Positions 1 through 64,000 of a DNA stretch of 64,000 nt are shown piece by piece. The notes beneath the pieces are model-generated. The model searched no databases, was not told the origin of the DNA, and saw only the letters and a program-made list of their open reading frames with translations. Position numbers and translations under genes: made by a program. Origin of the DNA: Pseudomonadota bacterium (GTDB lineage: Bacteria; Pseudomonadota; Gammaproteobacteria; JAJDOJ01); contig JAYENI010000081.1 in NCBI GenBank assembly GCA_034722015.1, positions 6,022 through 70,021 on the forward strand. Direction: 5' to 3'. Within the stretch, counting starts at the first letter, position 1. The number at the start of each line of letters is the position of its first letter.

Positions 1-715
1 CGAGACAGGTTTGGGTCGAAACGGCCAGGTTTGCCGACGTCTGGAAATGTCCGGCGACCGGAGAGTTGATGCTGACTGTTGGTGATGCGCCGCAGGCGCT
101 TCCGCGCGGGCTCTCGGCCAGCCCGGAGCTGGGCGTGAAGGACGGGTCGGTGGTCAGCAGGATGCGGTCGACGTAGATGCCGGACTCGCGCATCCACAGA
201 TTGAGTGTGTGGGTCCCACTGCTGTTGACCTCGAGGCTGGCCCCGCTCCTGTCCTCCCAGACCCACGTCCCCTCCGGGTCAAAAGGCCCGATCCCGGCGG
301 CACTGGGGATTTCCTGCCCATCGAGGCCGATGTGGACCGAGTCCGAGCTGCTCTTCGGGCCGTTCCCCAGCACCCAGACGTAGTGCGTGCCGGTTTGGGT
401 GAAGTTGACTTCGAAATCGAGGCGCGGGCTGTTGGCGTTGTAGTTGGAGGTGACCTTGGCCGAGTCCTCCGGTGAAGCGAGCATGGAACCCTCGCCCTCG
501 AAACCACCCGGGGAGGTCTTCAGGAGCCACTCGTGACCGCCCTGCGGCGTACCGGCGTCGAAGTGCTCGGCCTCGATCACCACCAGCCCGTCAGCGGCCT
601 GCTCATAGGGGGTGGCCTGCGCCATCCCGGCCATCACTGCAAGGGCTATGGCTACGACGATCGAAGCGACTGACCAGGGTCGGTTGAACCCCCGCGCCCT
701 GCGGCCCGAACTCAT
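1..715 (-). CDS. Secreted protein, partial (continues beyond window start); carbohydrate-binding-module-like beta-sandwich domain
   Basis: Manual translation of minus strand from ATG at 713-715: MSSGRRARGFNRPWSVASIVVAIALAVMAGMAQA (signal peptide) then ...IEAEHFDAGTPQGGHEWLL...THYVWVLGNGPKSSSDSVHIGLDGQ...WVWEDRSG...HTLNLWMRESGIYVDRILLTTD. Open to position 1 with no stop. Not in the ORF track because it runs off the edge. Confidence 0.55.
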   Translation of the reverse strand, partial: MSSGRRARGFNRPWSVASIVVAIALAVMAGMAQATPYEQAADGLVVIEAEHFDAGTPQGGHEWLLKTSPGGFEGEGSMLASPEDSAKVTSNYNANSPRLDFEVNFTQTGTHYVWVLGNGPKSSSDSVHIGLDGQEIPSAAGIGPFDPEGTWVWEDRSGASLEVNSSGTHTLNLWMRESGIYVDRILLTTDPSFTPSSGLAESPRGSACGASPTVSINSPVAGHFQTSANLAVSTQTCL

Positions 716-1269
716 CGGCCCCGGCCTGTGAAGCAGGCCACTGTATACATCGACGAAACGCAAAATCTGAACAACTCCATTACAAATCGGTAGGGATTGC
801 ATCAAGTTAAGGACAGGGCCGATGGCTCGTCACAATCCCGTATACCCGGCATAGCGTAATCCCGGGGCCTGTTACCTGTCTACATCGGTTAGCCCTGACA
901 GTCTTTGTGGCACATCACATTTTTGGCGGGCAGGGCGTGAAGATTTCGTCGATCCGCCGGTGATCGACCCTCGCCGTGAAAGCGTACCGGGAGGCGATGA
1001 AGGCGGCTGTGAAGGGGATCGTGAAGCTAACATGACGCCGTGATCCCCCGGTTGGTATCATTTGTCGAAGCAAGAAGGATTCCGGCCGGATCCGGCGATC
1101 CGGGGACGGCTGTCACGGTTTCCCTGTCCCCGAGCGGTCTCCACTCAGTGGATACCGACATCCCGGCCCAGTACTTTCCCGGCGATCTGCCCCGGACGCG
1201 CCATCTGGTGCGTGGTCGAGTAATCGGGCGAATTGCATCGCGTGGAAGCAGGTCCCCAGGAATGACAGA

Positions 1270-3858
1270 TTGACATTACAGAACATGACAGATCACGAAC
1301 AGCTCGTACTCCCCCCCTCGGGTCGGCCGCGGGCACGACACCGCGTTTCCCTGCGCCACTGGCTGGTAGCGATTGTGCTGTTACCGTTCATGGTTGGCGC
1401 GGCCCTGGCGCATTCCCCGCACGACGTCATCGACGCGCTGGCGCTATCCCCTCAATTCGAGCGGGATGGAACCGTTTTCATCGCCAGTTCGAGTCACCTT
1501 CTTCGGTCCCGGGACGGAGGTTACGAGTGGAACGAGCTATCCGGCGGACTGGACAATCAGACCTTCTTCTCAGCCATCGTTCCATCACCCGGCTTCGACT
1601 CGGACGGGACCGTCTACATCTCCACTTTCGGAGACGGGGTCTACAAATCGACCGATCGGGGAGACTCCTGGCAAAAGACGAATAACGGTTTGCCGGATGG
1701 CAATGTCACGGGGCTTGCCATCTCGCCGGGCTATTCGAGCGACGGTGTGGTTCTCGCCGTCGTCCAGGGCAGTGGTCTGTTTCGCTCCGGGAACGGTGGC
1801 GGGGACTGGAGGCGCGCGCTGACCGCCGGCGTGGAAGCGGTGGGGTTCGCACGGGGGGTGTCATCGAAACTGGCGGTTGCCGGGGACGCCGGGGGGCGCC
1901 TGTATCGTTCCACCGACAGTGGCGGGACCTGGGACGTCGTCGAAAGTGCCGCGCTGGACGGAGCGATCACAAGTATCGCAATCGCGGCAGGCACGTCCTC
2001 TTCTCCGGGTGAGGTGTTCGTCGGCACCGCGAGTGGGGCCCTCTACCGCAGCACGGATGCCGGTCAACGGTTTGAACGCCTGAAGAGGGCGTTTGGAGAC
2101 CATAAGGCGCCCGTCGTCGCGGTCTCCGTATCACCGGACTATGCGAACGACCGGTCGGTGATCGTGTCGACCGGGGAAGAGGCCGCGTTCATCTCGATCG
2201 ACGGCGGTGCCAACTGGAAAAAGTGGTCCGACGGCCTGACCACGGACCCCCAGGCCCATTCGGTCAAATACGACTCCCCGAGTTTCCGTGAAGCGGTCTT
2301 CTCGGGGGGGTATGTGCGGGACAGAACCATTTATCTTGCCGGTTTTGACGGTCTTTTCGTCTCGACTGACGCCGGGCAAAGCTGGAACCAGGCGGAGGTC
2401 ATGCCGGTACGCCTGATCAAGGGCATTGCGACCGGGGATGCCGGCAAAGGCGTGAGTGTCGTCGGACTCGGGACCTATGGTGGCGGGGGATATTTTTCCC
2501 GGGACGGCGGCAATTCCTGGGTGGTCGGGAACCAGGGCCTGGCCAGGACGCGTCTTTCCAGCCTGACATTTTCCGACAGCTTTGCCGAGGACCGGACGAT
2601 CTATTCCGGCGCCTACGGAAAGTTGCTGAAGTCTATTGACGGCGGCGAAAGCTGGACGGCCACCGGCCACGGAGAAGAGCAGGATCTTGGCTACGACACA
2701 AGACGGTTCGCCAGCAAGGTGTTGCGGAAACTCGGACTCGATTCCCTGCACGAGGCGTGGTTTGCCGGGCACAGCTTTCAGGACCCCTATCCGACTGTCG
2801 TCGCGATTGCGCCGGATGAAAAGACACTGTTCTTCGGGACCCGCTGGCACGGGATCTATCGTTCCGACGATGCCGGTGAGACTTCCGAGCCATTGTGGGA
2901 CGCCGACGGACACGCAGTCACGGGGGTAACCCTGTCGCCTGATTTTGCAAATGACCGAACCGTGTTCGCAACTGTTCGGAAAATCGGAATCGTCAAATCG
3001 ACGGACGGCGGCGAGTCCTGGGAGCCAATGAACGAAGGTCTCACTCCTGTTCTGGCATGGCGGGATCAGTCCGAGTCCCGTCGTTCGGCCATGGACGTGC
3101 GGCTGGCGTTGCCGGATGATTTCGACAAGACCGATTGGCTGGCGGCCGGGACCGAGGCGGGTCTCCATGTATCGCCGGACGGTGGCGAGACATGGACGAA
3201 ATCGGGCGCTGCCGAGGTCTCCGGAAATATCGAGGCGATCGCGGTGTCGCCCGAATTCGCAAGCACCCGCACCCTTGTCATCAATGTCAAGGGTAAGGGC
3301 ATCTACATCAGCAGGGATGCCGGCAATTCATTTGTCCGCCCGTCCGGGGGGCCGATCGACCGGATACGCTATCTGGCGTTCTCTCCGTTGTACGCGAGCG
3401 ACGAAACGATTTATGCCGCGTCGGACGAGAACCTGTATCGGTCTACCGACGGGGGGGCCGGGTGGTCGGTGGTCTCGAGGCCCGCGCGGTACGAAAATAT
3501 CAGGGAGCCGGTGCGCTTCACCGGGACCTGGAAACGGGAAAACGGCGGCGAGTTCAGCGGCCTGAGCAGCACATGGTCAGATACACCGGGTGACCGCGTC
3601 GAACTGCGGTTCGTTGGCACCGGAGCGACCTGGATCGGCGGGTCGGGAACCGGATATGGCAGGGCGGATGTCTACATCGACGGCGAGCGTGTGGAAACCG
3701 TGGATCTCTTCGGTGAAGAGGACGGGCTGGGGGAGGTATACCGCTACGAGGGACTGGACTACGGCCCGCATGTCATCGCGGTGGTCGTTGCAGACAAGCG
3801 GAATACGCACTCCGCGGGGAACCGCGTGTCGGTTGACGCCTTCGATATCGCGCCGTGA
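1270..3858 (+). CDS. BNR/Asp-box repeat protein (about 14 SxDxGxxW repeats, likely two 7-bladed beta-propellers) with C-terminal beta-sandwich-like domain; N-terminal membrane anchor/signal
   Basis: 862-aa ORF. Repeated motifs: RSRDGGYEW, KSTDRGDSW, YRSTDSGGTW, ISIDGGANW, VSTDAGQSW, FSRDGGNSW, KSIDGGESW, VKSTDGGESW, VSPDGGETW, YRSTDGGAGW and others. Hydrophobic segment WLVAIVLLPFMVGAALA near the N-terminus. Confidence 0.8.
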   Translation: MTLQNMTDHEQLVLPPSGRPRARHRVSLRHWLVAIVLLPFMVGAALAHSPHDVIDALALSPQFERDGTVFIASSSHLLRSRDGGYEWNELSGGLDNQTFFSAIVPSPGFDSDGTVYISTFGDGVYKSTDRGDSWQKTNNGLPDGNVTGLAISPGYSSDGVVLAVVQGSGLFRSGNGGGDWRRALTAGVEAVGFARGVSSKLAVAGDAGGRLYRSTDSGGTWDVVESAALDGAITSIAIAAGTSSSPGEVFVGTASGALYRSTDAGQRFERLKRAFGDHKAPVVAVSVSPDYANDRSVIVSTGEEAAFISIDGGANWKKWSDGLTTDPQAHSVKYDSPSFREAVFSGGYVRDRTIYLAGFDGLFVSTDAGQSWNQAEVMPVRLIKGIATGDAGKGVSVVGLGTYGGGGYFSRDGGNSWVVGNQGLARTRLSSLTFSDSFAEDRTIYSGAYGKLLKSIDGGESWTATGHGEEQDLGYDTRRFASKVLRKLGLDSLHEAWFAGHSFQDPYPTVVAIAPDEKTLFFGTRWHGIYRSDDAGETSEPLWDADGHAVTGVTLSPDFANDRTVFATVRKIGIVKSTDGGESWEPMNEGLTPVLAWRDQSESRRSAMDVRLALPDDFDKTDWLAAGTEAGLHVSPDGGETWTKSGAAEVSGNIEAIAVSPEFASTRTLVINVKGKGIYISRDAGNSFVRPSGGPIDRIRYLAFSPLYASDETIYAASDENLYRSTDGGAGWSVVSRPARYENIREPVRFTGTWKRENGGEFSGLSSTWSDTPGDRVELRFVGTGATWIGGSGTGYGRADVYIDGERVETVDLFGEEDGLGEVYRYEGLDYGPHVIAVVVADKRNTHSAGNRVSVDAFDIAP

Positions 3859-3900
3859 CCCGTGTCCGGCGATGTACTGTGCAATCGAGGATTCGGTTTG

Positions 3901-4833
3901 ATGTCTGAAACGAAACGAATCGCCAGGGTCTTCAACCGGTTGCTGGAGAGGGCCAGCCGGCTGAACTATGGACTGGCCAAAAGGCACTATTTTTCGAAGC
4001 AGGAAAAGGAATACCGGGGCCTTTCAAACCCGCCTCTGCTCGTCTATCAGATGGGAAAGGTCGGCTCGTCCACCGCCGTCGCGACCTTGAATACAGTGGA
4101 CCTCGATGCGCCGATCTACCACGTACATTTCCTCTCACCGGATCTGGTGGAAAAATACGAGGCGAAGCGCAGGCCTTACCTCAGGACGCGGAAGGCCGGG
4201 GACCTCAAGCACATCTGGCAGTACCAGTTCATCCGCAAGCTTCTGAACGACCCGGGCCGTTCGGGCAAGTGGCGGGTGATCTCGCTGGTGCGAGACCCCG
4301 TCGCACGAAATCTGGCGACATTTTTCGAACACATCGAGGTCCAGGCGGAGGACGGCGATTGCTGGGACCTGAAATCATGGGAATACCAGTTTGAAACCCG
4401 GGTCTGCCGCGAGGATCAGGAACGACTGATCGAGCTGTTCTACGAGAAGTGCCGGCACGACACGCCGCTGGTGTACTTCGACCGGGAATTTCGCGATGTC
4501 CTTGGTTTCGATATCTTCGAAACGGGATTTCCCGTGAAGCGCGGGTACCAGATCACCCGACGTGACAACGCGGATTTTCTCGTGATCCGGCTGGAGGACC
4601 TGAACCGTTGCGCGACGCAGGCCTTCTCGGAGTTTCTGGGGGTCGACGGGCTGCGACTGGTCAACCGGAATGTCGGGGGAGGCAAGGAGTACGCGGAGAT
4701 CTACGACCGGTTCAAGCGCATCATCAAGCTGCCGCCCGACTACCTCGACAGGATGTACGACTCGAAATTCGCGAGGCACTTTTACACCGAAGCAGAGATC
4801 GCAGAATTCAGGAAACGCTGGACCCGGTCCTGA
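3901..4833 (+). CDS. Sulfotransferase-family protein (PAPS-binding motifs)
   Basis: 5'-PSB-like motif MGKVGSSTAV and 3'-PB-like motif RDPVARNLATF. Alternative start at 3862. GC somewhat lower than flanking DNA. Confidence 0.55.
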   Translation: MSETKRIARVFNRLLERASRLNYGLAKRHYFSKQEKEYRGLSNPPLLVYQMGKVGSSTAVATLNTVDLDAPIYHVHFLSPDLVEKYEAKRRPYLRTRKAGDLKHIWQYQFIRKLLNDPGRSGKWRVISLVRDPVARNLATFFEHIEVQAEDGDCWDLKSWEYQFETRVCREDQERLIELFYEKCRHDTPLVYFDREFRDVLGFDIFETGFPVKRGYQITRRDNADFLVIRLEDLNRCATQAFSEFLGVDGLRLVNRNVGGGKEYAEIYDRFKRIIKLPPDYLDRMYDSKFARHFYTEAEIAEFRKRWTRS

Positions 4834-4952
4834 CCGACCTCCCAATCCTCGTTTGAGGAGAATAGTCGCCTCGTGTGACGAGAACGGACACGAAGTCCGG
4901 CCAGCGACGCTTTTCCGCAGCAGGCCTTCCATTCTCGGACAGGCCTAGAGCA

Positions 4953-6467
4953 CTAGGTGTACGTGAGTGTGACGTCGGCTGCTTTCAGGTAGGCCGCTTC
5001 GCGTTCAAGCTCGAATTCCGTCAATGGGTGAGCCTCCAGCCAGCCCTTGGGGAACAACAGGTTGAGGCTTCCCTTTCCGGCCCTGGCCCGGATGCGTGGT
5101 GGTTGCGTATCGTCGCGACTACGGTGAAACAAAACGGCGAGTCGCAACAGTACACACAGCTTGATTGCCGGGCCATCACAGGGATTCGGCAAGGCGTCAA
5201 AGATGGTTCGTGGAAACTTGCGGCGATGACCGCGTACCAGCGCCGCGAGTATCCGCTGTTCCGAACCGGAAAACCCGGAAAGATCCGAATGTTCCAGCAG
5301 ATATGCCCCATGCTTCTGGTACTGGCTGTGCGAGATCGCCAGCCCGGCTTCATGCAGGTGGGCGGCCCATGACAACATGTCGCCGAAATCGTCCCGGGAC
5401 AAACCCCAGGGTTTCTCGACCTGTCCCAGCAAATGCAACGCGGTAGACTCCACGCGCGCTGCGTGCTCGGATTCCACGCCACAGCGCACCGATAGAGTCG
5501 TCACGGTGCGACCCCTGATGTCATCATGCCGGATACGGCCTACCAGGTCATAAAGGAGTCCTTCCCGCAGGGCCTCGTCCGAGACGCTCATCTGCTCGAT
5601 ACCCAATGCCTCGAAGACGCCGAACAGTACAGCGAATCCCCCCGGAATTACGGGTCTACGGTCTTCGCTGAGCCCCTCGAGTTTGAGGTTCTTCACCGAG
5701 CCGGCTTTAAGCAAACTTTCGCGCATCTGCCGCATCGAGTCCAGTGTGATACCCGCGTCGCTCCATCCGGCCGCCTGAACGATGTCGCGGATCGATCGAA
5801 TCGTTCCCGAACTGCCCACCGCTGTGTTCCAGCCTGTGTTCCGATAGCTCACTTCAACAGGCCTGACCTCCAGCCGGGCGGCAAGCCGTGCCCTGTCCAT
5901 GTTCTTGCTGCTGATGCGTCCATCTCCAAACCAGGCGCGACTCATACTGACACACCCCATATGCAGGCTTTCACGCTGAATGGGTTCGAATGCCTCACCG
6001 ATGATCAGTTCTGTGCTGCCCCCCCCGATATCGATCACCAGTCTACGATCATCGCTCGCGGCCAGACCGTGCGACACCCCGAGGTATACCAGCCGCGCCT
6101 CTTCGCGACCCGTGACAATCTCGATGGGGTGTCCAAGCGCCTGTTCGGCCAACACCAGAAAGTTGCCTGAATCCTGCACCTGACGCAGCGTGTTGGTGCC
6201 GACTGCACGCACACTGCCATCGGGCATGGAGTGCAGGCGTTGCCCGAACCGCCCAAGACAAGCGAGTGCACGATCCTTTGCCTCGTCGGTGAGCGTCTTG
6301 TCCTCTTGCAATCCGGCGCCCAGCCGGACCATTTCCCTCAGACGATCGATGATCTGAAGCTGACCGTCGGTCACACGCGCGACGATCATATGAAAACTGT
6401 TGGATCCCAGGTCGATTGCAGCGACCAGTTCGGGCGGCTTTCTGAAGTACTTCGAGAATCCCAGCAT
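4953..6467 (-). CDS. ppx: Exopolyphosphatase / guanosine pentaphosphate phosphohydrolase (Ppx/GppA family)
   Basis: N-terminus AAIDLGSNSFHMIVARV...DRLREMVRLGAGL is typical of Ppx/GppA; ~500 aa length fits. Confidence 0.9.
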   Translation of the reverse strand: MLGFSKYFRKPPELVAAIDLGSNSFHMIVARVTDGQLQIIDRLREMVRLGAGLQEDKTLTDEAKDRALACLGRFGQRLHSMPDGSVRAVGTNTLRQVQDSGNFLVLAEQALGHPIEIVTGREEARLVYLGVSHGLAASDDRRLVIDIGGGSTELIIGEAFEPIQRESLHMGCVSMSRAWFGDGRISSKNMDRARLAARLEVRPVEVSYRNTGWNTAVGSSGTIRSIRDIVQAAGWSDAGITLDSMRQMRESLLKAGSVKNLKLEGLSEDRRPVIPGGFAVLFGVFEALGIEQMSVSDEALREGLLYDLVGRIRHDDIRGRTVTTLSVRCGVESEHAARVESTALHLLGQVEKPWGLSRDDFGDMLSWAAHLHEAGLAISHSQYQKHGAYLLEHSDLSGFSGSEQRILAALVRGHRRKFPRTIFDALPNPCDGPAIKLCVLLRLAVLFHRSRDDTQPPRIRARAGKGSLNLLFPKGWLEAHPLTEFELEREAAYLKAADVTLTYT

Positions 6468-6492
6468 ATCGAATTTCCTCTATGTGACCGTG

Positions 6493-6649
6493 GGCGACTT
6501 CTGTCAAATGACATACCATCCTGCTTGTCTTTTCGTCCGTCCTCTATGTTGTGACAACAGTTGCATAGTTCGACTATGCGCCTGTCGTCGCGCCTTGATG
6601 ACGAACGAAAATCCCGCGCGATCTGGTATGTCATTTTCCGGCAATCGCC
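6493..6649. repeat. MITE-like element copy 1 (~160 bp, terminal inverted repeats GGCGAyTTCTGTCAAATGACATACC ... GGTATGTCATTTTCCGGCAATCGCC)
   Basis: Near-identical sequence recurs at 14800, 29737, 32858, 34886, 47316 and 54677. The internal part is itself palindromic. Lies between ppx and the upstream gene. Confidence 0.85.
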
Positions 6650-8112
6650 TTGACTTCCTCGACCCGTTTGATTCCACTCCGGTTTAACACGATGCGAAAA
6701 CGTTTGTACAGCTCGCCACGAGAGGTCAAATACCGGATCACCAGACTGATGTGGTACACCTTGCTACCTGCCCCCCTGTAATACCGGTCGCCATCCACCA
6801 CGAAAACCGCCTTGTCGGGGTTATCCATCTTCCGGACGAACCTCGACATGCCCAGCCTCCAGATGTCCGTGATTCCGTCTATCGGTGTGTTCCGGTAAAC
6901 CTGCTCGAAGTTTCGGGAAAATATCGTCATGGATTTCCGGTAGAGAAAAACCTTTTCGCCTAACTGGTCGTTATCGATTCGGGTGATCGGGTCGCGATTC
7001 CTGAGTCTGCGAATCTCCGGCTGCAGTTTACTGTCGGACATGAACTGGAAGGCCTCCCTGCTGACACCCAGCTGATTTCCGCGCGACCCACCGCATATCT
7101 TTACTTTATGGTCGAAGAATCGGCTCTGTACCTTCTTGTTGACATAAAGGCGGACCAGTTCCTTGATTCGATCCTTGAACATGTAACTGACCACGAGGGC
7201 GACAAAGAACGCCATGGTGAAATTTCCGTATGTCTGCTGGGTCAGAAAAGCCACCGTCGTTGCAAAAACCATCGCCAGTCCGGCCGCCAGGCTGTAGACC
7301 ACCTGCTCGGTGATTCGACCCTCGGGGCGAACGCTCGTATCGAGAAACAGGATGCTTTCCATGAGCCTTTTCAGAACGCCGCGGCGATAAATAAACGCTT
7401 CATTGTCCGAGTCGGCAGTGGGTATTGACGGATAACCCTGTTCAATTCGGTACGTGACCTCTTCAGTGATGATATCGAGAAGCGCCTTTCTGTAGCCTCC
7501 AGGGTTGTCGTCAGAAAGTTTCCCGGTCTTTTCCAGAATGTCGAAAGTGAATTGTTCGACAGTTGTGCTGATGTATTCGTCGGCAAGCGCGTAGATGGAA
7601 CGAATCCTGTCGTCGATCGAGGGCAGGGCAACCATTTCACGAAGACTTCTGAACCTTGGAAGGATCGTTTCCAGGTTGGGCAGGTAGTGTTCAACCAGAT
7701 ATTCCGCATCCGTTGAATTGCGCGCATTTGCTATCAGGTCGACATGGTCTCGTATGGAACTTTTAAGGATGCAGCAGAACAACTTGATCTGGTTTTCGCA
7801 ATTCCTGATCGCCGCGTCTGACTTGTGATCGGTCAGGTCTTTAAGGGCGGTCTCCAGTGCGACAAACGGGCTGTCGACGGCAGAGGCGATGTCGCGTAGC
7901 AATACAGTCGGTAGCTTGAACCGGATATAGGTCTGAGTGTCCCTGTAGAACAGGTATTTCGGATAGGTATCCGGGTTGACGTCAAGGCTGTTGGGGACAA
8001 AGACAAACGCCTCGATCGCATAGGCTGTATGTTTCTGATCTTGCTCAAGCTTGTAATCCGACTTGATCTCGACCTGAAACTTTCCAGAGGTCCTTATGGT
8101 TTCTTCGATCAT
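6631..8112 (-). CDS. Hypothetical membrane protein (2 central TM helices), lower GC than surroundings
   Basis: 493-aa ORF with no recognisable family. TM segment VVYSLAAGLAMVFATTVAFL...FTMAFFVALVVSYMF. GC ~50% against ~62% background. The last 6 codons and the stop lie inside the MITE. Confidence 0.6.
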   Translation of the reverse strand: MIEETIRTSGKFQVEIKSDYKLEQDQKHTAYAIEAFVFVPNSLDVNPDTYPKYLFYRDTQTYIRFKLPTVLLRDIASAVDSPFVALETALKDLTDHKSDAAIRNCENQIKLFCCILKSSIRDHVDLIANARNSTDAEYLVEHYLPNLETILPRFRSLREMVALPSIDDRIRSIYALADEYISTTVEQFTFDILEKTGKLSDDNPGGYRKALLDIITEEVTYRIEQGYPSIPTADSDNEAFIYRRGVLKRLMESILFLDTSVRPEGRITEQVVYSLAAGLAMVFATTVAFLTQQTYGNFTMAFFVALVVSYMFKDRIKELVRLYVNKKVQSRFFDHKVKICGGSRGNQLGVSREAFQFMSDSKLQPEIRRLRNRDPITRIDNDQLGEKVFLYRKSMTIFSRNFEQVYRNTPIDGITDIWRLGMSRFVRKMDNPDKAVFVVDGDRYYRGAGSKVYHISLVIRYLTSRGELYKRFRIVLNRSGIKRVEEVKAIAGK

Positions 8113-8203
8113 CGTCGACCCGCGGTGACTGTTGATTCATCGGTTGATGGTGCCGGATACTGCTGATACATGAGTGTGCCCTGTGTCGTGCCGTCGTTCG
8201 AGG

Positions 8204-10045
8204 TCAGTCCCCCGGTTCTTTCGCCGCGCTTTTCGCGACTGACGGTTTAGGTCCGGAAGCTCTCCGCTCGGGCTTCTCCGATTCCGCTTCGTTTCGTTGC
8301 CTCGCCTGTTTCAGATAGGCATTTACCGCAGGCTTCAGGGTCTGGAACCGGTATCCTTTCGCCAGCTTGCGTCGCTCGAGCGCCCAACCCTGATTGAAAT
8401 AGTCCTCCAGGGTTCTTTTTACACGCGCGTAGAAAAGGGAAATGCCCTGTTCGGCCAGCTCGGCGCGCAGTGCGTCGAGTTTCATCAGACCCGTGGCGTC
8501 CAGAACATTGATGGCGCTGGCGTCGACGACGACCCATTCCACCGGGGTCTTGGCCCGGGCAATGATCGAGCGCACCCGGTCCCTGAAATAATCCGCGTTG
8601 TAGAAGACGATGTTGGCGTCGAACCGGTAGATAATCAGTCCCGGGATGGTGGTGGCCTGTGGGTAGTCGGCGATGTCGTGGAAGCCCTTCATGCCGGCAA
8701 CGCGACCGAGGATGGCGTCGTGCGGCCTCGACCCGACCGTCAGCAACCAGACCAGCGACAGGGCCACGGCCAGCAGCACGCCGGGAAGCACCCCCAGAAC
8801 GAGTACGCCCAGGGTGGTGGTGACCGACAGCAGCAGTTCGCGATAGCTCATGCGAAACAGGGACCGGAGACGGGACCAGTCGAACAGCCCGGCAGCGGAA
8901 ACGACGATGACCGCGGCCAGTGTGACGTTTGGTATCCAGGCCAGCGGGCCGGTGAGGAAAAGCAGAACCAGCAGCATCGTCCCGCCCGCCACGATCCCCA
9001 CAAGCTGGGTCTTGCCGCCCATGGCGCTATTGACCGCGGTTCGTGAGTCGGCGCCGGTCACGGGGAAGCCCTGGAGCAGCCCGGTGCCGAGGTTGCAGGC
9101 GCCGAAGGCGATCATCTCCTGATTGGCGTTGATGTCGTACCCGTTTCGCTGGGCAAAACTCTTTGCGGTCAGGATGCCGCTGGTGAAACTCACCAGCACG
9201 ATGCCCGCCGCCGAACCCAGGATATGTTCGAACAGATCGAGGTCGAATCCGGGCAGGTGCACCGCGGGAATTCCCGCAGGCACGTTGCCCAGCAGGGCGA
9301 TGCCGCGCTCCTCCAGCCCCAGTGTCGGCACGGCGGCGATACTGGCCGCTACCACCACGAATGCGCCCGGTATCCCCGGTGCGACGCGGCGCAGCACCAC
9401 GAGCGCCAGGAGCACGCTGGCCCCGAGCACCAGCGTGGGAAGGTGAAACTGATCGACCCTTTCCGCGAACTCGATGAGTTTGGGAATGAATTCCGATGCG
9501 TCTCCCGAATATCCGAACAGCGTTTTCAGTTGACCCGCCAGGATCAGCAGCGCGATGCCGTTCAGGTATCCGGTGAGAATCGGCATGGACAGGAAGTTGG
9601 CGATGAACCCGAGTCGCGCGACACCACCGATGATATAAATCAACCCGGTCATCAGCGTCAGGACGACGAGCAACGCCATGTACTTGTCCGGGTCACCGGC
9701 GGCCAGTGGTCCGAGTGTCGCCGCGACGATGATACAGGTTGCCGCGTCAGGCCCGGTCATCAACTGGCGGGATGACCCGAACAGCGCATAGATGAACAGC
9801 GGAAAGATGGCGGAGTACATGCCGAAGACGGCCGGAACACCCGCAAGCTCGGCGTATGCGATACCCACGGGCAACGCGATGGCCGCGACGGAAAGGCCGG
9901 CGCCAACATCATTGGGCAGCCAGGATGCCCTGTACTCGAGCAGGGTTGCCAGCCCGGGGAAGAATCTACGGACCTGGTATTGGGCTTTTCGTCTGTTGTG
10001 GCTACTGACTTTCAATTGAGAACAAGCATCCTGGTTTTCGAGCAA
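8204..10045 (-). CDS. SulP-family sulfate/anion permease with C-terminal STAS domain
   Basis: N-terminal LPNDVGAGLSVAAIALPVGIAYAELAGVP plus multiple TM segments; C-terminal STAS-like region (VVDASAINVLDATGLMKLDALRAELAEQGISL). Confidence 0.9.
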   Translation of the reverse strand: MLENQDACSQLKVSSHNRRKAQYQVRRFFPGLATLLEYRASWLPNDVGAGLSVAAIALPVGIAYAELAGVPAVFGMYSAIFPLFIYALFGSSRQLMTGPDAATCIIVAATLGPLAAGDPDKYMALLVVLTLMTGLIYIIGGVARLGFIANFLSMPILTGYLNGIALLILAGQLKTLFGYSGDASEFIPKLIEFAERVDQFHLPTLVLGASVLLALVVLRRVAPGIPGAFVVVAASIAAVPTLGLEERGIALLGNVPAGIPAVHLPGFDLDLFEHILGSAAGIVLVSFTSGILTAKSFAQRNGYDINANQEMIAFGACNLGTGLLQGFPVTGADSRTAVNSAMGGKTQLVGIVAGGTMLLVLLFLTGPLAWIPNVTLAAVIVVSAAGLFDWSRLRSLFRMSYRELLLSVTTTLGVLVLGVLPGVLLAVALSLVWLLTVGSRPHDAILGRVAGMKGFHDIADYPQATTIPGLIIYRFDANIVFYNADYFRDRVRSIIARAKTPVEWVVVDASAINVLDATGLMKLDALRAELAEQGISLFYARVKRTLEDYFNQGWALERRKLAKGYRFQTLKPAVNAYLKQARQRNEAESEKPERRASGPKPSVAKSAAKEPGD

Positions 10046-10126
10046 TACCGGAACGAGTTGCGGAACATTGAACGGCGGGACCCTGCCCGTCGGGCTTTGT
10101 CGTGTGTCACTGTGCCAGCGGAAGAC

Positions 10127-11749
10127 TCAGTGTCGGCCACCATCCATGACATCGAGTATTGCTAGGGCGGATTTGGCGGCCTTCTCTATCTCCAGGGTGT
10201 CCTCCAGCCGTTTACCGTGGGGGTGGCTCTTCTCCAGCCGTTGCGCGTGCCTGGAGATACCGTGGAGCAGTTTGCTTAACTTTTTCTGCAACTCATCGGC
10301 CTGCGCCTGTCTGTCGCGCTGCGAATGTTCCAGTTCTTCCCAGGCCTCCGCTGCACGCATGGAGGATTTCCACCATTCCACGAGACGGGCCTTGTGATCC
10401 GCCATGATGTTGACCGACTGGGCCATGGCATTCACCTCATCGCGCCCCCCCGGGAGGGTGGGTATACGCTCTATGGGTTCTTCGAAAGCCAGTTGGTCCA
10501 GAAATCCGGCGATGCGCCATAAGGGGCGTGTGATGCTTAGTGTGATAATCACCGCCGATAGTATGCCCATCAGGGTTGCCAGACCTGCCAACCACAGCAT
10601 GAACCGGACATTTGTCGTGGAGGCGTTACGAATGCGTTCGATGCTCTCCTGCATCGCCTGCTCGGCGTACAGGCCGTTTTTCTGCACCAGTCGGGTTACT
10701 TCAGCAACCGTGTCGCGCATCTCGCCTTGCAGTCGGTCGATTTCCCTGTTCTGGTCGACCAGGGCGAGAAAGTCACGGCGGTAGTCGCTGAGCAGGCCTT
10801 CGAACGCATCCTTGTCCACTTCGGAAACGTCACAAATGTCGAGCTGATTTTGAATCCGTACCAGTTCCTGCAGTGCCATGCCGACGTACTGCTGGTCACC
10901 GCGCAGCAGGTAGTCCTTCTCCCTTCTCCGCAGCTGCAGGACGTTGTTACCCAGGTGCGGGATGTAGTGGCTGGAGATCGAGGCCTCGATACGATCGGCG
11001 GCCTCGCTGAAGGGACCCGTGCCCCCCTGGACCTCATCCTGGACCAGGACCGCTTCCGAATAGGCGAGGAAGGCCTCCCGGTAGACCCCCGACTCCCACA
11101 ACAGCGCCTGTTTCATTTCCGGTTCCAGGCCAGACGCATTAACCTGCGCCTCGAATGCACCGATCTGTCGCAATACCTCGTCGCGGTACAGTGCTTCCCG
11201 CCTGAGCCCCAGGTCCTTTTCCGCCTGCCGGATCTGCAGCAGTTTCAGGTACAGGTTACCGACCTTGAAGTGCTCGGCCCTGTCCTCCAGCACGTGCGCG
11301 GTGTCGCGGAATGCGCCCTGGAGACCGGAATTGTGGTCCAGCCCCTTGGTGCGCCAGGCCTCGGCGATCGCATCAAAAAGTTGCCGGTAGGTGCGCACCA
11401 GTTCGGAGATTCGTGCCGCGACCTCCGCGCCCTCGGTGTCAACTTGTGCCAGGGCCTCCGTCTCCGTCATAACGCCATGGAGAGATTCGGTCACCGCTGA
11501 CGCAGTTTCCTCGTTTCGGTACAGGAGAAACTCCTTCTCGGCGCGGCGCGCCTCGAGCATCTGTTTCTCGATACGCAGGGCATGGCCCCATTTTTCCGCG
11601 AACACCGCCTCCAACCTCTCGTAGTCGGAGAGGGTGTGTTGCAGGGTCTGGTGGTATTGCCAGATAACGGCGAGAAACAGAAGGCCCACGAGGCCGAAAC
11701 TGAGACCGATCTTTTCGCCGATGCGAAATTGCGAATAAAAATGTTTCAT
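10127..11749 (-). CDS. Membrane sensor with periplasmic CHASE3-like helical repeats and HAMP domain, no recognisable output domain
   Basis: TM1 at the N-terminus. Three repeated EK(E/D)(F/L/Y)LL motifs in the periplasmic part. TM2 followed by a HAMP-like segment (ITRPLWRIAGFLDQLA...NAMAQSVNIM) and a C-terminal coiled coil. No kinase or MCP signalling domain. Confidence 0.6.
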   Translation of the reverse strand: MKHFYSQFRIGEKIGLSFGLVGLLFLAVIWQYHQTLQHTLSDYERLEAVFAEKWGHALRIEKQMLEARRAEKEFLLYRNEETASAVTESLHGVMTETEALAQVDTEGAEVAARISELVRTYRQLFDAIAEAWRTKGLDHNSGLQGAFRDTAHVLEDRAEHFKVGNLYLKLLQIRQAEKDLGLRREALYRDEVLRQIGAFEAQVNASGLEPEMKQALLWESGVYREAFLAYSEAVLVQDEVQGGTGPFSEAADRIEASISSHYIPHLGNNVLQLRRREKDYLLRGDQQYVGMALQELVRIQNQLDICDVSEVDKDAFEGLLSDYRRDFLALVDQNREIDRLQGEMRDTVAEVTRLVQKNGLYAEQAMQESIERIRNASTTNVRFMLWLAGLATLMGILSAVIITLSITRPLWRIAGFLDQLAFEEPIERIPTLPGGRDEVNAMAQSVNIMADHKARLVEWWKSSMRAAEAWEELEHSQRDRQAQADELQKKLSKLLHGISRHAQRLEKSHPHGKRLEDTLEIEKAAKSALAILDVMDGGRH

Positions 11750-11766
11750 GGCCCGGGTCCGGTTCG

Positions 11767-13206
11767 CTATTGATTTCCGTTTCCATTGACAAAAGACAAG
11801 AGATTCTCCTGTCGGTAGCTTAGCGGGATCATCCGCCCCCGTACCCGGGTAAATACTCCGATCCAGGGTACGTTCGCACTAAAGACAATGTGGTGATTTT
11901 TTATGCCGCCAGCTTCGAGCCACCATGGGTGTTCCCGGTCCAGCGGGGAATGGCTGACGAAAAACGGTGTGCTCTCCGCGATACCCAGACCATCGCGAAA
12001 GTGTTTCACGTCGCCCCGTGTGTAGCCGGCCGGCAGGTTCCGCCGGCGGATCCGGTTGTGAGTCAGCTCCCTCACCAGGCCGGGGTGCCGGTAGATGTTG
12101 ATCAGCATGTCCAGAGTGAAACGCGTCTTTACCGGTGCGGCGTGGCAGGCCACGAAGTCCTCGGTCAGGACGAGATAGGGTAGCCGCTGGTAGAAGCGGC
12201 GCATCTCCGCCAGATAGGCTTCCCCCCGGCGGCCGCGCAAGGTGGACTCCCACATCAGGCACTGGGCCACGCCGAACTTGAACACACTGTCGGAAAAGCT
12301 GTCGTGGTTGCCCCGGACGTAGAACAGCCGCTGGGGGAAGCGCTGCTTCAGGCGCAGTATCAGGTCCATCATCAGCAGCGAGTCCTCCATTTCGTCCAGT
12401 TGGCCATCCATTTCCGAATGCACGGCATCGCCCAGTATGATCAGGGCGGCATCACCGTTCTCAAGCGCTTCGAGAAACCCGTTGTGACTGAGCAGGGTCA
12501 GGAGATTGTCCACCTGGGCGTGCAGATCGCCGACGATCACGGGGGTCAGCTCCCCGGGCAGGCGCAGCACGCCCCCCGGCGTGCCCCGGTCATCCAGCTG
12601 GCGATAGACCTCCGTTTCCAGGATCGCGTTCACCGCGCGCAAGCTGTCGAGCGCCTCTTCTGCGGCCAGCGGTTGAACAGGTCCACCAAAGAATTTGCGG
12701 ATCCTGTGCAGCTTTTCGAGTCGCCAGCCTTTGACTTTCTCGATGGTATCCGCCCGGGACACGGGACTGAGTTCGATCTCGGCATCGGACACCAGTGCCT
12801 TGAAGACCAGGGCGTCACCGTCGTGGGTGATGCTAAGCCTGCGCAGGTCCATGGTCTCGCGGTAGTTGAAGATGGCCGTTTGCAGTCTGTCGTGTTTTCC
12901 GATGACGATGGAGTCTCCGGGCTTTTCCAGGCGTAAAAAGCCGTTGATCCCCTTAAGGCACTGGTCAGGGGTGGTCAGCAGAAAAGACGTTTGCTCTTCT
13001 ATCGGAGGTCCTTGCAGGGGCAGTTCCGGGCAAACCAGCAGCTCGGTTCCGGCCCGCAGCAGGTTCACCCGAATGGGGGCGCGGTGGTGGATCACACGAA
13101 CCCGGCCCCTGCCCAGATGGTAGGGCTCGCGCAAACTGATCGCGGTCTGCCCTTCGGTGGGGGCGAACCGTGATTTCAGTCGTCCGAATATGCCCTTCTC
13201 TGTCAT
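11767..13206 (-). CDS. PPP-family (calcineurin-like) Ser/Thr phosphoesterase with N-terminal FHA-like/unknown domain
   Basis: Motifs VIVGDLHAQ, LGDAVHSE and RGNHD (GDxHG / GDxVDRG / GNHE-type). ORF trimmed to Met at 13206 to avoid overlap with the upstream P-loop gene. Confidence 0.7.
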   Translation of the reverse strand: MTEKGIFGRLKSRFAPTEGQTAISLREPYHLGRGRVRVIHHRAPIRVNLLRAGTELLVCPELPLQGPPIEEQTSFLLTTPDQCLKGINGFLRLEKPGDSIVIGKHDRLQTAIFNYRETMDLRRLSITHDGDALVFKALVSDAEIELSPVSRADTIEKVKGWRLEKLHRIRKFFGGPVQPLAAEEALDSLRAVNAILETEVYRQLDDRGTPGGVLRLPGELTPVIVGDLHAQVDNLLTLLSHNGFLEALENGDAALIILGDAVHSEMDGQLDEMEDSLLMMDLILRLKQRFPQRLFYVRGNHDSFSDSVFKFGVAQCLMWESTLRGRRGEAYLAEMRRFYQRLPYLVLTEDFVACHAAPVKTRFTLDMLINIYRHPGLVRELTHNRIRRRNLPAGYTRGDVKHFRDGLGIAESTPFFVSHSPLDREHPWWLEAGGIKNHHIVFSANVPWIGVFTRVRGRMIPLSYRQENLLSFVNGNGNQ

Positions 13207-13226
13207 TTCAACCGGGTTGGAGACAT

Positions 13227-13877
13227 TCAGCCGCGGGATCCCTGGAAGCGCGTCAGCCCGCCGTCCAGTCCCTCTCTTATATACAAGAGTATTCCATGGT
13301 GATGCAGATAACTGGCCGCGTTCCAAAGTGTATCCAGCTGCCTTTCAATCAATTCCCGATCGAAATGCTCGTCGACGCGATGGGTTTTTCTGCGTGCCCG
13401 CAGCCGGCGCTGTTCGCACAACGGTTTGGCCGGGGGCAGTATGAACTCGAAGACATATTTCCGGCGCCAGTCCCTGGACAGGACATGATGTTTTGGGGGA
13501 GGTATGGAAATTCGGGCGATATCCAGTTGCGGCGTTTCCTGGGCCTGTTCCCATTCCCTGTCGAACACCGCCAGGGACTCCGGGTAATCAACGAAGGGAA
13601 ATCCCAGGTGCACTTCCCGTGGACGCAGCGCCAGCATGCGTGAGGCCCACCAGCGTTTCAGGGCGAAATCCACGTAGCCCTCTTCCGGCCAACCGCCGAT
13701 TTGCCGGACCAGCGTGGACTTGCCGGATCCTGGCGGACCGGTGATGAGGAGTTGATGGATCTTCACGTCGGCGGGAAAGGCCATCCCCCGGAAGGTCTGC
13801 AGATTGGTGATCGTTTCGGTCTCGAAAGAACTCATCGATTCAATCCATGCGCACCCTAGGACTGCCACGGTCATCAA
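13227..13877 (-). CDS. P-loop NTPase of unknown family (paralog A)
   Basis: Walker A LITGPPGSGKSTLV. ~45% identity to the divergent gene at 13993-14799 across the whole length (shared W-W...RPRE-H--FPF...FD--W...LD--RI-IP-KK...WR--F-F-FILPP). Confidence 0.6.
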   Translation of the reverse strand: MMTVAVLGCAWIESMSSFETETITNLQTFRGMAFPADVKIHQLLITGPPGSGKSTLVRQIGGWPEEGYVDFALKRWWASRMLALRPREVHLGFPFVDYPESLAVFDREWEQAQETPQLDIARISIPPPKHHVLSRDWRRKYVFEFILPPAKPLCEQRRLRARRKTHRVDEHFDRELIERQLDTLWNAASYLHHHGILLYIREGLDGGLTRFQGSRG

Positions 13878-13992
13878 AGCGTAACATTTAAACGGTACGT
13901 TGATCTGCGGGGGTTTCTGCCTGCAGATTGAATAAACAAACGATGCAGCCGGGAAGTTCTGAACCGTACCGACAACAGGGTGTGTTCCTGCT

Positions 13993-14799
13993 ATGCTGCT
14001 TATTGATTACAGGATAGGGGCTCCTCCTCGATCCGCACTCCTTCTAGACCCCCCTGCCGGGAACGGGCGGACGATGAAACTGACTGACTGTCACGGTATT
14101 TCCTATCCGGCCAAGATGAAATTTGGAAGCTGGATCGTGGCGGGCCCGCCAGGATCCGGAAAGTCCTGGCTCATCGACCGGATCGGCGGCTACCCCGGAG
14201 AGGTCGGCATCGACATCTCCCAGGACAAATGGTGGACCGTTGAACCGCTGACCCACAGGCCCCGGGAGCTCCATTTCGCTTTCCCGTTCAAAGGACTCAA
14301 AGACGCCCTGTCGGTGTATGACGAACCCTGGCGGGGGCGCAGCGAGTTTCCCGAGCTGGATTTCGATCGCATACGCATTCCGAAGAAGAAGAAGTTTGTC
14401 CTGGCCCCCAACTGGCGCGCCCGTTTCGTATTCGATTTTATCCTTCCCCCCCCGACCTGGCTTTTCGAGAATCGGAAGAGGCGCCTGTCTTCGGGTGACG
14501 TTCGCCTGGTCGACATGGGATTGACGCAGGAGTGGATCGCCTGGCAGGTGCATATCCATTGGCAGGTCGCCTGGTTCTTCCACCAGTCTGGCCTGCAGGT
14601 GATGCTGCGGCCTTTCAATACCGCGCGCCCCTACTCCTTTCCGGTGCTCAGGAAGGTCTTGAAAAAGAAGGCCCAGGCCGCTGAGAAAGCAGTCAATCCC
14701 GAGATGGACTGGTCCAAGGTGAAGTTCGTCAAGCTGTGGTTCGATGAGGCCTCACCCGACAAGTGGAAATTTCAGCCGCTGTCGGAAAAAGCGGCCTAA
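13993..14799 (+). CDS. P-loop NTPase of unknown family (paralog B), with lysine-rich C-terminal extension
   Basis: Walker A IVAGPPGSGKSWLI. Paralog of 13227-13877 and divergently transcribed from it. Probable true start MKLTD at 14074. Confidence 0.6.
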   Translation: MLLIDYRIGAPPRSALLLDPPAGNGRTMKLTDCHGISYPAKMKFGSWIVAGPPGSGKSWLIDRIGGYPGEVGIDISQDKWWTVEPLTHRPRELHFAFPFKGLKDALSVYDEPWRGRSEFPELDFDRIRIPKKKKFVLAPNWRARFVFDFILPPPTWLFENRKRRLSSGDVRLVDMGLTQEWIAWQVHIHWQVAWFFHQSGLQVMLRPFNTARPYSFPVLRKVLKKKAQAAEKAVNPEMDWSKVKFVKLWFDEASPDKWKFQPLSEKAA

Positions 14800-14956
14800 G
14801 GCGATTTCTGGAAAATAACATACCAGCCTGCTTGTTTGTTCGTCCGTCTTCGGCGTTGCGCCAACGGTTGCATAGTTCGACTATGCGCCCGTTTCCGCGC
14901 CTTGAAGACGAACGAAAATCCTGCGCATTCTGGTATGTAATTTCCCGGCAATCGCC
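14800..14956. repeat. MITE-like element copy 2
   Basis: ggcgatttctggaaaataacatacc ... ggtatgtaatttcccggcaatcgcc. Flanked by CTAAG / CTGAG. Sits between convergent gene ends. Confidence 0.8.
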
Positions 14957-14965
14957 TGAGCGCTG

Positions 14966-16237
14966 TTAACCGCCGCCGAAGATACCCTTCAGGGTAAAGA
15001 AAAACAGCATCGCGAGCACGGCCCCGGCCGGGACCGTGATGATCCAGGAGATGACGATATCCCGGATCACGCGCAGGTCCAGGGCGCCGAGGCCCCGGGT
15101 CATGCCGACCCCCATCACCGCGCCCACGGCGATATGGGTGGTGGATACCGGCAGACCGGTCTTGGAGGCGAGCACCACGGTGGTGGCGGCCGCCAGGGTC
15201 GCGCAATAGCCGCGGGAGGGGGTGAGCTGTGTAATGCGCGTGCCGATGGTGCGCATCACACGATAACCCAGGGTGGCCAGGCCGAGCACGATGCCGACGC
15301 CGCCCAGCATCAGGACCCACAGCGGCATCTCCGCCTGCTGTGACACTTCACCGCCGCTTTGCACCAGGGCGATGACCGCCGCCAGGGGACCGATTCCGTT
15401 TGCCACGTCGTTGGAGCCGTGCGCGAAGGCCATGGCGCAGGCGGTAAATACCATCATCGGGACGAAGATCTTCTCCACCATGGCGAACTGGACGTCGCGG
15501 TCGGCGCTCTCCTCCACCGATACCTTGTCGATCATCATCTTTCCGATGAAAGCGATGATGACGCCCAGGATCGTGGCTGCAATGATGCTCTCAATCGGAG
15601 AAAGATCCAGGTTCAGGTGCTTGAGGCCCTTGAACATGGTCACCAGGCAAACGATCCAGCCCACGAGGAACACATAGAAGGGTCCCCATTTGCGCGCCTG
15701 CCGTACGGGATCGTCGGTACGCATGATCAGACGTTGCACGCTGATCATCAGAATGTATCCGAAAAATCCGCCCAGCAGCGGGGAGACCACCCAGCTGACC
15801 ACGATCTGGGTGATCTTCCCCCAGTTGACCGCGTCGACGGAAATGCCTACCAGGGCGAAGCCCACCAGGCCGCCGATGATGCTGTGTGTGGTGGAAACCG
15901 GCCAGCCGTTCCAGGAGGCCAGCATGAGCCAGATCGCGGCGGCCAGCAGGGCCGCCAGCATGCCGTAGACCAGAATTTCCGGGGTGCCGGCAATCATCTG
16001 CGGATCGATGATCCCCTTGCGGATGGTTTTGGTGACGTTGCCGCCCGCGATGAACGCCCCGGCGAATTCGAAGATCGCCGCGATGATGATGGCCTGCTTG
16101 ACCGTGATGCCGCCGGAACCCACCGAGGTGCCCATGGCATTGGCCACGTCGTTGGCCCCGATGCCCCAGGTCATGTACAGACCGAAGACGATGGCCAGGG
16201 TCAGAAAGACCGTGCTGTACTGAGCGATGATTTCCAT
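14966..16237 (-). CDS. pit: Inorganic phosphate transporter, PiT family
   Basis: GANDVANAMGTSVGSG (twice: GSNDVANGIGPLAAV), the PHO4/PiT signature. About 12 TM segments. Confidence 0.9.
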   Translation of the reverse strand: MEIIAQYSTVFLTLAIVFGLYMTWGIGANDVANAMGTSVGSGGITVKQAIIIAAIFEFAGAFIAGGNVTKTIRKGIIDPQMIAGTPEILVYGMLAALLAAAIWLMLASWNGWPVSTTHSIIGGLVGFALVGISVDAVNWGKITQIVVSWVVSPLLGGFFGYILMISVQRLIMRTDDPVRQARKWGPFYVFLVGWIVCLVTMFKGLKHLNLDLSPIESIIAATILGVIIAFIGKMMIDKVSVEESADRDVQFAMVEKIFVPMMVFTACAMAFAHGSNDVANGIGPLAAVIALVQSGGEVSQQAEMPLWVLMLGGVGIVLGLATLGYRVMRTIGTRITQLTPSRGYCATLAAATTVVLASKTGLPVSTTHIAVGAVMGVGMTRGLGALDLRVIRDIVISWIITVPAGAVLAMLFFFTLKGIFGGG

Positions 16238-16287
16238 GCCGGATTCCTCCGCGTTTGTCGTCTATCCCTGAAGGGGTTCGGTTGGTG

Positions 16288-16968
16288 TCAGCGCGCCACG
16301 AGCATGCGCATGCGGCTTCCCACCAGCTCGGCATGGTCAGCCAGCTCGCCCAGCCAGCGGGCGAGCTGGTAGGTGAAGATGGTGGAGACCGGGTCGGTGT
16401 CCTTGTGGTGCTGGTAGAGGTTGTTGACCACCTCGATGCCCAGCATGTCGGCGCCGTCCTCGCTCCTGGATACCTCGTCGATCAATTCGTAGACGCGGTC
16501 CAGGTCCGGGCCCTTGAAGCCCGTCTCTACCAGGGCGTCGAGCATCTTTATCACGTCCAGGGCCTTGTGCACGGTCTCCTGCGACTTGTTGGCCAGGGTA
16601 ATCAGCGGCTCTCGCAGTTCGCTCGAGACCTCCAGGTGGATCAGCAGCAGGCCGGCGATGTCCTGTGAGGTGTCCGCGATCTCCTCCTGTTCCCGCAGCA
16701 CGGCAATGACGTCGTGGCGGTGTACCGGTAGAAACTTGCTCTGGGACAGGCTGGAAGAGAGGCTGTCGAAGATTTCGTCGGCCTGGCTCTCCAGTTCGAA
16801 CACCTTCTCCCGGGCGCCCTGCAGGGCCTCTTCGTCCTCGTCGAACAGGGCGAGCAGCATGACGGGGACTTGTTCAACGCACTTCGATGCCAGTTTCATG
16901 TGCTTCTTAAGCGGCGGAAACGGGGAACCGCCCAATAGTTTCTTGAAGCTGATGGTCGTGGTCATGGT
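16288..16968 (-). CDS. DUF47 family PhoU-like phosphate transport regulator (PiT accessory protein)
   Basis: Co-oriented immediately upstream of pit, with the helical PhoU-like DUF47 pattern. Start taken at MTTTISFKK (16968), not the longer ORF. Confidence 0.8.
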   Translation of the reverse strand, partial: TMTTTISFKKLLGGSPFPPLKKHMKLASKCVEQVPVMLLALFDEDEEALQGAREKVFELESQADEIFDSLSSSLSQSKFLPVHRHDVIAVLREQEEIADTSQDIAGLLLIHLEVSSELREPLITLANKSQETVHKALDVIKMLDALVETGFKGPDLDRVYELIDEVSRSEDGADMLGIEVVNNLYQHHKDTDPVSTIFTYQLARWLGELADHAELVGSRMRMLVAR

Positions 16969-17705
16969 GTCGTTCCTCTCCTCGTTCGACGGGTTCACTC
17001 GTTCCGCCGGGCTTCGAGCGGGCTGGTCCGGCCGACCGATGCGATCAACATGGCGACCGTTGCGGATCTTCACGTAGGACGTGCCGGCCCCAATAACCTG
17101 AGTGCATGGAAATTATCATGCTATCGCACACTAACCTAGTTTTATTGGGCGATTTGTGCAAGCTGCCGGGGCCTGGAGAACAACGCCCGGAATGATCAAG
17201 AGCCTGCCCCATCGGTCTGTCGAGATTTTAGTCAGGTCGTCAACCGGGCCTGTGGCGCCGCGCGGTCGGCACACGGGCAATGGCGAAACAGGCCATGAAA
17301 AAAAAGTTTTGCCGTCAATCACATCGGGAAGCAGACAGCTCGTCCGCCGGGAAGTCATAGTAGAGAAACGCATTGAGCAGCCACGCCATCCCGATGCTCG
17401 TCACAGCGACCGGCAGCTTCATTGCAAAGTTGCGGATACGGACGGGATGGGTCTCCCCGGCCTTCATCTGCCGTTCCAGACAGATGCAGACGTTCAGGAA
17501 GGAACCGATGAGGACAGGGCTGTTCATGTCTGCCGTCATTTGCCTGTGATCGGGCATTTCCGGCGGCATTAAGGCCTCAGCCCGATGTCGTCCCTACGCG
17601 ACCATTGCAGGGAGCAGGTCCCTGTCAGGGACCTCTCGACACCTCTGGCAATTGCGCGGGCCGGGGAAGGTTGCGGGACGGTACGCCGTATACTGAATTG
17701 CTATT

Positions 17706-17724
17706 ATGACATGAATGTGACAAT
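17706..17724. promoter_or_regulatory. Putative Pho-box-like direct repeat (TGTCAC-N5-TGTCAT, 11-bp spacing)
   Basis: ATGACATGAATGTGACAAT in an AT-rich stretch ~100 bp upstream of nptA. Resembles PhoB-box half-sites CTGTCAT spaced 11 bp apart. Confidence 0.3.
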
Positions 17725-17825
17725 TATATTAGGGCCTGCATCAGCTGCTGCGAATGCAAAATGGCGGGGCCCTGCGGGCGTGATCGGGGTGCCTGGCTAG
17801 CGAAGATTACCCGAGGGATGCCATT

Positions 17826-19619
17826 ATGCTGCGCAAAATTCTGCTGCCCACCATTTTCCTTATTCTCGCCTGGGGATTCTGGGTCAGTCCCGACTTCAAG
17901 GAGATCGCCGCCGGGGTCTCCATTTTTCTGTTCGGTATGCTGTCGCTGGAAGAAGGGTTCCGCGCCTTCGCCGGCGGCACCCTGGAACACATACTCAAGA
18001 ACACGACAGACAAGCTCTGGAAGAGTTTGAGCTTCGGCATCGTCAGTACCACCCTGATGCAGTCCAGTTCGCTGGTCTCGGTGATTGCCATCTCCTTCCT
18101 GAGCGCGGGCCTGATCAGCCTTGCCGCCGGGGTCGGGATCATCTTCGGCGCCAATATCGGCACCACAACCGGCGCCTGGCTGGTCGCCGGCTTCGGCCTT
18201 AAGGTCAAGATCTCGGCCTACGCGATGCCGATGCTGGTCTTCGGCGTACTGCTGCTGTTCCAGAAATCCAAGGCCCTCAAGGGCATCGGCTACATCCTGA
18301 CCGGCCTCGGTTTTCTGTTTCTCGGCATTCACTACATGAAAGAGGGGTTCGAGGCGTTCAAGGACAGCTTCGACCTGGCCAGGTTCGCGGTCGCCGGCTA
18401 TCCCGGACTGTTCCTGTTCGCCGGCATCGGCATCGCGGCGACCGTGGTGATGCAGTCCAGTCATGCCACGCTGGTGTTGACCATCACCGCACTGGCCGCC
18501 GGACAGATCACCTACGAAAACGCACTTGCGCTGGCCATCGGGGCCAATGTCGGCACCACCATCACCGCCATCATCGGCTCGATGAGTGCAAACGAACAGG
18601 GCAAGCGGCTGGCCGCGGCACACCTGATCTTCAACCTGGTAACCGGCCTGATCGCGATCGTGTTCATTCATCAGATGGTGGCCGCGGTGGATTGGATCAG
18701 CGCCCACACCGGCATCGCCGAAGACGACCACACGCTGAAGCTGGCGGTGTTCCATACCCTGTTCAACACCATTGGTGTGCTGGTGATGCTGCCGCTGATC
18801 GGCAAGTTGGTCAAAACGCTCGAAGGCATGTTCGAACCCAAGGTACCGTCGGTCAGCCAGCCGAAGTACCTGTCGGACTCCGCCATCGATTTCCCGGATA
18901 CCGCGCTGGAGGCCATACGCCAGGAGACCCTGCGGGTCTGGGACCACACCATCGATATCCTGGCCGGGGTCTACGGATTCGAGCGTGGACAGGTCCTCTC
19001 GGATACCGACCTGGCGGCGGTCGCCGATTCTCAGCGCAAGCTGCCGGATTTCGACGTGGATTCAGCTTACGAGCAGCAGGTAAAGCCACTTTACAGCGCC
19101 ATTATCACGTTCATCAGCCGTGCAGGGTTCTCCTGGCAGGAGCAGCAGTCCGGGGACATCCACTGGCTGCGCGAGGCGAACCAGAACATGGTCGATGCAA
19201 TCAAGGCCGCCAAGCACATGCGCAAGAACCTCATGGCCGCGGTGGCGTCGACGGACGAGGGCCGGCGCGCGATCTACAACAACATGCGCGTCCAGCTGTC
19301 GCTGTTGATCCGTGAGCTGGAAAAAATTCGATCGGCGCCCGCGGACGAGCCCCCGGTGCTGTCCCTGGACCACATGCGCCTGATGCTGCACGAACACTGC
19401 GATGTCCTGAATGCGCGCATGGCCGAGGCAATGCGCGAAGATCGGATGTCCGGTGATGTGGCGACCTCGCTGCTGAACGATTCCAACTACGGACAGGAGG
19501 TCTTTCGCAAGCTCGTGGACATAGGCGAGACCCTGTTCGTCAGGCACGGGCGCAGTCTCAGCGATGCGGAGCGCGCGGTGCTGTTGAGCGACGACGAACT
19601 TCGCGCGCTCGAGTCCTGA
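17826..19619 (+). CDS. Na+/phosphate cotransporter (NptA, type II-like) fused to PhoU-like domains
   Basis: N-terminal transporter half with LMQSSSLVSVIAISF and GANIGTTTGAW repeats (Na_Pi_cotrans). C-terminal soluble half has PhoU-like helical repeats. Confidence 0.85.
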   Translation: MLRKILLPTIFLILAWGFWVSPDFKEIAAGVSIFLFGMLSLEEGFRAFAGGTLEHILKNTTDKLWKSLSFGIVSTTLMQSSSLVSVIAISFLSAGLISLAAGVGIIFGANIGTTTGAWLVAGFGLKVKISAYAMPMLVFGVLLLFQKSKALKGIGYILTGLGFLFLGIHYMKEGFEAFKDSFDLARFAVAGYPGLFLFAGIGIAATVVMQSSHATLVLTITALAAGQITYENALALAIGANVGTTITAIIGSMSANEQGKRLAAAHLIFNLVTGLIAIVFIHQMVAAVDWISAHTGIAEDDHTLKLAVFHTLFNTIGVLVMLPLIGKLVKTLEGMFEPKVPSVSQPKYLSDSAIDFPDTALEAIRQETLRVWDHTIDILAGVYGFERGQVLSDTDLAAVADSQRKLPDFDVDSAYEQQVKPLYSAIITFISRAGFSWQEQQSGDIHWLREANQNMVDAIKAAKHMRKNLMAAVASTDEGRRAIYNNMRVQLSLLIRELEKIRSAPADEPPVLSLDHMRLMLHEHCDVLNARMAEAMREDRMSGDVATSLLNDSNYGQEVFRKLVDIGETLFVRHGRSLSDAERAVLLSDDELRALES

Positions 19620-19747
19620 CGCCTGGGCCGGCGCGACTTTCCACGGACTTCCGAAGGCGTCTGTGCGCTGTTCACGTTTCGTGGACTATCCCCGGCCCTG
19701 TTTCCCAAAGGGTGTAGGATGGGCAGTCAGATTACCGGGAACACGTC

Positions 19748-19996
19748 ATGAAAGAGAAAAAACTGCTCGCCCGCCTGGGCGCCTACCTGGATCTCGGCGC
19801 AAAACGCCGCAAGAAGCAGGTGAACGAACTCAAGGAACTCCTCAAGAAGCTCAGAAAGAAGGAGAAGGCAATGATCGGCGAGTGCCGCAAGGCCGGCAAG
19901 GGAGAGGAGCGTGACATGCTCGAAAAGCGCTATCTGATTCTCCACGCACAGCGTCTGAAAGGGCAGAAGGCGCTGAAGAAGATCGGGGGGAAATAG
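19748..19996 (+). CDS. Small lysine-rich basic protein, hypothetical
   Basis: 82 aa, KKQVNELKELLKKLRKKEKA. No family recognised. Could be spurious. Confidence 0.3.
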   Translation: MKEKKLLARLGAYLDLGAKRRKKQVNELKELLKKLRKKEKAMIGECRKAGKGEERDMLEKRYLILHAQRLKGQKALKKIGGK

Positions 19997-20720
19997 AGCG
20001 GCCGGGCGCGAATATTAAACAAACCGTGCCGCATGTCGAAATCTGCGTCTGCCTGCTTGTCCCTTGCGCATCCGACCGGATCGCGGTGGAGCTGGCGGCA
20101 TGTCTGCCGGTTGAGTTCCGGGCGGACCCTCACGGCATGATGGCCGCGCGTCTCGGGCGCCTGCATTCCCTGCTGGCAAGTTTCGGCATGACACCGAGCG
20201 ACCGGACGCGCGTGGCGGTGCCTGAGCCGGTATTTGAGGATTCCGCCACGCGGCGGGTTTTGAAGCACCTCCCTCCCGGAACAACGCTCCCCGCGACTCA
20301 TCGCGGTATCCGCCACCATTTGCGAGCGCTGCCGATATCCCCGTGTCCGTTGCGTGTAACCCGTTGATCGGCAGCCCCCGTTGTGTGACATGCCTGTCTG
20401 CGGGGTTGAAGGGGACAACCCCGACGCACGGTACGGGGCGTGGGTGTCACCCAAATTGGGTGACACCCTCTCGCAGCAATCCGCCCACCGTATCCGCCGT
20501 ATGCACGAAGTATTCGGGATCGCCGCGAAGAAGTCGTCCATATCACGCAGCCCGGCCTAGCACCGCCCCGTCCGGGGTGACTTCGGACATTTCGAGCAGG
20601 TCGGGATGAAGGGGCTTGGCGGACTCCTGGGGTGGTGGAGTCCGGGAGTTTGGCGGCTGGGGAGAGGGTTTGAAGTGCCGCGAATTGGAATTGAGCCGCC
20701 GAAGGTCAACAGGGGGTTAT

Positions 20721-20765
20721 TGGTGGGCGGTACTGGGATCGAACCAGTGACCCTCGCCGTGTGAA
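20721..20765 (-). other. tRNA 3'-end-like fragment (variable loop, T-arm, acceptor 3' strand, CCA); probable att-site remnant
   Basis: Minus strand reads GGTCACTGGTTCGATCCCAGTACCGCCCACCA (T-loop TTCGATC, T-stem ACTGG/CCAGT, CCA end). No D-arm or anticodon arm could be folded upstream. Confidence 0.35.
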
Positions 20766-20830
20766 GGAGGGTCGCTGCGGAAAATACCGTCCATAATTGT
20801 CTACAGACGTCCACTAAGTCATCGTGGCTA

Positions 20831-21493
20831 TTGACCGACCCCCCCCTTCCGTGCATCAATAATCGTCCGCACGAATCCACGCATTATCTGGCGTTTCGTA
20901 CCGGGGCGGTGGCCTCTGACACCGCATGGCGGCGCGTCTCGCCGTTCAAGGGCGTAGGCAGGCCGCGCACGCTGTTCCTTACCGACGTGCAAGTTCGGAG
21001 GCTGTTGGATCACGCTGACGGTGCGTTCCGTGGTCTGTGCGAGACAGTCATCGTCACCGGGGCCAGACCCGGAGAACTCGCCAATGCACGGGTACGTGAC
21101 TTCTCCCGCACGGACGGGACGCTGAGTCTGACCGGCAAGACCGGGCACCGGACGAGCTATCTGTCCCAGCAAGGGTTCGAGATGTTTACTCAGCTGTCGA
21201 GGGGGAAACTGCCCGGCGCATTGCTGTTGCCCAACGACGCGGGGATGCCGTGGCGTAAAGAACATTGGCGCGACTTGATGATGAGGGCAAGGAAGACCGC
21301 CCACCTGCCTGCCGACACGGTGATGTACTCACTACGTCATTACGCTGTGTCGAAGATGCTGGTTGCTGGCGTGGCCCCGCAGGTTACCGCGGAGAACACC
21401 GGCACGTCCATCCGCATGATCGAGCGGCACTACGGGAAATTCACCGCGCTCGACCGTCGCACGATGCTCGACCGGGTGGAGGTCGCGTTATGA
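20831..21493 (+). pseudogene. int: Tyrosine recombinase/integrase, catalytic domain only (5'-truncated)
   Basis: Box I VIVTGARPGELANARVRDF; box II YSLRHYAVSKM...IERHYGKF with catalytic Tyr. At 220 aa it lacks the N-terminal arm/core-binding domain. Confidence 0.75.
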
Positions 21494-21966
21494 GGGATCC
21501 GAAATACATCCGCGAGGTGACGCTCAAGAACGGCAGGTTGGGGGGGAGCGTGGGGGGCGTCTACGTCGCCGACCTCATGCAGGGTTGGGACGAAATCGGG
21601 GAAATACTCTCTGGCTCGGACGCGAGGAACCGTCTCGATGATTTCTTCCGAAACGAAATCGGAAAAAGATTCTCAGGCCCCGAGGCACAAGAACATATCG
21701 ACAGCTATCGGCGGGAGGTCAAAGCCGTCAAAGCGGGCCTAAAGCAAGCAGAAAGTTGTGAGAGGGGAGCAGAGAAAACCAACGAAACCCGACGGGAGCG
21801 GGCGCGGTGGTTGAACGAGCTTGTGGCGGACGAGTACCGGCAGTACAAAGACCGGCACCCCGACTGCACGGCGTCCGACGCAGCCCGGGCGATTCACAAA
21901 AACCACCCGGAGACGTTCGTCAGTTTCGAAGCGGTACGGCAGCGAATCAAGCGGTTGGGTCTCTGA
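21490..21966 (+). CDS. Hypothetical protein (island)
   Basis: ATGA overlap with the integrase stop. 159 aa, charged/helical, no family recognised. Confidence 0.4.
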   Translation: MRDPKYIREVTLKNGRLGGSVGGVYVADLMQGWDEIGEILSGSDARNRLDDFFRNEIGKRFSGPEAQEHIDSYRREVKAVKAGLKQAESCERGAEKTNETRRERARWLNELVADEYRQYKDRHPDCTASDAARAIHKNHPETFVSFEAVRQRIKRLGL

Positions 21967-22092
21967 CGAACGACCAAAGCAAGACGACGAAACGGCTCCC
22001 TCGGGGGCCGTTTTTTGTCGGTCGAAAATAGTTGGTCAAACGCTCTCCGTGTGACCAGACCAGTCGGGCAGACTGGGGGAACCTGTTGAAAA

Positions 22093-22347
22093 ATGGAGGT
22101 TCTTGCAGTGAGGCTCAACGAATTACCCATCGAACGACTGGCGTACAGCCCGGCAGAGTTGGCTGTCGCGACGAGCATCAGCCGGGCACAAATCTACCTG
22201 CTCCTCAACCAACGAAAGATCCGGGCGAGGAAGCTCGGCAAGCGGACAATCATCCTGCGCGCGGATGCGGAGGACTTTCTCGGCCGTCTGGAGGAGATGG
22301 TGGTGGTCGATCCTTCACAGGAGACGGATACAGAGAGGGTTGCGTGA
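22093..22347 (+). CDS. AlpA-like HTH regulator / excisionase
   Basis: YSPAELAVATSISRAQIYLLLNQRKIRARKLGKRTIILRADAEDFL matches the Phage_AlpA/excisionase HTH pattern. Confidence 0.55.
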   Translation: MEVLAVRLNELPIERLAYSPAELAVATSISRAQIYLLLNQRKIRARKLGKRTIILRADAEDFLGRLEEMVVVDPSQETDTERVA

Positions 22348-22889
22348 TGGGCAAGCACCTGACCCCGCTGGATGTCAACGGCACAACCATACATAACCAG
22401 AGTCGCGAGATGTATTCGCTCAATGACCTGTGGGAGGCGAGCGGTGGGAGTAACAGGCACCGGCCCTCTCACTGGTTGAAGCTCAAGCACCCCAAAGAGG
22501 TCATAAAGGAGCTGGAAAACGAGAATCCAAATGCAGGAATCCCTGCAATTAAACCCGTCCAGATCATCGCCGGAAAGTACGGCGGTAGATCGGAGTCGTA
22601 TGCACTCCTCACCGAGACGCAGGCGTACTTCCTCCTGATGCTGTCTCGGAACTTGTCGCCGGAGGGGGGGGCGATGAAATCAATCGCACTGACCCGTGAG
22701 GGCACGTCGTTCCTCGCCGATTCGCGGATGCTCTCGGATCGGTTGAAAATCGCACATCATCAAGTGTACCGGACGATTCTGAAATATGAAGCCGATATTC
22801 GAGACCTCGAAGACGGTCGAATTCTTCGTTTTGAAAGCGAGAAAATAATCTCCGGTCGGGACGCCCGTGCATTGAGGAGAAGACGATGA
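22347..22889 (+). CDS. KilA-N-like domain protein (phage)
   Basis: N-terminal LNDLWEASGGSNRHRPSHWL resembles the KilA-N DNA-binding domain. TGATG overlap with the upstream gene. Confidence 0.4.
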   Translation: MGKHLTPLDVNGTTIHNQSREMYSLNDLWEASGGSNRHRPSHWLKLKHPKEVIKELENENPNAGIPAIKPVQIIAGKYGGRSESYALLTETQAYFLLMLSRNLSPEGGAMKSIALTREGTSFLADSRMLSDRLKIAHHQVYRTILKYEADIRDLEDGRILRFESEKIISGRDARALRRRR

Positions 22890-23434
22890 ACGACGACAAG
22901 AAAGACGACCAGACCCCGACAGGTAGTGGTACTGAAATAGTCGGGCCTGTACCACAGATCATCCCCCTGACTGCCGGAATCGCAGTAGAGCATGGGTTGG
23001 AACGACAGTACGTCTACATTGGCGCAACGCTGGATCTGAACAAGGTCATGCCGAGTGGAGTGAAGTGGCAAAGCTTCAGCAAAAAATACGTGGAGTTCCG
23101 AAAGGTCGTACCCACACCCGGAACACTGAGCGAAGTTGATGACCACGCACGGGCGTTCATCGACTATGCCGGATACACCGAAGCCAAGGCGGAAGGCGCA
23201 GTGGTGTGGGTCATCTGGCGCGTATGGGAACTGAAAGGCAAGTCGAAGCTGATACTAGATGCAGATGCAAGACGCGATGTGCTCAATGCTATCGAAGCCA
23301 GGAAATTAATATTCGTAAATCGAAATAGATCGCAACAAAAAATATCATTGCCACGAAGGATATCGGACTCGGAACACGAAGACAGGCTGGCTACCTTGAT
23401 TGCTGTTGGTAAATATGCCAACATCCATCAATGA
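22886..23434 (+). CDS. Hypothetical protein (island)
   Basis: 182 aa, lower-GC 3' end, no family recognised. Confidence 0.35.
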   Translation: MNDDKKDDQTPTGSGTEIVGPVPQIIPLTAGIAVEHGLERQYVYIGATLDLNKVMPSGVKWQSFSKKYVEFRKVVPTPGTLSEVDDHARAFIDYAGYTEAKAEGAVVWVIWRVWELKGKSKLILDADARRDVLNAIEARKLIFVNRNRSQQKISLPRRISDSEHEDRLATLIAVGKYANIHQ

Positions 23435-23778
23435 GTAAGGATACGAGAGCCATCTCATGGATCAAGGCGGCGCACAAAGAGTTCGGGAGGTTTCCCCAGG
23501 GTGCGCAGACAATCATACTCCGGGCTTTGACGATTGCTGCTGAGGGCAGCAAGGCGGATATAGCGAAGCCGATGAAGGGCCTGGGTTCTGGTGTTATTGA
23601 GGTTGCTCTTGCTTATCGGTCTGATGCCTATCGGACGGTGTACGCCGTTACATTGGGTGAGGATATCTGGGTTGTCCATGCATTCCAGAAGAAGTCCACC
23701 CGCGGCATCAAGACACCGAAGAAAGATGTCGATTTGATCCGTTCTCGGATCAGTCAATTGAAGGAGCAGCTACGATGA
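23431..23778 (+). CDS. higB: Type II toxin, HigB/RelE-like (Gp49/DUF891-type killer protein)
   Basis: ~115 aa. Toxin gene lies upstream of an XRE-HTH gene with a 4-bp overlap, which is HigBA architecture. Confidence 0.65.
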   Translation: MSKDTRAISWIKAAHKEFGRFPQGAQTIILRALTIAAEGSKADIAKPMKGLGSGVIEVALAYRSDAYRTVYAVTLGEDIWVVHAFQKKSTRGIKTPKKDVDLIRSRISQLKEQLR

Positions 23779-24086
23779 CGAAGAAACTGGAAACCGTCAA
23801 TGGCAGTGGTAACGTTTTTCGGGACTTTGGTTATCAAAATGCCGACGTTGAACAACTCAAATCTCAACTGGCGGCTGAGATTATCCGGGTTCTTGATAAG
23901 CAGAAACTTTCTGTTCGCAAAGCAGCGGAAAAGACTGGCTTTGATCATGCGGATTTCTCACGGATCAGGAATGCAGATCTGGGTCGTTTCACTATTGACC
24001 GGCTGGTAACGGTGTTAAATCGTCTGAACCAGCGTGTCGAAATCAAGGTAACGCCTTTTCGTGGAAGGCGACCCAAGACCGCCTGA
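23775..24086 (+). CDS. higA: HigA-like XRE-family HTH antitoxin
   Basis: LSVRKAAEKTGFDHADFSRIRNADLGRFTIDRLVTVLNRL is HTH_XRE-like. Confidence 0.65.
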   Translation: MTKKLETVNGSGNVFRDFGYQNADVEQLKSQLAAEIIRVLDKQKLSVRKAAEKTGFDHADFSRIRNADLGRFTIDRLVTVLNRLNQRVEIKVTPFRGRRPKTA

Positions 24087-24210
24087 TAATGGTGCCAAAT
24101 CAGACCGGCTGGTAAGCAACTAGGCGGTCTGAAGTGGACCCCGAAAATTGGACAGGTTGATAAGTTAAGGAATGCGAGCGCGATTAACCGCAACGCAGAG
24201 GCAATCAACC

Positions 24211-24507
24211 ATGTCAAGAAAACGCAAAATTCATGCGCCCGAGTTCAAGGCCAAGGTCTCCCTTGAAGCGATCAAGGGGATGAAGACCACCAGCGAACTG
24301 GCCAGTCGGTATCAGGTTCACCCGGTCCAGATCAGTGCCTGGAAAAAGCAGGCAATCGAGAGCTTGCCCGAAACCTTCAAGCGGGGCAAGGCAGCGAAGC
24401 AACCCCTCACCGAGCAGGCGCTCACCGCGCCCCTGTTCGAGGAGATCGGGCGTCTGAAACTAAGTAGCCGCGACGTGACGTATAAGACAGTCACCAGTGC
24501 CTCTTGA
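24211..24507 (+). pseudogene. IS3-family transposase OrfA fragment
   Basis: MSRKRKIHAPEFKAKVSLEAIKGMKTTSELASRYQVHPVQISAWKKQ is the IS3/IS911 OrfA HTH. The C-terminus diverges and truncates. Confidence 0.65.
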
Positions 24508-24707
24508 ACACAACGGCAGAAATCAGCTTGTCAATTCCCTGATTACTAGAGTGTGAGCACTAGGCTGAATGAACTGTTAGAAAATTCAACACCTGTAAAA
24601 AAAAGAAATGTAATGGAAAATATAATAGTAATCGGTGGTGGTTTTGCCGGTTTTTGGGCCTATCTAGGCACAGCACGTCTGGTCATAGAGAATGAGGCGA
24701 ACATACG

Positions 24708-25100
24708 ATGAAGGCAATCATCCAGGACAAGTACGGGTCACCTGATGACGTCCTGGAACTCAGAGACATCGACGCGCCGGTTGTCAACGACGATCAGGTG
24801 CTGGTACGCGTTCACGCGGTGGGCCTCCATGCAGGCGATTGTTTCGCTGTGAGATGCGCACCGTTCCCCGTGCGTATGGTCGCCGGTCTGCTCAAACCAA
24901 AATACGGTGTTCCGGGATACGACGTGGCAGGGCGGGTCGAGGTGGTCGGCAGCAATGTGAAGCGATTCCAACCCGGCGATGAGGTGTTCGGTGCGTGCGC
25001 CGGTACTTGCGCCGAGTATGCATGTGCCAGAGAAGACGAACTCGCACACAAGCCCGCGAACCCGGTTACGCCGACTTTCTTTGGTCAGTCGATCCAAAGT
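24708..25100 (+). pseudogene. Zn-dependent alcohol dehydrogenase / quinone oxidoreductase N-terminal fragment
   Basis: MKAIIQDKYGSPDDVLELRDIDAPVVNDDQVLVRVHAVGL... The frame degenerates after ~130 aa. Also a 32-aa NAD/FAD-binding N-terminal fragment (MENIIVIGGGFAGFWAY) at ~24613-24711. Confidence 0.5.
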
Positions 25101-25146
25101 ACACGATATCCGGTGTTTTTCTCCCCAGCGACTGGTGCCGTCGTTC

Positions 25147-25362
25147 TCAGTTTAAGAACGTCATATACCGCCCGATCGAACTACATGCCTGCGCGCTACT
25201 GTCGTAGGCCTTCAGGTAGACCTCCTCGTTCAGACTGCGCCACAGCCGCTCGACGAACACATTCGTGCACTCGTGGAACATGGATCGCTCGCCAACAGGG
25301 AGGGACAGCCTCACCCGTTCCCGGGCAGGATATCGCCGATCGATTTCGGACTCATTTCCCAC
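25147..25362 (-). pseudogene. Transposase C-terminal fragment (DDE integrase core end)
   Basis: NVFVERLWRSLNEEVYLKAYDS resembles the C-terminal end of IS3/IS481-type transposases. Confidence 0.45.
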
Positions 25363-25517
25363 CCGGCAAACCGCCGACTCGCACCGGCATCCACTCCGTC
25401 ACTTGATTCTGGAAAATCTACAGAAATCCTGTCAGGGAATGCCGATCCTTGGAGTCATTTCCCCCCTGTTTTCATCGGTGTGACGACCACGGCGAATCCG
25501 TTCTAACCCGCCTGATT

Positions 25518-25823
25518 TCACGTGAGGCGAGATCGCGGTTTGGAATTGTTGGTCACACGCAGGTAGTCGAAGACAAGTCGGACGTTACGGGCGAGTTTTC
25601 GGATGGTGGCGGCGACGCTGTCGCGGCTTCTGGACTTGATCAGGCCGACGGCGAAGCGTCGCAGGCAGGTGATGTTCGCCGGGCCATGGCCGGTACGCAG
25701 GGTGCAGCGGTCTTCGTCCCAGTTCCAGTCCGGGATGTAGTGGTGGCTTTCGACGCGCCAGTGATGGCGATTGAAGGCCAGTAAGCGGGCAGCATCGGCG
25801 CTCTGTGGGGTGTGGCTGGTCAC
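25518..25823 (-). pseudogene. ISAs1-family transposase C-terminal fragment
   Basis: HHWRVESHHYIPDWNWDEDRCTLRTGHGPANITCLRRFAVGLIK matches the ISAs1 / H-repeat protein C-terminus (RGHWGIEN...DVTF.ED...R.GN.A.N...LRH.ALNLL). Confidence 0.6.
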
Positions 25824-25974
25824 GCCGTAGACGGTTTCGGTAGAAACCGTCTATTGACATCCCAAAAAAGTGGGAATAAGATCCCAAAAAATTATGAGCG
25901 TCCGACACCACTGTGAATGGGGGTTCGCAGGGTCGCTCACAGAGAAAACCTGGATTTCTACAGACCTTCGAATT

Positions 25975-28737
25975 ATGGGAGCAATCGTCGTGATGCCAGT
26001 TCGCCGAACAGATTTCTGCCTCCGCCACTATGTCATTTTGCTTCTGTCTGCAATTTTGCTGCTGGCTTTCAGCGGTTGCGGCGAACAACAGGCGACCGAG
26101 ACGGCCGCGCTCGTTGTTTCGGGCGAGTCGGGTGCGGCTGCAGACAGACGCGACCCGTTCAGGATCGACGAAGCGCAGTGGAAGAGGGAAGAATCCCTGC
26201 TCAGGGTGAAGGGCAAGGGGAACAAGGGAGCCAGCGTTGCGATCTCCAATGCCGATACACTGATCCTGCTGGGCCAGGTCAGGGTTGACGACGAATGGGA
26301 ATTTCGCAACTCCGACCTTGGAGCCGTTCCGTGCCGTGTGAGGGCAGAGCAATCCGATGGGCAGATTGCCGAGATGGCGGTAAAGGATGCACCCGAGGAT
26401 TGTGCAGGTGGCATCGCCGGAGGCCAGCCGGGTGTCGCGAGCGGCTTCGCGCTGCTGGGGGCCAATGACCTGGGTATGCGTTGCGCCGACCTCGACTACC
26501 AGATATTCAGCATCCTTCCGCCGTTCAACGTGGTTCACGCCCAGGCGATCGAGAAGGGTACTTCGAACAGCCTTCCCCGGATCCTTGATGGTACCGAGGT
26601 GGCTGTCACATATCATGCCGCCAGCAGTGCCGACGATCCTGCCGGGGCGGGTTCGATCAACACGACAAGCCAGAATTCACCCGTTGCTTTCAAGTCCAAT
26701 TTCTGGGAAGACAGTGGCCATCCGGTCCCCCTGAGTGGAAGCGCCGGCAACAACTCATGGGGTGGACTGGCTTACGGGCCGCTCTACCCGAGCGTACTGG
26801 CCGGCGCACTGGTCCCGCCGCCTGCCGGCCCCCTGAACCTTGCCGGAGAATGCAGTGTTCCTGCAACCCCCGCCGGTTGCCCCAGCATCCTGAATCTGTT
26901 CGAGCCCTTGCCCGCGGACACCGGGATACCCGTGCCGGACCCCAATGCGCTTTCTCCCGTGGCGGGTTCGCCGGAACTGGTGACCGCGCAGCAACACATG
27001 CCCGGTCCTGCCAACATCCCGCAGGAGTTTGACCGCTTCGACAGGGACCTCGCTTTTTTTGTCGACTTTCCCTTCGGCAGCCGTGTGACGAATGTCAACT
27101 GGTTTGCCGCGGACGGTGTACCAATCATGCCCGTCGACGATGACGGGCGAGGTAACGCCTACCCGTTAATGCAGCTTACCGCCCGTGACAAGGGTACGCA
27201 CGACGAGATGGCTTCGCTGGATGTCGTCCTGCCGGTTGCTTCCGAGGCCGATTGCCAGAACTGTCACGTGGAGCCAATCGACTGTGCGGATCCGTCCCTG
27301 CCGGGCGAGGTGCTTGCCAATTCCGATGCGTGTATCGGCGCGGCAGTGTCTCAAACCACTTTTCAGGTAGAAACGCTGGACGACAACCCCCCGGGAAATA
27401 CGCGACTCGAGCAGTTGCTGAATACCGCCAAGGTCAACGTTCTTCGGTTGCACGACATGAAGCACGGGGACAAGTATCGCAACTGGGACGCTGGAAACAA
27501 TCTTGCTGCCAGGGTATGCGATTCCGTTGCCGATCCCCAGGACCCGGATTGCCTGGCCAACCAGACGCCGATCCAGTGTTCACGCTGCCACTACACCCCG
27601 GCGCTTGATCTGGCCCAGGCGGGTCCGGTTGACGAGCCCGAACAGGGCCTGAACGGCCGCCAGCAGACCGTTCACATCAGCATGTCGCGTGCCATGCACT
27701 TTCACCATGGGAATCTACCGCCGTTCGAAGGCAGACCCCTGTTCCCGGCGATGCCGGCGCCGGATAGTCCCGAGCGATCCGCGGGCGCCCTCGCAGTCAA
27801 CGATTTCGAACAGAAGGTGCTGGGCGAGACCTGCTACCAGTGCCATCCGGGAAAGCGCACCCAGTGTCTGCGCGGCGCCATGTTTGCGGGTGGCGTGGTT
27901 TGTCAGGACTGCCACGGCGCCATGGCGCAGGTGGGTAGCGACTTCACCGGGAATTTTCCGAATACACCGTTTCCGGCAGGTGCGGACCTGAGCAGGCGCG
28001 TACCCTGGGCCATCGAGCCGAAGTGCCAGTCCTGCCATACCGGTGACGCCAACAATCCCGGTCACCCCAATGGCGCCATTGTGGCCGATGACGGTATTCG
28101 TTTGTTGCAGGCGTTCGCGAAAGGCGACGCCGACGCCACGCCCATTGGACGTCCGGACTCCCGATTCGCGGAGAACACGGGCCAGAACGGGAATGGAGAT
28201 ACGGTCGATGTCTTGTATCGCTTGAGTACGGGTCATGGCGGTGTGATGTGCGAGGGCTGCCACAACTCCACTCATGCGATCTGGCCCGTGCAGAATCCGT
28301 TCGCCAACGACAACATCGCGTCCGACCAGTTGCAGGGGCATCAGGGTACCGTCGTCGAATGCAATACCTGTCACGACCCCGAAAACTTCCGGAAGGGAGG
28401 ACTCCTGGATCCGCAGAACAGCGGCGATTTACTGAAGGGGCCGCACGGCATGCATCCGGTGCCGATGGAAACGGGTGGGCTCACAATGACTGCGACTCAC
28501 TTCGTGGATGGCGGCCACGAGGAGATCGCGGAAAATGACAAGGACGCCTGCCGCGCCTGCCACGGAAAAAACGGTGAAGGGACTGTGCTGTCCCGGGTCG
28601 CAGTGAATCGCACTTTTGTCGTCGAAGAATGCAAGAAGGGCGACCTGTGCCCCGGGCAGGAGATCGAGAACTTTACGGTAGAGCTGTCCAGGGGAACGCA
28701 AGTGAGCTGCACGCTCTGCCACGAAAACGAACTCTAG
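25975..28737 (+). CDS. Nonaheme c-type cytochrome lipoprotein (~920 aa; N-terminal ~450-aa heme-free domain)
   Basis: Lipobox LLLAFSGC. Nine CxxCH motifs: CQNCH, CSRCH, CYQCH, CQDCH, CQSCH, CEGCH, CNTCH, CRACH, CTLCH, all in the C-terminal half. Confidence 0.85.
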   Translation: MGAIVVMPVRRTDFCLRHYVILLLSAILLLAFSGCGEQQATETAALVVSGESGAAADRRDPFRIDEAQWKREESLLRVKGKGNKGASVAISNADTLILLGQVRVDDEWEFRNSDLGAVPCRVRAEQSDGQIAEMAVKDAPEDCAGGIAGGQPGVASGFALLGANDLGMRCADLDYQIFSILPPFNVVHAQAIEKGTSNSLPRILDGTEVAVTYHAASSADDPAGAGSINTTSQNSPVAFKSNFWEDSGHPVPLSGSAGNNSWGGLAYGPLYPSVLAGALVPPPAGPLNLAGECSVPATPAGCPSILNLFEPLPADTGIPVPDPNALSPVAGSPELVTAQQHMPGPANIPQEFDRFDRDLAFFVDFPFGSRVTNVNWFAADGVPIMPVDDDGRGNAYPLMQLTARDKGTHDEMASLDVVLPVASEADCQNCHVEPIDCADPSLPGEVLANSDACIGAAVSQTTFQVETLDDNPPGNTRLEQLLNTAKVNVLRLHDMKHGDKYRNWDAGNNLAARVCDSVADPQDPDCLANQTPIQCSRCHYTPALDLAQAGPVDEPEQGLNGRQQTVHISMSRAMHFHHGNLPPFEGRPLFPAMPAPDSPERSAGALAVNDFEQKVLGETCYQCHPGKRTQCLRGAMFAGGVVCQDCHGAMAQVGSDFTGNFPNTPFPAGADLSRRVPWAIEPKCQSCHTGDANNPGHPNGAIVADDGIRLLQAFAKGDADATPIGRPDSRFAENTGQNGNGDTVDVLYRLSTGHGGVMCEGCHNSTHAIWPVQNPFANDNIASDQLQGHQGTVVECNTCHDPENFRKGGLLDPQNSGDLLKGPHGMHPVPMETGGLTMTATHFVDGGHEEIAENDKDACRACHGKNGEGTVLSRVAVNRTFVVEECKKGDLCPGQEIENFTVELSRGTQVSCTLCHENEL

Positions 28738-28769
28738 CAACGATTCCTCCAGGTAGTCTCCTGTTGTAT

Positions 28770-28800
28770 GCGCCCATGTCACCATGGGCGCATTTTTTTT
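28770..28800 (+). terminator. Rho-independent terminator
   Basis: GCGCCCATG-tcac-CATGGGCGC hairpin followed by a T8 run, just downstream of the cytochrome stop. Confidence 0.8.
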
Positions 28801-29030
28801 GGGGATCCGATGCGAGGCACGGCTATTCTTTCCGGCGCCGGGGCAAGGGCCCCGCGCGACTTGATTCACGTCAAGCAGGGACGCGAAAGTTTATTTTTGC
28901 CCGGGGAATCTGTAATCGTACGGATAGTAAATCGGGCCGTGCGGGCCTAGAAAGAATATAGGAGTGGGGGAAAATCGTTGGTTTGACACGATGCGGACTT
29001 CGGTTCGCGGGATGTTAAAGGAGGTGTTCC

Positions 29031-29549
29031 ATGAGAAGGAGAACGTTGGCGTTGTTGTCTGCGCTTGTACTCATCGGTCTTCCGATGAACGCGCAGGCGT
29101 ATTCTGTGGCGGACGTGGCTGGCTGTTACGCCGTGCAGTTTGATGGCCAGGTCTTGCTGGATCCGACCACGGGGCAATTTGTGCCTGAAAACGGGCTGGC
29201 CCGTTTTTGCTCAGACGGCGCAGGGAACCTAACCGGCGTCGTTGGTTACTCAAAGATCGCGGGTTGCGCGCTCGTGACCTACACGTTGGGAGGTCCTTCC
29301 ACGTATACCGTCAGTGAAGGTGGCGGGGGCGTGATATCGATTGATCTCAAGGTCGTTGAGGCAAGGGACCTTTGCCAGGGCGCGGTCCAGTTGCCGATCG
29401 TCGCGGGTGAGAGGGCCGTGATGAGACAACTGTTCTATCTCGACGCCGAAGGCGTCATTCACACTATCGGACTGGATACGGCATTTCCGGACAATCCGGT
29501 CATGCCGTTCCTGCCTGAAGTGTCGTCGGGTACTGCCTGGAAGCAATAG
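29031..29549 (+). CDS. Secreted hypothetical protein
   Basis: Signal peptide MRRRTLALLSALVLIGLPMNAQA. 172 aa, no family recognised. Confidence 0.5.
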   Translation: MRRRTLALLSALVLIGLPMNAQAYSVADVAGCYAVQFDGQVLLDPTTGQFVPENGLARFCSDGAGNLTGVVGYSKIAGCALVTYTLGGPSTYTVSEGGGGVISIDLKVVEARDLCQGAVQLPIVAGERAVMRQLFYLDAEGVIHTIGLDTAFPDNPVMPFLPEVSSGTAWKQ

Positions 29550-29736
29550 CTAGGCACTATGGCCTGAATCGCCGATGCCGCATCGATTGGTACAACCGGT
29601 GAGGGGAGCCGGCGTGACAAGAGGGCCGGGTGGCGCCGGGGAGGCGCCACCCGGTGAAAAAGGGGGTGTTGCTCGTCCGTCATGATCTCCAGTTGGCGAA
29701 CCACGCTGTCCGCGGGTCATTCACCCGTCTCGACGA

Positions 29737-29902
29737 GGGAAGCCAAGGCGATTTCCGTCAAATGACATACCATCCTGTTTGTCTTTTCATCCGTCCTCTG
29801 TGTTGCGTTCAACCGTTCCATCGTTCGTATGCGCCTGTTGTCGCGCCTTGATGACGAACGATAATCCGGCGCGATCCGGTATGTCATTTTCCGGCAATCG
29901 CC
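29737..29902. repeat. MITE-like element copy 3
   Basis: ggcgatttccgtcaaatgacatacc ... ggtatgtcattttccggcaatcgcc. Confidence 0.85.
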
Positions 29903-29954
29903 TAAACTCCGTGCGTAACATCATCCGGGCCGCGATCACGTCGGGAGGGTCGGC

Positions 29955-30449
29955 ATGGAGATCGAGGGAAGCTGCTACTGTGGGCAGGTGAGATTCAGGG
30001 CCGTCTCTCACACGCCCTACCCCTACATGCGTTGCTACTGCTCGATCTGTCGAAAGACCGCAGGCGGTGGTGGTTACGCCATCAATATCATGGCGATGGC
30101 GGATACCCTCGAGGTCGAAGGGGAGGGGTTCGTTGCCGCGCACCACAACCGGGTGGACGACGACGCACATCCGGGAGAACTCGTGTTGAGCCCCGGCAAG
30201 GGTTATTGCTGCCGCGACTGCGGCAGCGCCCTGTGGGCCGCGGATCCCCGATGGGAAAAGTGGATTTACCCCTTCGCTTCCGCCATTGACACGCCGCTGC
30301 CCGCACCGCCCGAGTGGGTCCACATCATGCTCGACTTCGCGGCGCCGTGGGTTGTCGTGCCGCAGGGGGAAGGGCACAGGCATTTCGCACGTTACCCTGA
30401 CGAGAGCATCGAGGCCTGGCACAATCGCCACGGACTGTTTCAGACCTGA
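29955..30449 (+). CDS. GFA (glutathione-dependent formaldehyde-activating / CENP-V) family protein
   Basis: Zn-binding Cys pattern CYCGQV...CYCSIC...CCRDCGSALW. Confidence 0.75.
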   Translation: MEIEGSCYCGQVRFRAVSHTPYPYMRCYCSICRKTAGGGGYAINIMAMADTLEVEGEGFVAAHHNRVDDDAHPGELVLSPGKGYCCRDCGSALWAADPRWEKWIYPFASAIDTPLPAPPEWVHIMLDFAAPWVVVPQGEGHRHFARYPDESIEAWHNRHGLFQT

Positions 30450-30523
30450 TTGCGTGCAGCGAGGGGCGGTCGGGCAGATGTCTAGAGCCAGGCTGGTATA
30501 GGGAATTTCGAACAGTGGTTCGG

Positions 30524-30552
30524 CAAAAAAAGCCCCCATGAATTTTGGGGGC
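30524..30552 (-). terminator. Rho-independent terminator (for yceI-like gene)
   Basis: Minus strand: GCCCCCA-aaattca-TGGGGGC followed by T7. Confidence 0.7.
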
Positions 30553-30596
30553 CTCGTGAATCTTCGCGCGTCGCGGGTTTGAGCGGAAGAGGGGTG

Positions 30597-31316
30597 TCAG
30601 GCATTCCCCTGACCGGTTCGTGCAGCCGATCGGGTGTCGATTACCGGGGAATCCGGGCTGAACCTGACCGCGTCGATGCTGAGGCAGAGACGGACGTCAT
30701 TCTTTACCAGTGCGGACATCTTGCTGATTCCGAAGTCGAAACGGTTGATGGTGGTGGCCTTGACGGTGACGTTCTGCACCTCACCCGGGCGACTTTCCCC
30801 CTCGACGAGTTCCACCGCGAATTCCACGGGCCGGGTTACACCGCGCAGCGTGAGGTCGCCATGCATCAACGCGGTTTTCGGCGTGATCCATTTGATGCCC
30901 TTGCTGACGAAAAGGATCTCCGGGTGGTTTTCGGCATCGAAGAACCCTGCTCCCTTGATGAGTTTGTCGATGATTGCACTTTCGGTATGCAGGCTGTCCG
31001 TGCGCACTATCACGAGGGCCTGGCTGTCACCCTCGGATACCGGTTGCCAGGCCAGACCGCCACGAAATTCATCGAACTGGCCGTTAACAGGCGCAAAAAC
31101 GCTAGTAACGCAAAACCCGACCTGAGACGTGGCGGGCTGGATCCGATACAGATAGCCATCCTCGGCGGCTTCCAGCATTCCCCCCATGATCTCGGGGTTC
31201 ACCCGGTCGTCTCCGAACGGTTCGCAGACCTCTTCGGCGACAGCGCCCTGTGCGGCGATGCCGCCAAGCAGAAACGCCAGGATGGGACCTTTCATCGTGT
31301 CATATAAGTTCTTCAT
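30597..31316 (-). CDS. YceI-family periplasmic protein
   Basis: Signal peptide MKGPILAFLLGGIAAQGAVA. YceI-like core (VGFCVTSVFAPVNGQFDEF...HGDLTLRGVTRPVEF). Confidence 0.75.
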   Translation of the reverse strand: MKNLYDTMKGPILAFLLGGIAAQGAVAEEVCEPFGDDRVNPEIMGGMLEAAEDGYLYRIQPATSQVGFCVTSVFAPVNGQFDEFRGGLAWQPVSEGDSQALVIVRTDSLHTESAIIDKLIKGAGFFDAENHPEILFVSKGIKWITPKTALMHGDLTLRGVTRPVEFAVELVEGESRPGEVQNVTVKATTINRFDFGISKMSALVKNDVRLCLSIDAVRFSPDSPVIDTRSAARTGQGNA

Positions 31317-31672
31317 ATGCCTTTCTCCGCCTGAACCCTCATACGGGAGTGTTGTGCCACATGAACTAATCAAGCGAGCAGTATATAAGAAAAATCTAAT
31401 GAATAATGGCTCCACTCGTCACGGTCGACGCGCCGTTCAGGGCTGTTTTGTGACCGGGTTCCGGGTTCAGCAGGGCCACGGATCCGTGTGAAATAACCGG
31501 ATACCGGGCATGTGGGAGGCTCTTCTGCCGTGTGACTGACAGGGCCGAGGTGCCGGGGTCAGGCTTATCCACACCCTTCTGGAACGGACAGCTGCGGAAA
31601 TTGCGTCACCCCAGCTACACCATGGCGTAAGATGTGTTCTGGTGATTCACGATCAGGCGGCATCCACAGACC

Positions 31673-32797
31673 ATGTTCCAACATGAATTCCTGAGCGGTA
31701 ACGACCCGGACGCACTGGTCAGCGAACTGGTGTCGGCTCTGCGCGGCGTGCCCGACTCGGTGAACCTGGGATTCATCTACTTCGACGGCTCACTGACATC
31801 CGGTATCGACGGGATACTCGACCAGCTTCGCGCCGAGACCCCGATTGATCGGTGGGTCGGCAGTGTCGCGACAGGTGTCATCGGAAATGGTGTCGAGAGT
31901 TACGGTCAGCCCGCGATCAGCGTGCTGGTGGCCGATTTCGAACCTGACAGTTTTCTTCTGCTCCCGACCGTCAGCGACGACCTCTCAGGGTTCCTGGATG
32001 CCAGTCGGTCCTGGCGCGAGCGCAACCTCAGCTCGTTCGGCGTGGTTCACGGCGATCCCCGCAATTCGCGAGTGCCGAGACTGATTTCCGGACTCAGCGC
32101 CGGGATGGAGGGCGGGTTTCTGGTCGGAGGACTCTCTTCGTCCGAGGACGAGGATCTGATTCAGATCGCGGGTGACCGGACCATGAACGGCCTCTCGGGT
32201 GTGTTGTTTTCGGGCAGCGTCCCGGTGGTCACGGGGGTGACCCAGGGTTGCACCCTGTTCGGACATCGACACGAGGTGACCGGGGCGGACGCGCACATCA
32301 TTACACGGCTGGACGGGCGTCCCGCCCTCGACGTGCTGAACGAGGAGGTGGGCGACGTTCTGGCGCGCGACCCCCGGCGCATGGCTGGTTACATCTTCGC
32401 GGCCCTTCACATCCCCGGATCGGACACCGGGGACTTCCTGGTCAGAAACCTGCTCGGAATCGACCCGGATAACGGCGCCCTGGCGGTCGGTGATCACCTG
32501 CAGGAGGGTGCGCAGCTGCAATTCGCGAAGCGCGACGCGGACACCGCGAGGGAGGATCTCCGGCGTATGCTGGGTAACGTCGGAGCGCGAATCAAGGGCC
32601 AGCCGAAGGGCGCGCTCTATTTCAGTTGTCTCGGCAGGGGGCAGAGCCTTTTCGGCCCGGATTCTGCGGAACTTGCCCTGGTACGGGAAGCACTCGGTGA
32701 CCTTCCACTTGCGGGTTTCTACGCCAACGGGGAAATCTCCCACAATCGGCTCTACGGTTACACTGGGGTGCTGGCGGTTTTTCTGGATCCGGACTAA
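31673..32797 (+). CDS. FIST-domain signal transduction protein (FIST_N + FIST_C)
   Basis: 374 aa, no TM. Pattern of FIST sensor proteins (…LGFIYFDGSL…GFYANGEIS…). Confidence 0.7.
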   Translation: MFQHEFLSGNDPDALVSELVSALRGVPDSVNLGFIYFDGSLTSGIDGILDQLRAETPIDRWVGSVATGVIGNGVESYGQPAISVLVADFEPDSFLLLPTVSDDLSGFLDASRSWRERNLSSFGVVHGDPRNSRVPRLISGLSAGMEGGFLVGGLSSSEDEDLIQIAGDRTMNGLSGVLFSGSVPVVTGVTQGCTLFGHRHEVTGADAHIITRLDGRPALDVLNEEVGDVLARDPRRMAGYIFAALHIPGSDTGDFLVRNLLGIDPDNGALAVGDHLQEGAQLQFAKRDADTAREDLRRMLGNVGARIKGQPKGALYFSCLGRGQSLFGPDSAELALVREALGDLPLAGFYANGEISHNRLYGYTGVLAVFLDPD

Positions 32798-32857
32798 ACG
32801 GCGGCCCGGTCTGTGGCAGGCCAAGGGTTCCTCTGCCTTCCCTGAAGGCAAGGGCTA

Positions 32858-33015
32858 AGGCGATTGCCGGAAAATGACATACCAGAATGCGCCGGATTCT
32901 CGTTCGTCATCAAGGCGCGACAACAGGCGCATCGTCGAACGATGGAACGGTTGTCGCAACACAGAGGACGGATGAAAAGACAAGCAGGATGGTATGTCAT
33001 TTGACAGAAATCGCC
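32858..33015. repeat. MITE-like element copy 4 (inverted orientation), flanked by direct CTAAG
   Basis: ctaag|gcgattgccggaaaatgacatacc ... ggtatgtcatttgacagaaatcgc|ctaag. Confidence 0.85.
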
Positions 33016-33020
33016 TAAGC

Positions 33021-33755
33021 TCAGGGCGTCGTACGATATCTGGACGGCAAGGGGTTTGCAGGCTGAGCTGGCAGGTCCTTGTCGAAACAGTGGATATGTG
33101 ACCGGGTACCCGCAGTGCTGACATACGAAATCAGGCACTCCTTGCCGTTGGGTTCATCAACGACCTTGCGGACAATAAGATCACCTTCCCGCATCTGGTT
33201 CGTCTGCGTCAGGCTCCCTTTGCCACCGGCTTGACTCTTGTAGCAGATCAATGCCGGAGAGGTGCTGTTCGTGCTGACAAAGGCGATGAGACAGGTTTCC
33301 GTGCTGTCCGGGTCCACCACCCGATGCACATCGAGGTCTCCCTCGCGTAGGTGTCCCTGACGGACGATGCTGTCTTTCGGGGCGAAGGCACTCCGGTAAC
33401 AGTCGATGGCAGGTGAGGTTCCGGATGTACTGACATATGCGACCAGGCAGGACATGCTGTTGACGGAATCCTTGATCTTCCGAATGACCAGTTTCCCTTC
33501 CTTGAAGTGTCCCACCTGGTTGATGTTGGTCCGGAAGCCGGAGGTCCCTTCGTAACAGTACATTGCCGGGCTGGTCCCCGTCGTCCGTACATAGAAGGCC
33601 AGACAGATCTTGTTGCTTTCGAGGTCACTGACGGTGCGGACAATGAGATCGCTCTCGCGGAACTGGCCTGTTTGAACAAGAAGCGAGGATTGGTATTCTC
33701 CCAGGGCGGGGTAAAGCGGCAATGCGGTCAGCAGAACAATCAGCAACTTCTTCAT
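33021..33755 (-). CDS. Secreted protein with four ~50-aa tandem repeats, each with a conserved Cys pair
   Basis: Signal peptide MKKLLIVLLTALPLYPALG with a GGAGG RBS. Repeat consensus G.FREGDLIVR.V.D....CL.AYVST.GTSPA..CY. Confidence 0.6.
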   Translation of the reverse strand: MKKLLIVLLTALPLYPALGEYQSSLLVQTGQFRESDLIVRTVSDLESNKICLAFYVRTTGTSPAMYCYEGTSGFRTNINQVGHFKEGKLVIRKIKDSVNSMSCLVAYVSTSGTSPAIDCYRSAFAPKDSIVRQGHLREGDLDVHRVVDPDSTETCLIAFVSTNSTSPALICYKSQAGGKGSLTQTNQMREGDLIVRKVVDEPNGKECLISYVSTAGTRSHIHCFDKDLPAQPANPLPSRYRTTP

Positions 33756-34385
33756 TGAAAGATCCTCCAGGTTTTGAGGCCTGAATCTGGTTTGCAGGTT
33801 AAAGGGTGGTAAATTAACGTCCCGACTGTGATTCCACGGCATCCGGAGTGGACGGTGCGTACCGACCTCTCCAGGCGGGGATATCGTGTCCAGTCTATGG
33901 TCTCCGGGCGGAAATCGGCTCGATTCGGATCCCCGGAGTTTACGCCAAGTCGTCCGTGTCCGAGAGGCAGGATTCCTGCGCCAGACCCTCGCTTCAGGGC
34001 ACCCTATGGCGCGTTGCCCGGAGAACTTCGCTGGCCCCACGCGTGAAACCGGGCCATCTCCAGACGCGGTTGTAATAATAGCAGCTTGTGCCAAACTATT
34101 GGAAAAACGGGTCCTATCCGCTGTATCGGCCAGAATCGCTCGCCTGGCCGGATGCGAGTGGCCAAAAGGTCTTGAGCCGTGTCAAGCTAAAGGTGTATTA
34201 TAATCCGCTAATATACTTCCTCGTAAGTGACGCAGTCACGGAGTGGGCGGATCACGTGTTCAAGTTGCGTCGATTCTGCAACACGGTGCCGAGTAGCGGC
34301 CGACATTGGCGCCATGGCTGACGAGCGCTTGGGTGGGAAGCTTATTCTGAAGCAGGTACCCATTAACAGGTCTGGAGACAAGAAT

Positions 34386-34724
34386 ATGTTCAAGCCAAGA
34401 TTGATTGCTTTCGCAGCCGCCGTGGCGACCGTCGGACTGTCGGGTGTGGCGGTTCCGGGAACCGCCTCGGCCGGGATGTTTGACATGATGAACCCCTCCA
34501 AGTGGTTTAACAGTAGCAGCAACAGGGATCGCTACTACGACCGGGACTACTACTATGGACGGGGCCCTTACGGCTACGGCGGCGGTCCCTACGGCTGGGG
34601 GGGTGGCTATCCCGGGTATGGGTATGGTTATCCCGGGTACGGCTTTCCCGGATACGGTTATCCGTATGGTGGAGTTCCCGGAGCAGGCACCACTCAGCAA
34701 CAGGCTCCCAGGCTGCCTGAGTAA
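34386..34724 (+). CDS. Gly/Tyr-rich secreted protein, sulfur-globule-protein-like
   Basis: Signal peptide MFKPRLIAFAAAVATVGLSGVAVPGTASA. Mature part DRYYDRDYYYGRGPYGYGGGPYGWGGGYPGYGYGYPGYGFPGYGYPYGG. Confidence 0.55.
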   Translation: MFKPRLIAFAAAVATVGLSGVAVPGTASAGMFDMMNPSKWFNSSSNRDRYYDRDYYYGRGPYGYGGGPYGWGGGYPGYGYGYPGYGFPGYGYPYGGVPGAGTTQQQAPRLPE

Positions 34725-34885
34725 GCTCGAACAGGTATCGGACTTTTGGCGCAACAGGCCGTCGATCACGCATCCGACCTTCGAAGCCAACAGCTTTTCA
34801 TAGATATTACCTGGTCTGACGGATGTGCCGCGATCGCCGGCACACTCCGCTCAGACTATTTTCACCTGCCTTCGGCGGATCCTTA

Positions 34886-35041
34886 GGCGATTGCCGGAAA
34901 ATGACATACCAGATCACGCCGGATTTTCGTTCGTCTTCAAGGCGCGGCAACGGGCGCATAGTCGAACTATGCAACCGTTGCCACAACGCCGAAGACGGGC
35001 GAAAAGACAAGTGAGGTGGTACATGATTTGACAGAAATCGC
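34886..35041. repeat. MITE-like element copy 5, flanked by direct CTTAG
   Basis: cttag|gcgattgccggaaaatgacatacc ... atttgacagaaatcgc|cttag. Confidence 0.85.
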
Positions 35042-35078
35042 CTTAGCAGCGTTGCATCTGGCAGAAAGACGATCGGAC

Positions 35079-35834
35079 ATGACTGCCTGCGATTCGCAAA
35101 ACCACGGCCCGGATATACGTGCGCAACTTCTCGAACTGTATACGCGCCTGGCAAATGAACCCGACTCGGATTTTGGCTGGGGAAGAGGTAAGGACAATGC
35201 CCGCGCGCTGGGCTATCCTGAAGACTGGTTGAATCGCCTGCCGGACGGTGTCTGGGAGTCAGCCGCGGCAGTTGGCAATCCCTTTAGCCTGGGGCCGATC
35301 CGTGCCGGCGAAACTATCGTCGATATCGGTTGTGGTGCGGGTGCCGATGCTTGTGTTGCAGCGCTACTGGTTGGAGGAAAAGGCAAGGTAGCCGGTATCG
35401 ACTGTACGCCGGCGATGATTGATAAGGCGGCATCGAACGCCGCTGTGTCCGGTTTCTCGCAGATCGTCTATCACGAAGCGGAGATGGCGGCGCTTCCGCT
35501 GCTTGGCGCCAGTGCGGATGTGGTGATATCCAACGGCGCCATCAACCTTGGCGAGAGTAAAACGGCCGTTCTCGGGGAGATCTTCCGGGTGCTTCGGCCT
35601 GGCGGCCGTCTGCAAATCGCCGACATGGTCCGCGATCCATCGCAAGGACGCGCCGTCTCCTGCAATAGCGAAGAATCCTGGGCGGACTGTGTCTCCGGGA
35701 CATTGGAGCCGGACGTGTTTATATCGATGTTGACACAAGCCGGCTTCGTTCAGGTGGAATTGACGGGATTCACTGGGTACAAGACTGCGCCTGCTACGAC
35801 TGGTGCGTTGATAAGGGCCGTCAAGCCGCGTTGA
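35079..35834 (+). CDS. ArsM-like class I SAM methyltransferase lacking two of the conserved catalytic cysteines
   Basis: GETIVDIGCGAGADA (SAM motif I) and RVLRPGGRL. Collinear with ArsM, but the GCGNP box reads AVGNP and the SNCVINL box reads SNGAINL; the third Cys is conserved (ADCVSG). Confidence 0.65.
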   Translation: MTACDSQNHGPDIRAQLLELYTRLANEPDSDFGWGRGKDNARALGYPEDWLNRLPDGVWESAAAVGNPFSLGPIRAGETIVDIGCGAGADACVAALLVGGKGKVAGIDCTPAMIDKAASNAAVSGFSQIVYHEAEMAALPLLGASADVVISNGAINLGESKTAVLGEIFRVLRPGGRLQIADMVRDPSQGRAVSCNSEESWADCVSGTLEPDVFISMLTQAGFVQVELTGFTGYKTAPATTGALIRAVKPR

Positions 35835-36483
35835 CGGTGCCGGCCTGACCGTCCGGGGAGGGCATTTCCGGTACCCTGAGGAATGAACCGGGGCAACACC
35901 GCATTCTGAAACAAATCTGTCGAGCGTGATCTGTGTCCGCGGGTGGCTGGCGCACGGTGTGAGCCACACGCGCTGACGCCGGGGGATGCGCGCACGGTAT
36001 GCAACCGCAGTCCTTCGTCGAGTTATCGGCACACACCTTGCTATTGGTTCGGACGAAGCCGCGGGCTGGGACCGGGACGAGAACTACGTACAAGTCCTCG
36101 TAAGGCGAGCCGACAATCCCTAACGGTGTCGGGGACCTCGTCCGGGTATTCTTTCGACCGAACGAGGTCGCCACGGATGACGAGCCCCGGACTCGCAAGC
36201 AAAGCGGGAAAGCACAGCGCTGCAAGATATCGTCGAGCTTGCAGGGAACACTTCGCTGCGTCCCTGGGAGGAGCGTGTCGGCTTTCCGGGCTTCGCATCA
36301 GTCATCCAACCTGGCACTGCCCGGGTGGGTCAGGCACATCCTCGAGGAGACGGCGAGGGGCGTGATCGGGACGGTGCCCTACGGGAACGATCGCGCTGCC
36401 CTGGCGGACATGCCGAATCGACCCGGGGTACCGCGTTGCGCCTGACGGTCGTCCGGATCCCGGTAGCGCGAGAACTCACTTAG

Positions 36484-36530
36484 GCGATTGAAGGAAAATG
36501 ACATACTGGAATGCGCCTTATTCCCAACCC
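36484..36530. repeat. MITE-like element, partial copy (one terminus only)
   Basis: ggcgattgaaggaaaatgacatactggaatgcgcc. Confidence 0.6.
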
Positions 36531-36721
36531 GAATCGGAGGGCAGCGCAATGGCACACAAGGATTTCAACGTCCTGAATCTGTGTAAGGCGTTCTCGGAGT
36601 GGCGGAACCGGATCTCCCTCTTCGTGAACCTGCCCTTCGAGTCCCTGGATAGGTTGAGGTTGCAGGAGAAGCTCGATGAAATCGGTCAGCTCGTGCTGCC
36701 GGAGACCGAAGCGGTGGCGGA

Positions 36722-37645
36722 ATGAGGCGCTGGATACTGCTTTCACTGCTCGGGTTGCAGGCCCTGGGCGGCGCCTGGGCCTATACGCCGACCGCGACTC
36801 AGGTCGCCGGGGACGTCTATGCCATCGTGGGACCGACCGACGGCCGTACGGCCGAAAACCACGCCCTGAACAACAACCTCGGTTTCGTGGTCACGCCCGA
36901 AGGCGTGGTGCTCATCGACAGCGGTGCGTCGGCCGAAGGCGCGAGGCTCGTCGAGGCGGCCGTTCGCACGGTCACGGACCAGCCGGTCCGCTGGGTCATC
37001 AATACCGGGAGCCAGGACCACCGCTGGCTGGGTAACGACTACTTTCGTCGCCAGGGCGCCAGGATCATTGCCCTGGGCCGTACCGTCGAGACGCAGCGGC
37101 GGTTCGCCGACCAGCATATGGCAAGACTCGAACCGATCCTGAAGGATGACTTCGCCGGCACGCAGCCCGCGACCGCCGATCCGGCCGCCGACACCGATCG
37201 GCTGGAGCTGAATCCCGGTGGCGTGCCGCTGGTTCTGCTCTATCCGGGTGACGCGCATTTCCCCGGGGACGCGGTCCTCTGGTTGCCGGAGCAGAAGGTC
37301 CTGTTCAGCGGGGACCTGATCTACGTGGACCGGATGCTGGACGTCCATCCCTGGAGCGACGTGCGCAGCTGGCGCGAGGCCTTCCGCCGGGTCGAGGCGC
37401 TGCAGCCGGAGGTGATCGTGCCCGGTCACGGCAGCGTGTGTGACCTCGCGAAGGCGCGGCGCGAGAGCGGCGACTATCTCGACTGGCTGGTCGAGCAGGT
37501 CGGCGCGGCGGTCGCCGACTGGGAAGAACTGGACCACGTGGTCGATCGCCTGGGCGATGAGCCCCGGTTCGCGCACCTCGAGCACTTCGACGACTGGCAC
37601 CGCACGAACATCAACCGCACCTACCTTCAACTGGAGGGGCAGTAG
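36722..37645 (+). CDS. MBL-fold metallo-hydrolase, secreted
   Basis: Signal peptide MRRWILLSLLGLQALGGAWA. MBL motifs: INTGSQDHRWLG near the HxHxDH position, and GDAHFPGD. Confidence 0.75.
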   Translation: MRRWILLSLLGLQALGGAWAYTPTATQVAGDVYAIVGPTDGRTAENHALNNNLGFVVTPEGVVLIDSGASAEGARLVEAAVRTVTDQPVRWVINTGSQDHRWLGNDYFRRQGARIIALGRTVETQRRFADQHMARLEPILKDDFAGTQPATADPAADTDRLELNPGGVPLVLLYPGDAHFPGDAVLWLPEQKVLFSGDLIYVDRMLDVHPWSDVRSWREAFRRVEALQPEVIVPGHGSVCDLAKARRESGDYLDWLVEQVGAAVADWEELDHVVDRLGDEPRFAHLEHFDDWHRTNINRTYLQLEGQ

Positions 37646-37648
37646 CCC

Positions 37649-38761
37649 GTGAGCGCCCAATGTGAGGCTACTGCCAGGCGCGCCGCCGGCGGTGCCATGG
37701 GGTTCTTCGAACGCTACCTGACGCTGTGGGTCGGGCTGTGCATCGTCGCCGGTATCGTGCTGGGCCATTGGCTGCCCGCGGTGTTCCAGGCCATTGGTCG
37801 CATGGAGGTCGCGCGGGTCAATCTGCCGGTGGCGGTGCTCATCTGGCTGATGATCATCCCCATGTTGCTGAAGGTCGACTTCACGGCCATGCATCACCTG
37901 AAGGAACACTGGAAAGGCGTCGGCGTCACCCTGTTCATCAACTGGGCGGTCAAGCCCTTTTCGATGGCCCTGCTGGGCTGGCTGTTCATTCGCGGGGTGT
38001 TCGCGCCCTACCTGCCGGCGGACCAGATCGACGCCTATATCGCGGGGCTGATCCTGCTCGCCGCGGCGCCCTGCACGGCGATGGTGTTCGTGTGGAGCCG
38101 CCTGAGCGGTGGTGACGCCAACTTCACCCTGACCCAGGTGGCGCTGAACGACACCATCATGATCTTCGCCTTCGCGCCGATCGTGGGCCTGCTGCTCGGG
38201 CTGTCGGCGATCGCCGTGCCCTGGGACACGCTGTTCCTCTCCGTCGTGCTTTATATCGTCATTCCGGTCGTCTTCGCCCAATGGTGGCGCCGCCGGGTCC
38301 TGGGCAAGGGTGGGGTAGCGGCGCTGGAACGTCTGCTGGACACCCTGCACCCGATCTCGCTCGCCGCCCTGCTGGCGACGCTGGTGCTGCTGTTCGGTTT
38401 CCAGGGCAGGCAGATCCTGGCACAGCCGCTGGTGATCGTCATGCTGGCCGTGCCGATCCTGATCCAGGTGTATTTCAACTCGGGCCTTGCCTACTGGCTC
38501 AACCGGCGGTTCGGGGTCGCGCACTGCGTGGCGGCCCCCTCGGCCCTGATCGGGGCGAGCAACTTCTTCGAACTCGCGGTGGCGACCGCCATCGTGCTGT
38601 TTGGATTCGATTCCGGCGCGGCCCTGGCGACGGTTGTCGGGGTGCTGGTGGAGGTGCCGGTCATGCTCTCGGTGGTGAGGATCGTGAACGCGACGCGCGG
38701 ATGGTACGAGCGTGGCGCGCCGGCCCGGATCTCTCCTGGTAGCGGAGGCGGGACCCGATAG
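37649..38761 (+). CDS. acr3: Arsenite efflux transporter, ACR3 family
   Basis: MGFFERYLTLWVGLCIVAGIVLG is the classic Acr3 N-terminus; ~10 TM segments. GTG start at 37649, alternative ATG at 37697. Confidence 0.85.
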   Translation: MSAQCEATARRAAGGAMGFFERYLTLWVGLCIVAGIVLGHWLPAVFQAIGRMEVARVNLPVAVLIWLMIIPMLLKVDFTAMHHLKEHWKGVGVTLFINWAVKPFSMALLGWLFIRGVFAPYLPADQIDAYIAGLILLAAAPCTAMVFVWSRLSGGDANFTLTQVALNDTIMIFAFAPIVGLLLGLSAIAVPWDTLFLSVVLYIVIPVVFAQWWRRRVLGKGGVAALERLLDTLHPISLAALLATLVLLFGFQGRQILAQPLVIVMLAVPILIQVYFNSGLAYWLNRRFGVAHCVAAPSALIGASNFFELAVATAIVLFGFDSGAALATVVGVLVEVPVMLSVVRIVNATRGWYERGAPARISPGSGGGTR

Positions 38762-38889
38762 TTCGATACCGGAAGGTAGCTGAGTATCAGGGGCAAACAG
38801 GATTGTGATTTCGGCCGGCGTCTCAGGGTGACGGAGACCGTGTCCGGGCCCGCGATTCGGGCGTGAATTCAACTCGGGGAGATAGGGTG

Positions 38890-39891
38890 ATGACGGTTCG
38901 ATTGGGAATCAACGGCTTCGGCCGCATGGGTCGGCTGGGCCTTCGGGCCGGTTGGGGCAGGGACGAACTGAAGATCGTGCAGGTCAACGAGATCTCGACC
39001 GATGCGGTCGGCTCTGCGCACCTGCTGAAGTTCGATTCGGTACACGGCGCCTGGGAGGTGGACTGCACCTCGGACGGTCACGCGATGATCGTCGATGGCG
39101 AGCGCATCGCCTGCAGCCGCGATGCGTCGCCAGGCGAGACCGACTGGTCGGGGTGCGACATCGTCATCGAGGCCACCGGCAGACACCACAAAAAGCCGGA
39201 GACACTGCGGACCTACTTCGAGCAGGGGGTGAAAAAGGTCATCGTCGCGGCGCCGACCGAGGGTGCACTCAACATCGTCTACGGGATTAACGATCACCTC
39301 TACGACCCGGGCGAACATCGTCTGGTCACGGCTGCCTCCTGCACCACCAACTGCCTGGCACCGGTGGTCAAGGTCATGCACGAGGAAATCGGCATTGTGC
39401 ACGGCTGCATGACCACCATCCACGACATCACCAACACACAGATCATCGTCGACAAGGGCCACAAGGACCTGCGCCGGGCGCGCGCCTGCGGCCAGTCGCT
39501 GATCCCGACGACCACGGGTTCGGCCAAGGCCATCACGAAGATCTTTCCCGAACTGGAAGGAAAGCTGAACGGGCATGCGGTGCGCGTGCCCCTGCTCAAC
39601 GCCTCGCTGACTGATTTCGTCTTCGAGGCCGCCCGGCCGGTCACCGCGGAGGAGGTCAATGACTTTTTCAGGCAAGCCGCCGAAGGTGAATTGAAGGGCA
39701 TCCTGGGATACGAGGAACGCCCGCTGGTGTCGGTCGATTACCTCAACGACCCGAGGTCGTCGATCGTCGACGCGCTCTCCACCCTGGTGATCGACGGCAC
39801 GCAGGTGAAGGTGTACGCCTGGTACGACAACGAATGGGGTTACGTCTGCCGGATGATGGACATCGCCGCAATGATCGCCCGGAGCCTGTGA
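38890..39891 (+). CDS. gap: Glyceraldehyde-3-phosphate dehydrogenase (ars-cluster type, partner of ArsJ)
   Basis: INGFGRMGR; catalytic SCTTNCLAP; [21 protein letters not shown]. Confidence 0.9.
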
Positions 39892-39893
39892 CC

Positions 39894-40163
39894 ATGGACT
39901 GGAAGGTGCTCGGACTGGTCTTCGGCACGGTGTTCGTCGCCGAACTGGGTGACAAGACGCAACTCGCCACCCTGCTGTTCGCGGCGGACAAGGACGTCGG
40001 CAAGTGGACGGTGTTTTTCGGCGCGTCCCTGGCCCTGATCGCCACCTCGGCCATCGGGGTGCTGGGCGGCGCCGTGATCTCGCAGTACGTGAGTGAGCGA
40101 ACCCTGCACGTCATTGCCGGGGTCGGGTTCATCCTCATCGGCGTCTGGACGCTGTTGCGGTAG
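39894..40163 (+). CDS. UPF0016 (GDT1/TMEM165-like) half-size membrane protein
   Basis: ELGDKTQLATLLFAA signature (E-x-G-D-K-T). 89 aa, 3 TM segments. Confidence 0.55.
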   Translation: MDWKVLGLVFGTVFVAELGDKTQLATLLFAADKDVGKWTVFFGASLALIATSAIGVLGGAVISQYVSERTLHVIAGVGFILIGVWTLLR

Positions 40164-40170
40164 CGGGTCG

Positions 40171-41388
40171 ATGAATAGCAATCTGCGCAACTATCTCGTC
40201 GTGACCGGTGGCTACTGGGCCTTCACCGTCACTGACGGCGCGATCCGCATGCTGGTGGTGCTGTATTTCCACCAGTTGGGCTATTCACCCTTCGAGGTGG
40301 CGATGCTGTTCGTGTTCTACGAGTTCTTCGGCATCGTCACCAATCTCGTCGGTGGCTGGCTCGGGGCGCGCATCGGTTTGAACCTGACCATGCACATCGG
40401 TATGGGGTTGCAGGTCCTCGCCCTCGGTCTGCTCGCGGTGCCGGACGCCTGGCTGTCGGTACCCTGGGTGATGGCGGCGCAGGCCCTGTCGGGCATCGCC
40501 AAGGACCTGAACAAGATGTCGGCCAAGGCAAGTGTCAAGATGCTGGCCGGCGACGGCGGGGAATCGAAGCTGTTCAAATGGGTGGCCGTGCTCACCGGAT
40601 CCAAGAACGCGCTGAAGGGCGCGGGTTTCTTCGTCGGCGCCGCCCTGCTGCAGTGGATCGGCTTTCGCGCCGCCCTGGCGGTGCTGGCGGGTTTGCTGCT
40701 GGTGGTGTTGATCGTCACTGCGGTCCTGTTGCCTTCCGGACTGGGCAGGATGAAGACCAAGCCGAAGTTCACCCAGGTTTTCTCGAAGGTGCCGGCGATC
40801 AACTGGCTGTCGGCGGCGCGCTTTTTCCTGTTCGGCTCGCGCGACGTCTGGTTCGTGGTCGGCCTGCCGGTGTTCCTCTATGACGTGCTGCACTGGGAGT
40901 TCATGTGGGTCGGTGGTTTCCTGGCCCTGTGGGTGATCGGTTACGGCTTCGTGCAGGTCTCCGCGCCGAGACTCATTCGGCACAGTCACCACGGACGTGG
41001 TCCGGGCGGCGGGACGGCTCGGCTGTGGGTCTTCGTGCTGGCGTTCCTGCCGGCTGGCATCGCCCTTGGGTTGGCGCAGGGGTGGGACCCCGCGACGGTC
41101 CTGATCGTCGGCCTGGTTCTGTTCGGGATCGTCTTCGCCATCAACTCTGCGGTGCACTCCTACCTGATCCTCGCCTATTCCGATTTCGACAAGGTGTCGA
41201 TGAATGTCGGTTTCTACTACATGGCCAATGCCGGGGGGCGGCTGACCGGCACGGTCCTTTCGGGCTGGGTTTATCAAACGCACGGGCTGGAGGGTTGCCT
41301 GTGGTGGTCGGCCGGTTTCGTGCTGATGGCGGCGATTCTTTCCTTTCCGTTGCCGGAGCCGGGCGAGCCGCGGGTGTCGACGGCCTGA
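40171..41388 (+). CDS. arsJ: ArsJ-like MFS transporter (organoarsenical/1-arseno-3-phosphoglycerate efflux)
   Basis: 12-TM MFS protein immediately downstream of GAPDH, as in characterised gapdh-arsJ pairs. Confidence 0.75.
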   Translation: MNSNLRNYLVVTGGYWAFTVTDGAIRMLVVLYFHQLGYSPFEVAMLFVFYEFFGIVTNLVGGWLGARIGLNLTMHIGMGLQVLALGLLAVPDAWLSVPWVMAAQALSGIAKDLNKMSAKASVKMLAGDGGESKLFKWVAVLTGSKNALKGAGFFVGAALLQWIGFRAALAVLAGLLLVVLIVTAVLLPSGLGRMKTKPKFTQVFSKVPAINWLSAARFFLFGSRDVWFVVGLPVFLYDVLHWEFMWVGGFLALWVIGYGFVQVSAPRLIRHSHHGRGPGGGTARLWVFVLAFLPAGIALGLAQGWDPATVLIVGLVLFGIVFAINSAVHSYLILAYSDFDKVSMNVGFYYMANAGGRLTGTVLSGWVYQTHGLEGCLWWSAGFVLMAAILSFPLPEPGEPRVSTA

Positions 41389-41507
41389 GCCGGAATCTCC
41401 GCGTCCCAGGGGGAGCGGACCCGCCGCCGGTCCGGTTCGCTTCAGGTGGAATCCTGGTGCGTCGGGATTTGCCACCGCGGACTGGCCCGTGCCGCCCGGA
41501 TCCGTGT

Positions 41508-43214
41508 TCAGTTCGATTCGGGGGGGATGTAGAGAATTCGCCGGTTGAAATGCCGGTCACCGTGATAGCTCGCGGTAATGTCCCCGTCTTCCAGGTCGAT
41601 GTCGGCGAAGAATTCCGCGTCACTTCGCCAGTCTGGCGAGAGGTAGATTTGCCGGGTGGAAGGGGTCCATCCGTGTTGAAAGTAGCCGATATCCCGGACG
41701 CTCGTTACGGATCCCTCGATCCGTTCAGCCGTCCTTGCGTCCATCGCGTACCAACCCGCCGGACCGACGTAGTAGTTCACGCCGTCTTCGTGTTGTCCGG
41801 AAATGCCGGTCTCGAACGATTTGTCGTCCGTGCCGATGAAGTCCTTGAAGAGATCGTCTTCACGCAACGTGGTGGTGAGCGAGATCGTTCGGCTGGCCGC
41901 CTTGGAGGGGTCGTAGTCGGCGTAATACACGATCTGGTATCTGAGCCGGTTCTCCTCCCCCGGGGGCGTATTCTCGTTGAAAAACGGGCGGTCCGGGGTG
42001 ATCGCCCGGTTCCCCGTCACGTTGCTAGAGACGTTGACCGGTTTGACGTAGGCTCTTGTCGTCCAGGATGCGGGAATTCCCAGTCCCAGGCGGGGGTCGT
42101 CCGCCAGGACGGTGACGGGGATGCGATGCTCGTTGACCGATACCTCCGCGTCGCCCGTGGACCAGGAAGCCATCAGGTTCTTGGGGATGGTTGCGGTCAC
42201 CTCGCCTGAGTTCCCGTATTGCGCATCGATCGCCACGTGATCGAAGCGGGACGGATCCGGGTTCATGACCGATTCGTCCAGAACGGGAAACTCTATCGTG
42301 ATCGTTCTTCCGTCGGCGACGATCAGTCCGTACGCGCCGATGCTTCCACCTCCATTGCGGGACAGGATCGTCGTAGCGCTGATCCTCTTCCAGATCTGCT
42401 CGGTAACCAGTTCGACGATGTCGCCCGCATGGTTGCGGATCGTGAACATCAGCCGGGTGGCGTCTTCGATGTCTGCCCGATACGCATCGATTGAAGGGTG
42501 GGGCGACGATCCGGTTACGAACAGATCGACCGGCCGGTACCTAAGGTCATCGTCCTGGCGGTTGTATCCGGCATAGATCGCCGCCACGGGACCGGACAGC
42601 ATCGCATCCCAGGGAGGGATCAATCGAGAGGCGTCCCTGGACGGCACGAAGGAGAGTACATCGTCGTAGTCGACGCTGCCGTCGCGATTGATATCGCCGA
42701 CCAGGGATTCCGACAGCGCGTCCAGTCTGCGGGCCAGTTCCCCGGGCGAGTATCGGGCGGGGTCGCCGATCGCGAAACCGGCGTAGTCGCTCACCGGGGT
42801 AACCATGACCGATCCCGCCTGCAACCGTCCCGCCGTCGCCAGGGCCTGGAAATATCCGTGGTTTCTCTCCGCCGAACCGGCATCGGTCCCTTGATCGACG
42901 CCCCCCGAGACCCGGACCTTCACCCATTCGTCCGGAGCAAGGGCGTCGAGTGGGAGTTCGAAGCGTCCGGCTTCTTCCGGACCGGCGTCGCCGCGCGAAT
43001 AGACAGGCCCGGCGATCGGGGCGCCGGAGATGGAGTAGGCCGTGATCTCCGCGCCGGTCAGGGCGGAGCGCAGAAATGCCTGGTTGGAAGGGGTGGCGGA
43101 ATCGTTCCCGGGGGGCTCGCTGACGGACGAGACCTCCCCACTATCACCGCCGCTGCAGGAAACCAGCAGAGCCGCTGCGAGCAATAAAAGAGCAAACTTC
43201 CTGAGGTACATCAT
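41508..43214 (-). CDS. Lipoprotein with dockerin/EF-hand-like Ca-binding motif, hypothetical
   Basis: Start at MMYLRKFALLLLAAALLVSCSGG (lipobox) rather than the 761-aa extended ORF. DINRDGSVDYDDV motif. Confidence 0.55.
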   Translation of the reverse strand: MMYLRKFALLLLAAALLVSCSGGDSGEVSSVSEPPGNDSATPSNQAFLRSALTGAEITAYSISGAPIAGPVYSRGDAGPEEAGRFELPLDALAPDEWVKVRVSGGVDQGTDAGSAERNHGYFQALATAGRLQAGSVMVTPVSDYAGFAIGDPARYSPGELARRLDALSESLVGDINRDGSVDYDDVLSFVPSRDASRLIPPWDAMLSGPVAAIYAGYNRQDDDLRYRPVDLFVTGSSPHPSIDAYRADIEDATRLMFTIRNHAGDIVELVTEQIWKRISATTILSRNGGGSIGAYGLIVADGRTITIEFPVLDESVMNPDPSRFDHVAIDAQYGNSGEVTATIPKNLMASWSTGDAEVSVNEHRIPVTVLADDPRLGLGIPASWTTRAYVKPVNVSSNVTGNRAITPDRPFFNENTPPGEENRLRYQIVYYADYDPSKAASRTISLTTTLREDDLFKDFIGTDDKSFETGISGQHEDGVNYYVGPAGWYAMDARTAERIEGSVTSVRDIGYFQHGWTPSTRQIYLSPDWRSDAEFFADIDLEDGDITASYHGDRHFNRRILYIPPESN

Positions 43215-43658
43215 GGTCTGTGCGCGGCATGCGCTAACGCATCCGGGGAACTCCGGTTCCCGTGGAGGCAGTCCTGGAACGATCCGTTCGATCCTCACGA
43301 CGACCACGAATCCGCAGGAAGACTTCAAGGGAAATCCCGCCGCTTCCAGGAACAGTATGACACCGGAGATTCCCAGTGGAAAGACGGGAACCGGAGTTGC
43401 GGGAAACCGGTCGCAAAACCGTCGACTCCCGTCCGGCTTCCTTCTGGGAATCGGTTGGTCCGTTGCCCCGGTGCCGTCGTTTCCGTAGCCGGCCCCGTCG
43501 ATATGGGTGAGATGGTGGCTCACCTCATGAGCCAGGGGGTGGTGTAGGATTGTGCCTGGAATCATCGCGCCCACGGGACCCCGGAAGCGGGGAGAAATGG
43601 GGGGGAAATGGGGTCTGGTCTTTCTCCGCGCGCCAGTCACGGAGCAAGACCAGACCCC

Positions 43659-44123
43659 ATGATTCCCGTCACGGATGTGATCGTGCTGGTCCAGCCAATC
43701 GGTGGGTTGCAGCGGGTGTTTATTGGTGTGCTTCGGGGATTCTCGGCCCTGATGGCAGTGTTCCTGGCGCTCAGGTGTGGCTATGAGACACAAAGCAGCG
43801 CCGTTGATCTCCAGGGATGGGTCGAGGGGTGGATGATCTTACCCTTTGCGGTTGTGGCGTTCTTCGGTGCGCGCTTGCCGCGTAGCGCTGCCGCATTGAT
43901 TGTGGCAGCCACACTTTGGGTCGAGTGGGCGTTCGTTATCACCGGGCAGGAGGTTTCATTGGGAGCAATGGCGACATGGTATGGCGCTGTCCAGTCATAT
44001 CAGCCCAATCTGGCCGAGGTCGGAATACTCGTGCTCGGTATCGCCGTGGCTGCCGCCTTGTTTCAGTTGGGACGACAGATCTGGCTGAGCCCTTCGGGGC
44101 ATGCCGAAAACGAACCAATGTAG
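43659..44123 (+). CDS. Hypothetical membrane protein (4 TM)
   Basis: Hydrophobic segments VFIGVLRGFSALMAVFLAL, ILPFAVVAFFGA, ALIVAATLWVEWAFVI and VGILVLGIAVAAALF. Overlaps the unlikely 5' extension of the minus-strand lipoprotein ORF. Confidence 0.4.
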   Translation: MIPVTDVIVLVQPIGGLQRVFIGVLRGFSALMAVFLALRCGYETQSSAVDLQGWVEGWMILPFAVVAFFGARLPRSAAALIVAATLWVEWAFVITGQEVSLGAMATWYGAVQSYQPNLAEVGILVLGIAVAAALFQLGRQIWLSPSGHAENEPM

Positions 44124-44572
44124 CGACCGAGAAGCGGCCTCAGGGCCGCTTCTCGGTTCTGATCGTGCCTGTTGCCCTGAACGAGCGGACGATAACGCCC
44201 CAATTTTCATACTGAAAGCGATATGCTCGCCGAAACGGCGAAGAGAGACTGACGACTTTCTGTGCTGGAGAACAGAGCGCACATTTGATTCTACCCTTTC
44301 AGCCTTCCCGGCCTGGCGGGTCCAGTCAAGTCGATTACCGGTCCATCGCCGGGTGCATCACATGCACGGACCGTCACGTCTCCTCGCACCTTGATGATCC
44401 GGGACAATGCCCCCACATGTTTCCTGATAGTTAAAATTCTTGCTGGACAACGTGAGATGATCGGCCTTTTTGCGGACTCCGATGCTCTGAATACATATTG
44501 CACCGCGATTTGGTCATTCGGCTGATAGGAAGCAACGGCACAGTCCAGATATTCGGTTATCGAGGGTCAAAC

Positions 44573-45007
44573 ATGAGTGAATCCTTGCACATCGTCTGTC
44601 CGCACTGCGATGCGGTCAACCGTATCCCCTCCGCGCGTCTGGGCCAGGCGCCGAAGTGCGGCAAGTGTCACCGGTCGTTGTTCGAGGGACATCCGGTCGA
44701 ACTGACCGGCGCCAATTTCCAGAAACACGTTGCCCGCGGCGACATTCCCGTGCTGGTGGACTTCTGGGCGCCCTGGTGCGGTCCCTGCAAGATGATGGCG
44801 CCGGCTTACGAGCAGGTGGCCCAGCAGCTCGAACCGAGGGTGCGGGTCGCCAAGGTCAATACCGATGCCGAGCAGATGCTTGGCACCCAGTTCCAGATCC
44901 GCAGCATCCCGACCATGGCGCTGTTCAAGGGTGGCCGCGAGGTCGCCCGCCAGGCGGGGGCGATGGGTGCCGGGGACATCATGCGCTGGGTACAGGCGCA
45001 TCTGTAA
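44573..45007 (+). CDS. trxC: Thioredoxin 2 (N-terminal Zn-finger CxxC-x-CxxC plus WCGPC active site)
   Basis: CPHCDAVNRIP...CGKCH followed by DFWAPWCGPCKMMAP. Confidence 0.9.
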   Translation: MSESLHIVCPHCDAVNRIPSARLGQAPKCGKCHRSLFEGHPVELTGANFQKHVARGDIPVLVDFWAPWCGPCKMMAPAYEQVAQQLEPRVRVAKVNTDAEQMLGTQFQIRSIPTMALFKGGREVARQAGAMGAGDIMRWVQAHL

Positions 45008-45287
45008 TTTTTTTAGCCGGTTGTCACCTTAAATTTCATTTTCGGTTGCTACGGGAGCCGTTCCTTCAATTACAGTACGCTGAACGTCAAGGCGAGCGGG
45101 CCAAGTCTGCCCGAAGATTCGTTCTGTAGGTTCTCCGGTACCCGTTTGTTGTGAGGCTGGGTTCGCGCGTATCCTGGCCGAATATGGCATAGGAAATCTC
45201 CGAAGGGATTCCGGCCATGGAATTTCCGTGAGGCCGGACAGCGATCCGCCGCATACCCACACCCACGCGCATTTGGTGAAAAGACCC

Positions 45288-45680
45288 ATGAAACAGGTCG
45301 TTTGCGCCGCAATAGGGGATTCCCCCGGGCGGGTTCTGATGGCCCGCCGGGCGACGGGGGAACACCTTGAAGGATTTTGGGAACTCCCGGGCGGTAAGGT
45401 AGAGCCCGGTGAGACTCTTGCCTCGGCCCTCGAAAGGGAACTGGAAGAAGAGCTGGGGCTGCGTGCAGTGGCAGGCGCCGAGATCGCCCGTACGATTCAT
45501 CACTACGAACGCGGTAGTATCGAGTTGATCGCCCTGGCGACCACGGTGGCGAACAAAGTCGGGGCATTGCTCGTGCATGATGCGGTAACCTGGGTGAGCG
45601 CGGGAGAGGCCCGCCTCCTGCAGATCGCCCCTGCGGACGTTCCCCTCATCAACGTGGTCCTGCAGGGCATGCGCGCATGA
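45288..45680 (+). CDS. NUDIX hydrolase (MutT-like)
   Basis: Nudix box GFWELPGGKVEPGETLASALERELEEELGL. Confidence 0.8.
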   Translation: MKQVVCAAIGDSPGRVLMARRATGEHLEGFWELPGGKVEPGETLASALERELEEELGLRAVAGAEIARTIHHYERGSIELIALATTVANKVGALLVHDAVTWVSAGEARLLQIAPADVPLINVVLQGMRA

Positions 45681-47238
45681 GCGAGGAGTCCGGGGTCGGA
45701 TTCGGACTTCACGAACGGCTCTCGACGCCCACCCTGCGGGAGAAGCTGAGAGAACTCGGGCTGGAGGAGCTCGCGCGCTGGCGCGACAAACTATCGGTCG
45801 AGGATCTCGAACCCGCCGTCGCCGCGCATCTCGGCCGACTGTTCACACGCCTTTCCCTTGCCCTGCGAGAGAAGGACCACGATCAGTGGGGGCACGCGCT
45901 TGGGCAGTTTGCCGGGGCGTTGCAGTCCGCGGGCAATCCATTCGAAGGCCTGGCAGGAGAGGTTCCCGTGCCACCCTTCGAGCAACTGCTCGAGGTTGTG
46001 ACGCGAGAGGCCGGTGTCCTTGGAAAATCCAGAAGCATTCGCCCGGATGTGCCGCTGGGAGTTTCCGCCTTGCTCACAGGGGCCGGGAGAACCCCAAGCC
46101 TGATCAGTCAGATTCAAAAGGAACTGGCGAGTACGGACCGGGCCGACTGGCTCGTGAACGGCTCGACAGGGAGCAGTTCGATTACGTCGTGCTGGACGAG
46201 GCGCACCACGCGGCGGCGGCAAGCTATCGGGCCATCCTGGAACATGTCCGCCCGCGGGTCCTGCTCGGCCTGACGGCCACGCCCGAGCGGACCGACGGCC
46301 GTGATATCCGCGAGGACTTCGGTGGTCGCTATACCCACGAAATTCGCCTGCCGGATGCCGTCGAGCGGCGTCTGCTCGCCCCGTTTCACTACTTCGGGGT
46401 ATCCGATCACGACTCGATCGATCTCGCGCATCTCCACTGGCAGCGCGGCGGATACAGTCAGGCCGAGCTGGACCGGGTATTCGGCGCGAACGAGGTGCGG
46501 GCGAAGTGGGTGTACCGTCAGGTACTGGAGACTGTGGCCGATCCGGGACGCATCCGCGGGATTGGATTCTGCGTCAGCCAGGAGCATGCCCGGTTCATGG
46601 CGCGGATATTCTCGGAATGGGACCTCCCGTCCGAGGCCCTCACGGCCAACAGCGGCAAGGACCGGCGCAGGGAAGCCCAGAGGGATCTCGTGCAACGCCG
46701 GATCCGTTTTATCTTTACCGTCGATCTCTACAACGAAGGGGTCGATATTCCCGAGGTGGACACCGTTCTCCTGCTGCGCCCCACGGAGAGCCTCACGGTC
46801 TATCTGCAGCAGATCGGTCGGGGTCTGCGGCTCCACGAGGAAAAGCCCCATCTGACGATCCTCGATTTCATCGCGCCCCAGCATCGCCAGTTCCGGTTTG
46901 CGGATCGCTACCGCGCGCTGAGCAGTGAGCCAGCGGCCCGCATAGACCGGCAGGTCGAGGACGGCTTCCCCTGGCTGCCGAGCGGTTGCCTGATCGATCT
47001 GGATCCCGTCGCCAGAGAAAGGGGGCTGGAGAACATTCGCGGCAATCTGGATATGCGCAGGGACAAGGTTGTCGAGAATCTTGCGCAATGTCGCCAGCAT
47101 CTCGGGCGCCGCCCCGGTCTCGAAGAGATGCTGGACTGGCTGCATTTCGACACCTCGAACACCCGATGCCCGCCCGGATTTTCAGGATCAGTCACCGCGA
47201 GGCCGCGTGAGCGGGGCGACGAGCGCTGGTCGATTTAA
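45677..47238 (+). pseudogene. SF2 (DEAH-box, type III restriction Res-like) helicase, frameshifted and lacking motif I/PLD domain
   Basis: Frame shift near 46140-46160 between ORF 45677-46273 and ORF 45886-47238. Downstream frame carries VVLDEAHHAA (II), LGLTATP (III) and QQIGRGLR (VI). Paralog of the intact PLD-helicase at 63089. Confidence 0.55.
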
Positions 47239-47315
47239 CCCGGTTATCGAACAACGGACGGCGCATAGGGCAGATTCGACCGCTTCGCCGCAAGGAATAC
47301 CGCGTGGATGACTTA

Positions 47316-47472
47316 GGCGATCGCCGGAAAATGACATACTGGATCGCGTCGGATTATCGTTCGTCATCAAGGCGCGACGACAGGCGCATCGTCGAACGAT
47401 GTAGCGGTTGTCGCAACACAGAGGACGGACGAAAAGACGAGCAGGATGGTATGTCATTTGACAGAAATCGCC
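47316..47472. repeat. MITE-like element copy 7, flanked by direct CTTAG
   Basis: cttag|gcgatcgccggaaaatgacatact ... atttgacagaaatcgc|cttag. A further short terminal fragment (ggaaatcgcctaagg) lies at ~47975-47990. Confidence 0.85.
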
Positions 47473-47521
47473 TTAGACTGGATTTAGGAATCACAAGGGG
47501 CAGCACACTACGACGCGTGCC

Positions 47522-47950
47522 ATGACGATAGACAGAAAGGCGCTTCGACATTCACTGCGCAAGACCGCCGACGCCTTCCTTCGACTACTGCCGCTTCTGG
47601 TCGGCGTACTGTTGCTGGCCGGACTACTGGTGCAACTCGTACCCTGGCTGTTCCGGGCTGGGTTGTTCGGGCACGGTACGGCCGTAGATACGTGGGTCGC
47701 CGCCGTTATCGGGAGCGTCTCTACCGGTCCGCCGTTCACCGGTTACGTGCTGGGTGGCGAGCTTGTGTTGGGGGGGATCGCCCTGGTGACCGTCACGGCC
47801 TTCATCACCGCCTGGACAACGGTGGGTGTCGTTCAGCTTCCCGCGGAAGCCGGGATGCTTGGCTGGCGTTTCGCCCTCTGGCGAAATCTGATCGCCTTCC
47901 TGTTCTGCGTCCCGATCGCGTGGCTCACCGTGGTGACGCTGCGTGTCTGA
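47522..47950 (+). CDS. Putative permease, N-terminal half (DUF318/YraQ-like), split gene
   Basis: 4 TM segments, Gly-rich; followed by a second 4-TM half-gene. Confidence 0.4.
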   Translation: MTIDRKALRHSLRKTADAFLRLLPLLVGVLLLAGLLVQLVPWLFRAGLFGHGTAVDTWVAAVIGSVSTGPPFTGYVLGGELVLGGIALVTVTAFITAWTTVGVVQLPAEAGMLGWRFALWRNLIAFLFCVPIAWLTVVTLRV

Positions 47951-48001
47951 CAAGAAGGCCAGACCAGGAAATCGCCTAAGGCAGGGTTCGGCTGGTGGTT
48001 T

Positions 48002-48472
48002 TTGCTTGGTGTCGGAGCCCTCTATGCGATCGTTGCGATGGTTGACGGCGCGACCGCGCTGCGTGGGCTTCAGTATTCCCTGAAAGCGGGAGCGAAAATG
48101 TTGCCCGCCCTGCTGCTGGTCTTTCTCGTCATCTGGGCCTTTCATCTGGCGCGCGATGCGAAGGGCAGGCTGGTCAAGCTGGCGGGGCGAGGCAGCGGCA
48201 CGAAGGGCTGGATGATTGCGGTCACCACCGGGATCCTTTCCCACGGACCGGTCTATCCCTGGTATGCCCTTTTGAGGGAACTGCGCCAGCAGGGGGTCCG
48301 TCCGGCACTGATCGCCGCCTTTCTCTATGCCCGATCCATCAAACTGCCATGGTTGCCGTTGATGGCTTACTACTTTGGCCTTGCATACATGGTGACCCTG
48401 ACCGTCTACATCGCCGTGTTCTCGGTCCTCAACGGCTGGCTGGTGGAGAAACTGGCGCCGGGTGACGACTGA
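48002..48472 (+). CDS. Putative permease, C-terminal half (DUF318/YraQ-like)
   Basis: 4-5 TM segments. Separated from the first half by a MITE terminal fragment. Confidence 0.4.
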   Translation: MLGVGALYAIVAMVDGATALRGLQYSLKAGAKMLPALLLVFLVIWAFHLARDAKGRLVKLAGRGSGTKGWMIAVTTGILSHGPVYPWYALLRELRQQGVRPALIAAFLYARSIKLPWLPLMAYYFGLAYMVTLTVYIAVFSVLNGWLVEKLAPGDD

Positions 48473-48747
48473 TCCCGGCGTGCCCTCAGGTTCTTTCCTG
48501 GCGAGTGACCATCCGGCGATTCGCGGATGCGAATGCCGCAATATCTTACCTTCTCACCGGGAACCTTCCTTATGGGGTCCACCTTATGCAAGCCCTGTTG
48601 TCCTGATGCCGACTGGGCCTTGCATCGAAGCCGGCGTCCCCCTCGCTTCAAATCAGAGTAAAATTGACATAAATCAATATGCGGAATCCCATCATATGTT
48701 CTAAACAGTCTATAGTTTTTAAATATAAAACATGAGGGGAGGGAATC

Positions 48748-50031
48748 ATGCTGCTCAGAGGCAAATCTTTCATTGTGATCTTTGCAGCGCTGATAGCGGC
48801 GGGCTGCGCCGGCGAGCGGCAAGGCGTCGACGTAAACCAGATCCTCTCCAGTCCCAAGGAGTATGTAGGCTCCGAGACGTGTATGACCTGCCACCTGGAG
48901 CATCATGACGCGTGGAAGAAGACGCTGCACAGCCGCATGATCCAGGACGTGCGGGCCAACGAGGATGCAATCATCCCCGTCTTCGACGAGGCGGCGATCC
49001 GGGAAGATCTGAAGAATCTCGACAAGAAGCTGAAGGTGCCAGCTGAAGAAATCTACATTCCGAAGAAAGAGGACATCCTCTACACCATCGGCAGCCAGTG
49101 GAAACAGCGTTATCTGATCGAGAAAGAGGGCGATCTCTTCATTTCCCCCGTCCAGTACAACATCGATACGGGCCGCTGGGTCAACTATCACGAGCATGAC
49201 TGGGACAAGCGGCCCTGGTTGAAGAAATGCGGGGGCTGCCACGCGACAGGCGTCGATCTCGAGCAGAAGACGTTTATGGAGCCCGGCGTCGGATGCGAGA
49301 GTTGTCATGGCAAGGGCTCATGGCATGCGGCGTTACCCAAGGCCGAGACCTACAAAAAGCGCGAAACGATTGTGAATCCCGAGAAGTTGACGATGGGGGT
49401 ATCGGTCCAGATCTGCGGATCCTGCCACAACCGCGGTAAGTCGACCCACGTCAAGGGTGCCGGCTGGCCGGTAGGGTACGAGCCGGGCAAGTCGCTGGAG
49501 GCCTATTACCAATCCACGTCTTTCGAGGCCGGCGACGTCAAGCACGTCTATGCCAACGAGTTTTCCAAGGGTCACCACCAGCAGTATATCGACTGGAAAC
49601 AGTCCAAGCACTCCAGGGAAGGTGTGACCTGCAACTCCTGTCATTACTCGCACGAACTGGGCCAGGGAGCAACCCGTTCCCAGACCGCTACCAAGGGATC
49701 CAAGGTCTGCTTCGAGTGTCACGAGCAGGTCAACAGGGAGGGGCCCCACTCGATACATTCGTTCGCCAATTGCGTTGGCTGCCATATGCCCAGGATCGCC
49801 AAGAGCGCGGAGTCGGGTGACATCCACAGTCACGTGTTCGTGACCCTGCTACCCAGGGACACCCTGGAGAATCCCGACCTGCCCAACTCCTGCGAGACCT
49901 GCCACGAGCACAAGGACCAGGACCTGAAGGAGCTGCAGGAGCGCTACGACGCACTCACAAAGCGTTCGTATCCCGAAGGGATGGAAAAGGCGGATTCCGG
50001 GGAGTCGGAGCAAAAGCCGGAGGAGGGGTAG
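48748..50031 (+). CDS. Octaheme c-type cytochrome lipoprotein
   Basis: Lipobox IAAGCAG. Eight CxxCH motifs: CMTCH, CGGCH, CESCH, CGSCH, CNSCH, CFECH, CVGCH, CETCH. Strong RBS GAGGGGAGGG. AT-rich upstream region containing TTGACA. Confidence 0.85.
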   Translation: MLLRGKSFIVIFAALIAAGCAGERQGVDVNQILSSPKEYVGSETCMTCHLEHHDAWKKTLHSRMIQDVRANEDAIIPVFDEAAIREDLKNLDKKLKVPAEEIYIPKKEDILYTIGSQWKQRYLIEKEGDLFISPVQYNIDTGRWVNYHEHDWDKRPWLKKCGGCHATGVDLEQKTFMEPGVGCESCHGKGSWHAALPKAETYKKRETIVNPEKLTMGVSVQICGSCHNRGKSTHVKGAGWPVGYEPGKSLEAYYQSTSFEAGDVKHVYANEFSKGHHQQYIDWKQSKHSREGVTCNSCHYSHELGQGATRSQTATKGSKVCFECHEQVNREGPHSIHSFANCVGCHMPRIAKSAESGDIHSHVFVTLLPRDTLENPDLPNSCETCHEHKDQDLKELQERYDALTKRSYPEGMEKADSGESEQKPEEG

Positions 50032-50049
50032 TCAGCGGGGGAGCGGCAC

Positions 50050-50727
50050 ATGGCTCTGCATCATCGATGGCGCGCGAAGCGTGACCTGATCCGGGCCACT
50101 GTTTTGGGTGGTCTCTGTGTGGTGTTCCTGCAGGCGTTTGTCGCAACGAACGCTTTTGCGGTATCGGCCCAGTCAACGGGCGCTGAAGATGCCGGCGCGC
50201 TGATACGCCGCTACCGGGACGAGATACAGAGTTCTGATTATTTTGATCCATCCGACAACGCGATGTCGTTGCAGTTCGGTCCCAGGTCGACGGCTGCACC
50301 CGCACCGGGACCGAAAGCGGATGCTCATGCAGGCGTCAAGGGATACACGTTTCGTCGCTGCGAAAACTGCCATGAGCAGGAGGCGAACAACCTGCATACG
50401 ATCCGCGGCAACAACACCTGTCGCCAGTGCCATCGCCGGGAACCCATTGCCTCGATCGATCACTATTTCTCGATCCTGAATCCCATCCGTCGCCACGCGT
50501 ATGTCTGCGCGAAATGCCATGAGGGGTCGAGCGCGTCGTTCGCCACCTATGTCGTGCACGAACCGGTCGCGGCCAGTATCGAGACCCGGGACCAGTTCCC
50601 GTTCCTCTACTACGCTTACTGGTTCATGTTCTGGTTGCTTCTGGGCGTGCTTCTCATCTTTGTCCCCCACGGCATCGGCTGGTGGTTGCGCGAGTGGTTC
50701 GTCAAAAGGCGCCGGGAGGCCACGTGA
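50050..50727 (+). CDS. Triheme c-type cytochrome with C-terminal TM anchor
   Basis: CENCH, CRQCH, CAKCH; C-terminal LYYAYWFMFWLLLGVLLIFV. Confidence 0.75.
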   Translation: MALHHRWRAKRDLIRATVLGGLCVVFLQAFVATNAFAVSAQSTGAEDAGALIRRYRDEIQSSDYFDPSDNAMSLQFGPRSTAAPAPGPKADAHAGVKGYTFRRCENCHEQEANNLHTIRGNNTCRQCHRREPIASIDHYFSILNPIRRHAYVCAKCHEGSSASFATYVVHEPVAASIETRDQFPFLYYAYWFMFWLLLGVLLIFVPHGIGWWLREWFVKRRREAT

Positions 50728-50732
50728 AATCC

Positions 50733-51557
50733 ATGGACAAACCTGTCAGACGATTTACGCGCTTTGATCGCCTTACACACCTGTGGCTGATTCTCACCTT
50801 TATGGTGCTTGCCATCACCGGTACCGGACGTCTCTACGACTCCACGTACTGGGGGCGTTCCCTGCTCGACCTTTTCGGTGGCGAAGACCAGGCGATCCTG
50901 GTGCACATCTGGGCGGGATGGCTGATGACGATCGGATTCGGCGTGCACATTCTGTATCTGTTCACCAGGGTTCGATGGAGAGCACCGGGAAACAGTCTGT
51001 TCGGACCGGATTCACTGGTTCCCGTCTGGAGGGATTTCAAACAGTTCGGCCAACAGGTCCTCTGGTTTTTCGGCATCGGCAGGGACCCGGAATTTGAGCG
51101 CTGGACCTATTGGGAAAAGTTTGACTACTGGGCGGTGTTCTGGGGAATCCCGATCCTGTTCGTGACCGGGCTGATGTTGATCTACCCGGTGGAAACGGCA
51201 CGTGTCGTTCCCGGATGGACCCTGAACGTCGCGCTACTGATCCATCGCGCCGAGGCAATCCTCGCCGTCAGTTACATCATCCTCATCCACTTGATGGTCG
51301 GACATTTCCGCCGGTCCACGTTCCCGCTCAACGAGGCGATGTTCTCAGGGAGCGTACCGCTCGAACGTTTGAAAGACGAAAAGCCCTTGTGGGTAGCACG
51401 TCTCGATCGTCTGAACCAGTTGAAAGACCTTGCCACAACCCCACCCGCACTCTGGTTCCGGATGCTGTATTTCGTTTTCGGCTATGCCGTCATCGGACTC
51501 GGTGTGTACCTGGTGATCTGGGGGATCTACTACAGTCGGTTTGTCAGTTTGCACTGA
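50733..51557 (+). CDS. Membrane b-type cytochrome (Ni/Fe-hydrogenase / FdnI-like cytochrome b, PF01292-like)
   Basis: RFTRFDRLTHLWLILTFMVLAITG and later ...HRAEAILAVSYIILIHLMVGHF: 4-5 TM segments with conserved His pairs. Confidence 0.7.
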   Translation: MDKPVRRFTRFDRLTHLWLILTFMVLAITGTGRLYDSTYWGRSLLDLFGGEDQAILVHIWAGWLMTIGFGVHILYLFTRVRWRAPGNSLFGPDSLVPVWRDFKQFGQQVLWFFGIGRDPEFERWTYWEKFDYWAVFWGIPILFVTGLMLIYPVETARVVPGWTLNVALLIHRAEAILAVSYIILIHLMVGHFRRSTFPLNEAMFSGSVPLERLKDEKPLWVARLDRLNQLKDLATTPPALWFRMLYFVFGYAVIGLGVYLVIWGIYYSRFVSLH

Positions 51558-51968
51558 TCAGGGTGACATTCAGAATGCCCTGACAACGGGCGCGAATATC
51601 CTGCCTTCGATGTATCTGGAAATTTTCCCATCTGGATTTTCCGCCCGGTGCGCAATGTAACGGGTCGGCTGGTCAAACGGTGGGACCCGGTAGAGGATGA
51701 GCAGACGGCGCAATGGCTGGTATTCGCCAAGTCACAGTAAGAGGTGGAGTACGTCGGTACCGGATGCCGGCACGCTTTCGTGGTCCGCGACATCGGGCAG
51801 GCAGGCGAAGACGTCGCCGCTCTCGCATCCCTGTCCGCATCGGGAAAGTCTTCGCGGCGGGGTCCGGTGCTACCGGAAGAGCGCAACCGACTACAATTAT
51901 CCTGTTGTATCCGACTTCTGCTGTTCCCCAGGCACAGAATACTTCAGGGATTTCCTGTTCCTCGATGA

Positions 51969-54695
51969 GTGTTTGTCATGCCCACGAATGACCCGAGTTT
52001 CGCCTGGCATGCCCAGGATGTGGATGCCGTGCTCGAACGGCTGGAAACCAGGGATACCGGGCTCGAACAGGTCGAGGCCAACCTACGCCTGCAACGCTAC
52101 GGCCCGAACCGGCTGCCGCCGCCCAAACGCCGGGGTTCCTGGCTGCGGTTCCTGATCCAGTTCCACAACGTCCTGATCTATGTCCTGATTGCCGCGGCGC
52201 TGGTGACCGCCCTGCTGGGGCACTGGGTGGATACCGGCGTCATCGTCGCCGTCGTTCTCATCAACGCGCTGGTGGGGTTCGTCCAGGAAGGCAAGGCCGA
52301 ACGCGCGCTGGACGCCATCCGCAACCTGCTGTCTCCCCATGCCACCGTGCTGCGCGACCGGAAGCAGGTGGTGCTTCCCGCCGAGCAGGTCGTGCCGGGG
52401 GACGTCGTACTGCTGCAGCCGGGTGACAAGGTCCCTGCCGATCTGCGCCTGATTCGCGTCAGGGACCTGAGAATCGAGGAGGCCGCGCTGACCGGAGAGT
52501 CGGTGCCCGTGGACAAGACCCGGGGTGAGGTGGAGGAGGAGACGGTCCTGGGCGACCGGACCAGTATGGCATTCGCCAGCACCCTGGTGACCTACGGTCA
52601 GGGCGCCGGGATCGTCGTCGGTACCGGTGAGGACACCGAGATCGGCCATATCAGCGCCCTTCTGGGGAAGGTACACACGCTGACGACTCCGTTGCTGCGG
52701 CAGATCTCCCGATTCGGGCGCTGGCTGACCGCGGCCATCCTGTTCATGGCCGCCTGTACGTCCGCTTACGGCATCCTGGTCTGGGAAAATCCACTCAGCG
52801 ACATGTTTCTCGCCGCGGTCGGCCTGGCGGTTGCCGCCATTCCCGAGGGACTCCCCGCGATCATCACCATCACGCTCGCGATCGGCGTGCAGCGCATGGC
52901 CGCCCGCAACGGGATCATTCGTCTGCTTCCCGCAGTGGAGACGCTCGGCGCGGTTTCAGTTGTCTGTTCGGACAAGACGGGGACACTGACGCGGAACGAA
53001 ATGACGGTCCAGACCGTTGCCAGTGCCCGTAACCTGTTCGACGTGGCCGGGGTGGGCTACAACCCGCACGGCGGGATCCGTGTGAACGAAGAGGAGATAG
53101 ATCCCGAGACGCGCCCGGGACTGATGGAGCTGGCGCGCGCCAGCCTGCTCTGCAACGACGCCGAAGTGAATCTCGACGACGGGCGATGGAAGCTGTCGGG
53201 CGATCCCACCGAAGGCGCGCTGTATACCCTGGCCCTGAAATGCGGCCTCGATCCGTTGTTTCAGAAGGAGTCGCTGCCCCGTACCGACACGATTCCGTTC
53301 GATTCCCGGCACCGCTTCATGGCGACTTTGCATCACGACCATGCGGGTCACGGGTTCATCTATATCAAGGGCGCACCGGAGCGCCTGGTGGATCGGTGCG
53401 CATGGCAGCGCATCGAGGGCGAGGATCAGCCGATCGACATCGGCTACTGGTACCGGCGCGTGGAGGAGATCGCGCGGCGCGGTCAGCGAACCCTGGCACT
53501 GGCGTTCCGTTCCGCGGAACCGGACCACGGCGAGCTGAAGTTCGACCACGTCGAGGGGGGGCTCACCCTGCTCGGTCTGGTCGGGATCATCGATCCGCCC
53601 CGCGTAGAGGCAATCGAGGCCGTGAAGCAGTGCCGCTCGGCGGGAGTCACCGTCAAGATGATCACCGGGGACCACGCGGTGACAGCCCATGCGGTCGCCG
53701 ACCAGATGGGTATCGGCGACGGCGGCAGTACGCTGACCGGCGACGAGATCGAAGGGTCGGCCGAAGTGGAGTTGCGTGATGCCGTCCGGAACATCGACGT
53801 ATTTGCCCGTACCAGCCCGGAACACAAACTGCGCCTGGTGGAGGCGCTGCAGGCCAACGGCACCGTGCTGGCCATGACCGGCGACGGCGTCAACGACGCC
53901 CCCGCCCTGAAGCGCGCGGACGTGGGCGTGGCCATGGGCATCAACGGCACCGAGGTGGCGAAGGAGTCCGCTGAAATGGTGCTGGCCGACGACAACTTCG
54001 CGTCCATTGTCCACGCCATCGAAGAGGGCCGCACGGTCTACGACAATATCAAGAAATCCATTCTCTTCATTCTTCCCACCAACGGTGCGGAGGCGTTCAC
54101 CCTCATTGCGGCCATCCTGCTGGGCTATCACCTGCCCATCACCCCGGTCCAGATCCTCTGGGTGAACATGATCACGGCGGTCACGCTGGCACTGTCACTG
54201 GCCTTCGAACCGCCGGAGACCGATATCATGAACCGCCCGCCCAGGGACCCGGACGAGCCCATCCTGTCGGGGTTTCTCATCTGGCGCACGCTCTTCGTCT
54301 CCCTGCTCATGGTGGCGGGAATCTTCGGCCTGTTCCTGTGGGAGATCGATTCCGGCACATCGCTGGACACGGCAAGGACGGTCGCCGTCAATACGCTGGT
54401 GATGTTCGAGGTCTTCTACCTGCTCAACACGCGATACATCCGGCGCTCGATCCTGTCGCGCAAGGGGCTGACGGGGAACCGCAAGGTGCTCGTCGCCATC
54501 GTCCTGGTGGTCTTCTTCCAGTTTCTTTTTACCTACCACCCATGGATGCAACAGCTTTTTCACACCACGCCCCTGGATGCCAAAACCTGGGCGGTGCTGG
54601 TACTGGTCGCGTCATCGGTGTTCTTTGTCGTCGAGCTGGAGAAGTATTTCGCCAGATATTGCAGTTCCAGGAGTAAGGCGATTTCTGTCAAATGA
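51969..54695 (+). CDS. Cation-transporting P-type ATPase (P2-type, Ca2+/Mg2+-like)
   Basis: CSDKTGTLT phosphorylation motif; TGES; MITGDH...GDGVNDAPAL; 10 TM segments. Confidence 0.9.
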   Translation: MFVMPTNDPSFAWHAQDVDAVLERLETRDTGLEQVEANLRLQRYGPNRLPPPKRRGSWLRFLIQFHNVLIYVLIAAALVTALLGHWVDTGVIVAVVLINALVGFVQEGKAERALDAIRNLLSPHATVLRDRKQVVLPAEQVVPGDVVLLQPGDKVPADLRLIRVRDLRIEEAALTGESVPVDKTRGEVEEETVLGDRTSMAFASTLVTYGQGAGIVVGTGEDTEIGHISALLGKVHTLTTPLLRQISRFGRWLTAAILFMAACTSAYGILVWENPLSDMFLAAVGLAVAAIPEGLPAIITITLAIGVQRMAARNGIIRLLPAVETLGAVSVVCSDKTGTLTRNEMTVQTVASARNLFDVAGVGYNPHGGIRVNEEEIDPETRPGLMELARASLLCNDAEVNLDDGRWKLSGDPTEGALYTLALKCGLDPLFQKESLPRTDTIPFDSRHRFMATLHHDHAGHGFIYIKGAPERLVDRCAWQRIEGEDQPIDIGYWYRRVEEIARRGQRTLALAFRSAEPDHGELKFDHVEGGLTLLGLVGIIDPPRVEAIEAVKQCRSAGVTVKMITGDHAVTAHAVADQMGIGDGGSTLTGDEIEGSAEVELRDAVRNIDVFARTSPEHKLRLVEALQANGTVLAMTGDGVNDAPALKRADVGVAMGINGTEVAKESAEMVLADDNFASIVHAIEEGRTVYDNIKKSILFILPTNGAEAFTLIAAILLGYHLPITPVQILWVNMITAVTLALSLAFEPPETDIMNRPPRDPDEPILSGFLIWRTLFVSLLMVAGIFGLFLWEIDSGTSLDTARTVAVNTLVMFEVFYLLNTRYIRRSILSRKGLTGNRKVLVAIVLVVFFQFLFTYHPWMQQLFHTTPLDAKTWAVLVLVASSVFFVVELEKYFARYCSSRSKAISVK

Positions 54696-54835
54696 CATAC
54701 CATCCTGCTTGTCTTTTCGTCCGTCCCCTGTGTTGCGACAACCGTTCCATCGTTCGACGATGTGCCTGTTGTCGCGCCTTGATGACGACCGATAATCCGG
54801 CGCGATCTGATATGTCATTTTCCGGCAATCGCCTA
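54677..54835. repeat. MITE-like element copy 9
   Basis: taag|gcgatttctgtcaaatgacatacc ... atatgtcattttccggcaatcgc|ctaag. The 5' end overlaps the last codons of the ATPase. Confidence 0.85.
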
Positions 54836-55003
54836 AGCGAACCGGTCAGCAGGATTGACACGTACCAACAAGGAAAATGGCCTTTGGGTAGGTCGGGTTA
54901 GCGCAGCGTAACCCGAAAATTTTGCATCCCCCGGTGTCGGGTTACGCTTTCGCCAACCCGAAGGACGAAATGGCACCGGCAGTTTTTCGCGTCCTGACGA
55001 GAT

Positions 55004-55816
55004 TCACGGCCCGTCGGCACAACGAAACCCGATGGATCCGTAGATGCTGTCGCCACTGAACGGCGGCTTGACGTTTCGGTAGGAGCTGCGCAGGTTGTCG
55101 GTATTCTCGTCCCAGGAGCCGCCACGGACGACGCGCTGACGGCCATTTTCGGGGCCGACGAGGTCGCCTTTCGCGTACAGGCGCGTCAGGGCATCGGGGG
55201 CGTACCAGTTCATCACCCATTCCCCTGCGTTGCCGTGCATGTCGCGGAGGCCGAACGCGTTGGCTTCGCGGCTGCCGATGGGCCAGGTGCGGTCTTCACC
55301 GCAGCCATCCGGTTCGTCCGGGACGCTGCCCATGGTATGGCCGTCATCGAGGATGGCCTGCTTGCAGCTCACCTCGCCGCCCCAGGGATAGGGTGAGGTG
55401 CTGCCGGCACGGGCCGCTTTCTCCCATTCGGCCTCGGTCGGCAGGCGGCCCTGTCGGGTCGCGCAGTAGTCGAGCGCCTGCTGCCAGTCCACACAGTTGA
55501 CCGGGTGACCACCGCGATCCGGACTGCCGACGTTACAGTACTTGTTGCGGGCGTGGTCCTTGGGCCGGTTGCAGGCGCCGCTGTCGATGCAACGCGTGTA
55601 CTCGTCCACCGTGACCTCGTAGCGGTCGATGCGAAACGCCGGGACATCCACGGTGGTCCCGCCCGGTGCGCCTTCGTCGTCGCCGCAGGCCTTGTCACCG
55701 GTCGAGCAGCCCATCTGGAAAGGACCGGCCGGAATCCGGACCGGGTCCGGCGTCTGTGATGCGGTTGCGGTGGCTATGCCCGTTACGCCAGCCAGGAGCA
55801 GGACAGGAATCTTCAT
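55004..55816 (-). CDS. Secreted formylglycine-generating-enzyme (FGE/SUMF1) domain protein
   Basis: Signal peptide MKIPVLLLAGVTGIATATA. Family motifs RVVRGGSWDENTDNLRSSYR, HPVNCVDWQQALDYC and HGNAGEWV. Confidence 0.8.
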   Translation of the reverse strand: MKIPVLLLAGVTGIATATASQTPDPVRIPAGPFQMGCSTGDKACGDDEGAPGGTTVDVPAFRIDRYEVTVDEYTRCIDSGACNRPKDHARNKYCNVGSPDRGGHPVNCVDWQQALDYCATRQGRLPTEAEWEKAARAGSTSPYPWGGEVSCKQAILDDGHTMGSVPDEPDGCGEDRTWPIGSREANAFGLRDMHGNAGEWVMNWYAPDALTRLYAKGDLVGPENGRQRVVRGGSWDENTDNLRSSYRNVKPPFSGDSIYGSIGFRCADGP

Positions 55817-56446
55817 TTACGGGTTTCCTTGTTTGTCCGGTTCTTCGGTGAGCGCGAACAACACACCCTTCTCGACCCACAGGGTCACCTTGATGCCGCG
55901 CGACCAGGTCGAAACCGGCATCTCGCCCTTGTCGTAGTCCGGGATCCGGCGGAATGTTCTCGAGTCATAGCCGACTTCGTAGAGGGTGCGCAGGTCGTCT
56001 TCCCCCACGGACCCGAAGCGCAGCTGGGCCGCGGTAACGCCCTGCAGCGAACAGTAGCGACCGCCGAGCAGGGTCAGTCCACTGTCCGCCAGATAGCGGC
56101 TTTCCACCGGCATGAAGTCGAGTCGCGTGAAATAGTTCTGGATCCCCGCGATGCGCGTCGTATTGACCTCGAGCGGCTTCAGGTGCAGGTGGTTCTCGAC
56201 CACCTCGGAGGCGATCTCGTCGATCAGGTTTTCCGGACCGCCGGGCCGGGCGAGCCACAGGGTCAGGCCCGCCACGAGCAGGGCCACGGCCGCGGCGCCG
56301 GCCCAGGCGCCGTAGCGATTGCGCTCCCCTTCGGCCGGCCGGTCGTCACCGGCAGGTTGCAGAGACCTCAGGGCATCCAGTTGGCCCGCGTCGAGTTGCC
56401 TGGCGTTCAGGTGGTCCTTGAGGACCCGCTTGAGTGGACGCTTCAT
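55817..56446 (-). CDS. Anti-sigma factor (single TM)
   Basis: ATGA overlap with the sigma stop. N-terminal cytoplasmic region, TM AWAGAAAVALLVAGLTLWLA, periplasmic C-terminus. Confidence 0.6.
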   Translation of the reverse strand: MKRPLKRVLKDHLNARQLDAGQLDALRSLQPAGDDRPAEGERNRYGAWAGAAAVALLVAGLTLWLARPGGPENLIDEIASEVVENHLHLKPLEVNTTRIAGIQNYFTRLDFMPVESRYLADSGLTLLGGRYCSLQGVTAAQLRFGSVGEDDLRTLYEVGYDSRTFRRIPDYDKGEMPVSTWSRGIKVTLWVEKGVLFALTEEPDKQGNP

Positions 56447-56943
56447 GTGCCTGCCCCCTCCCTGATCCCGTCCCCGCCGAGGTCGAAACGGGCGATCTTC
56501 TTCTTCAGGCGGTGTATCCGCGAAAGGATGGTGCCCCGGGGCGAATCCAGCTGGGTCGCGATCTCGCGGGCGGTCATCTCCTCGTAGGCCCACAGATGCA
56601 ACAGTTCACGCTCCAGCGGATCGAGCCGGGCCAGGATCGACTCGATCATCTGCCGGTCGATCACCAGTTCCCCGGGATCCGGCATGGCCATGGACACCAG
56701 GCTGTCTCCGCCATCTTCCAGGGACTCGTGCGGGTAGCGCTTTTCCTTTCTGAGCTGGTCGATGTAGCGGTTGCGCATGACCCTGCGCAGATAAAACCCG
56801 GCGCCGTCGACGGGCCGCCGCGCGGGATCCATTTTCAGGTAGCACTCAATGGCGTCCTGCAGCAGGTCGTAGGCCAGAGTCTCGTCGTTGGTGAGCGAGA
56901 TGCCGTAGCGGTACAGGCCGTTGAGCTGCGCGTCACTGAACAC
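56443..56943 (-). CDS. ECF-family RNA polymerase sigma factor
   Basis: Region 2 (DLLQDAIECYLK...RVMRNRYIDQLR) and region 4 HTH (LTAREIATQLDSPRGTILSRIHRLKKKI). Confidence 0.8.
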   Translation of the reverse strand: MFSDAQLNGLYRYGISLTNDETLAYDLLQDAIECYLKMDPARRPVDGAGFYLRRVMRNRYIDQLRKEKRYPHESLEDGGDSLVSMAMPDPGELVIDRQMIESILARLDPLERELLHLWAYEEMTAREIATQLDSPRGTILSRIHRLKKKIARFDLGGDGIREGAGT

Positions 56944-57736
56944 CGGTTTGCCCCGTTTGTTCGTTCTCCAGGCGGAATCCGCAGATCCATCCGCGAGCGA
57001 CGAGGTTGGGGAGGCGGGTCATGGCGCCTGCCAGGCGCGGGTCTGTCGACAGTTGCGTCAGTGTCCGGACCGAAGCGATCGCCTCCAGCAGGGCGAATGC
57101 CTCCGCGTCGACCCGGACGATCTCTACCTCCAATTCGGCGCGGACGATTGCCAGACGGTCTGGCGTGCCGTCGGCGCGGATCTCGCGGGGCGCCTCTCCG
57201 TTCCTGTGGCGGCGCCAGAGTTCGAATACCGGCCAGTCGCTCTGCATCGGATAAAGGCTTGCGCTGAGGGTGAAGACGAGGCGTTCGGGCCGGTTCGCGG
57301 CGTCCGCGAAGTCCGTATAGTCGAACGGTGGATCATCCGGTGCGAACAGGGCCTGGTGCCAGTGGTATTCCAGCAGGGCCAGGTCGTGCAGATAGGGCAG
57401 TGCCGCAAGTTCCGTGTCGTGTTCCCGGAGGAAATCCGGAAATCCCACGCCGTACCGGTTCAGGTCCGGATCGGTCGTCGGACAACGCCAGGCGTATTCC
57501 CGGGCCAGTGTGGCGAAGACGCGCTCACCGATCACCTCCCGGCACACCGGGTAGATGCTCTCCAGCGCGGCGATGTGGGCCCCGCTGACGTTGTGTCGAT
57601 AGATAGCCAGCCGGTCCGGGTTGCTCAAGGTGCCGTATTGCCGGACCAGCGCCGCCCCCGCCTCCAGCTCCCGTTCGTTGCGGAACGGGCTGAGCGCGGC
57701 GCAGAGACGGGTCTGGATTTCCGCGAGGGAATTCAT
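56933..57736 (-). CDS. DUF2063 family protein (MNIO partner, BufC/MbnC-like)
   Basis: Translationally coupled (ATGA) to the DUF692 gene. Sequence pattern of DUF2063 putative-DNA-binding proteins. 267 aa. Confidence 0.75.
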   Translation of the reverse strand: MNSLAEIQTRLCAALSPFRNERELEAGAALVRQYGTLSNPDRLAIYRHNVSGAHIAALESIYPVCREVIGERVFATLAREYAWRCPTTDPDLNRYGVGFPDFLREHDTELAALPYLHDLALLEYHWHQALFAPDDPPFDYTDFADAANRPERLVFTLSASLYPMQSDWPVFELWRRHRNGEAPREIRADGTPDRLAIVRAELEVEIVRVDAEAFALLEAIASVRTLTQLSTDPRLAGAMTRLPNLVARGWICGFRLENEQTGQTGVQ

Positions 57737-58602
57737 GCCGATGCCGCCTCGGCGGGCGTATCGACGTGGCGCGCAACGAGGGCCTCGGCCTTTTGTCCCT
57801 CCGCCTGCAAGACCTCGAATGCGGGAATATCCTTGTCCCATTCGATCAGAGTGGGGATGTCCGGCTGCCGCCGGACGAAATCCTCGTACAGCCGCCAAAC
57901 GGGCGGCGTAACCGGGTGGTTGTGGGCGTCCAGCAGGTAACCCTCGCGGGTCTCGTAGCCGGCGAGGTGGATCTCGCGCACCCGCGCCACCGGGATCCGG
58001 TCCAGGTACGCCCGCGCGTCGAATCCATGATTCACCGCGTTGACGTAGACGTTGTTGATGTCGAGCAGCAGCTCGCAGTCGGCGCGCTCCAGCAGTTCGG
58101 CGATGAAATCCGCCTCGTCGATGTCCGAGGCCTGATAGCTGAGATAGCTGGAGACGTTCTCCACCAGGATCCGTCGACCCAGGAACTCCTGCACGAACTG
58201 GATCCTCGATGAGAGATGCCGCAGGGCTTCCTCGTTGCAGGGCAACGGGAGCAGGTCGTGGTAGTTGTGCCGCCGGAAACGTGTGAAACTCAGGTGATCC
58301 GACACCCAGGCGGGCTCGGCGTCCCGGACCAGTCGGCGGATGGCCTTCAGATAATCCATATCCAGCGGGTCCGTCCCGCCCAGGGACATCCCCACGCAGT
58401 GGAAGGTGAGGGGATAATGCTCCCGCACGGTCGCCAGTTGTCGCGGAATAGCGCCGCCGGTAGCCAGATAATTGTCGGCCAGGATCTCGAACCAGGGAAT
58501 GTCCGGACGATCGCGGAGAACCTCCGCAACATGCGTCGAGCGCAGCCCCAGGCCCACACCCCCAACACCGCTCCGTGCCCGTGAGGGCACGTGAGCGGGC
58601 AT
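57733..58602 (-). CDS. MNIO family enzyme (DUF692/UPF0276; MbnB/BufB-like)
   Basis: VGLGLRSTHVAEVL... TIM-barrel DUF692 pattern. Start taken at MPAHV (58602). Adjacent to the DUF2282 precursor. Confidence 0.85.
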   Translation of the reverse strand: MPAHVPSRARSGVGGVGLGLRSTHVAEVLRDRPDIPWFEILADNYLATGGAIPRQLATVREHYPLTFHCVGMSLGGTDPLDMDYLKAIRRLVRDAEPAWVSDHLSFTRFRRHNYHDLLPLPCNEEALRHLSSRIQFVQEFLGRRILVENVSSYLSYQASDIDEADFIAELLERADCELLLDINNVYVNAVNHGFDARAYLDRIPVARVREIHLAGYETREGYLLDAHNHPVTPPVWRLYEDFVRRQPDIPTLIEWDKDIPAFEVLQAEGQKAEALVARHVDTPAEAASA

Positions 58603-58616
58603 GTCTGGCGATGCCG

Positions 58617-58910
58617 TCACTTCTTGGCCGGTTTGACCGCGGCCACACTGCCACCGGTGATCTTGGTACACGTGCCCTCGGGGACGTAGATCCATTCGGT
58701 CGCCATATTGTCCTTCGCGGCCTGGCTGGCGCAACCGTGCTTGCCGTCCAACGCGCCACAATCGTTCATGCCGGCCTTGGAGATGCCCGCACACTTCTCC
58801 CAGTTCGCGGGCTGGTCCGGCACGGCCTGTGCAGTACCGGCGGCAATGCCCGCACCCAGGGCCAGAATACCGGCGATCGCGGTCTTGGTGAGGTCGCTTT
58901 CTTTCTTCAT
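58617..58910 (-). CDS. DUF2282 family secreted Cys-containing precursor peptide (bufferin-like RiPP precursor)
   Basis: Signal peptide MKKESDLTKTAIAGILALGAGIAAGTAQA. Core EKCAGISKAGMNDCGALDGKHGCASQAAKDNMATEWIYVPEGTCTKI with 4 conserved Cys. Confidence 0.8.
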   Translation of the reverse strand: MKKESDLTKTAIAGILALGAGIAAGTAQAVPDQPANWEKCAGISKAGMNDCGALDGKHGCASQAAKDNMATEWIYVPEGTCTKITGGSVAAVKPAKK

Positions 58911-59747
58911 GGGATGTTCCTGTTGTTGGAAAGGGAAGGATAGGATCGCGGTGCCGCGGCCCTCACCCTGTAAACGACCGGGGAGGGGATTTGATTGCAT
59001 GGGGAACTGGAAACACGGTTGCCATCATCCAACGTGGCGTGCCGATCGGGCATTGCCTGCGAGTACGCGGGTCGCGAAGATGGATCCAGCCCGTCTGTCA
59101 CGGAACAAAGGCGGATGCAATTGTGCACGCCATGACTTTCAGTCCGCGAGATTCAGCGGCACAGGTATTCGGCGGATCCCATCTTCGATGGCATGCCTTC
59201 CTTCAGATCAAGGTGTTCGTAAGAATCCGGAATCTGCTGAAGTTTCACAAAGGACTCCAGTTCTTCCACGGTCACGCAACTTCCAGAGATCCGTGTCGGG
59301 TATTCTGCGGAATTCCGTCGTCCAGCGTAGTCATTGAATGTCGTGTTCTGCCGTTCACTGAAATCGTTATCTGTGTTCATGCGCCCGTCAGTGTGCGATC
59401 AGCCATTGGTCATCATGACACACTCAGTGAAAAACGGGCTTGGGGGAACAGGAAGGAATTCGAATGGGGCAGGGGATACCGGAAGGATTGCACATCGTGC
59501 TGATCTCCTCTTTCAGACGCTCGATCTCCGCCGGCCCATCTACCGGCGCACGGCCGCCTACGGCCACTTCGGTAGAACGTTGCTCGGGTTCTCCCGGGGG
59601 AAAACGTATCGCACGGAGGACCTGAGGGTCGCCTGCCGACTCCCGTTACGGTGACGCTCCGGTGACAATGTCGAATCGTTGCGATAACAGCCACACGGGG
59701 CGGAGCGCCCAACGATGATGCACGCGGCACTCCGCCCCCCTGCCCGC

Positions 59748-60311
59748 CTAATCCAGATCGATAACGAACAGGCAATCGAAGGTCGCCGTAGCGGGAAAAT
59801 CAGCCAGGTTGACCAGGCCGGACAGGCGGGACGTGCCCGTGGAGGAACTGTAACGCCCGGTTCCACTGAGCACGGCGTTGCCATCGCCCGCCGCGCCGGT
59901 CATATGCGTAAAGACCTGACCATTGGCAGAGACCGTAGGCTGGATCACGGGCTGTACCGTGGTCAGGCCGCGTGTCACCAGCTCACCTCTCAACTCACCT
60001 CCGGCCAGATGGAAAGAGGTGGTGCCGACCAGTTTGATGGCGTCGCCTTCCGTAGTGATATTGGACAGGCAATCGGTTGCCGTTCCAATGCGTCGCCGGG
60101 TCTTCTGATTGAACAGATCGACGTCGAAGCAAACCGCCTCGTCGTCCAGGGTGTCGCCGTCGATATCGGGAACCAGCTTGCTGTAACCGGTTCCCGTGCC
60201 GACCAGATTGAGCACGAGGTGTTTTACGCTTTCGGCACTGACGGACAAGGGCAGACTCAGCGCAACACTCAGGAACATCGATACTGCGTGTTTTTTGGAT
60301 AACATTTTCAT
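59748..60311 (-). CDS. Secreted hypothetical protein
   Basis: Signal peptide MKMLSKKHAVSMFLSVALSLPLSVSA. 187 aa, Gly/Thr-rich, no family recognised. Confidence 0.5.
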   Translation of the reverse strand: MKMLSKKHAVSMFLSVALSLPLSVSAESVKHLVLNLVGTGTGYSKLVPDIDGDTLDDEAVCFDVDLFNQKTRRRIGTATDCLSNITTEGDAIKLVGTTSFHLAGGELRGELVTRGLTTVQPVIQPTVSANGQVFTHMTGAAGDGNAVLSGTGRYSSSTGTSRLSGLVNLADFPATATFDCLFVIDLD

Positions 60312-60477
60312 TCTCCTCGTACAGTGGGACTTGGGTGCGAGATCCCGATCCGGTATCCGTGCGTGTGAACGGGCTCAGGATCTGAATACCACGATGTGGA
60401 ATCGGTTCATGTCTTCCGGCCCATAGGCGTTCCTCCTTTCATTGCTTGATCACGAAAACACGACGAATCCCACCCGG

Positions 60478-60738
60478 TCAGTCGAAGACGGCGAAATCCG
60501 GTTGCGCATCGACGTGGCCAAGGCGTCCGGCAGACTCTATCCATCGGTTGCGTTCCGCCAGCCAGGCGGCGGTCGATTCCAGGTCGTGCCGTGGCTCGAT
60601 CGGGACGAACGGCAGCAATGCGTGCACGGCAAACGCCACTACACTGGTGATGAGGCGGCAGGCGATGCCCATGGCAAAGCGCCAGTGCTCGTAGTAGGTG
60701 ACCCCCTGCTGCCGTGGATGAGTGGTGAACGGGTTCAT
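60478..60738 (-). CDS. Small hypothetical membrane protein
   Basis: 86 aa with one hydrophobic segment. Weak support. Confidence 0.3.
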   Translation of the reverse strand: MNPFTTHPRQQGVTYYEHWRFAMGIACRLITSVVAFAVHALLPFVPIEPRHDLESTAAWLAERNRWIESAGRLGHVDAQPDFAVFD

Positions 60739-60985
60739 CGTCGGTTCCTCCCGGGTCGGCGGGATTTCCCGGCCGACCCAAAAGTGCTTTGAATGTGAGG
60801 GTCAGGATGCCGGACGGGATGTACGGAAGGGTCTTAAAGGCGTGCCCAGGCGTATCAATCGGGGCCGGGCGGCAGGTTTGGGCGGCAGGTATACGACTGC
60901 CGGTTCCGCGGCCAAATTCCGTGTAATTTCGCATAGATCAGTGGTTCCGAAACCAACAGTGCAAGCACCCTGAACTCAATCCATA

Positions 60986-61447
60986 TTACCGAGCCAGCCT
61001 TGGATCGAAATCGAACGGCTCACTTGATGCCGTCGCGATGACCGAGCCGAAACCGGGGTGCCCCGGATTCAACAGAACGTTGCGCTGTTGTGGCACGATG
61101 GTGCTGGGTACGATTAGCGCGAGCGACTGAAGACTGAGGGCCCATTGGTCCCCGATGTCGGCGGTTGACGAAGGTGGTGGATCGCGCCGCCAGTTTTTTG
61201 GCAACGCAGTTTTATCCAGCGACATGATGCTGTCGTCGGATAGCTTCAGCCTGGGCAGCAGGTACTGATTGAGTATCTCTCCACGATGCAGGTGCACGAG
61301 AAGTTCGAGCGCGGCCAGAGAAACGCTTTCAGATGCGTAAACCATCGCGACTCCCTTGCTGTTCCAGCGGCCGCCGTGGGCCTTCGCCCCTGAACCGTCC
61401 AGCGCGGTGTCGGCAAGGCGTGCCTTCACCAACCGAAAGACCCGCAT
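60986..61447 (-). CDS. RES-domain toxin (RES-Xre type II TA)
   Basis: AHGGRWNSKGVAMVYASESVSLAALE contains the RES motif R...E...S. Confidence 0.75.
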   Translation of the reverse strand: MRVFRLVKARLADTALDGSGAKAHGGRWNSKGVAMVYASESVSLAALELLVHLHRGEILNQYLLPRLKLSDDSIMSLDKTALPKNWRRDPPPSSTADIGDQWALSLQSLALIVPSTIVPQQRNVLLNPGHPGFGSVIATASSEPFDFDPRLAR

Positions 61448-61950
61448 CAGGTATAGACGCCGTGTTCCAGCCGACCGATCAGGTCCCGAACCTCGCCGGC
61501 GCCGGCCTCGGTATCCAGGTGCTGAAGCGGCCTGATCCCGCCAAGTGCCCTGGCGGGCTCCGACAGCCAGCTTCGGGCGGACTCGGCATCCCCCTCGAAC
61601 AGTTGAACCGCACTCCGGTAGATTTCCGCGATCCGATAGATCCGGTCGCTTTCTTCCACGGAAAGCAATCCGGCGGCGCTCTTGCGACGACGCGTCAGCG
61701 TAGCGGGGGCAATCCCGGCGACCTTCAGCAGTGTCTGCCGGGGGAGGCCCAGATCGTTGGCCAGTTTTTAGATGACGTTGACCGGGAAACCGCGGTGAAT
61801 CCGTTTCACCATCTCGGTGCGGTCCTCTGCGAGTCCCAGACGATGGAAGATCCCTTTGCCACCACGCTCTCCAGATTTGCCTGCCAGGCTCCGAGACGGT
61901 TCGATGGGAACGAAAACTTTTGTTTGGCTGGTCACCGTTGGCTCCTGCAT
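61447..61950 (-). pseudogene. Xre/ParS/MbcA-family antitoxin (DUF2384) interrupted by an in-frame TAA
   Basis: Two same-frame segments, 61771-61950 and 61450-61767, separated by TAA at 61768-61770 that falls inside the HTH (…HRGFPVNVI*KLANDLGLPRQTLLKV…). C-terminal part: ESDRIYRIAEIYRSAVQLFEGDAESARSWLSEP...GEVRDLIGRLEHGVY. Confidence 0.6.
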
Positions 61951-62091
61951 CTGCTCATATGGAATTAACTATACTTCCATTTGGAACAAAAGGAGCCTTC
62001 CCGGTTATAAATGTTCGGGGTGCCATGCCTTGCCATGTAACATAACATGGGCTATGTTACTTCATATGAATGTGCTAGAGATTCAAGTGAT

Positions 62092-62307
62092 ATGCCCGTA
62101 GGTCAAAGCGGCCGGATCGTCATCGAGATCGATCCGGAATTGAAGCAAGAACTGTATTCCGCCCTCGAGGGCGATGGGTTGACCCTGAAACGGTGGTTTC
62201 TTGACAGGGTGGGGGAGCACCTTCGGAATCGAAATCAACTGTCTCTTCAACTGATGTTCGCGGACAAGGATGCCGTTGAGGATCACGCTGAAGAGTTTTC
62301 CGGTTAG
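62092..62307 (+). CDS. Putative ribbon-helix-helix (CopG/ParG-like) DNA-binding protein
   Basis: RIVIEIDPELKQELYSALEGDGLTLKRWFLDRV resembles an RHH beta-strand + helix. Low-GC gene. Confidence 0.35.
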   Translation: MPVGQSGRIVIEIDPELKQELYSALEGDGLTLKRWFLDRVGEHLRNRNQLSLQLMFADKDAVEDHAEEFSG

Positions 62308-62483
62308 AGCAAGTCTCTTTCCGCCAAGGTCCATTTCCGTTCATCTTCTTACAGGTTCGCGGGATCTCGTCGCATCCCGATGTCACGAGGGTGCGTTGGG
62401 ATTCCAGATACGCCGGTGCCGACGTCGAGCGGATGGTGGGACATCTACCGAGAGACAGTCTCGCGACAGGCGCCCATATCGAA

Positions 62484-63104
62484 ATGCGCTCGAATAGCGA
62501 ACCAACTACGGATTATTACCAAACTAATGCCGGGAGATACTTTCAGAACACGGTTCACCTTGACATGGCGCCGCTCTACGATCGTTTCCTCGGGCACCTT
62601 CGGCCCGGCGCCCGAATACTGGACGCCGGATGTGGATCAGGGCGTGACGCAAAGGCATTTTCAGATCTTGGCTACGTTGTCAGGGGGTTCGATGCGTCAT
62701 CCTCGTTAGTGAAGTTGGCGGAAAAACACGCCCGGGTTCCGGTTGAGGTGCTGCGATTTCAGGATCTTGGATATGTTGCGGAGTTTGACGGGATATGGGC
62801 TTGCGCAAGCCTGTTACACGTTTGCATGGATGAACTGCCGGATGTGTTGGGACGATTGGCCAGGGCGCTCGATTCCAACGGCATTATCTACGTTTCTTTC
62901 AAATACGGGCAGGGCTCCAGGGAGGTGGACGGGAGGAGGTTTACCGATCTCGATGAGGCGACGCTGATGACCTTGGTCAAGGAATCCCGCAAGCTCGACA
63001 TCGTGGAAACCTGGATATCCGGGGATCGCCGGCCGGATCGCCAGGCAGATCGCTGGCTGAACGCGCTGCTAGCCACGGGGGAGGCGACGTGTCGAAACAT
63101 CTGA
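62484..63104 (+). CDS. Class I SAM-dependent methyltransferase (small-molecule type)
   Basis: Motif I ILDAGCGSGRDA. No DNA-MTase NPPY/DPPY motif. Longer alternative start at 62391. Confidence 0.65.
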   Translation: MRSNSEPTTDYYQTNAGRYFQNTVHLDMAPLYDRFLGHLRPGARILDAGCGSGRDAKAFSDLGYVVRGFDASSSLVKLAEKHARVPVEVLRFQDLGYVAEFDGIWACASLLHVCMDELPDVLGRLARALDSNGIIYVSFKYGQGSREVDGRRFTDLDEATLMTLVKESRKLDIVETWISGDRRPDRQADRWLNALLATGEATCRNI

Positions 63105-64000
63105 TTACCGGAGGCGATTCCGACCCCCTTCTGCCCCGACTGCTCGAGGCCATCCACCAGGCCGACGAGATAGAACTCGCTGTTGCCTTTGTCAAGGCCA
63201 GTGGTCTGGAAGTGCTGTTCCCAGCCCTGTCCGATGCGATCACGTCGCGCGATGCCGACCTTACGGTACTCACGAGCGACTACCTGGACATCACGGATCC
63301 ACAGGCATTGCGCCAGTTGATGTTGTTGGCCGAGCGCGGAGCCGATGTCCGTGTGTTCGAGACGAACGGTAGGGTCAGCTTTCACCTGAAGGCGTACATC
63401 TTTTTGCGTTGCGGCAACGGTAACCCGGCCGCTGGGACGGCATTCATCGGATCGAGCAACATCAGCAAGGTTGCACTGACCGACGGGCTCGAATGGAACT
63501 ATTGCGTCGAGTTTTACGAAGGGTCTTCAGGTCAGGAACACGACGGATTTCGTGAAATACGGAAAGAATACGAGGCGTTGCTGAATCGACCGGAAGCGGT
63601 TCGCCTGAATCATCCATGGATCCGCGACTACGAGAAGCGACGCAGACCGCCGTCCGCCCCTCCGGAGTCGGGGAGCGGCGATCCCCCGTTGCCGGTGCCC
63701 ACGCCGAGTCCGGTTCAGGAACAGGCGCTTCAGGCGTTGTCAGAAACCGTCGCGGCGGGTTATCGGCGCGGCCTTGTCGTGATGGCGACGGGTCTCGGCA
63801 AGACTTACCTGGCGGGCTTTCTCGCCGCCCGGATCAATGCCGAAACCGTCCTGTTCGTCGCGCACAGAGAGGAGATCCTTCTGCAGGCGGAGGCGACGTT
63901 CCAGCGTATCTTCCCGCGACACGTGGTGGGCCGTTACGCCGGAGAAAGGAAGGAAAAGGAAGCCGGGATGCTGTTCGCGTCCGTGCAGACGCTTGGGCAG
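63089..64000 (+). CDS. PLD-family (HKD) nuclease domain fused to SF2 DEAD/DEAH helicase, partial (continues beyond window end)
   Basis: HKD motif FHLKAYIFLRC...GSSNIS. Helicase motif I VVMATGLGKTYLAGF. GTG start overlapping the MTase stop. Open at position 64000. Confidence 0.7.
   Translation, partial: MSKHLITGGDSDPLLPRLLEAIHQADEIELAVAFVKASGLEVLFPALSDAITSRDADLTVLTSDYLDITDPQALRQLMLLAERGADVRVFETNGRVSFHLKAYIFLRCGNGNPAAGTAFIGSSNISKVALTDGLEWNYCVEFYEGSSGQEHDGFREIRKEYEALLNRPEAVRLNHPWIRDYEKRRRPPSAPPESGSGDPPLPVPTPSPVQEQALQALSETVAAGYRRGLVVMATGLGKTYLAGFLAARINAETVLFVAHREEILLQAEATFQRIFPRHVVGRYAGERKEKEAGMLFASVQTLGQ

What the first reader, a model, noticed from the sequence alone, without database searches (positions are those of the whole stretch)
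48748..51557. Three-gene redox module: octaheme c lipoprotein + membrane-anchored triheme c + cytochrome b
Contiguous co-oriented genes (gaps 18 and 5 bp) encode: an 8x CxxCH lipoprotein (427 aa); a 3x CxxCH cytochrome with a C-terminal TM anchor (unusual topology; NapC/NrfH-type proteins are N-terminally anchored and tetraheme); and a PF01292-like dihaem b membrane protein. Together these look like a quinol-linked periplasmic electron-transfer chain of unknown terminal substrate. Candidates are a sulfur or nitrogen oxyanion, or a metal. The upstream region is AT-rich with a strong GAGGGGAGGG RBS.
Basis: partly seen in the sequence, partly recalled or inferred. Interest (0 to 1): 0.6.

Follow-up and report, generated by a model that had tools for sequence, protein, structure and literature searches.

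The report
Conserved octaheme–triheme–cytochrome b operon
Three adjacent genes encode a membrane-bound chain of 13 predicted hemes that probably connects the quinone pool to a periplasmic eight-heme enzyme; the same operon is found in at least 80 bacterial species (165 carry the eight-heme gene), mostly sulfate reducers, and its substrate is unknown.

Summary
Three co-oriented genes lie at 48748-50031, 50050-50727 and 50733-51557, with gaps of 18 and 5 bp. They encode an 8-CxxCH predicted lipoprotein, a 3-CxxCH cytochrome with a signal peptide and a C-terminal TM helix, and a PF01292 cytochrome b with the four-His pattern expected for two b hemes.

The trio is strictly syntenic in 80 of 81 related loci; the exception is cut by a contig end. 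No other neighbour is conserved.

The octaheme's closest solved relative is OcwA of Thermincola (sequence E 1e-27; Foldseek E 1.8e-24, TM 0.65). It lacks OcwA's heme 5 and keeps the invariant His-His motif that lies over OcwA's open heme 2, which gives an MccA-like eight-heme core. It fails the tests for NrfA, MccA, OTR and OcwA itself.

The C-terminally anchored c-type cytochrome beside a diheme b is not unprecedented: Geobacter CbcBA has this layout.

More distant homologues of the octaheme pair with NrfH-type or FeS+NrfD modules instead, so the triheme/b pair looks like an alternative quinone-coupling module.

Substrate and direction of electron flow remain unresolved. I file it as an unnamed new variant of a known kind, of moderate interest.

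The parts
48664..48677 (+). Candidate FNR/CRP-family operator TTGACATAAATCAA (9 of 10 matches to TTGAT-N4-ATCAA), 71-84 nt upstream of the octaheme start codon
   Evidence: The window holds only 4 such sites in 64 kb, against 1.26 +/- 1.13 expected. Boxes with at most 1 mismatch lie upstream of the module in 6 of 81 loci against 1.7 +/- 1.4 in shuffles. With at most 2 mismatches the count is 32 of 81 against 17.6 +/- 3.4. This is an inferred lead, not a shown function.
48734..48743 (+). Ribosome-binding site GAGGGGAGGG inside a 34% G+C leader (48640-48747)
   Evidence: Read directly from the sequence. Composition.
48748..50031 (+). Octaheme c-type cytochrome, predicted lipoprotein (427 aa). 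It is OcwA/MccA-like, with a candidate open heme 2 under the invariant H276-H277.
   Evidence: 8 CxxCH and 0 CxxCK in all 82 members. OcwA 6i5b matches at E 1.2e-27 by sequence and at E 1.8e-24, TM 0.65 by Foldseek on a pLDDT 90.5 model. The HHQQY motif aligns with OcwA HH281/282.
50050..50727 (+). Triheme c-type cytochrome (225 aa) with a Sec-type signal peptide and a C-terminal TM anchor; proposed link between the b subunit and the octaheme
   Evidence: 3 CxxCH in all 81 orthologues, plus invariant H93, H116 and H170; H149 is kept in at least 90%. The C-terminal TM segment is present in 78 of 81, and H207 inside it is kept in 16 of 17 aligned orthologues. No Pfam family passes threshold and no solved structure matches by sequence.
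50733..51557 (+). Diheme cytochrome b (274 aa) of the PF01292 (FdnI/HyaC/PhsC-type) family, with about five TM segments (four over my hydropathy threshold, a fifth read by eye); the presumed quinone/quinol site
   Evidence: PF01292 E 5.5e-11, 43.0 bits against a cut-off of 30.1. H16, H58, H171 and H186 are invariant in 82 sequences. It stays below the FdnI equivalog cut-off (48.8 against 115.85 bits).

Best explanation
The three genes encode one inner-membrane complex that couples the quinone pool to a periplasmic octaheme enzyme.

- The cytochrome b (two b hemes across the membrane) exchanges electrons with quinol or quinone.
- The triheme c sits on the periplasmic face. Its C-terminal helix packs against the b subunit, as predicted for CbcA beside CbcB and, from my own knowledge, as FdnH does beside FdnI.
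- The triheme relays electrons to the lipid-anchored octaheme.
- The octaheme has an OcwA/MccA-type heme core. Its heme 2 probably keeps an open distal site under a conserved His-His pair, where a small substrate would bind.

My committed reading is that electrons flow from quinol to the octaheme, which reduces a small inorganic nitrogen or sulfur oxide (nitrite, hydroxylamine, NO, sulfite or tetrathionate class) under oxygen-limited conditions, for respiration or detoxification.

What is shown: gene content, heme motifs, strict synteny, and homology to OcwA and to PF01292. What is inferred: physical complex formation, the open heme 2, the direction of flow, the substrate class and the regulation.
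For: - Synteny of the three genes in 80 of 81 loci drawn from 165 species that carry the octaheme, with no other conserved neighbour.
- The octaheme (1238 clusters) and the triheme (921 clusters) have similar family sizes, and neither carries a functional name.
- PF01292 membership and the four-His pattern of the b subunit.
- OcwA is the best hit by sequence and by fold; MccA comes third, behind OmhA.
- The invariant H276/H277 align with OcwA HH281/282, which lie over its five-coordinate heme 2. The stretch holding OcwA heme 5 and HH380/381 is absent, and this is how the OcwA paper relates MccA to OcwA.
- Homologues at 36-41% identity are followed by NrfH-type cytochromes (P0126, P0137, P0138) or by FeS+NrfD (P0129), the partners of NrfA and MccA-type reductases.
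- CbcBA gives the precedent for a C-terminally anchored c cytochrome beside a diheme b.
- FNR-type boxes are enriched upstream of the module.
- The octaheme is 63-76% identical between Gammaproteobacteria and Desulfobacterota, against 36-66% for its partners, which fits a tightly constrained heme-packed protein.
Against: - No experiment or expression data were found.
- The open heme 2 rests on alignment to OcwA at 26% identity. I could not inspect coordinates of the model, and AlphaFold places no hemes.
- The HH motif is not universal in the wider superfamily.
- OcwA, the closest characterised relative, is an extracellular electron-transfer reductase whose nitrite and hydroxylamine activities may be secondary.
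- From my own knowledge, FdnI-type b subunits usually carry electrons from the periplasm to quinone, so the opposite direction is equally compatible with the parts.
- No nitrogen- or sulfur-cycle gene is a conserved neighbour.
- The FNR-box enrichment was judged against mononucleotide shuffles. Strong boxes (at most 1 mismatch) occur in only 6 of 81 loci.
Confidence: 0.45

Rival explanations
1. CbcBA-like electron export. The b/triheme pair oxidises menaquinol, and the octaheme acts mainly as a periplasmic or surface-directed wire that passes electrons to other cytochromes, minerals or syntrophic partners. It would not be an enzyme for a soluble substrate.
For: [quoted passage not shown]
- The architecture matches CbcBA.
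- The carriers are sediment Desulfobacterota.
- The octaheme is a predicted lipoprotein, as MtrC and OmcA are (my own knowledge).
- The window also encodes a separate 955-aa protein with nine CxxCH motifs.
Against: - No porin, beta-barrel or further cytochrome gene is conserved next to the module in 81 loci.
- Extracellular cytochromes usually evolve fast (a point made in the CbcBA paper), whereas this octaheme is 63-76% identical across phyla.
- The HH pocket is invariant.
- Sigma-54 promoters, which control cbcBA, are not enriched upstream (3 of 81 against 4.0 +/- 2.0 in shuffles).
Confidence: 0.25
2. Quinone-reducing dehydrogenase (redox loop). The octaheme takes electrons from a periplasmic donor, either a substrate it oxidises (hydroxylamine, sulfite or thiosulfate class) or reduced periplasmic cytochromes. 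It passes them through the triheme and the two b hemes to quinone at the cytoplasmic side, which conserves energy as Fdh-N and Hyd-1 do.
For: - From my own knowledge, PF01292 b subunits of FdnGHI and Hya work in this direction and have the same C-terminal-helix partner arrangement.
- The module occurs in sulfur-oxidising gammaproteobacterial lineages (Ectothiorhodospiraceae, Chromatiaceae, Arenicellales) as well as in sulfate reducers that need periplasm-to-menaquinone routes.
- Cytochrome c554, a member of the same superfamily, carries electrons towards the quinone pool (PMC9250108).
Against: - NrfH and NrfCD partners of the distant homologues are best known from reductases.
- The HH-lined five-coordinate heme in OcwA was shown to support reductions.
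- There is no HAO-type fold match and no evidence for a tyrosine cross-link.
Confidence: 0.2
3. The three genes are only neighbours and do not work together.
For: No direct evidence of a physical complex was obtained.
Against: - Order, orientation and tight spacing are kept in 80 of 81 loci across two phyla, while all other neighbours change.
- The family sizes of the octaheme and the triheme are similar.
Confidence: 0.02

Closest known systems
OcwA (Thermincola potens nonaheme cell-surface reductase, PDB 6I5B)
   Same: Best sequence hit (E 1.2e-27 over residues 33-393) and best fold hit (E 1.8e-24, TM 0.65). Eight heme motifs align in order. The His-His motif that lies over OcwA heme 2 is conserved as H276/H277.
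   Different: Eight hemes, not nine: the segment carrying OcwA heme 5 and its HH380/381 pocket is missing. The C-terminal three-helix bundle is reduced to one short predicted helix (393-405). Identity is 26%. The host is Gram-negative, the protein has a lipobox, and it has an inner-membrane partner pair that OcwA is not described as having.
MccA (Wolinella octaheme heme-copper sulfite reductase, PDB 4RKM)
   Same: Eight hemes. By the OcwA paper's mapping, MccA corresponds to OcwA hemes 1-4 and 6-9 with heme 2 as the active site. Foldseek E 3e-5. It also works with a membrane quinol-dehydrogenase module.
   Different: No Cys outside the heme motifs and the lipobox, so no MccA-type Cu site. All motifs are CxxCH, with no CX15CH. 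TM-score is only 0.33, and the protein is 427 aa against about 660-730. The partners are a triheme c plus cytochrome b rather than FeS plus NrfD.
CbcBA (Geobacter sulfurreducens bc-type menaquinol oxidoreductase)
   Same: A c-type cytochrome predicted to be held by a C-terminal TM helix, beside a separate four-TM diheme b of the hydrogenase/thiosulfate-reductase b type. A conserved His lies in the c subunit's TM helix (H207 here; a fourth b-heme ligand is proposed in CbcA).
   Different: CbcA has seven hemes and no separate octaheme partner. cbcBA is sigma-54 controlled, and such promoters are not enriched here. The b subunit here already has four invariant His of its own.
Fdh-N (FdnGHI) and [NiFe]-hydrogenase-1 (HyaABC) membrane modules
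   Same: A PF01292 diheme b next to an electron-transfer subunit anchored by one C-terminal TM helix (established structures; my own knowledge).
   Different: The relay subunit carries three c hemes instead of Fe-S clusters. The b subunit scores below the FdnI equivalog cut-off, has an extra C-terminal TM segment, and has no detectable sequence match to any solved chain.
OTR with adjacent cytochrome b, and the Desulfovibrio Ohc complex (ohcBAC)
   Same: Both are an octaheme c cytochrome encoded beside a membrane cytochrome b and proposed to link to the quinone pool: Thermosulfurimonas TDIS_1882/1883 (PMC4911364) and Ohc (PMC4641369).
   Different: OTR (1SP3) gives no sequence hit at E <= 1 and is absent from the 50 listed Foldseek hits. 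Ohc contains an Fe-S subunit OhcB that is absent from all 81 loci, and it is sigma-54 regulated. Sequence comparison with OhcA and OhcC was not possible.

Membership tests
NrfA pentaheme nitrite reductase | CxxCK active-site heme motif | tested here: not met
   0 CxxCK in all 82 family members; all eight motifs are CxxCH.
NrfA pentaheme nitrite reductase | Full-length match above the curated cut-off of the NrfA equivalog models | tested here: not met
   TIGR03152 scores 32.6 bits against 692.5, and NF008339 scores 31.7 against 595. Only a local stretch matches.
MccA octaheme sulfite reductase | Cysteines outside heme motifs that bind Cu(I), and a CX15CH motif for the last heme | tested here: not met
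   The window protein has 17 Cys, 16 in CxxCH motifs and one in the lipobox, and 17 is the commonest count in the family. All motifs are CxxCH.
MccA octaheme sulfite reductase | Eight-heme core equal to OcwA hemes 1-4 and 6-9, with heme 2 as the active site | tested here: inconclusive
   The alignment to OcwA shows eight motifs in register and the heme-5 segment missing. Heme positions could not be checked in three dimensions. Foldseek to MccA gives E 3e-5 and TM 0.33.
OTR octaheme tetrathionate reductase | Detectable sequence or fold similarity to Shewanella OTR (1SP3) | tested here: not met
   No 1SP3 hit by phmmer at E <= 1, none by profile at E <= 0.01, and none among the 50 listed Foldseek matches.
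OcwA/OmhA cell-surface cytochromes | Nine (or eleven) hemes with two five-coordinate hemes, each under a His-His motif | tested here: not met
   Eight motifs. Only the first His-His motif (H276/H277) is present. The region of HH380/381 and heme 5 is absent.
OcwA/OmhA cell-surface cytochromes | Overall fold | tested here: met
   Foldseek E 1.8e-24, TMq 0.65, 26% identity over 454 columns, on a model with mean pLDDT 90.5.
PF01292 prokaryotic cytochrome b561 (FdnI/HyaC/PhsC type) | Pfam gathering score and four conserved His for two b hemes | tested here: met
   43.0 bits against 30.1. H16, H58, H171 and H186 are invariant in 82 sequences.
Formate dehydrogenase gamma subunit (FdnI equivalog) | Score above the TIGR01583 / NF007924 cut-offs | tested here: not met
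   48.8 bits against 115.85, and 28.5 against 341.
NapC/NirT/NrfH quinol dehydrogenases | N-terminal TM anchor, four hemes and a PF03264 match | tested here: not met
   The triheme has three CxxCH motifs, a C-terminal anchor and no PF03264 hit. PF03264 proteins do accompany distant homologues of the octaheme.
CbcBA-type bc cytochrome | c-type cytochrome with a C-terminal TM anchor encoded beside a diheme b | tested here: met
   The C-terminal TM segment is present in 78 of 81 triheme orthologues, and the b gene is adjacent in 80 of 81 loci. The feature is described for CbcBA.
CbcBA-type bc cytochrome | Sequence homology to GSU0593/GSU0594 | not testable with these tools
Desulfovibrio Ohc complex | Fe-S subunit OhcB encoded with the octaheme and the b subunit | tested here: not met
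   No Fe-S protein is among the conserved neighbours in 81 loci. Ohc composition is taken from PMC4641369.

The most novel reading that the evidence does not exclude
The module is an unrecognised, widespread respiratory enzyme complex of marine-sediment sulfate reducers and sulfur-oxidising Gammaproteobacteria. Its octaheme would catalyse, at a His-His-lined heme 2, a nitrogen- or sulfur-cycle reaction not yet assigned to any multiheme enzyme. It would be wired to the quinone pool through a previously undescribed triheme-c/diheme-b coupling module.
Probability: 0.25. Interest if true: 0.75.

Novelty: new variant of a known kind. Interest (0 to 1): 0.5.

Why it matters
Multiheme enzymes of the NrfA/HAO/MccA/OTR superfamily drive key steps of the nitrogen and sulfur cycles, and each newly characterised branch has so far revealed distinct chemistry.

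This branch is tight and abundant. It has 1238 clusters at 90% identity and is found in 165 species-level genomes. It includes cultivated sulfate reducers such as Desulfospira joergensenii and Desulfoluna limicola, so it can be tested experimentally.

It also shows a third way of wiring such enzymes to the quinone pool, besides NrfH-type and NrfCD-type modules. At present, databases label all three proteins only as hypothetical or generic multiheme cytochromes, so metabolic reconstructions of sediment microbes ignore them.

Tried and rejected
1. A first AlphaFold run with 15 close homologues gave an unusable model (pLDDT 42). Adding 53 more distant sequences fixed it (pLDDT 90.5).
3. Sigma-54 control, as in cbcBA and ohc, is not supported. 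Promoter-like sites occur in 3 of 81 upstream regions against 4.0 +/- 2.0 in shuffles, although about 12 loci have a sigma-54 activator nearby.
4. HcpR-type boxes (TTGTGA-N6-TCACAA) are not enriched.
5. Simple sigma-70 and terminator scans found nothing.
6. The 164-nt inverted repeats flanking the region (47312-47475 and 54674-54837) looked like composite-transposon ends. They belong to a dispersed repeat family with seven copies in the window, so I do not treat them as specific to the module.
7. Recent transfer from Desulfobacterota into this gammaproteobacterium is not supported by a rough NJ tree. The window groups with Ectothiorhodospiraceae, Arenicellales and Chromatiaceae copies outside the large Desulfobacterota clade.
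8. DsrJ, another triheme, was considered and dropped because no DsrMKOP genes are in the context.
9. The window's own neighbours (two small permease-like proteins, a P-type ATPase, an FGE-sulfatase domain protein, thioredoxin 2) are not conserved with the module.
10. Ten literature searches found no description of this trio. The library is open-access only, and Pereira et al. 2011 on sulfate-reducer complexes could not be read.
11. The triheme and the b subunit have no sequence relative among solved structures, even when the b subunit is searched as a profile.
Full report
**What is there.** The + strand carries three tightly spaced ORFs: 48748-50031 (427 aa), 50050-50727 (225 aa) and 50733-51557 (274 aa). 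The gaps are 18 and 5 bp. An alternative GTG start at 50682 for the third gene would overlap the second; orthologue alignments begin near the ATG. Each gene has a purine-rich site before its start codon. The first has GAGGGGAGGG at 48734-48743, inside a leader whose last 108 nt are 34% G+C against 58% for the genes. About 410 bp separate the third gene from the next ORF, a P-type ATPase.

**The three proteins.**
- ORF1 has one N-terminal hydrophobic segment ending in LIAAGC, eight CxxCH motifs, no CxxCK, and no other cysteine.
- ORF2 has a signal-like segment, three CxxCH motifs and one C-terminal TM segment followed by basic residues.
- ORF3 passes the Pfam gathering score for PF01292 (43.0 against 30.1 bits). 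It has four hydrophobic segments over my threshold and, by eye, about five TM helices.
- Neither Pfam nor NCBIfam has a model that describes ORF1 or ORF2 full-length. Every NCBIfam hit is far below its cut-off.

**Is the trio real?**
- A search of 5.8 billion proteins gave 1238 relatives of ORF1. The best 120 are 68-77% identical, apart from the window's own record at 100%, and are named only 'multiheme c-type cytochrome' or 'hypothetical'.
- ORF2 gave 921 relatives, likewise unnamed.
- A scan of one genome per GTDB species found relatives of ORF1 in 165 candidate stretches, and 80 loci were fetched. With one locus, that makes 81.
- In 80 of the 81, homologues of ORF2 and ORF3 follow ORF1 in the same order and orientation. 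The exception stops at a contig end.
- Clustering of all ORFs in these loci shows no other gene present in more than about 13 loci. A sigma-54 activator with a PhnD-like binding protein and a receiver protein lies upstream in about 12. A CuA-type cupredoxin and a cupredoxin-NapH-like fusion lie downstream in about 8.
- The operon is therefore a self-contained three-gene unit.
- Most carriers are Desulfobacterota, including Desulfospira joergensenii DSM 10085, Desulfoluna limicola and MAGs assigned to Desulfosudis oleivorans and Desulfobacca acetoxidans. About ten are Gammaproteobacteria.
- In a rough NJ tree the window groups with Ectothiorhodospiraceae, Arenicellales and Chromatiaceae copies, outside the large Desulfobacterota clade.
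- In the library clustered at 50% identity there is a single full-length representative (65% identical). The next relatives drop to 47% or less. This is a discrete, tightly conserved family.

**The octaheme.**
- By sequence, the best solved relative is OcwA (6I5B), the nonaheme cell-surface reductase of Thermincola potens, at E 1.2e-27 over residues 33-393. NrfA, MccA and cytochrome c554 follow at E 1e-5 to 1e-3.
- An AlphaFold model from 66 sequences reached mean pLDDT 90.5.
- Foldseek ranks OcwA first (E 1.8e-24, TM 0.65), then OmhA (3.8e-12), MccA (3e-5), NrfA (1e-2) and c554 (3e-2). OTR and HAO are not among the listed hits.
- The OcwA paper reports that hemes 2 and 5 are five-coordinate, each under a His-His pair (HH281/282 and HH380/381). 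It also reports that MccA superimposes on OcwA hemes 1-4 and 6-9, with heme 2 as the active site (PMC6703420).
- In the alignment, eight OcwA motifs match the eight here in order. 'GHHQQY' (H276/H277) aligns with OcwA 'SHHLQY', which is HH281/282 after the +29 offset of the chain numbering.
- OcwA has about 36 extra residues between that motif and the next aligned heme, where its fifth motif must lie. It also has about 23 extra residues where HH380/381 lies.
- H276 and H277 are invariant in 82 sequences.
- The same stretch aligns with NrfA's 'KAQHPEY...H...VSCxDCH'. From my own knowledge, that segment holds NrfA's catalytic histidine.
- I therefore infer an MccA-like eight-heme core with one candidate catalytic heme, heme 2. 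This is inferred from alignment and has not been seen in a structure.
- The protein lacks MccA's copper-binding cysteines and its CX15CH motif, lacks NrfA's CxxCK, and has only one short predicted helix (393-405) where OcwA and NrfA have a three-helix bundle.

**The membrane pair.**
- The b subunit has invariant H16 (TM1), H58 (TM2), and H171 and H186 (same helix, 15 residues apart). From my own knowledge, this is the pattern of FdnI-type diheme b proteins.
- The triheme has invariant H93, H116 and H170, and H149 in at least 90% of sequences, besides its three motifs. That is enough for bis-His ligation of all three hemes.
- The C-terminal TM segment is found in 78 of 81 orthologues. It carries a His (H207) in 16 of 17 aligned sequences.
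It is unusual for NapC/NrfH proteins, but it matches what is described for Geobacter CbcBA. There, a heptaheme CbcA is predicted to be anchored by a C-terminal TM domain next to the four-TM diheme b CbcB, and a b-heme ligand is proposed to come from the CbcA helix (bioRxiv 10.1101/2021.04.15.440034).
- From established structures (my own knowledge), FdnH and the hydrogenase small subunits do the same beside PF01292 b subunits.
- Neither the triheme nor the b subunit has a sequence relative among solved structures.

**Evidence that the pair is a quinone-coupling module.** I looked up eight homologues of the octaheme at 36-41% identity.
- Three are followed by a PF03264 NapC/NrfH-type cytochrome (P0126, P0137, P0138).
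- One is followed by an Fe-S protein and an NrfD-type membrane protein (P0129).
- Four gave no information or showed no partner.

From my own knowledge, NrfH and NrfCD are the two modules that link NrfA-type enzymes to quinol, and an FeS+NrfD pair serves MccA. In this family the triheme/b pair takes the same position in the operon.

**Function.** The parts support a chain from quinone through two b hemes, three c hemes and eight c hemes to a substrate.
- My committed reading is a quinol-dependent reductase for a small nitrogen or sulfur oxide, used under oxygen limitation (confidence about 0.45).
- The weak regulatory lead is an FNR-type box, TTGACATAAATCAA, at 48664-48677. It is one of only four such sites in 64 kb.
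- Such boxes are enriched upstream of the module elsewhere. With at most 1 mismatch they occur in 6 of 81 loci against 1.7 +/- 1.4, including three perfect palindromes. With at most 2 mismatches they occur in 32 of 81 against 17.6 +/- 3.4. The control was a mononucleotide shuffle, so this is only a lead.
- Rival readings are a CbcBA-like electron-export route with the octaheme as a wire (0.25) and a quinone-reducing redox loop fed by a periplasmic donor (0.2). The sequence data do not exclude either.

**Comparison with known systems.** The module works like a bc-type multiheme quinone oxidoreductase, with CbcBA, Ohc and OTR-plus-cytochrome-b as analogues. It carries a catalytic-looking subunit of the OcwA/MccA clade. 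It fails the defining tests for NrfA, MccA, OTR, OcwA, NrfH and the FdnI equivalog, and it lacks the Fe-S subunit of Ohc. It meets only PF01292 membership, the OcwA fold and the CbcBA-type architecture. Homology to CbcBA and Ohc proteins could not be tested.

**Verdict.** I found no description of this trio in ten literature searches of an open-access library. I rate it a new variant of a known kind with interest 0.5. It is abundant, tightly conserved, present in cultivable hosts and unnamed, but it is assembled from familiar parts and its chemistry is still unknown.

Noticed in passing
window 6490-6655, 14796-14962, 29745-29908, 32855-33019, 34882-35046, 47312-47476, 54675-54839: A dispersed repeat of about 165 nt with seven copies in 64 kb, in both orientations, 79-95% alike, and lying in what look like intergenic stretches. 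It has no Rfam match in the stretch searched (44000-58000). Two copies form a 164-nt inverted pair (93% complementary) that brackets the two small permease-like genes, the cytochrome operon and the P-type ATPase. It looks like a MITE or REP-like element.
   Followed up: partly
window 25870-28737 (+): A second large multiheme cytochrome: 955 aa with nine CxxCH motifs and only weak Cytochrome_C7 hits. An FNR-like box (TTGATTCACGTCAA, 28861-28874) lies just downstream of it, ahead of an unannotated 172-aa ORF (29031-29549).
   Followed up: partly
window 45677-47238 (+): A ResIII/Helicase_C (DEAH-type) gene appears split between two frames (45677-46273 and 45886-47238). This could be a frameshifted pseudogene or an assembly error.
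   Followed up: no
window 20831-23434 (+): A lower-GC stretch (50-56% at 22-25 kb) holds a phage-integrase-family gene and a KilA-N/Rha-like gene. It is likely a prophage remnant or genomic island.
   Followed up: no
L001 10959-13459, and about 8 other Desulfobacterota loci (for example L040 9869-10360, L037 8571-10502): In a subset of loci the operon is followed directly by a small CuA-type cupredoxin, whose best partial hits are the C-terminal domains of NosZ and CoxB. Next comes a protein of about 640 aa that fuses a cupredoxin-like domain to a NapH/MauN-like polyferredoxin membrane domain. P-type ATPases of two different kinds also lie near the module in four to five loci and in the window. 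This may be a copper-linked extension of the module.
   Followed up: partly
window 50050-50727, residue H207 (about 50668-50670); orthologues in A4: A histidine inside the C-terminal TM helix of the triheme is kept in 16 of 17 aligned orthologues, even though the b subunit already has four invariant His plus the nearly invariant H72 and H191 on the cytoplasmic side. It could be an extra heme ligand or part of the quinone site, as proposed for CbcA.
   Followed up: partly
window 47522-47950 and 48002-48472 (+): Two adjacent small membrane proteins (142 and 156 aa) lie just upstream of the operon. The second has a weak match to the C-terminal end of the ArsP_1 permease family, so this may be a split permease. 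They are not conserved with the module in other loci.
   Followed up: partly

Follow-up and report, generated by a model that had tools for sequence, protein, structure and literature searches.

A Buf1-type bufferin operon carrying its own ECF sigma factor and an FGE-fold protein devoid of the FGE catalytic cysteines

The locus described here lies in a 64 kb stretch of DNA (the window, meaning the whole of the DNA analysed) and is a Buf1-type bufferin cluster that probably combines a built-in, self-amplifying ECF switch with an optional FGE-fold stress effector of the same regulon. Because the catalytic cysteines that define genuine FGEs are missing from this FGE-fold protein, the locus varies a known bufferin system in a new way and brings no new chemistry. 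The protein is most probably neither a formylglycine-generating enzyme nor a second cysteine-modifying enzyme, and the annotation 'FGE' does not imply a second cysteine oxidation, a tempting inference that is corrected here. Bufferins are recently described and very widespread copper-chelating RiPPs, the regulation and accessory genes of which are poorly defined. The locus defines a common marine subtype in which an ECF sigma factor and a new, unnamed family of putative anti-sigma factors are encoded inside the biosynthetic transcript; it yields a precise candidate promoter motif for its sigma factor, and it brings to light a secreted protein with the FGE fold, conserved and repeatedly associated with clusters for thiooxazole metallophores.

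Operon layout and bufferin core

All six ORFs proposed earlier are present as placed and form a tightly coupled operon on the minus strand (55004–58999). The gene order, 5' to 3', is bufA, bufB, bufC, ECF sigma, putative anti-sigma and a secreted FGE-sulfatase-domain gene. The features are as follows, by window position.

58972–58999, minus strand: ECF-type promoter, TGCAATCAAA (58999–58990)-N13-TCGTTT (58977–58972), ~60 nt ahead of the start of bufA
58617–58910, minus strand: bufA, Buf1/DUF2282 precursor, 97 aa (Pfam PF10048, E = 3.8e-21, 52 of 53 profile positions)
57733–58602, minus strand: bufB, bufferin maturase of the MNIO type (multinuclear non-haem iron oxidative enzyme; PF05114, E = 2.7e-105)
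56933–57736, minus strand: bufC, DUF2063 (HvfC_N; PME-type 1) MNIO partner (PF09836, E = 9e-19)
56443–56943, minus strand: ECF sigma factor, 166 aa, GTG start (Sigma70_r2 and r4_2, regions 2 and 4)
55817–56446, minus strand: putative anti-sigma factor, 209 aa (position after the sigma gene and single-pass topology)
55004–55816, minus strand: secreted FGE-fold protein without the catalytic Cys, 270 aa, SPase I signal peptide (PF03781, E = 7e-51)

The junctions are close throughout. A gap of 14 nt separates bufA from bufB, bufB and bufC share an ATGA overlap, the end of bufC overlaps the GTG start of the sigma gene by 11 nt, the sigma and anti-sigma genes again overlap at ATGA, and the anti-sigma gene passes into the FGE-like gene through TAAATG, with zero spacer. 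A scan of the minus strand gave no sigma-70-like promoter and no terminator-like site within the operon. The genes are translationally coupled, and the FGE-domain gene belongs to the same transcription unit, as the earlier note had held. The upper bound given there, 59000, stems from an in-frame upstream ATG; bufA itself starts at 58910, and the promoter occupies 58972–58999.

Profile matches to DUF2282 (58617–58910), DUF692/MNIO (57733–58602) and DUF2063 support the earlier assignment of a Buf1-type bufferin/MNIO RiPP operon. BufB scores 357.4 bits against the NCBIfam MNIO_BufB equivalog NF050167 (cut-off 310). BufC reaches 40 bits against the HvfC family model, below the cut-off of 142, and its C-terminal RRE-like part is therefore only putative. 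As read from the sequence, BufA has a Sec signal peptide with an AxA cleavage site (...AGTAQA/VPDQP) and four core Cys. This core is kept across more than 35 related operons and is essentially identical in operons with and without the FGE-like gene.

The absence of a nearby DoxX gene is likewise upheld. In a tblastn search of the 64 kb window, two Pfam-verified DoxX queries from related clusters gave no hit (best E 1.4), and in a Pfam scan of the larger flanking ORFs (~41.5–63.1 kb) neither DoxX nor a sulfatase or copper-resistance gene appeared. Bufferins can be modified, and can protect against copper, without DoxX (PMC11626156). Moreover, among 13,976 MNIO neighbourhoods DoxX occurs in only 40% and sigma-70-family genes in 23% (PMC12452194 Table S1), and ~31 of 36 related loci are built alike, so that neither the sigma gene nor the absence of DoxX is as unusual as had been thought.

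Promoter, sigma factor and putative anti-sigma factor

The promoter motif has the consensus TGCAATCAAA-N13-TCGTcT across related loci. It is found at fixed spacing, 36–146 nt upstream of bufA, in ~35 of them; where bufABC is lacking, it precedes the sigma gene. Forty occurrences were observed in 1.76 Mb of related loci against 0.8 expected from shuffles. The motif is missing from a Thiobacillus operon, which has a different sigma/anti-sigma pair. The sigma factor itself scores 61 bits against TIGR02937 (cut-off 42.9), and its gene has a constant position in all related operons; the anti-sigma gene always comes directly after it.

The product of 55817–56446 is a putative anti-sigma factor by position and topology only. 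A short helical stretch at its N-terminus is followed by a transmembrane helix (~residues 46–65) and a conserved periplasmic domain of ~130 aa, and the AlphaFold model (pLDDT 82) likewise has a single transmembrane helix. The family alignment places the conserved motifs NHLHxKPLE ... GGRYCSLQG ... WVEKGxLFALTE in the periplasmic domain. The protein matches no Pfam family, NrsF (PF06532) and DUF3379 (PF11859) included, and no NCBIfam family; it is not NrsF, and Pfam has no family for it. Its relatives number ~208 proteins, all unnamed. DUF3379 gives weak matches to 5 of 25 members of this family (best E = 1.7e-4) and none to the window protein, and hhalign against the DUF3379 protein of one related locus (L170) was negative.

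Uncultured marine Gammaproteobacteria commonly have an operon of this type, in which bufABC is combined with the sigma gene and this non-NrsF anti-sigma gene. Without DoxX, it is present in ~31 of the 36 related metagenomic loci that have enough upstream sequence. The FGE-like gene is an optional addition to it, lying directly downstream of the anti-sigma gene in ~12 of the 48 loci with enough downstream sequence, about a quarter. Full copies of the six-gene operon occur in four related loci (L021, L083, L098 and L169).

In the mechanism we propose, the promoter and the coupling of the genes are direct observations, and the biosynthetic steps are drawn by homology. As in Caulobacter, BufB and BufC would act in the cytoplasm and turn the two central Cys of BufA into 5-thiooxazoles. 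BufA would then be exported by Sec, its outer Cys pair would form a disulphide, and the product would chelate copper in the periplasm. The single ECF-type promoter upstream of bufA would transcribe the operon. An envelope signal, probably metal stress, is predicted to free sigma from its putative anti-sigma factor; because sigma and the membrane anti-sigma protein are encoded inside the same transcript, this release would amplify expression.

The FGE-fold protein

The fold of the last protein of the operon is that of FGEs. FGE structures are the top Foldseek matches (3e-11, for a model with a mean pLDDT of only 68), and the best PDB sequence matches are bona fide FGEs (E ~1e-31), as would be expected of a true formylglycine-generating or cysteine-oxidizing enzyme acting on BufA or on a sulfatase. 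That identity is contradicted at the level of the active site. Profile alignment with 5nxl, 6s07 and 1y1e sets GGSW---DENxxNLR (DENkaNLR) of this family opposite GGSFLCHESYCNRYR of true FGEs, and therefore both Cu(I)-binding catalytic Cys (LCHxSYC) are missing. The two columns hold no Cys in any of the 25 aligned members, a three-residue deletion and non-Cys residues taking their place. A CxPxR motif is absent from BufA. Non-overlapping window ORFs of at least 100 aa carry no sulfatase signature, the Pfam-scanned flanking ORFs contain no sulfatase domain, and none of the inspected sequences of related clusters is sulfatase-like; the FGE-domain gene is not associated with sulfatases. The related loci scanned by tblastn showed no conserved neighbour. 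With no catalytic Cys, no CxPxR and no sulfatase, the earlier suggestion of a second Cys-directed modification by this protein is therefore unsupported, its gene being in addition optional and mostly stand-alone. We regard a true FGE activity as very improbable.

The family is tight, with 60–79% identity and ten invariant Cys, and its genes recur beside several kinds of thiooxazole-metallophore cluster, a result that is new relative to the earlier note, as is the non-NrsF character of the anti-sigma factor. They adjoin a Buf1 cluster with DoxX (L030) and two clusters of the EGKCG/oxazolin type (L024 and L032), none of which has a sigma/anti-sigma pair. In L170, which combines Buf1, DoxX, sigma and DUF3379, the FGE-like gene has the same position, here after the DUF3379 anti-sigma gene. 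Adjacency to MNIO clusters of these several kinds, Buf1 with the sigma pair included, is ~20-fold over chance, where the chance rate is a rough estimate and not a computed one. The linked genes come from Gamma- and Betaproteobacteria and their products are spread over four or more subclades when the family is set out as a tree. In published neighbourhood surveys the FGE-like protein is not listed among domains in at least 5% of neighbourhoods.

Such recurrence would suit a protein that serves thiooxazole metallophores specifically in the periplasm, engaged in a final oxidation or maturation after Sec export or in the handling of Cu-bufferin, much like PvdO. The protein aligns over its full length (residues 21–268) with PvdO 5hha at 80 bits and has a signal peptide, and published fusions join Buf1, cytochrome c and FGE-sulfatase domains (PMC12452194). 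Moreover, the residues after Cys3 of BufA read CASQ in 5 of the 6 sigma-type operons with the FGE-like gene and CAGQ in all those without, a split that may, however, be purely phylogenetic. Other observations count against such a partnership. Operons of one and the same type may have the FGE-like gene or lack it, and in locus L120 this gene lies under the same promoter, in the order promoter, sigma, anti-sigma, FGE, while the 660 nt upstream contain no bufABC. Of 54 genomic orthologues (at least 55% identity), just 6 adjoin MNIO or buf genes and no other neighbour is conserved; ~90% stand alone. Identity is 57–68% irrespective of whether the neighbouring precursor is Buf1 or EGKCG, and the protein is therefore not tuned to a particular peptide. 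Finally, the score with the NCBIfam PvdO equivalog (NF051459) is 88.7 bits, below the required 500, and the likeness to PvdO is one of fold, over the full length.

A dedicated role of this protein with metallophores thus seems to us unlikely, if worth keeping in view; the ~20-fold enrichment and the fusions fit direct partnership at least as well as co-regulation alone. Equally tentative, and rather to be doubted, is its extension to the whole ~270-aa family (GGSWDEN, ten invariant Cys) as a hitherto overlooked partner that 5-thiooxazole metallophores would have in the periplasm, enlisted several times by Buf1 and by EGKCG/oxazolin clusters and sometimes fused to Buf1 and cytochrome c. If this were true, the exported peptide or its copper complex would be the target of the family, through PvdO-like oxidation, Cu(I) oxidation or transfer, or recycling.

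The position of the gene also bears on a regulatory role, in which the protein, a co-sensor that binds a ligand in the periplasm, would modulate the anti-sigma factor in the way that RseB acts on RseA. Two loci (L120 and L088) carry sigma–anti-sigma–FGE three-gene modules without bufABC, the FGE-like gene lies immediately after the anti-sigma gene whenever both are present, and L170 keeps this arrangement with a different anti-sigma family. The gene nevertheless adjoins MNIO clusters that lack a sigma/anti-sigma pair (L030, L024 and L032), ~75% of the operons that encode this sigma pair lack it, and most orthologues have no sigma gene nearby, so that we judge a co-sensor improbable. Most likely the FGE-fold protein is an optional member of the ECF regulon, a separate periplasmic stress effector whose function would not need the bufferin.

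Comparison with known systems

The FGE-fold protein shares its fold with human SUMF1 and with the FGEs of T. curvata and S. coelicolor. Whereas those are true FGEs, both Cu(I)-binding Cys are absent here, no sulfatase or CxPxR substrate is nearby and the export signal is a bacterial Sec signal. The Cys of the GFRC and AxxYC motifs align with two Cys of human FGE, C218 and C365, which we take to be a disulphide pair; the matching pairing here is putative. Pseudomonas PvdO (5hha; NCBIfam name for NF051459, dihydropyoverdine dehydrogenase) is likewise a periplasmic FGE-fold protein of ~280 aa that lacks the FGE catalytic Cys and works within a metallophore pathway. The ten invariant Cys and the GGSWDEN motif are, in contrast, specific to the present family, and no pyoverdine genes accompany it.

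As in the buf1ABCD operon of Caulobacter vibrioides and the gig operons of Cupriavidus and Legionella (PMC11626156; PMC12452194), the precursor is a DUF2282 protein with a Sec signal peptide and four Cys, the BufB-type MNIO exceeds the equivalog cut-off, the DUF2063 partner is encoded immediately downstream and control is by an ECF sigma factor. Here, however, DoxX (bufD) is missing and a terminal FGE-fold gene is added. The sigma and anti-sigma genes lie inside the operon, downstream of bufC, whereas those systems have a separate sigF–nrsF unit; the anti-sigma protein is single-pass and has no NrsF domain, whereas NrsF is multi-pass; and the promoter motif, TGCAATCAAA-N13-TCGTcT, also differs. 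The Buf1|Cytochrom_C|FGE-sulfatase fusions (for example WP_160059411.1; PMC12452194) physically link a DUF2282 domain to an FGE-sulfatase domain, whereas the two are here separate genes four positions apart, with no cytochrome c domain. A functional connection between bufferins and FGE-fold proteins is thus independently supported by these fusions.

Gene content and promoter of the bufferin operon

The six minus-strand open reading frames at 55004-58999 agree in identity with what the earlier note had proposed, the Pfam and NCBIfam profile searches being positive for DUF2282 at 58617-58910 and for MNIO (DUF692) at 57733-58602.

Features of the bufferin operon
58999-58972, minus strand: promoter copy, TGCAATCAAA-N13-TCGTcT motif
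58617-58910, minus strand: bufA, precursor (DUF2282/BufA1, Pfam E 3.8e-21)
57733-58602, minus strand: bufB, MNIO (PF05114, E 2.7e-105; NCBIfam MNIO_BufB equivalog, 357 bits, cut-off 310)
56933-57736, minus strand: bufC, DUF2063 partner (Pfam E 9e-19)
56443-56943, minus strand: ECF sigma factor (regions 2 and 4 matched)
55817-56446, minus strand: putative anti-sigma factor (no match in Pfam or NCBIfam)
55004-55816, minus strand: FGE-like gene (FGE-sulfatase domain, Pfam E 7e-51)

As read from the sequence, a 14-nt gap separates bufA from bufB, ATGA overlaps join bufB to bufC and the sigma gene to the anti-sigma gene, the GTG start of the sigma gene lies inside the end of bufC (11-nt overlap), and the anti-sigma and FGE-like genes meet at TAAATG with zero spacer. 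No sigma-70-like promoter or terminator-like site was found inside the operon on the minus strand. In BufA, a signal peptide (…AGTAQA/VPDQP) precedes a core with four cysteines. An Rfam scan of the whole window gave zero matches, and bufA is therefore preceded by no riboswitch or leader.

Aligning the bufA upstream regions of related loci yielded the motif TGCAATCAAA-N13-TCGTcT, which at fixed spacing was counted 40 times across the 1.76 Mb of related loci collected, versus 0.8 in shuffles. Nearly all copies precede bufA by 36-146 nt; where bufABC is lacking, they precede the sigma gene by 134-361 nt. An autoregulated ECF promoter driving the whole operon would be expected to show such a pattern, and co-occurrence suggests that the motif belongs to this particular sigma factor. 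The FGE-like gene is co-transcribed with the others as a member of this regulon. The motif is absent from a Thiobacillus operon (L170), whose sigma/anti-sigma pair differs, and neither stand-alone FGE-like genes nor the divergent FGE-like gene of the related locus L041 showed it upstream. A second GCAATCAA...TCGT match in the window (23375-23403, minus strand), with a spacer of 16 nt versus 13 nt, is most likely due to chance and no second regulon promoter.

The absence of DoxX nearby, also claimed earlier, held up: tblastn of the whole window with two Pfam-verified DoxX proteins from related clusters gave no match, and the larger flanking ORFs, as scanned with Pfam, include no DoxX, sulfatase or copper-resistance gene. 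These flanks encode a multihaem cytochrome with cytochrome b561, a P-type cation ATPase, thioredoxin 2, a helicase, a RES/Xre toxin-antitoxin pair and a methyltransferase. The cytochromes form a three-gene plus-strand unit (48748-51557) of a 427-aa multihaem cytochrome c with c552/c554/MtrC-like matches, a second, small c-type cytochrome of 225 aa and a 291-aa membrane protein of cytochrome b561 type, followed by the 908-aa ATPase (51969-54695), which is convergent with the bufferin operon. The type II toxin-antitoxin pair lies ~2 kb upstream of the operon (60986-61668, minus strand) and consists of a 153-aa RES toxin (PF08808, 6e-29) behind a 73-aa Xre/MbcA/ParS-type antitoxin (PF09722, 7.5e-17), their stop and start codons overlapping. 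Within 59000-60311 (minus strand), ~840 bp without a recognisable gene separate the promoter from the next upstream ORF (59748-60311), a 187-aa secreted protein with no Pfam or NCBIfam match and no homologue in related loci; a 75-aa ORF at 59153-59380 has no matches.

The putative anti-sigma factor and distribution of the operon

We infer that the 55817-56446 product acts as an anti-sigma factor because of its invariable place after the sigma gene, the overlapping start and stop codons and its topology. The protein (209 aa) falls in a family whose ~208 members, all of them unnamed, come from uncultured Gammaproteobacteria. Its AlphaFold model (mean pLDDT 82) has two short helices at the N terminus, a single transmembrane helix and, in the periplasm, a conserved α/β domain; Foldseek with this model returned only non-significant RseB/MucB-like matches (E ~0.02). 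DUF3379 gave weak matches in 5 of 25 family members, and hhalign of the family against the DUF3379 protein of L170 was negative. The protein is not NrsF.

Metagenome contigs were scanned with the anti-sigma alignment and then by tblastn with all six proteins. The order bufA-bufB-bufC-sigma-antisigma recurs in ~31 of the 36 loci with 2.7 kb or more sequenced upstream, none of these operons containing DoxX. Of 48 loci with enough sequence on the downstream side, ~12 have an FGE-like gene directly after the anti-sigma gene; L083 and L169 contain complete six-gene operons whose genes were annotated with Pfam, and tblastn detected all six genes in L021 and L098 as well. At least three loci carry sigma and anti-sigma genes only. 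The arrangement promoter-sigma-antisigma-FGE (278 aa), with bufABC absent, is found in L120 and, with the FGE-like gene internally deleted, in L088. The deletion is in frame and leaves 89 aa (L088:6634-6903; counterpart L120:1769-2605). To the eye, the ORF after the FGE-like gene in both loci looks like an IS200-like REP-associated tyrosine transposase, and L088 has cbb3 oxidase genes and part of a Cu-ATPase N-terminal domain (PF12156) upstream.

The FGE-like family and its neighbourhoods

The FGE-like proteins (~270 aa, 60-79% identity) have a signal peptide, ten invariant cysteines and a GGSWDEN motif, and occur in Oceanospirillales, Chromatiales, Thiotrichales, Shewanella and Thiobacillus. 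Homologues at 40-44% identity were set aside, being domains within larger multidomain proteins that are otherwise unrelated and lie in no buf context. In a PDB profile search true FGEs rank first (E ~1e-31), PvdO (5hha) aligns over its full length, and SUMF2 and PorK/GldK, which we take to lack the catalytic cysteine pair likewise, also match. In the alignment to true FGEs, GGSW---DENkaNLR stands opposite GGSFLCHESYCNRYR, and therefore both Cu(I)-binding catalytic cysteines are missing. True FGE activity is thus essentially excluded at the level of the active site; of the earlier view of a co-transcribed Cys-oxidising enzyme, co-transcription stands and Cys oxidation does not. All NCBIfam equivalogs scored far under their cut-offs, BufA has no CxPxR motif, and a regex search of non-overlapping window ORFs of at least 100 aa found no sulfatase signature. 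Foldseek retrieved the FGE fold only; the model is only moderate (mean pLDDT 68, <50 at residues 226-261) and was therefore not used for reasoning about single residues.

A survey of one genome per species gave 54 loci with orthologues at ≥55% identity. Most stand alone, with no conserved neighbours past genus-level synteny, the largest shared neighbour cluster resembling generic sensor histidine kinases as judged from sequence. Six of the 54 adjoin MNIO or buf genes, in varying architectures.

FGE-like loci adjoining MNIO or buf genes
L021: six-gene operon identical in layout to that of the window
L041: bufABC-sigma-antisigma, FGE-like gene divergent
L030: bufA-MNIO-DUF2063-DoxX-FGE, genes overlapping
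L027: DUF2282 remnant plus DoxX-like sequence upstream of the FGE-like gene
L024 and L032: EGKCG-repeat precursor-MNIO-DUF2063-DoxX, FGE-like gene divergent

A further Thiobacillus MAG, L170, has bufA-MNIO-DUF2063-DoxX-sigma-DUF3379-FGE. Against a chance adjacency that we estimate ourselves at ~0.5% of genes (assuming a few clusters per ~4 Mb genome), 6/54 is a roughly 20-fold enrichment. Cluster-linked members fall into at least four subclades of a crude neighbour-joining tree, and the differing architectures independently argue for repeated association of FGE-like genes with these clusters.

The seven-gene Buf1 operon of L170 (L170:2450-6801, Thiobacillus sp. MAG GCA_030681905.1) is a betaproteobacterial counterpart that has another anti-sigma family and lacks the TGCAATCAAA promoter; downstream lie genes for two HEAT-repeat proteins, a Thioredox_DsbH protein and a DsbD_N protein. 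Two loci in Thioalkalispiraceae MAGs, L024:6642-10804 and L032:555-3891, encode EGKCG-repeat precursors of oxazolin/fontiphorin type; in both, the FGE-like gene lies ~0.4-0.6 kb from the precursor gene, with a DUF1841 gene downstream of it. In L030 the FGE-like gene is directly followed by one for a P19/Iron_transport (PF10634) periplasmic protein (10816-11439, minus strand) and then by one for a large membrane protein. P19-type proteins bind copper, and this gene would be another metal-related neighbour.

Role of the FGE-like protein and comparison with known bufferin systems

We argue that the FGE-like protein is most likely a periplasmic effector that serves the same stress response independently, and no bufferin-tailoring enzyme, because its gene is optional within the operon type, sits under the same promoter without bufABC and is mostly stand-alone elsewhere, because the protein is equally conserved beside two unrelated precursor types, and because BufA cores are alike with and without it bar one substitution. 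The BufA residue two places past Cys3 is Ser (HxCASQA) in five of the six sigma-type operons with an FGE-like gene, and Gly (CAGQ) in 18/18 operons shown without one. This sole precursor difference tracking the gene may be phylogenetic signal only. Against these points, the recurrent adjacency to metallophore clusters and a published fusion of Buf1, Cytochrom_C and FGE-sulfatase domains favour a direct metallophore partner, acting in a PvdO-like post-export step or in handling the Cu complex, which we consider unlikely. A role as co-sensor for the anti-sigma factor seems to us more doubtful still. The analysis also defines an ECF promoter, adds a new anti-sigma family and puts forward a candidate for an accessory protein to thiooxazole metallophores.

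Bufferins are Cu-chelating RiPPs exported as precursors by Sec, in which BufB and BufC turn Cys into 5-thiooxazoles; DoxX is dispensable for modification and function (PMC11626156). Among 13,976 MNIO neighbourhoods, DUF2063 occurs in 71%, DoxX in 40%, DUF2282 in 39%, the Sigma-70 family in 23% and NrsF in 12% (PMC12452194 Table S1). Sigma control and a missing DoxX, which the earlier note had thought unusual, are thus not unusual on their own; its observation is confirmed and its interpretation borne out in part. FGE-sulfatase is missing from Table S1, whose domains reach ≥5%, although rare Buf1-Cytochrom_C-FGE-sulfatase fusion proteins such as WP_160059411.1 are reported (PMC12452194), and an FGE-domain gene has not been described as a cluster component. 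The bufABC genes of the window are expected to work like the characterised Buf1 system, its precursor, MNIO and DUF2063 partner being present and only the dispensable DoxX missing.
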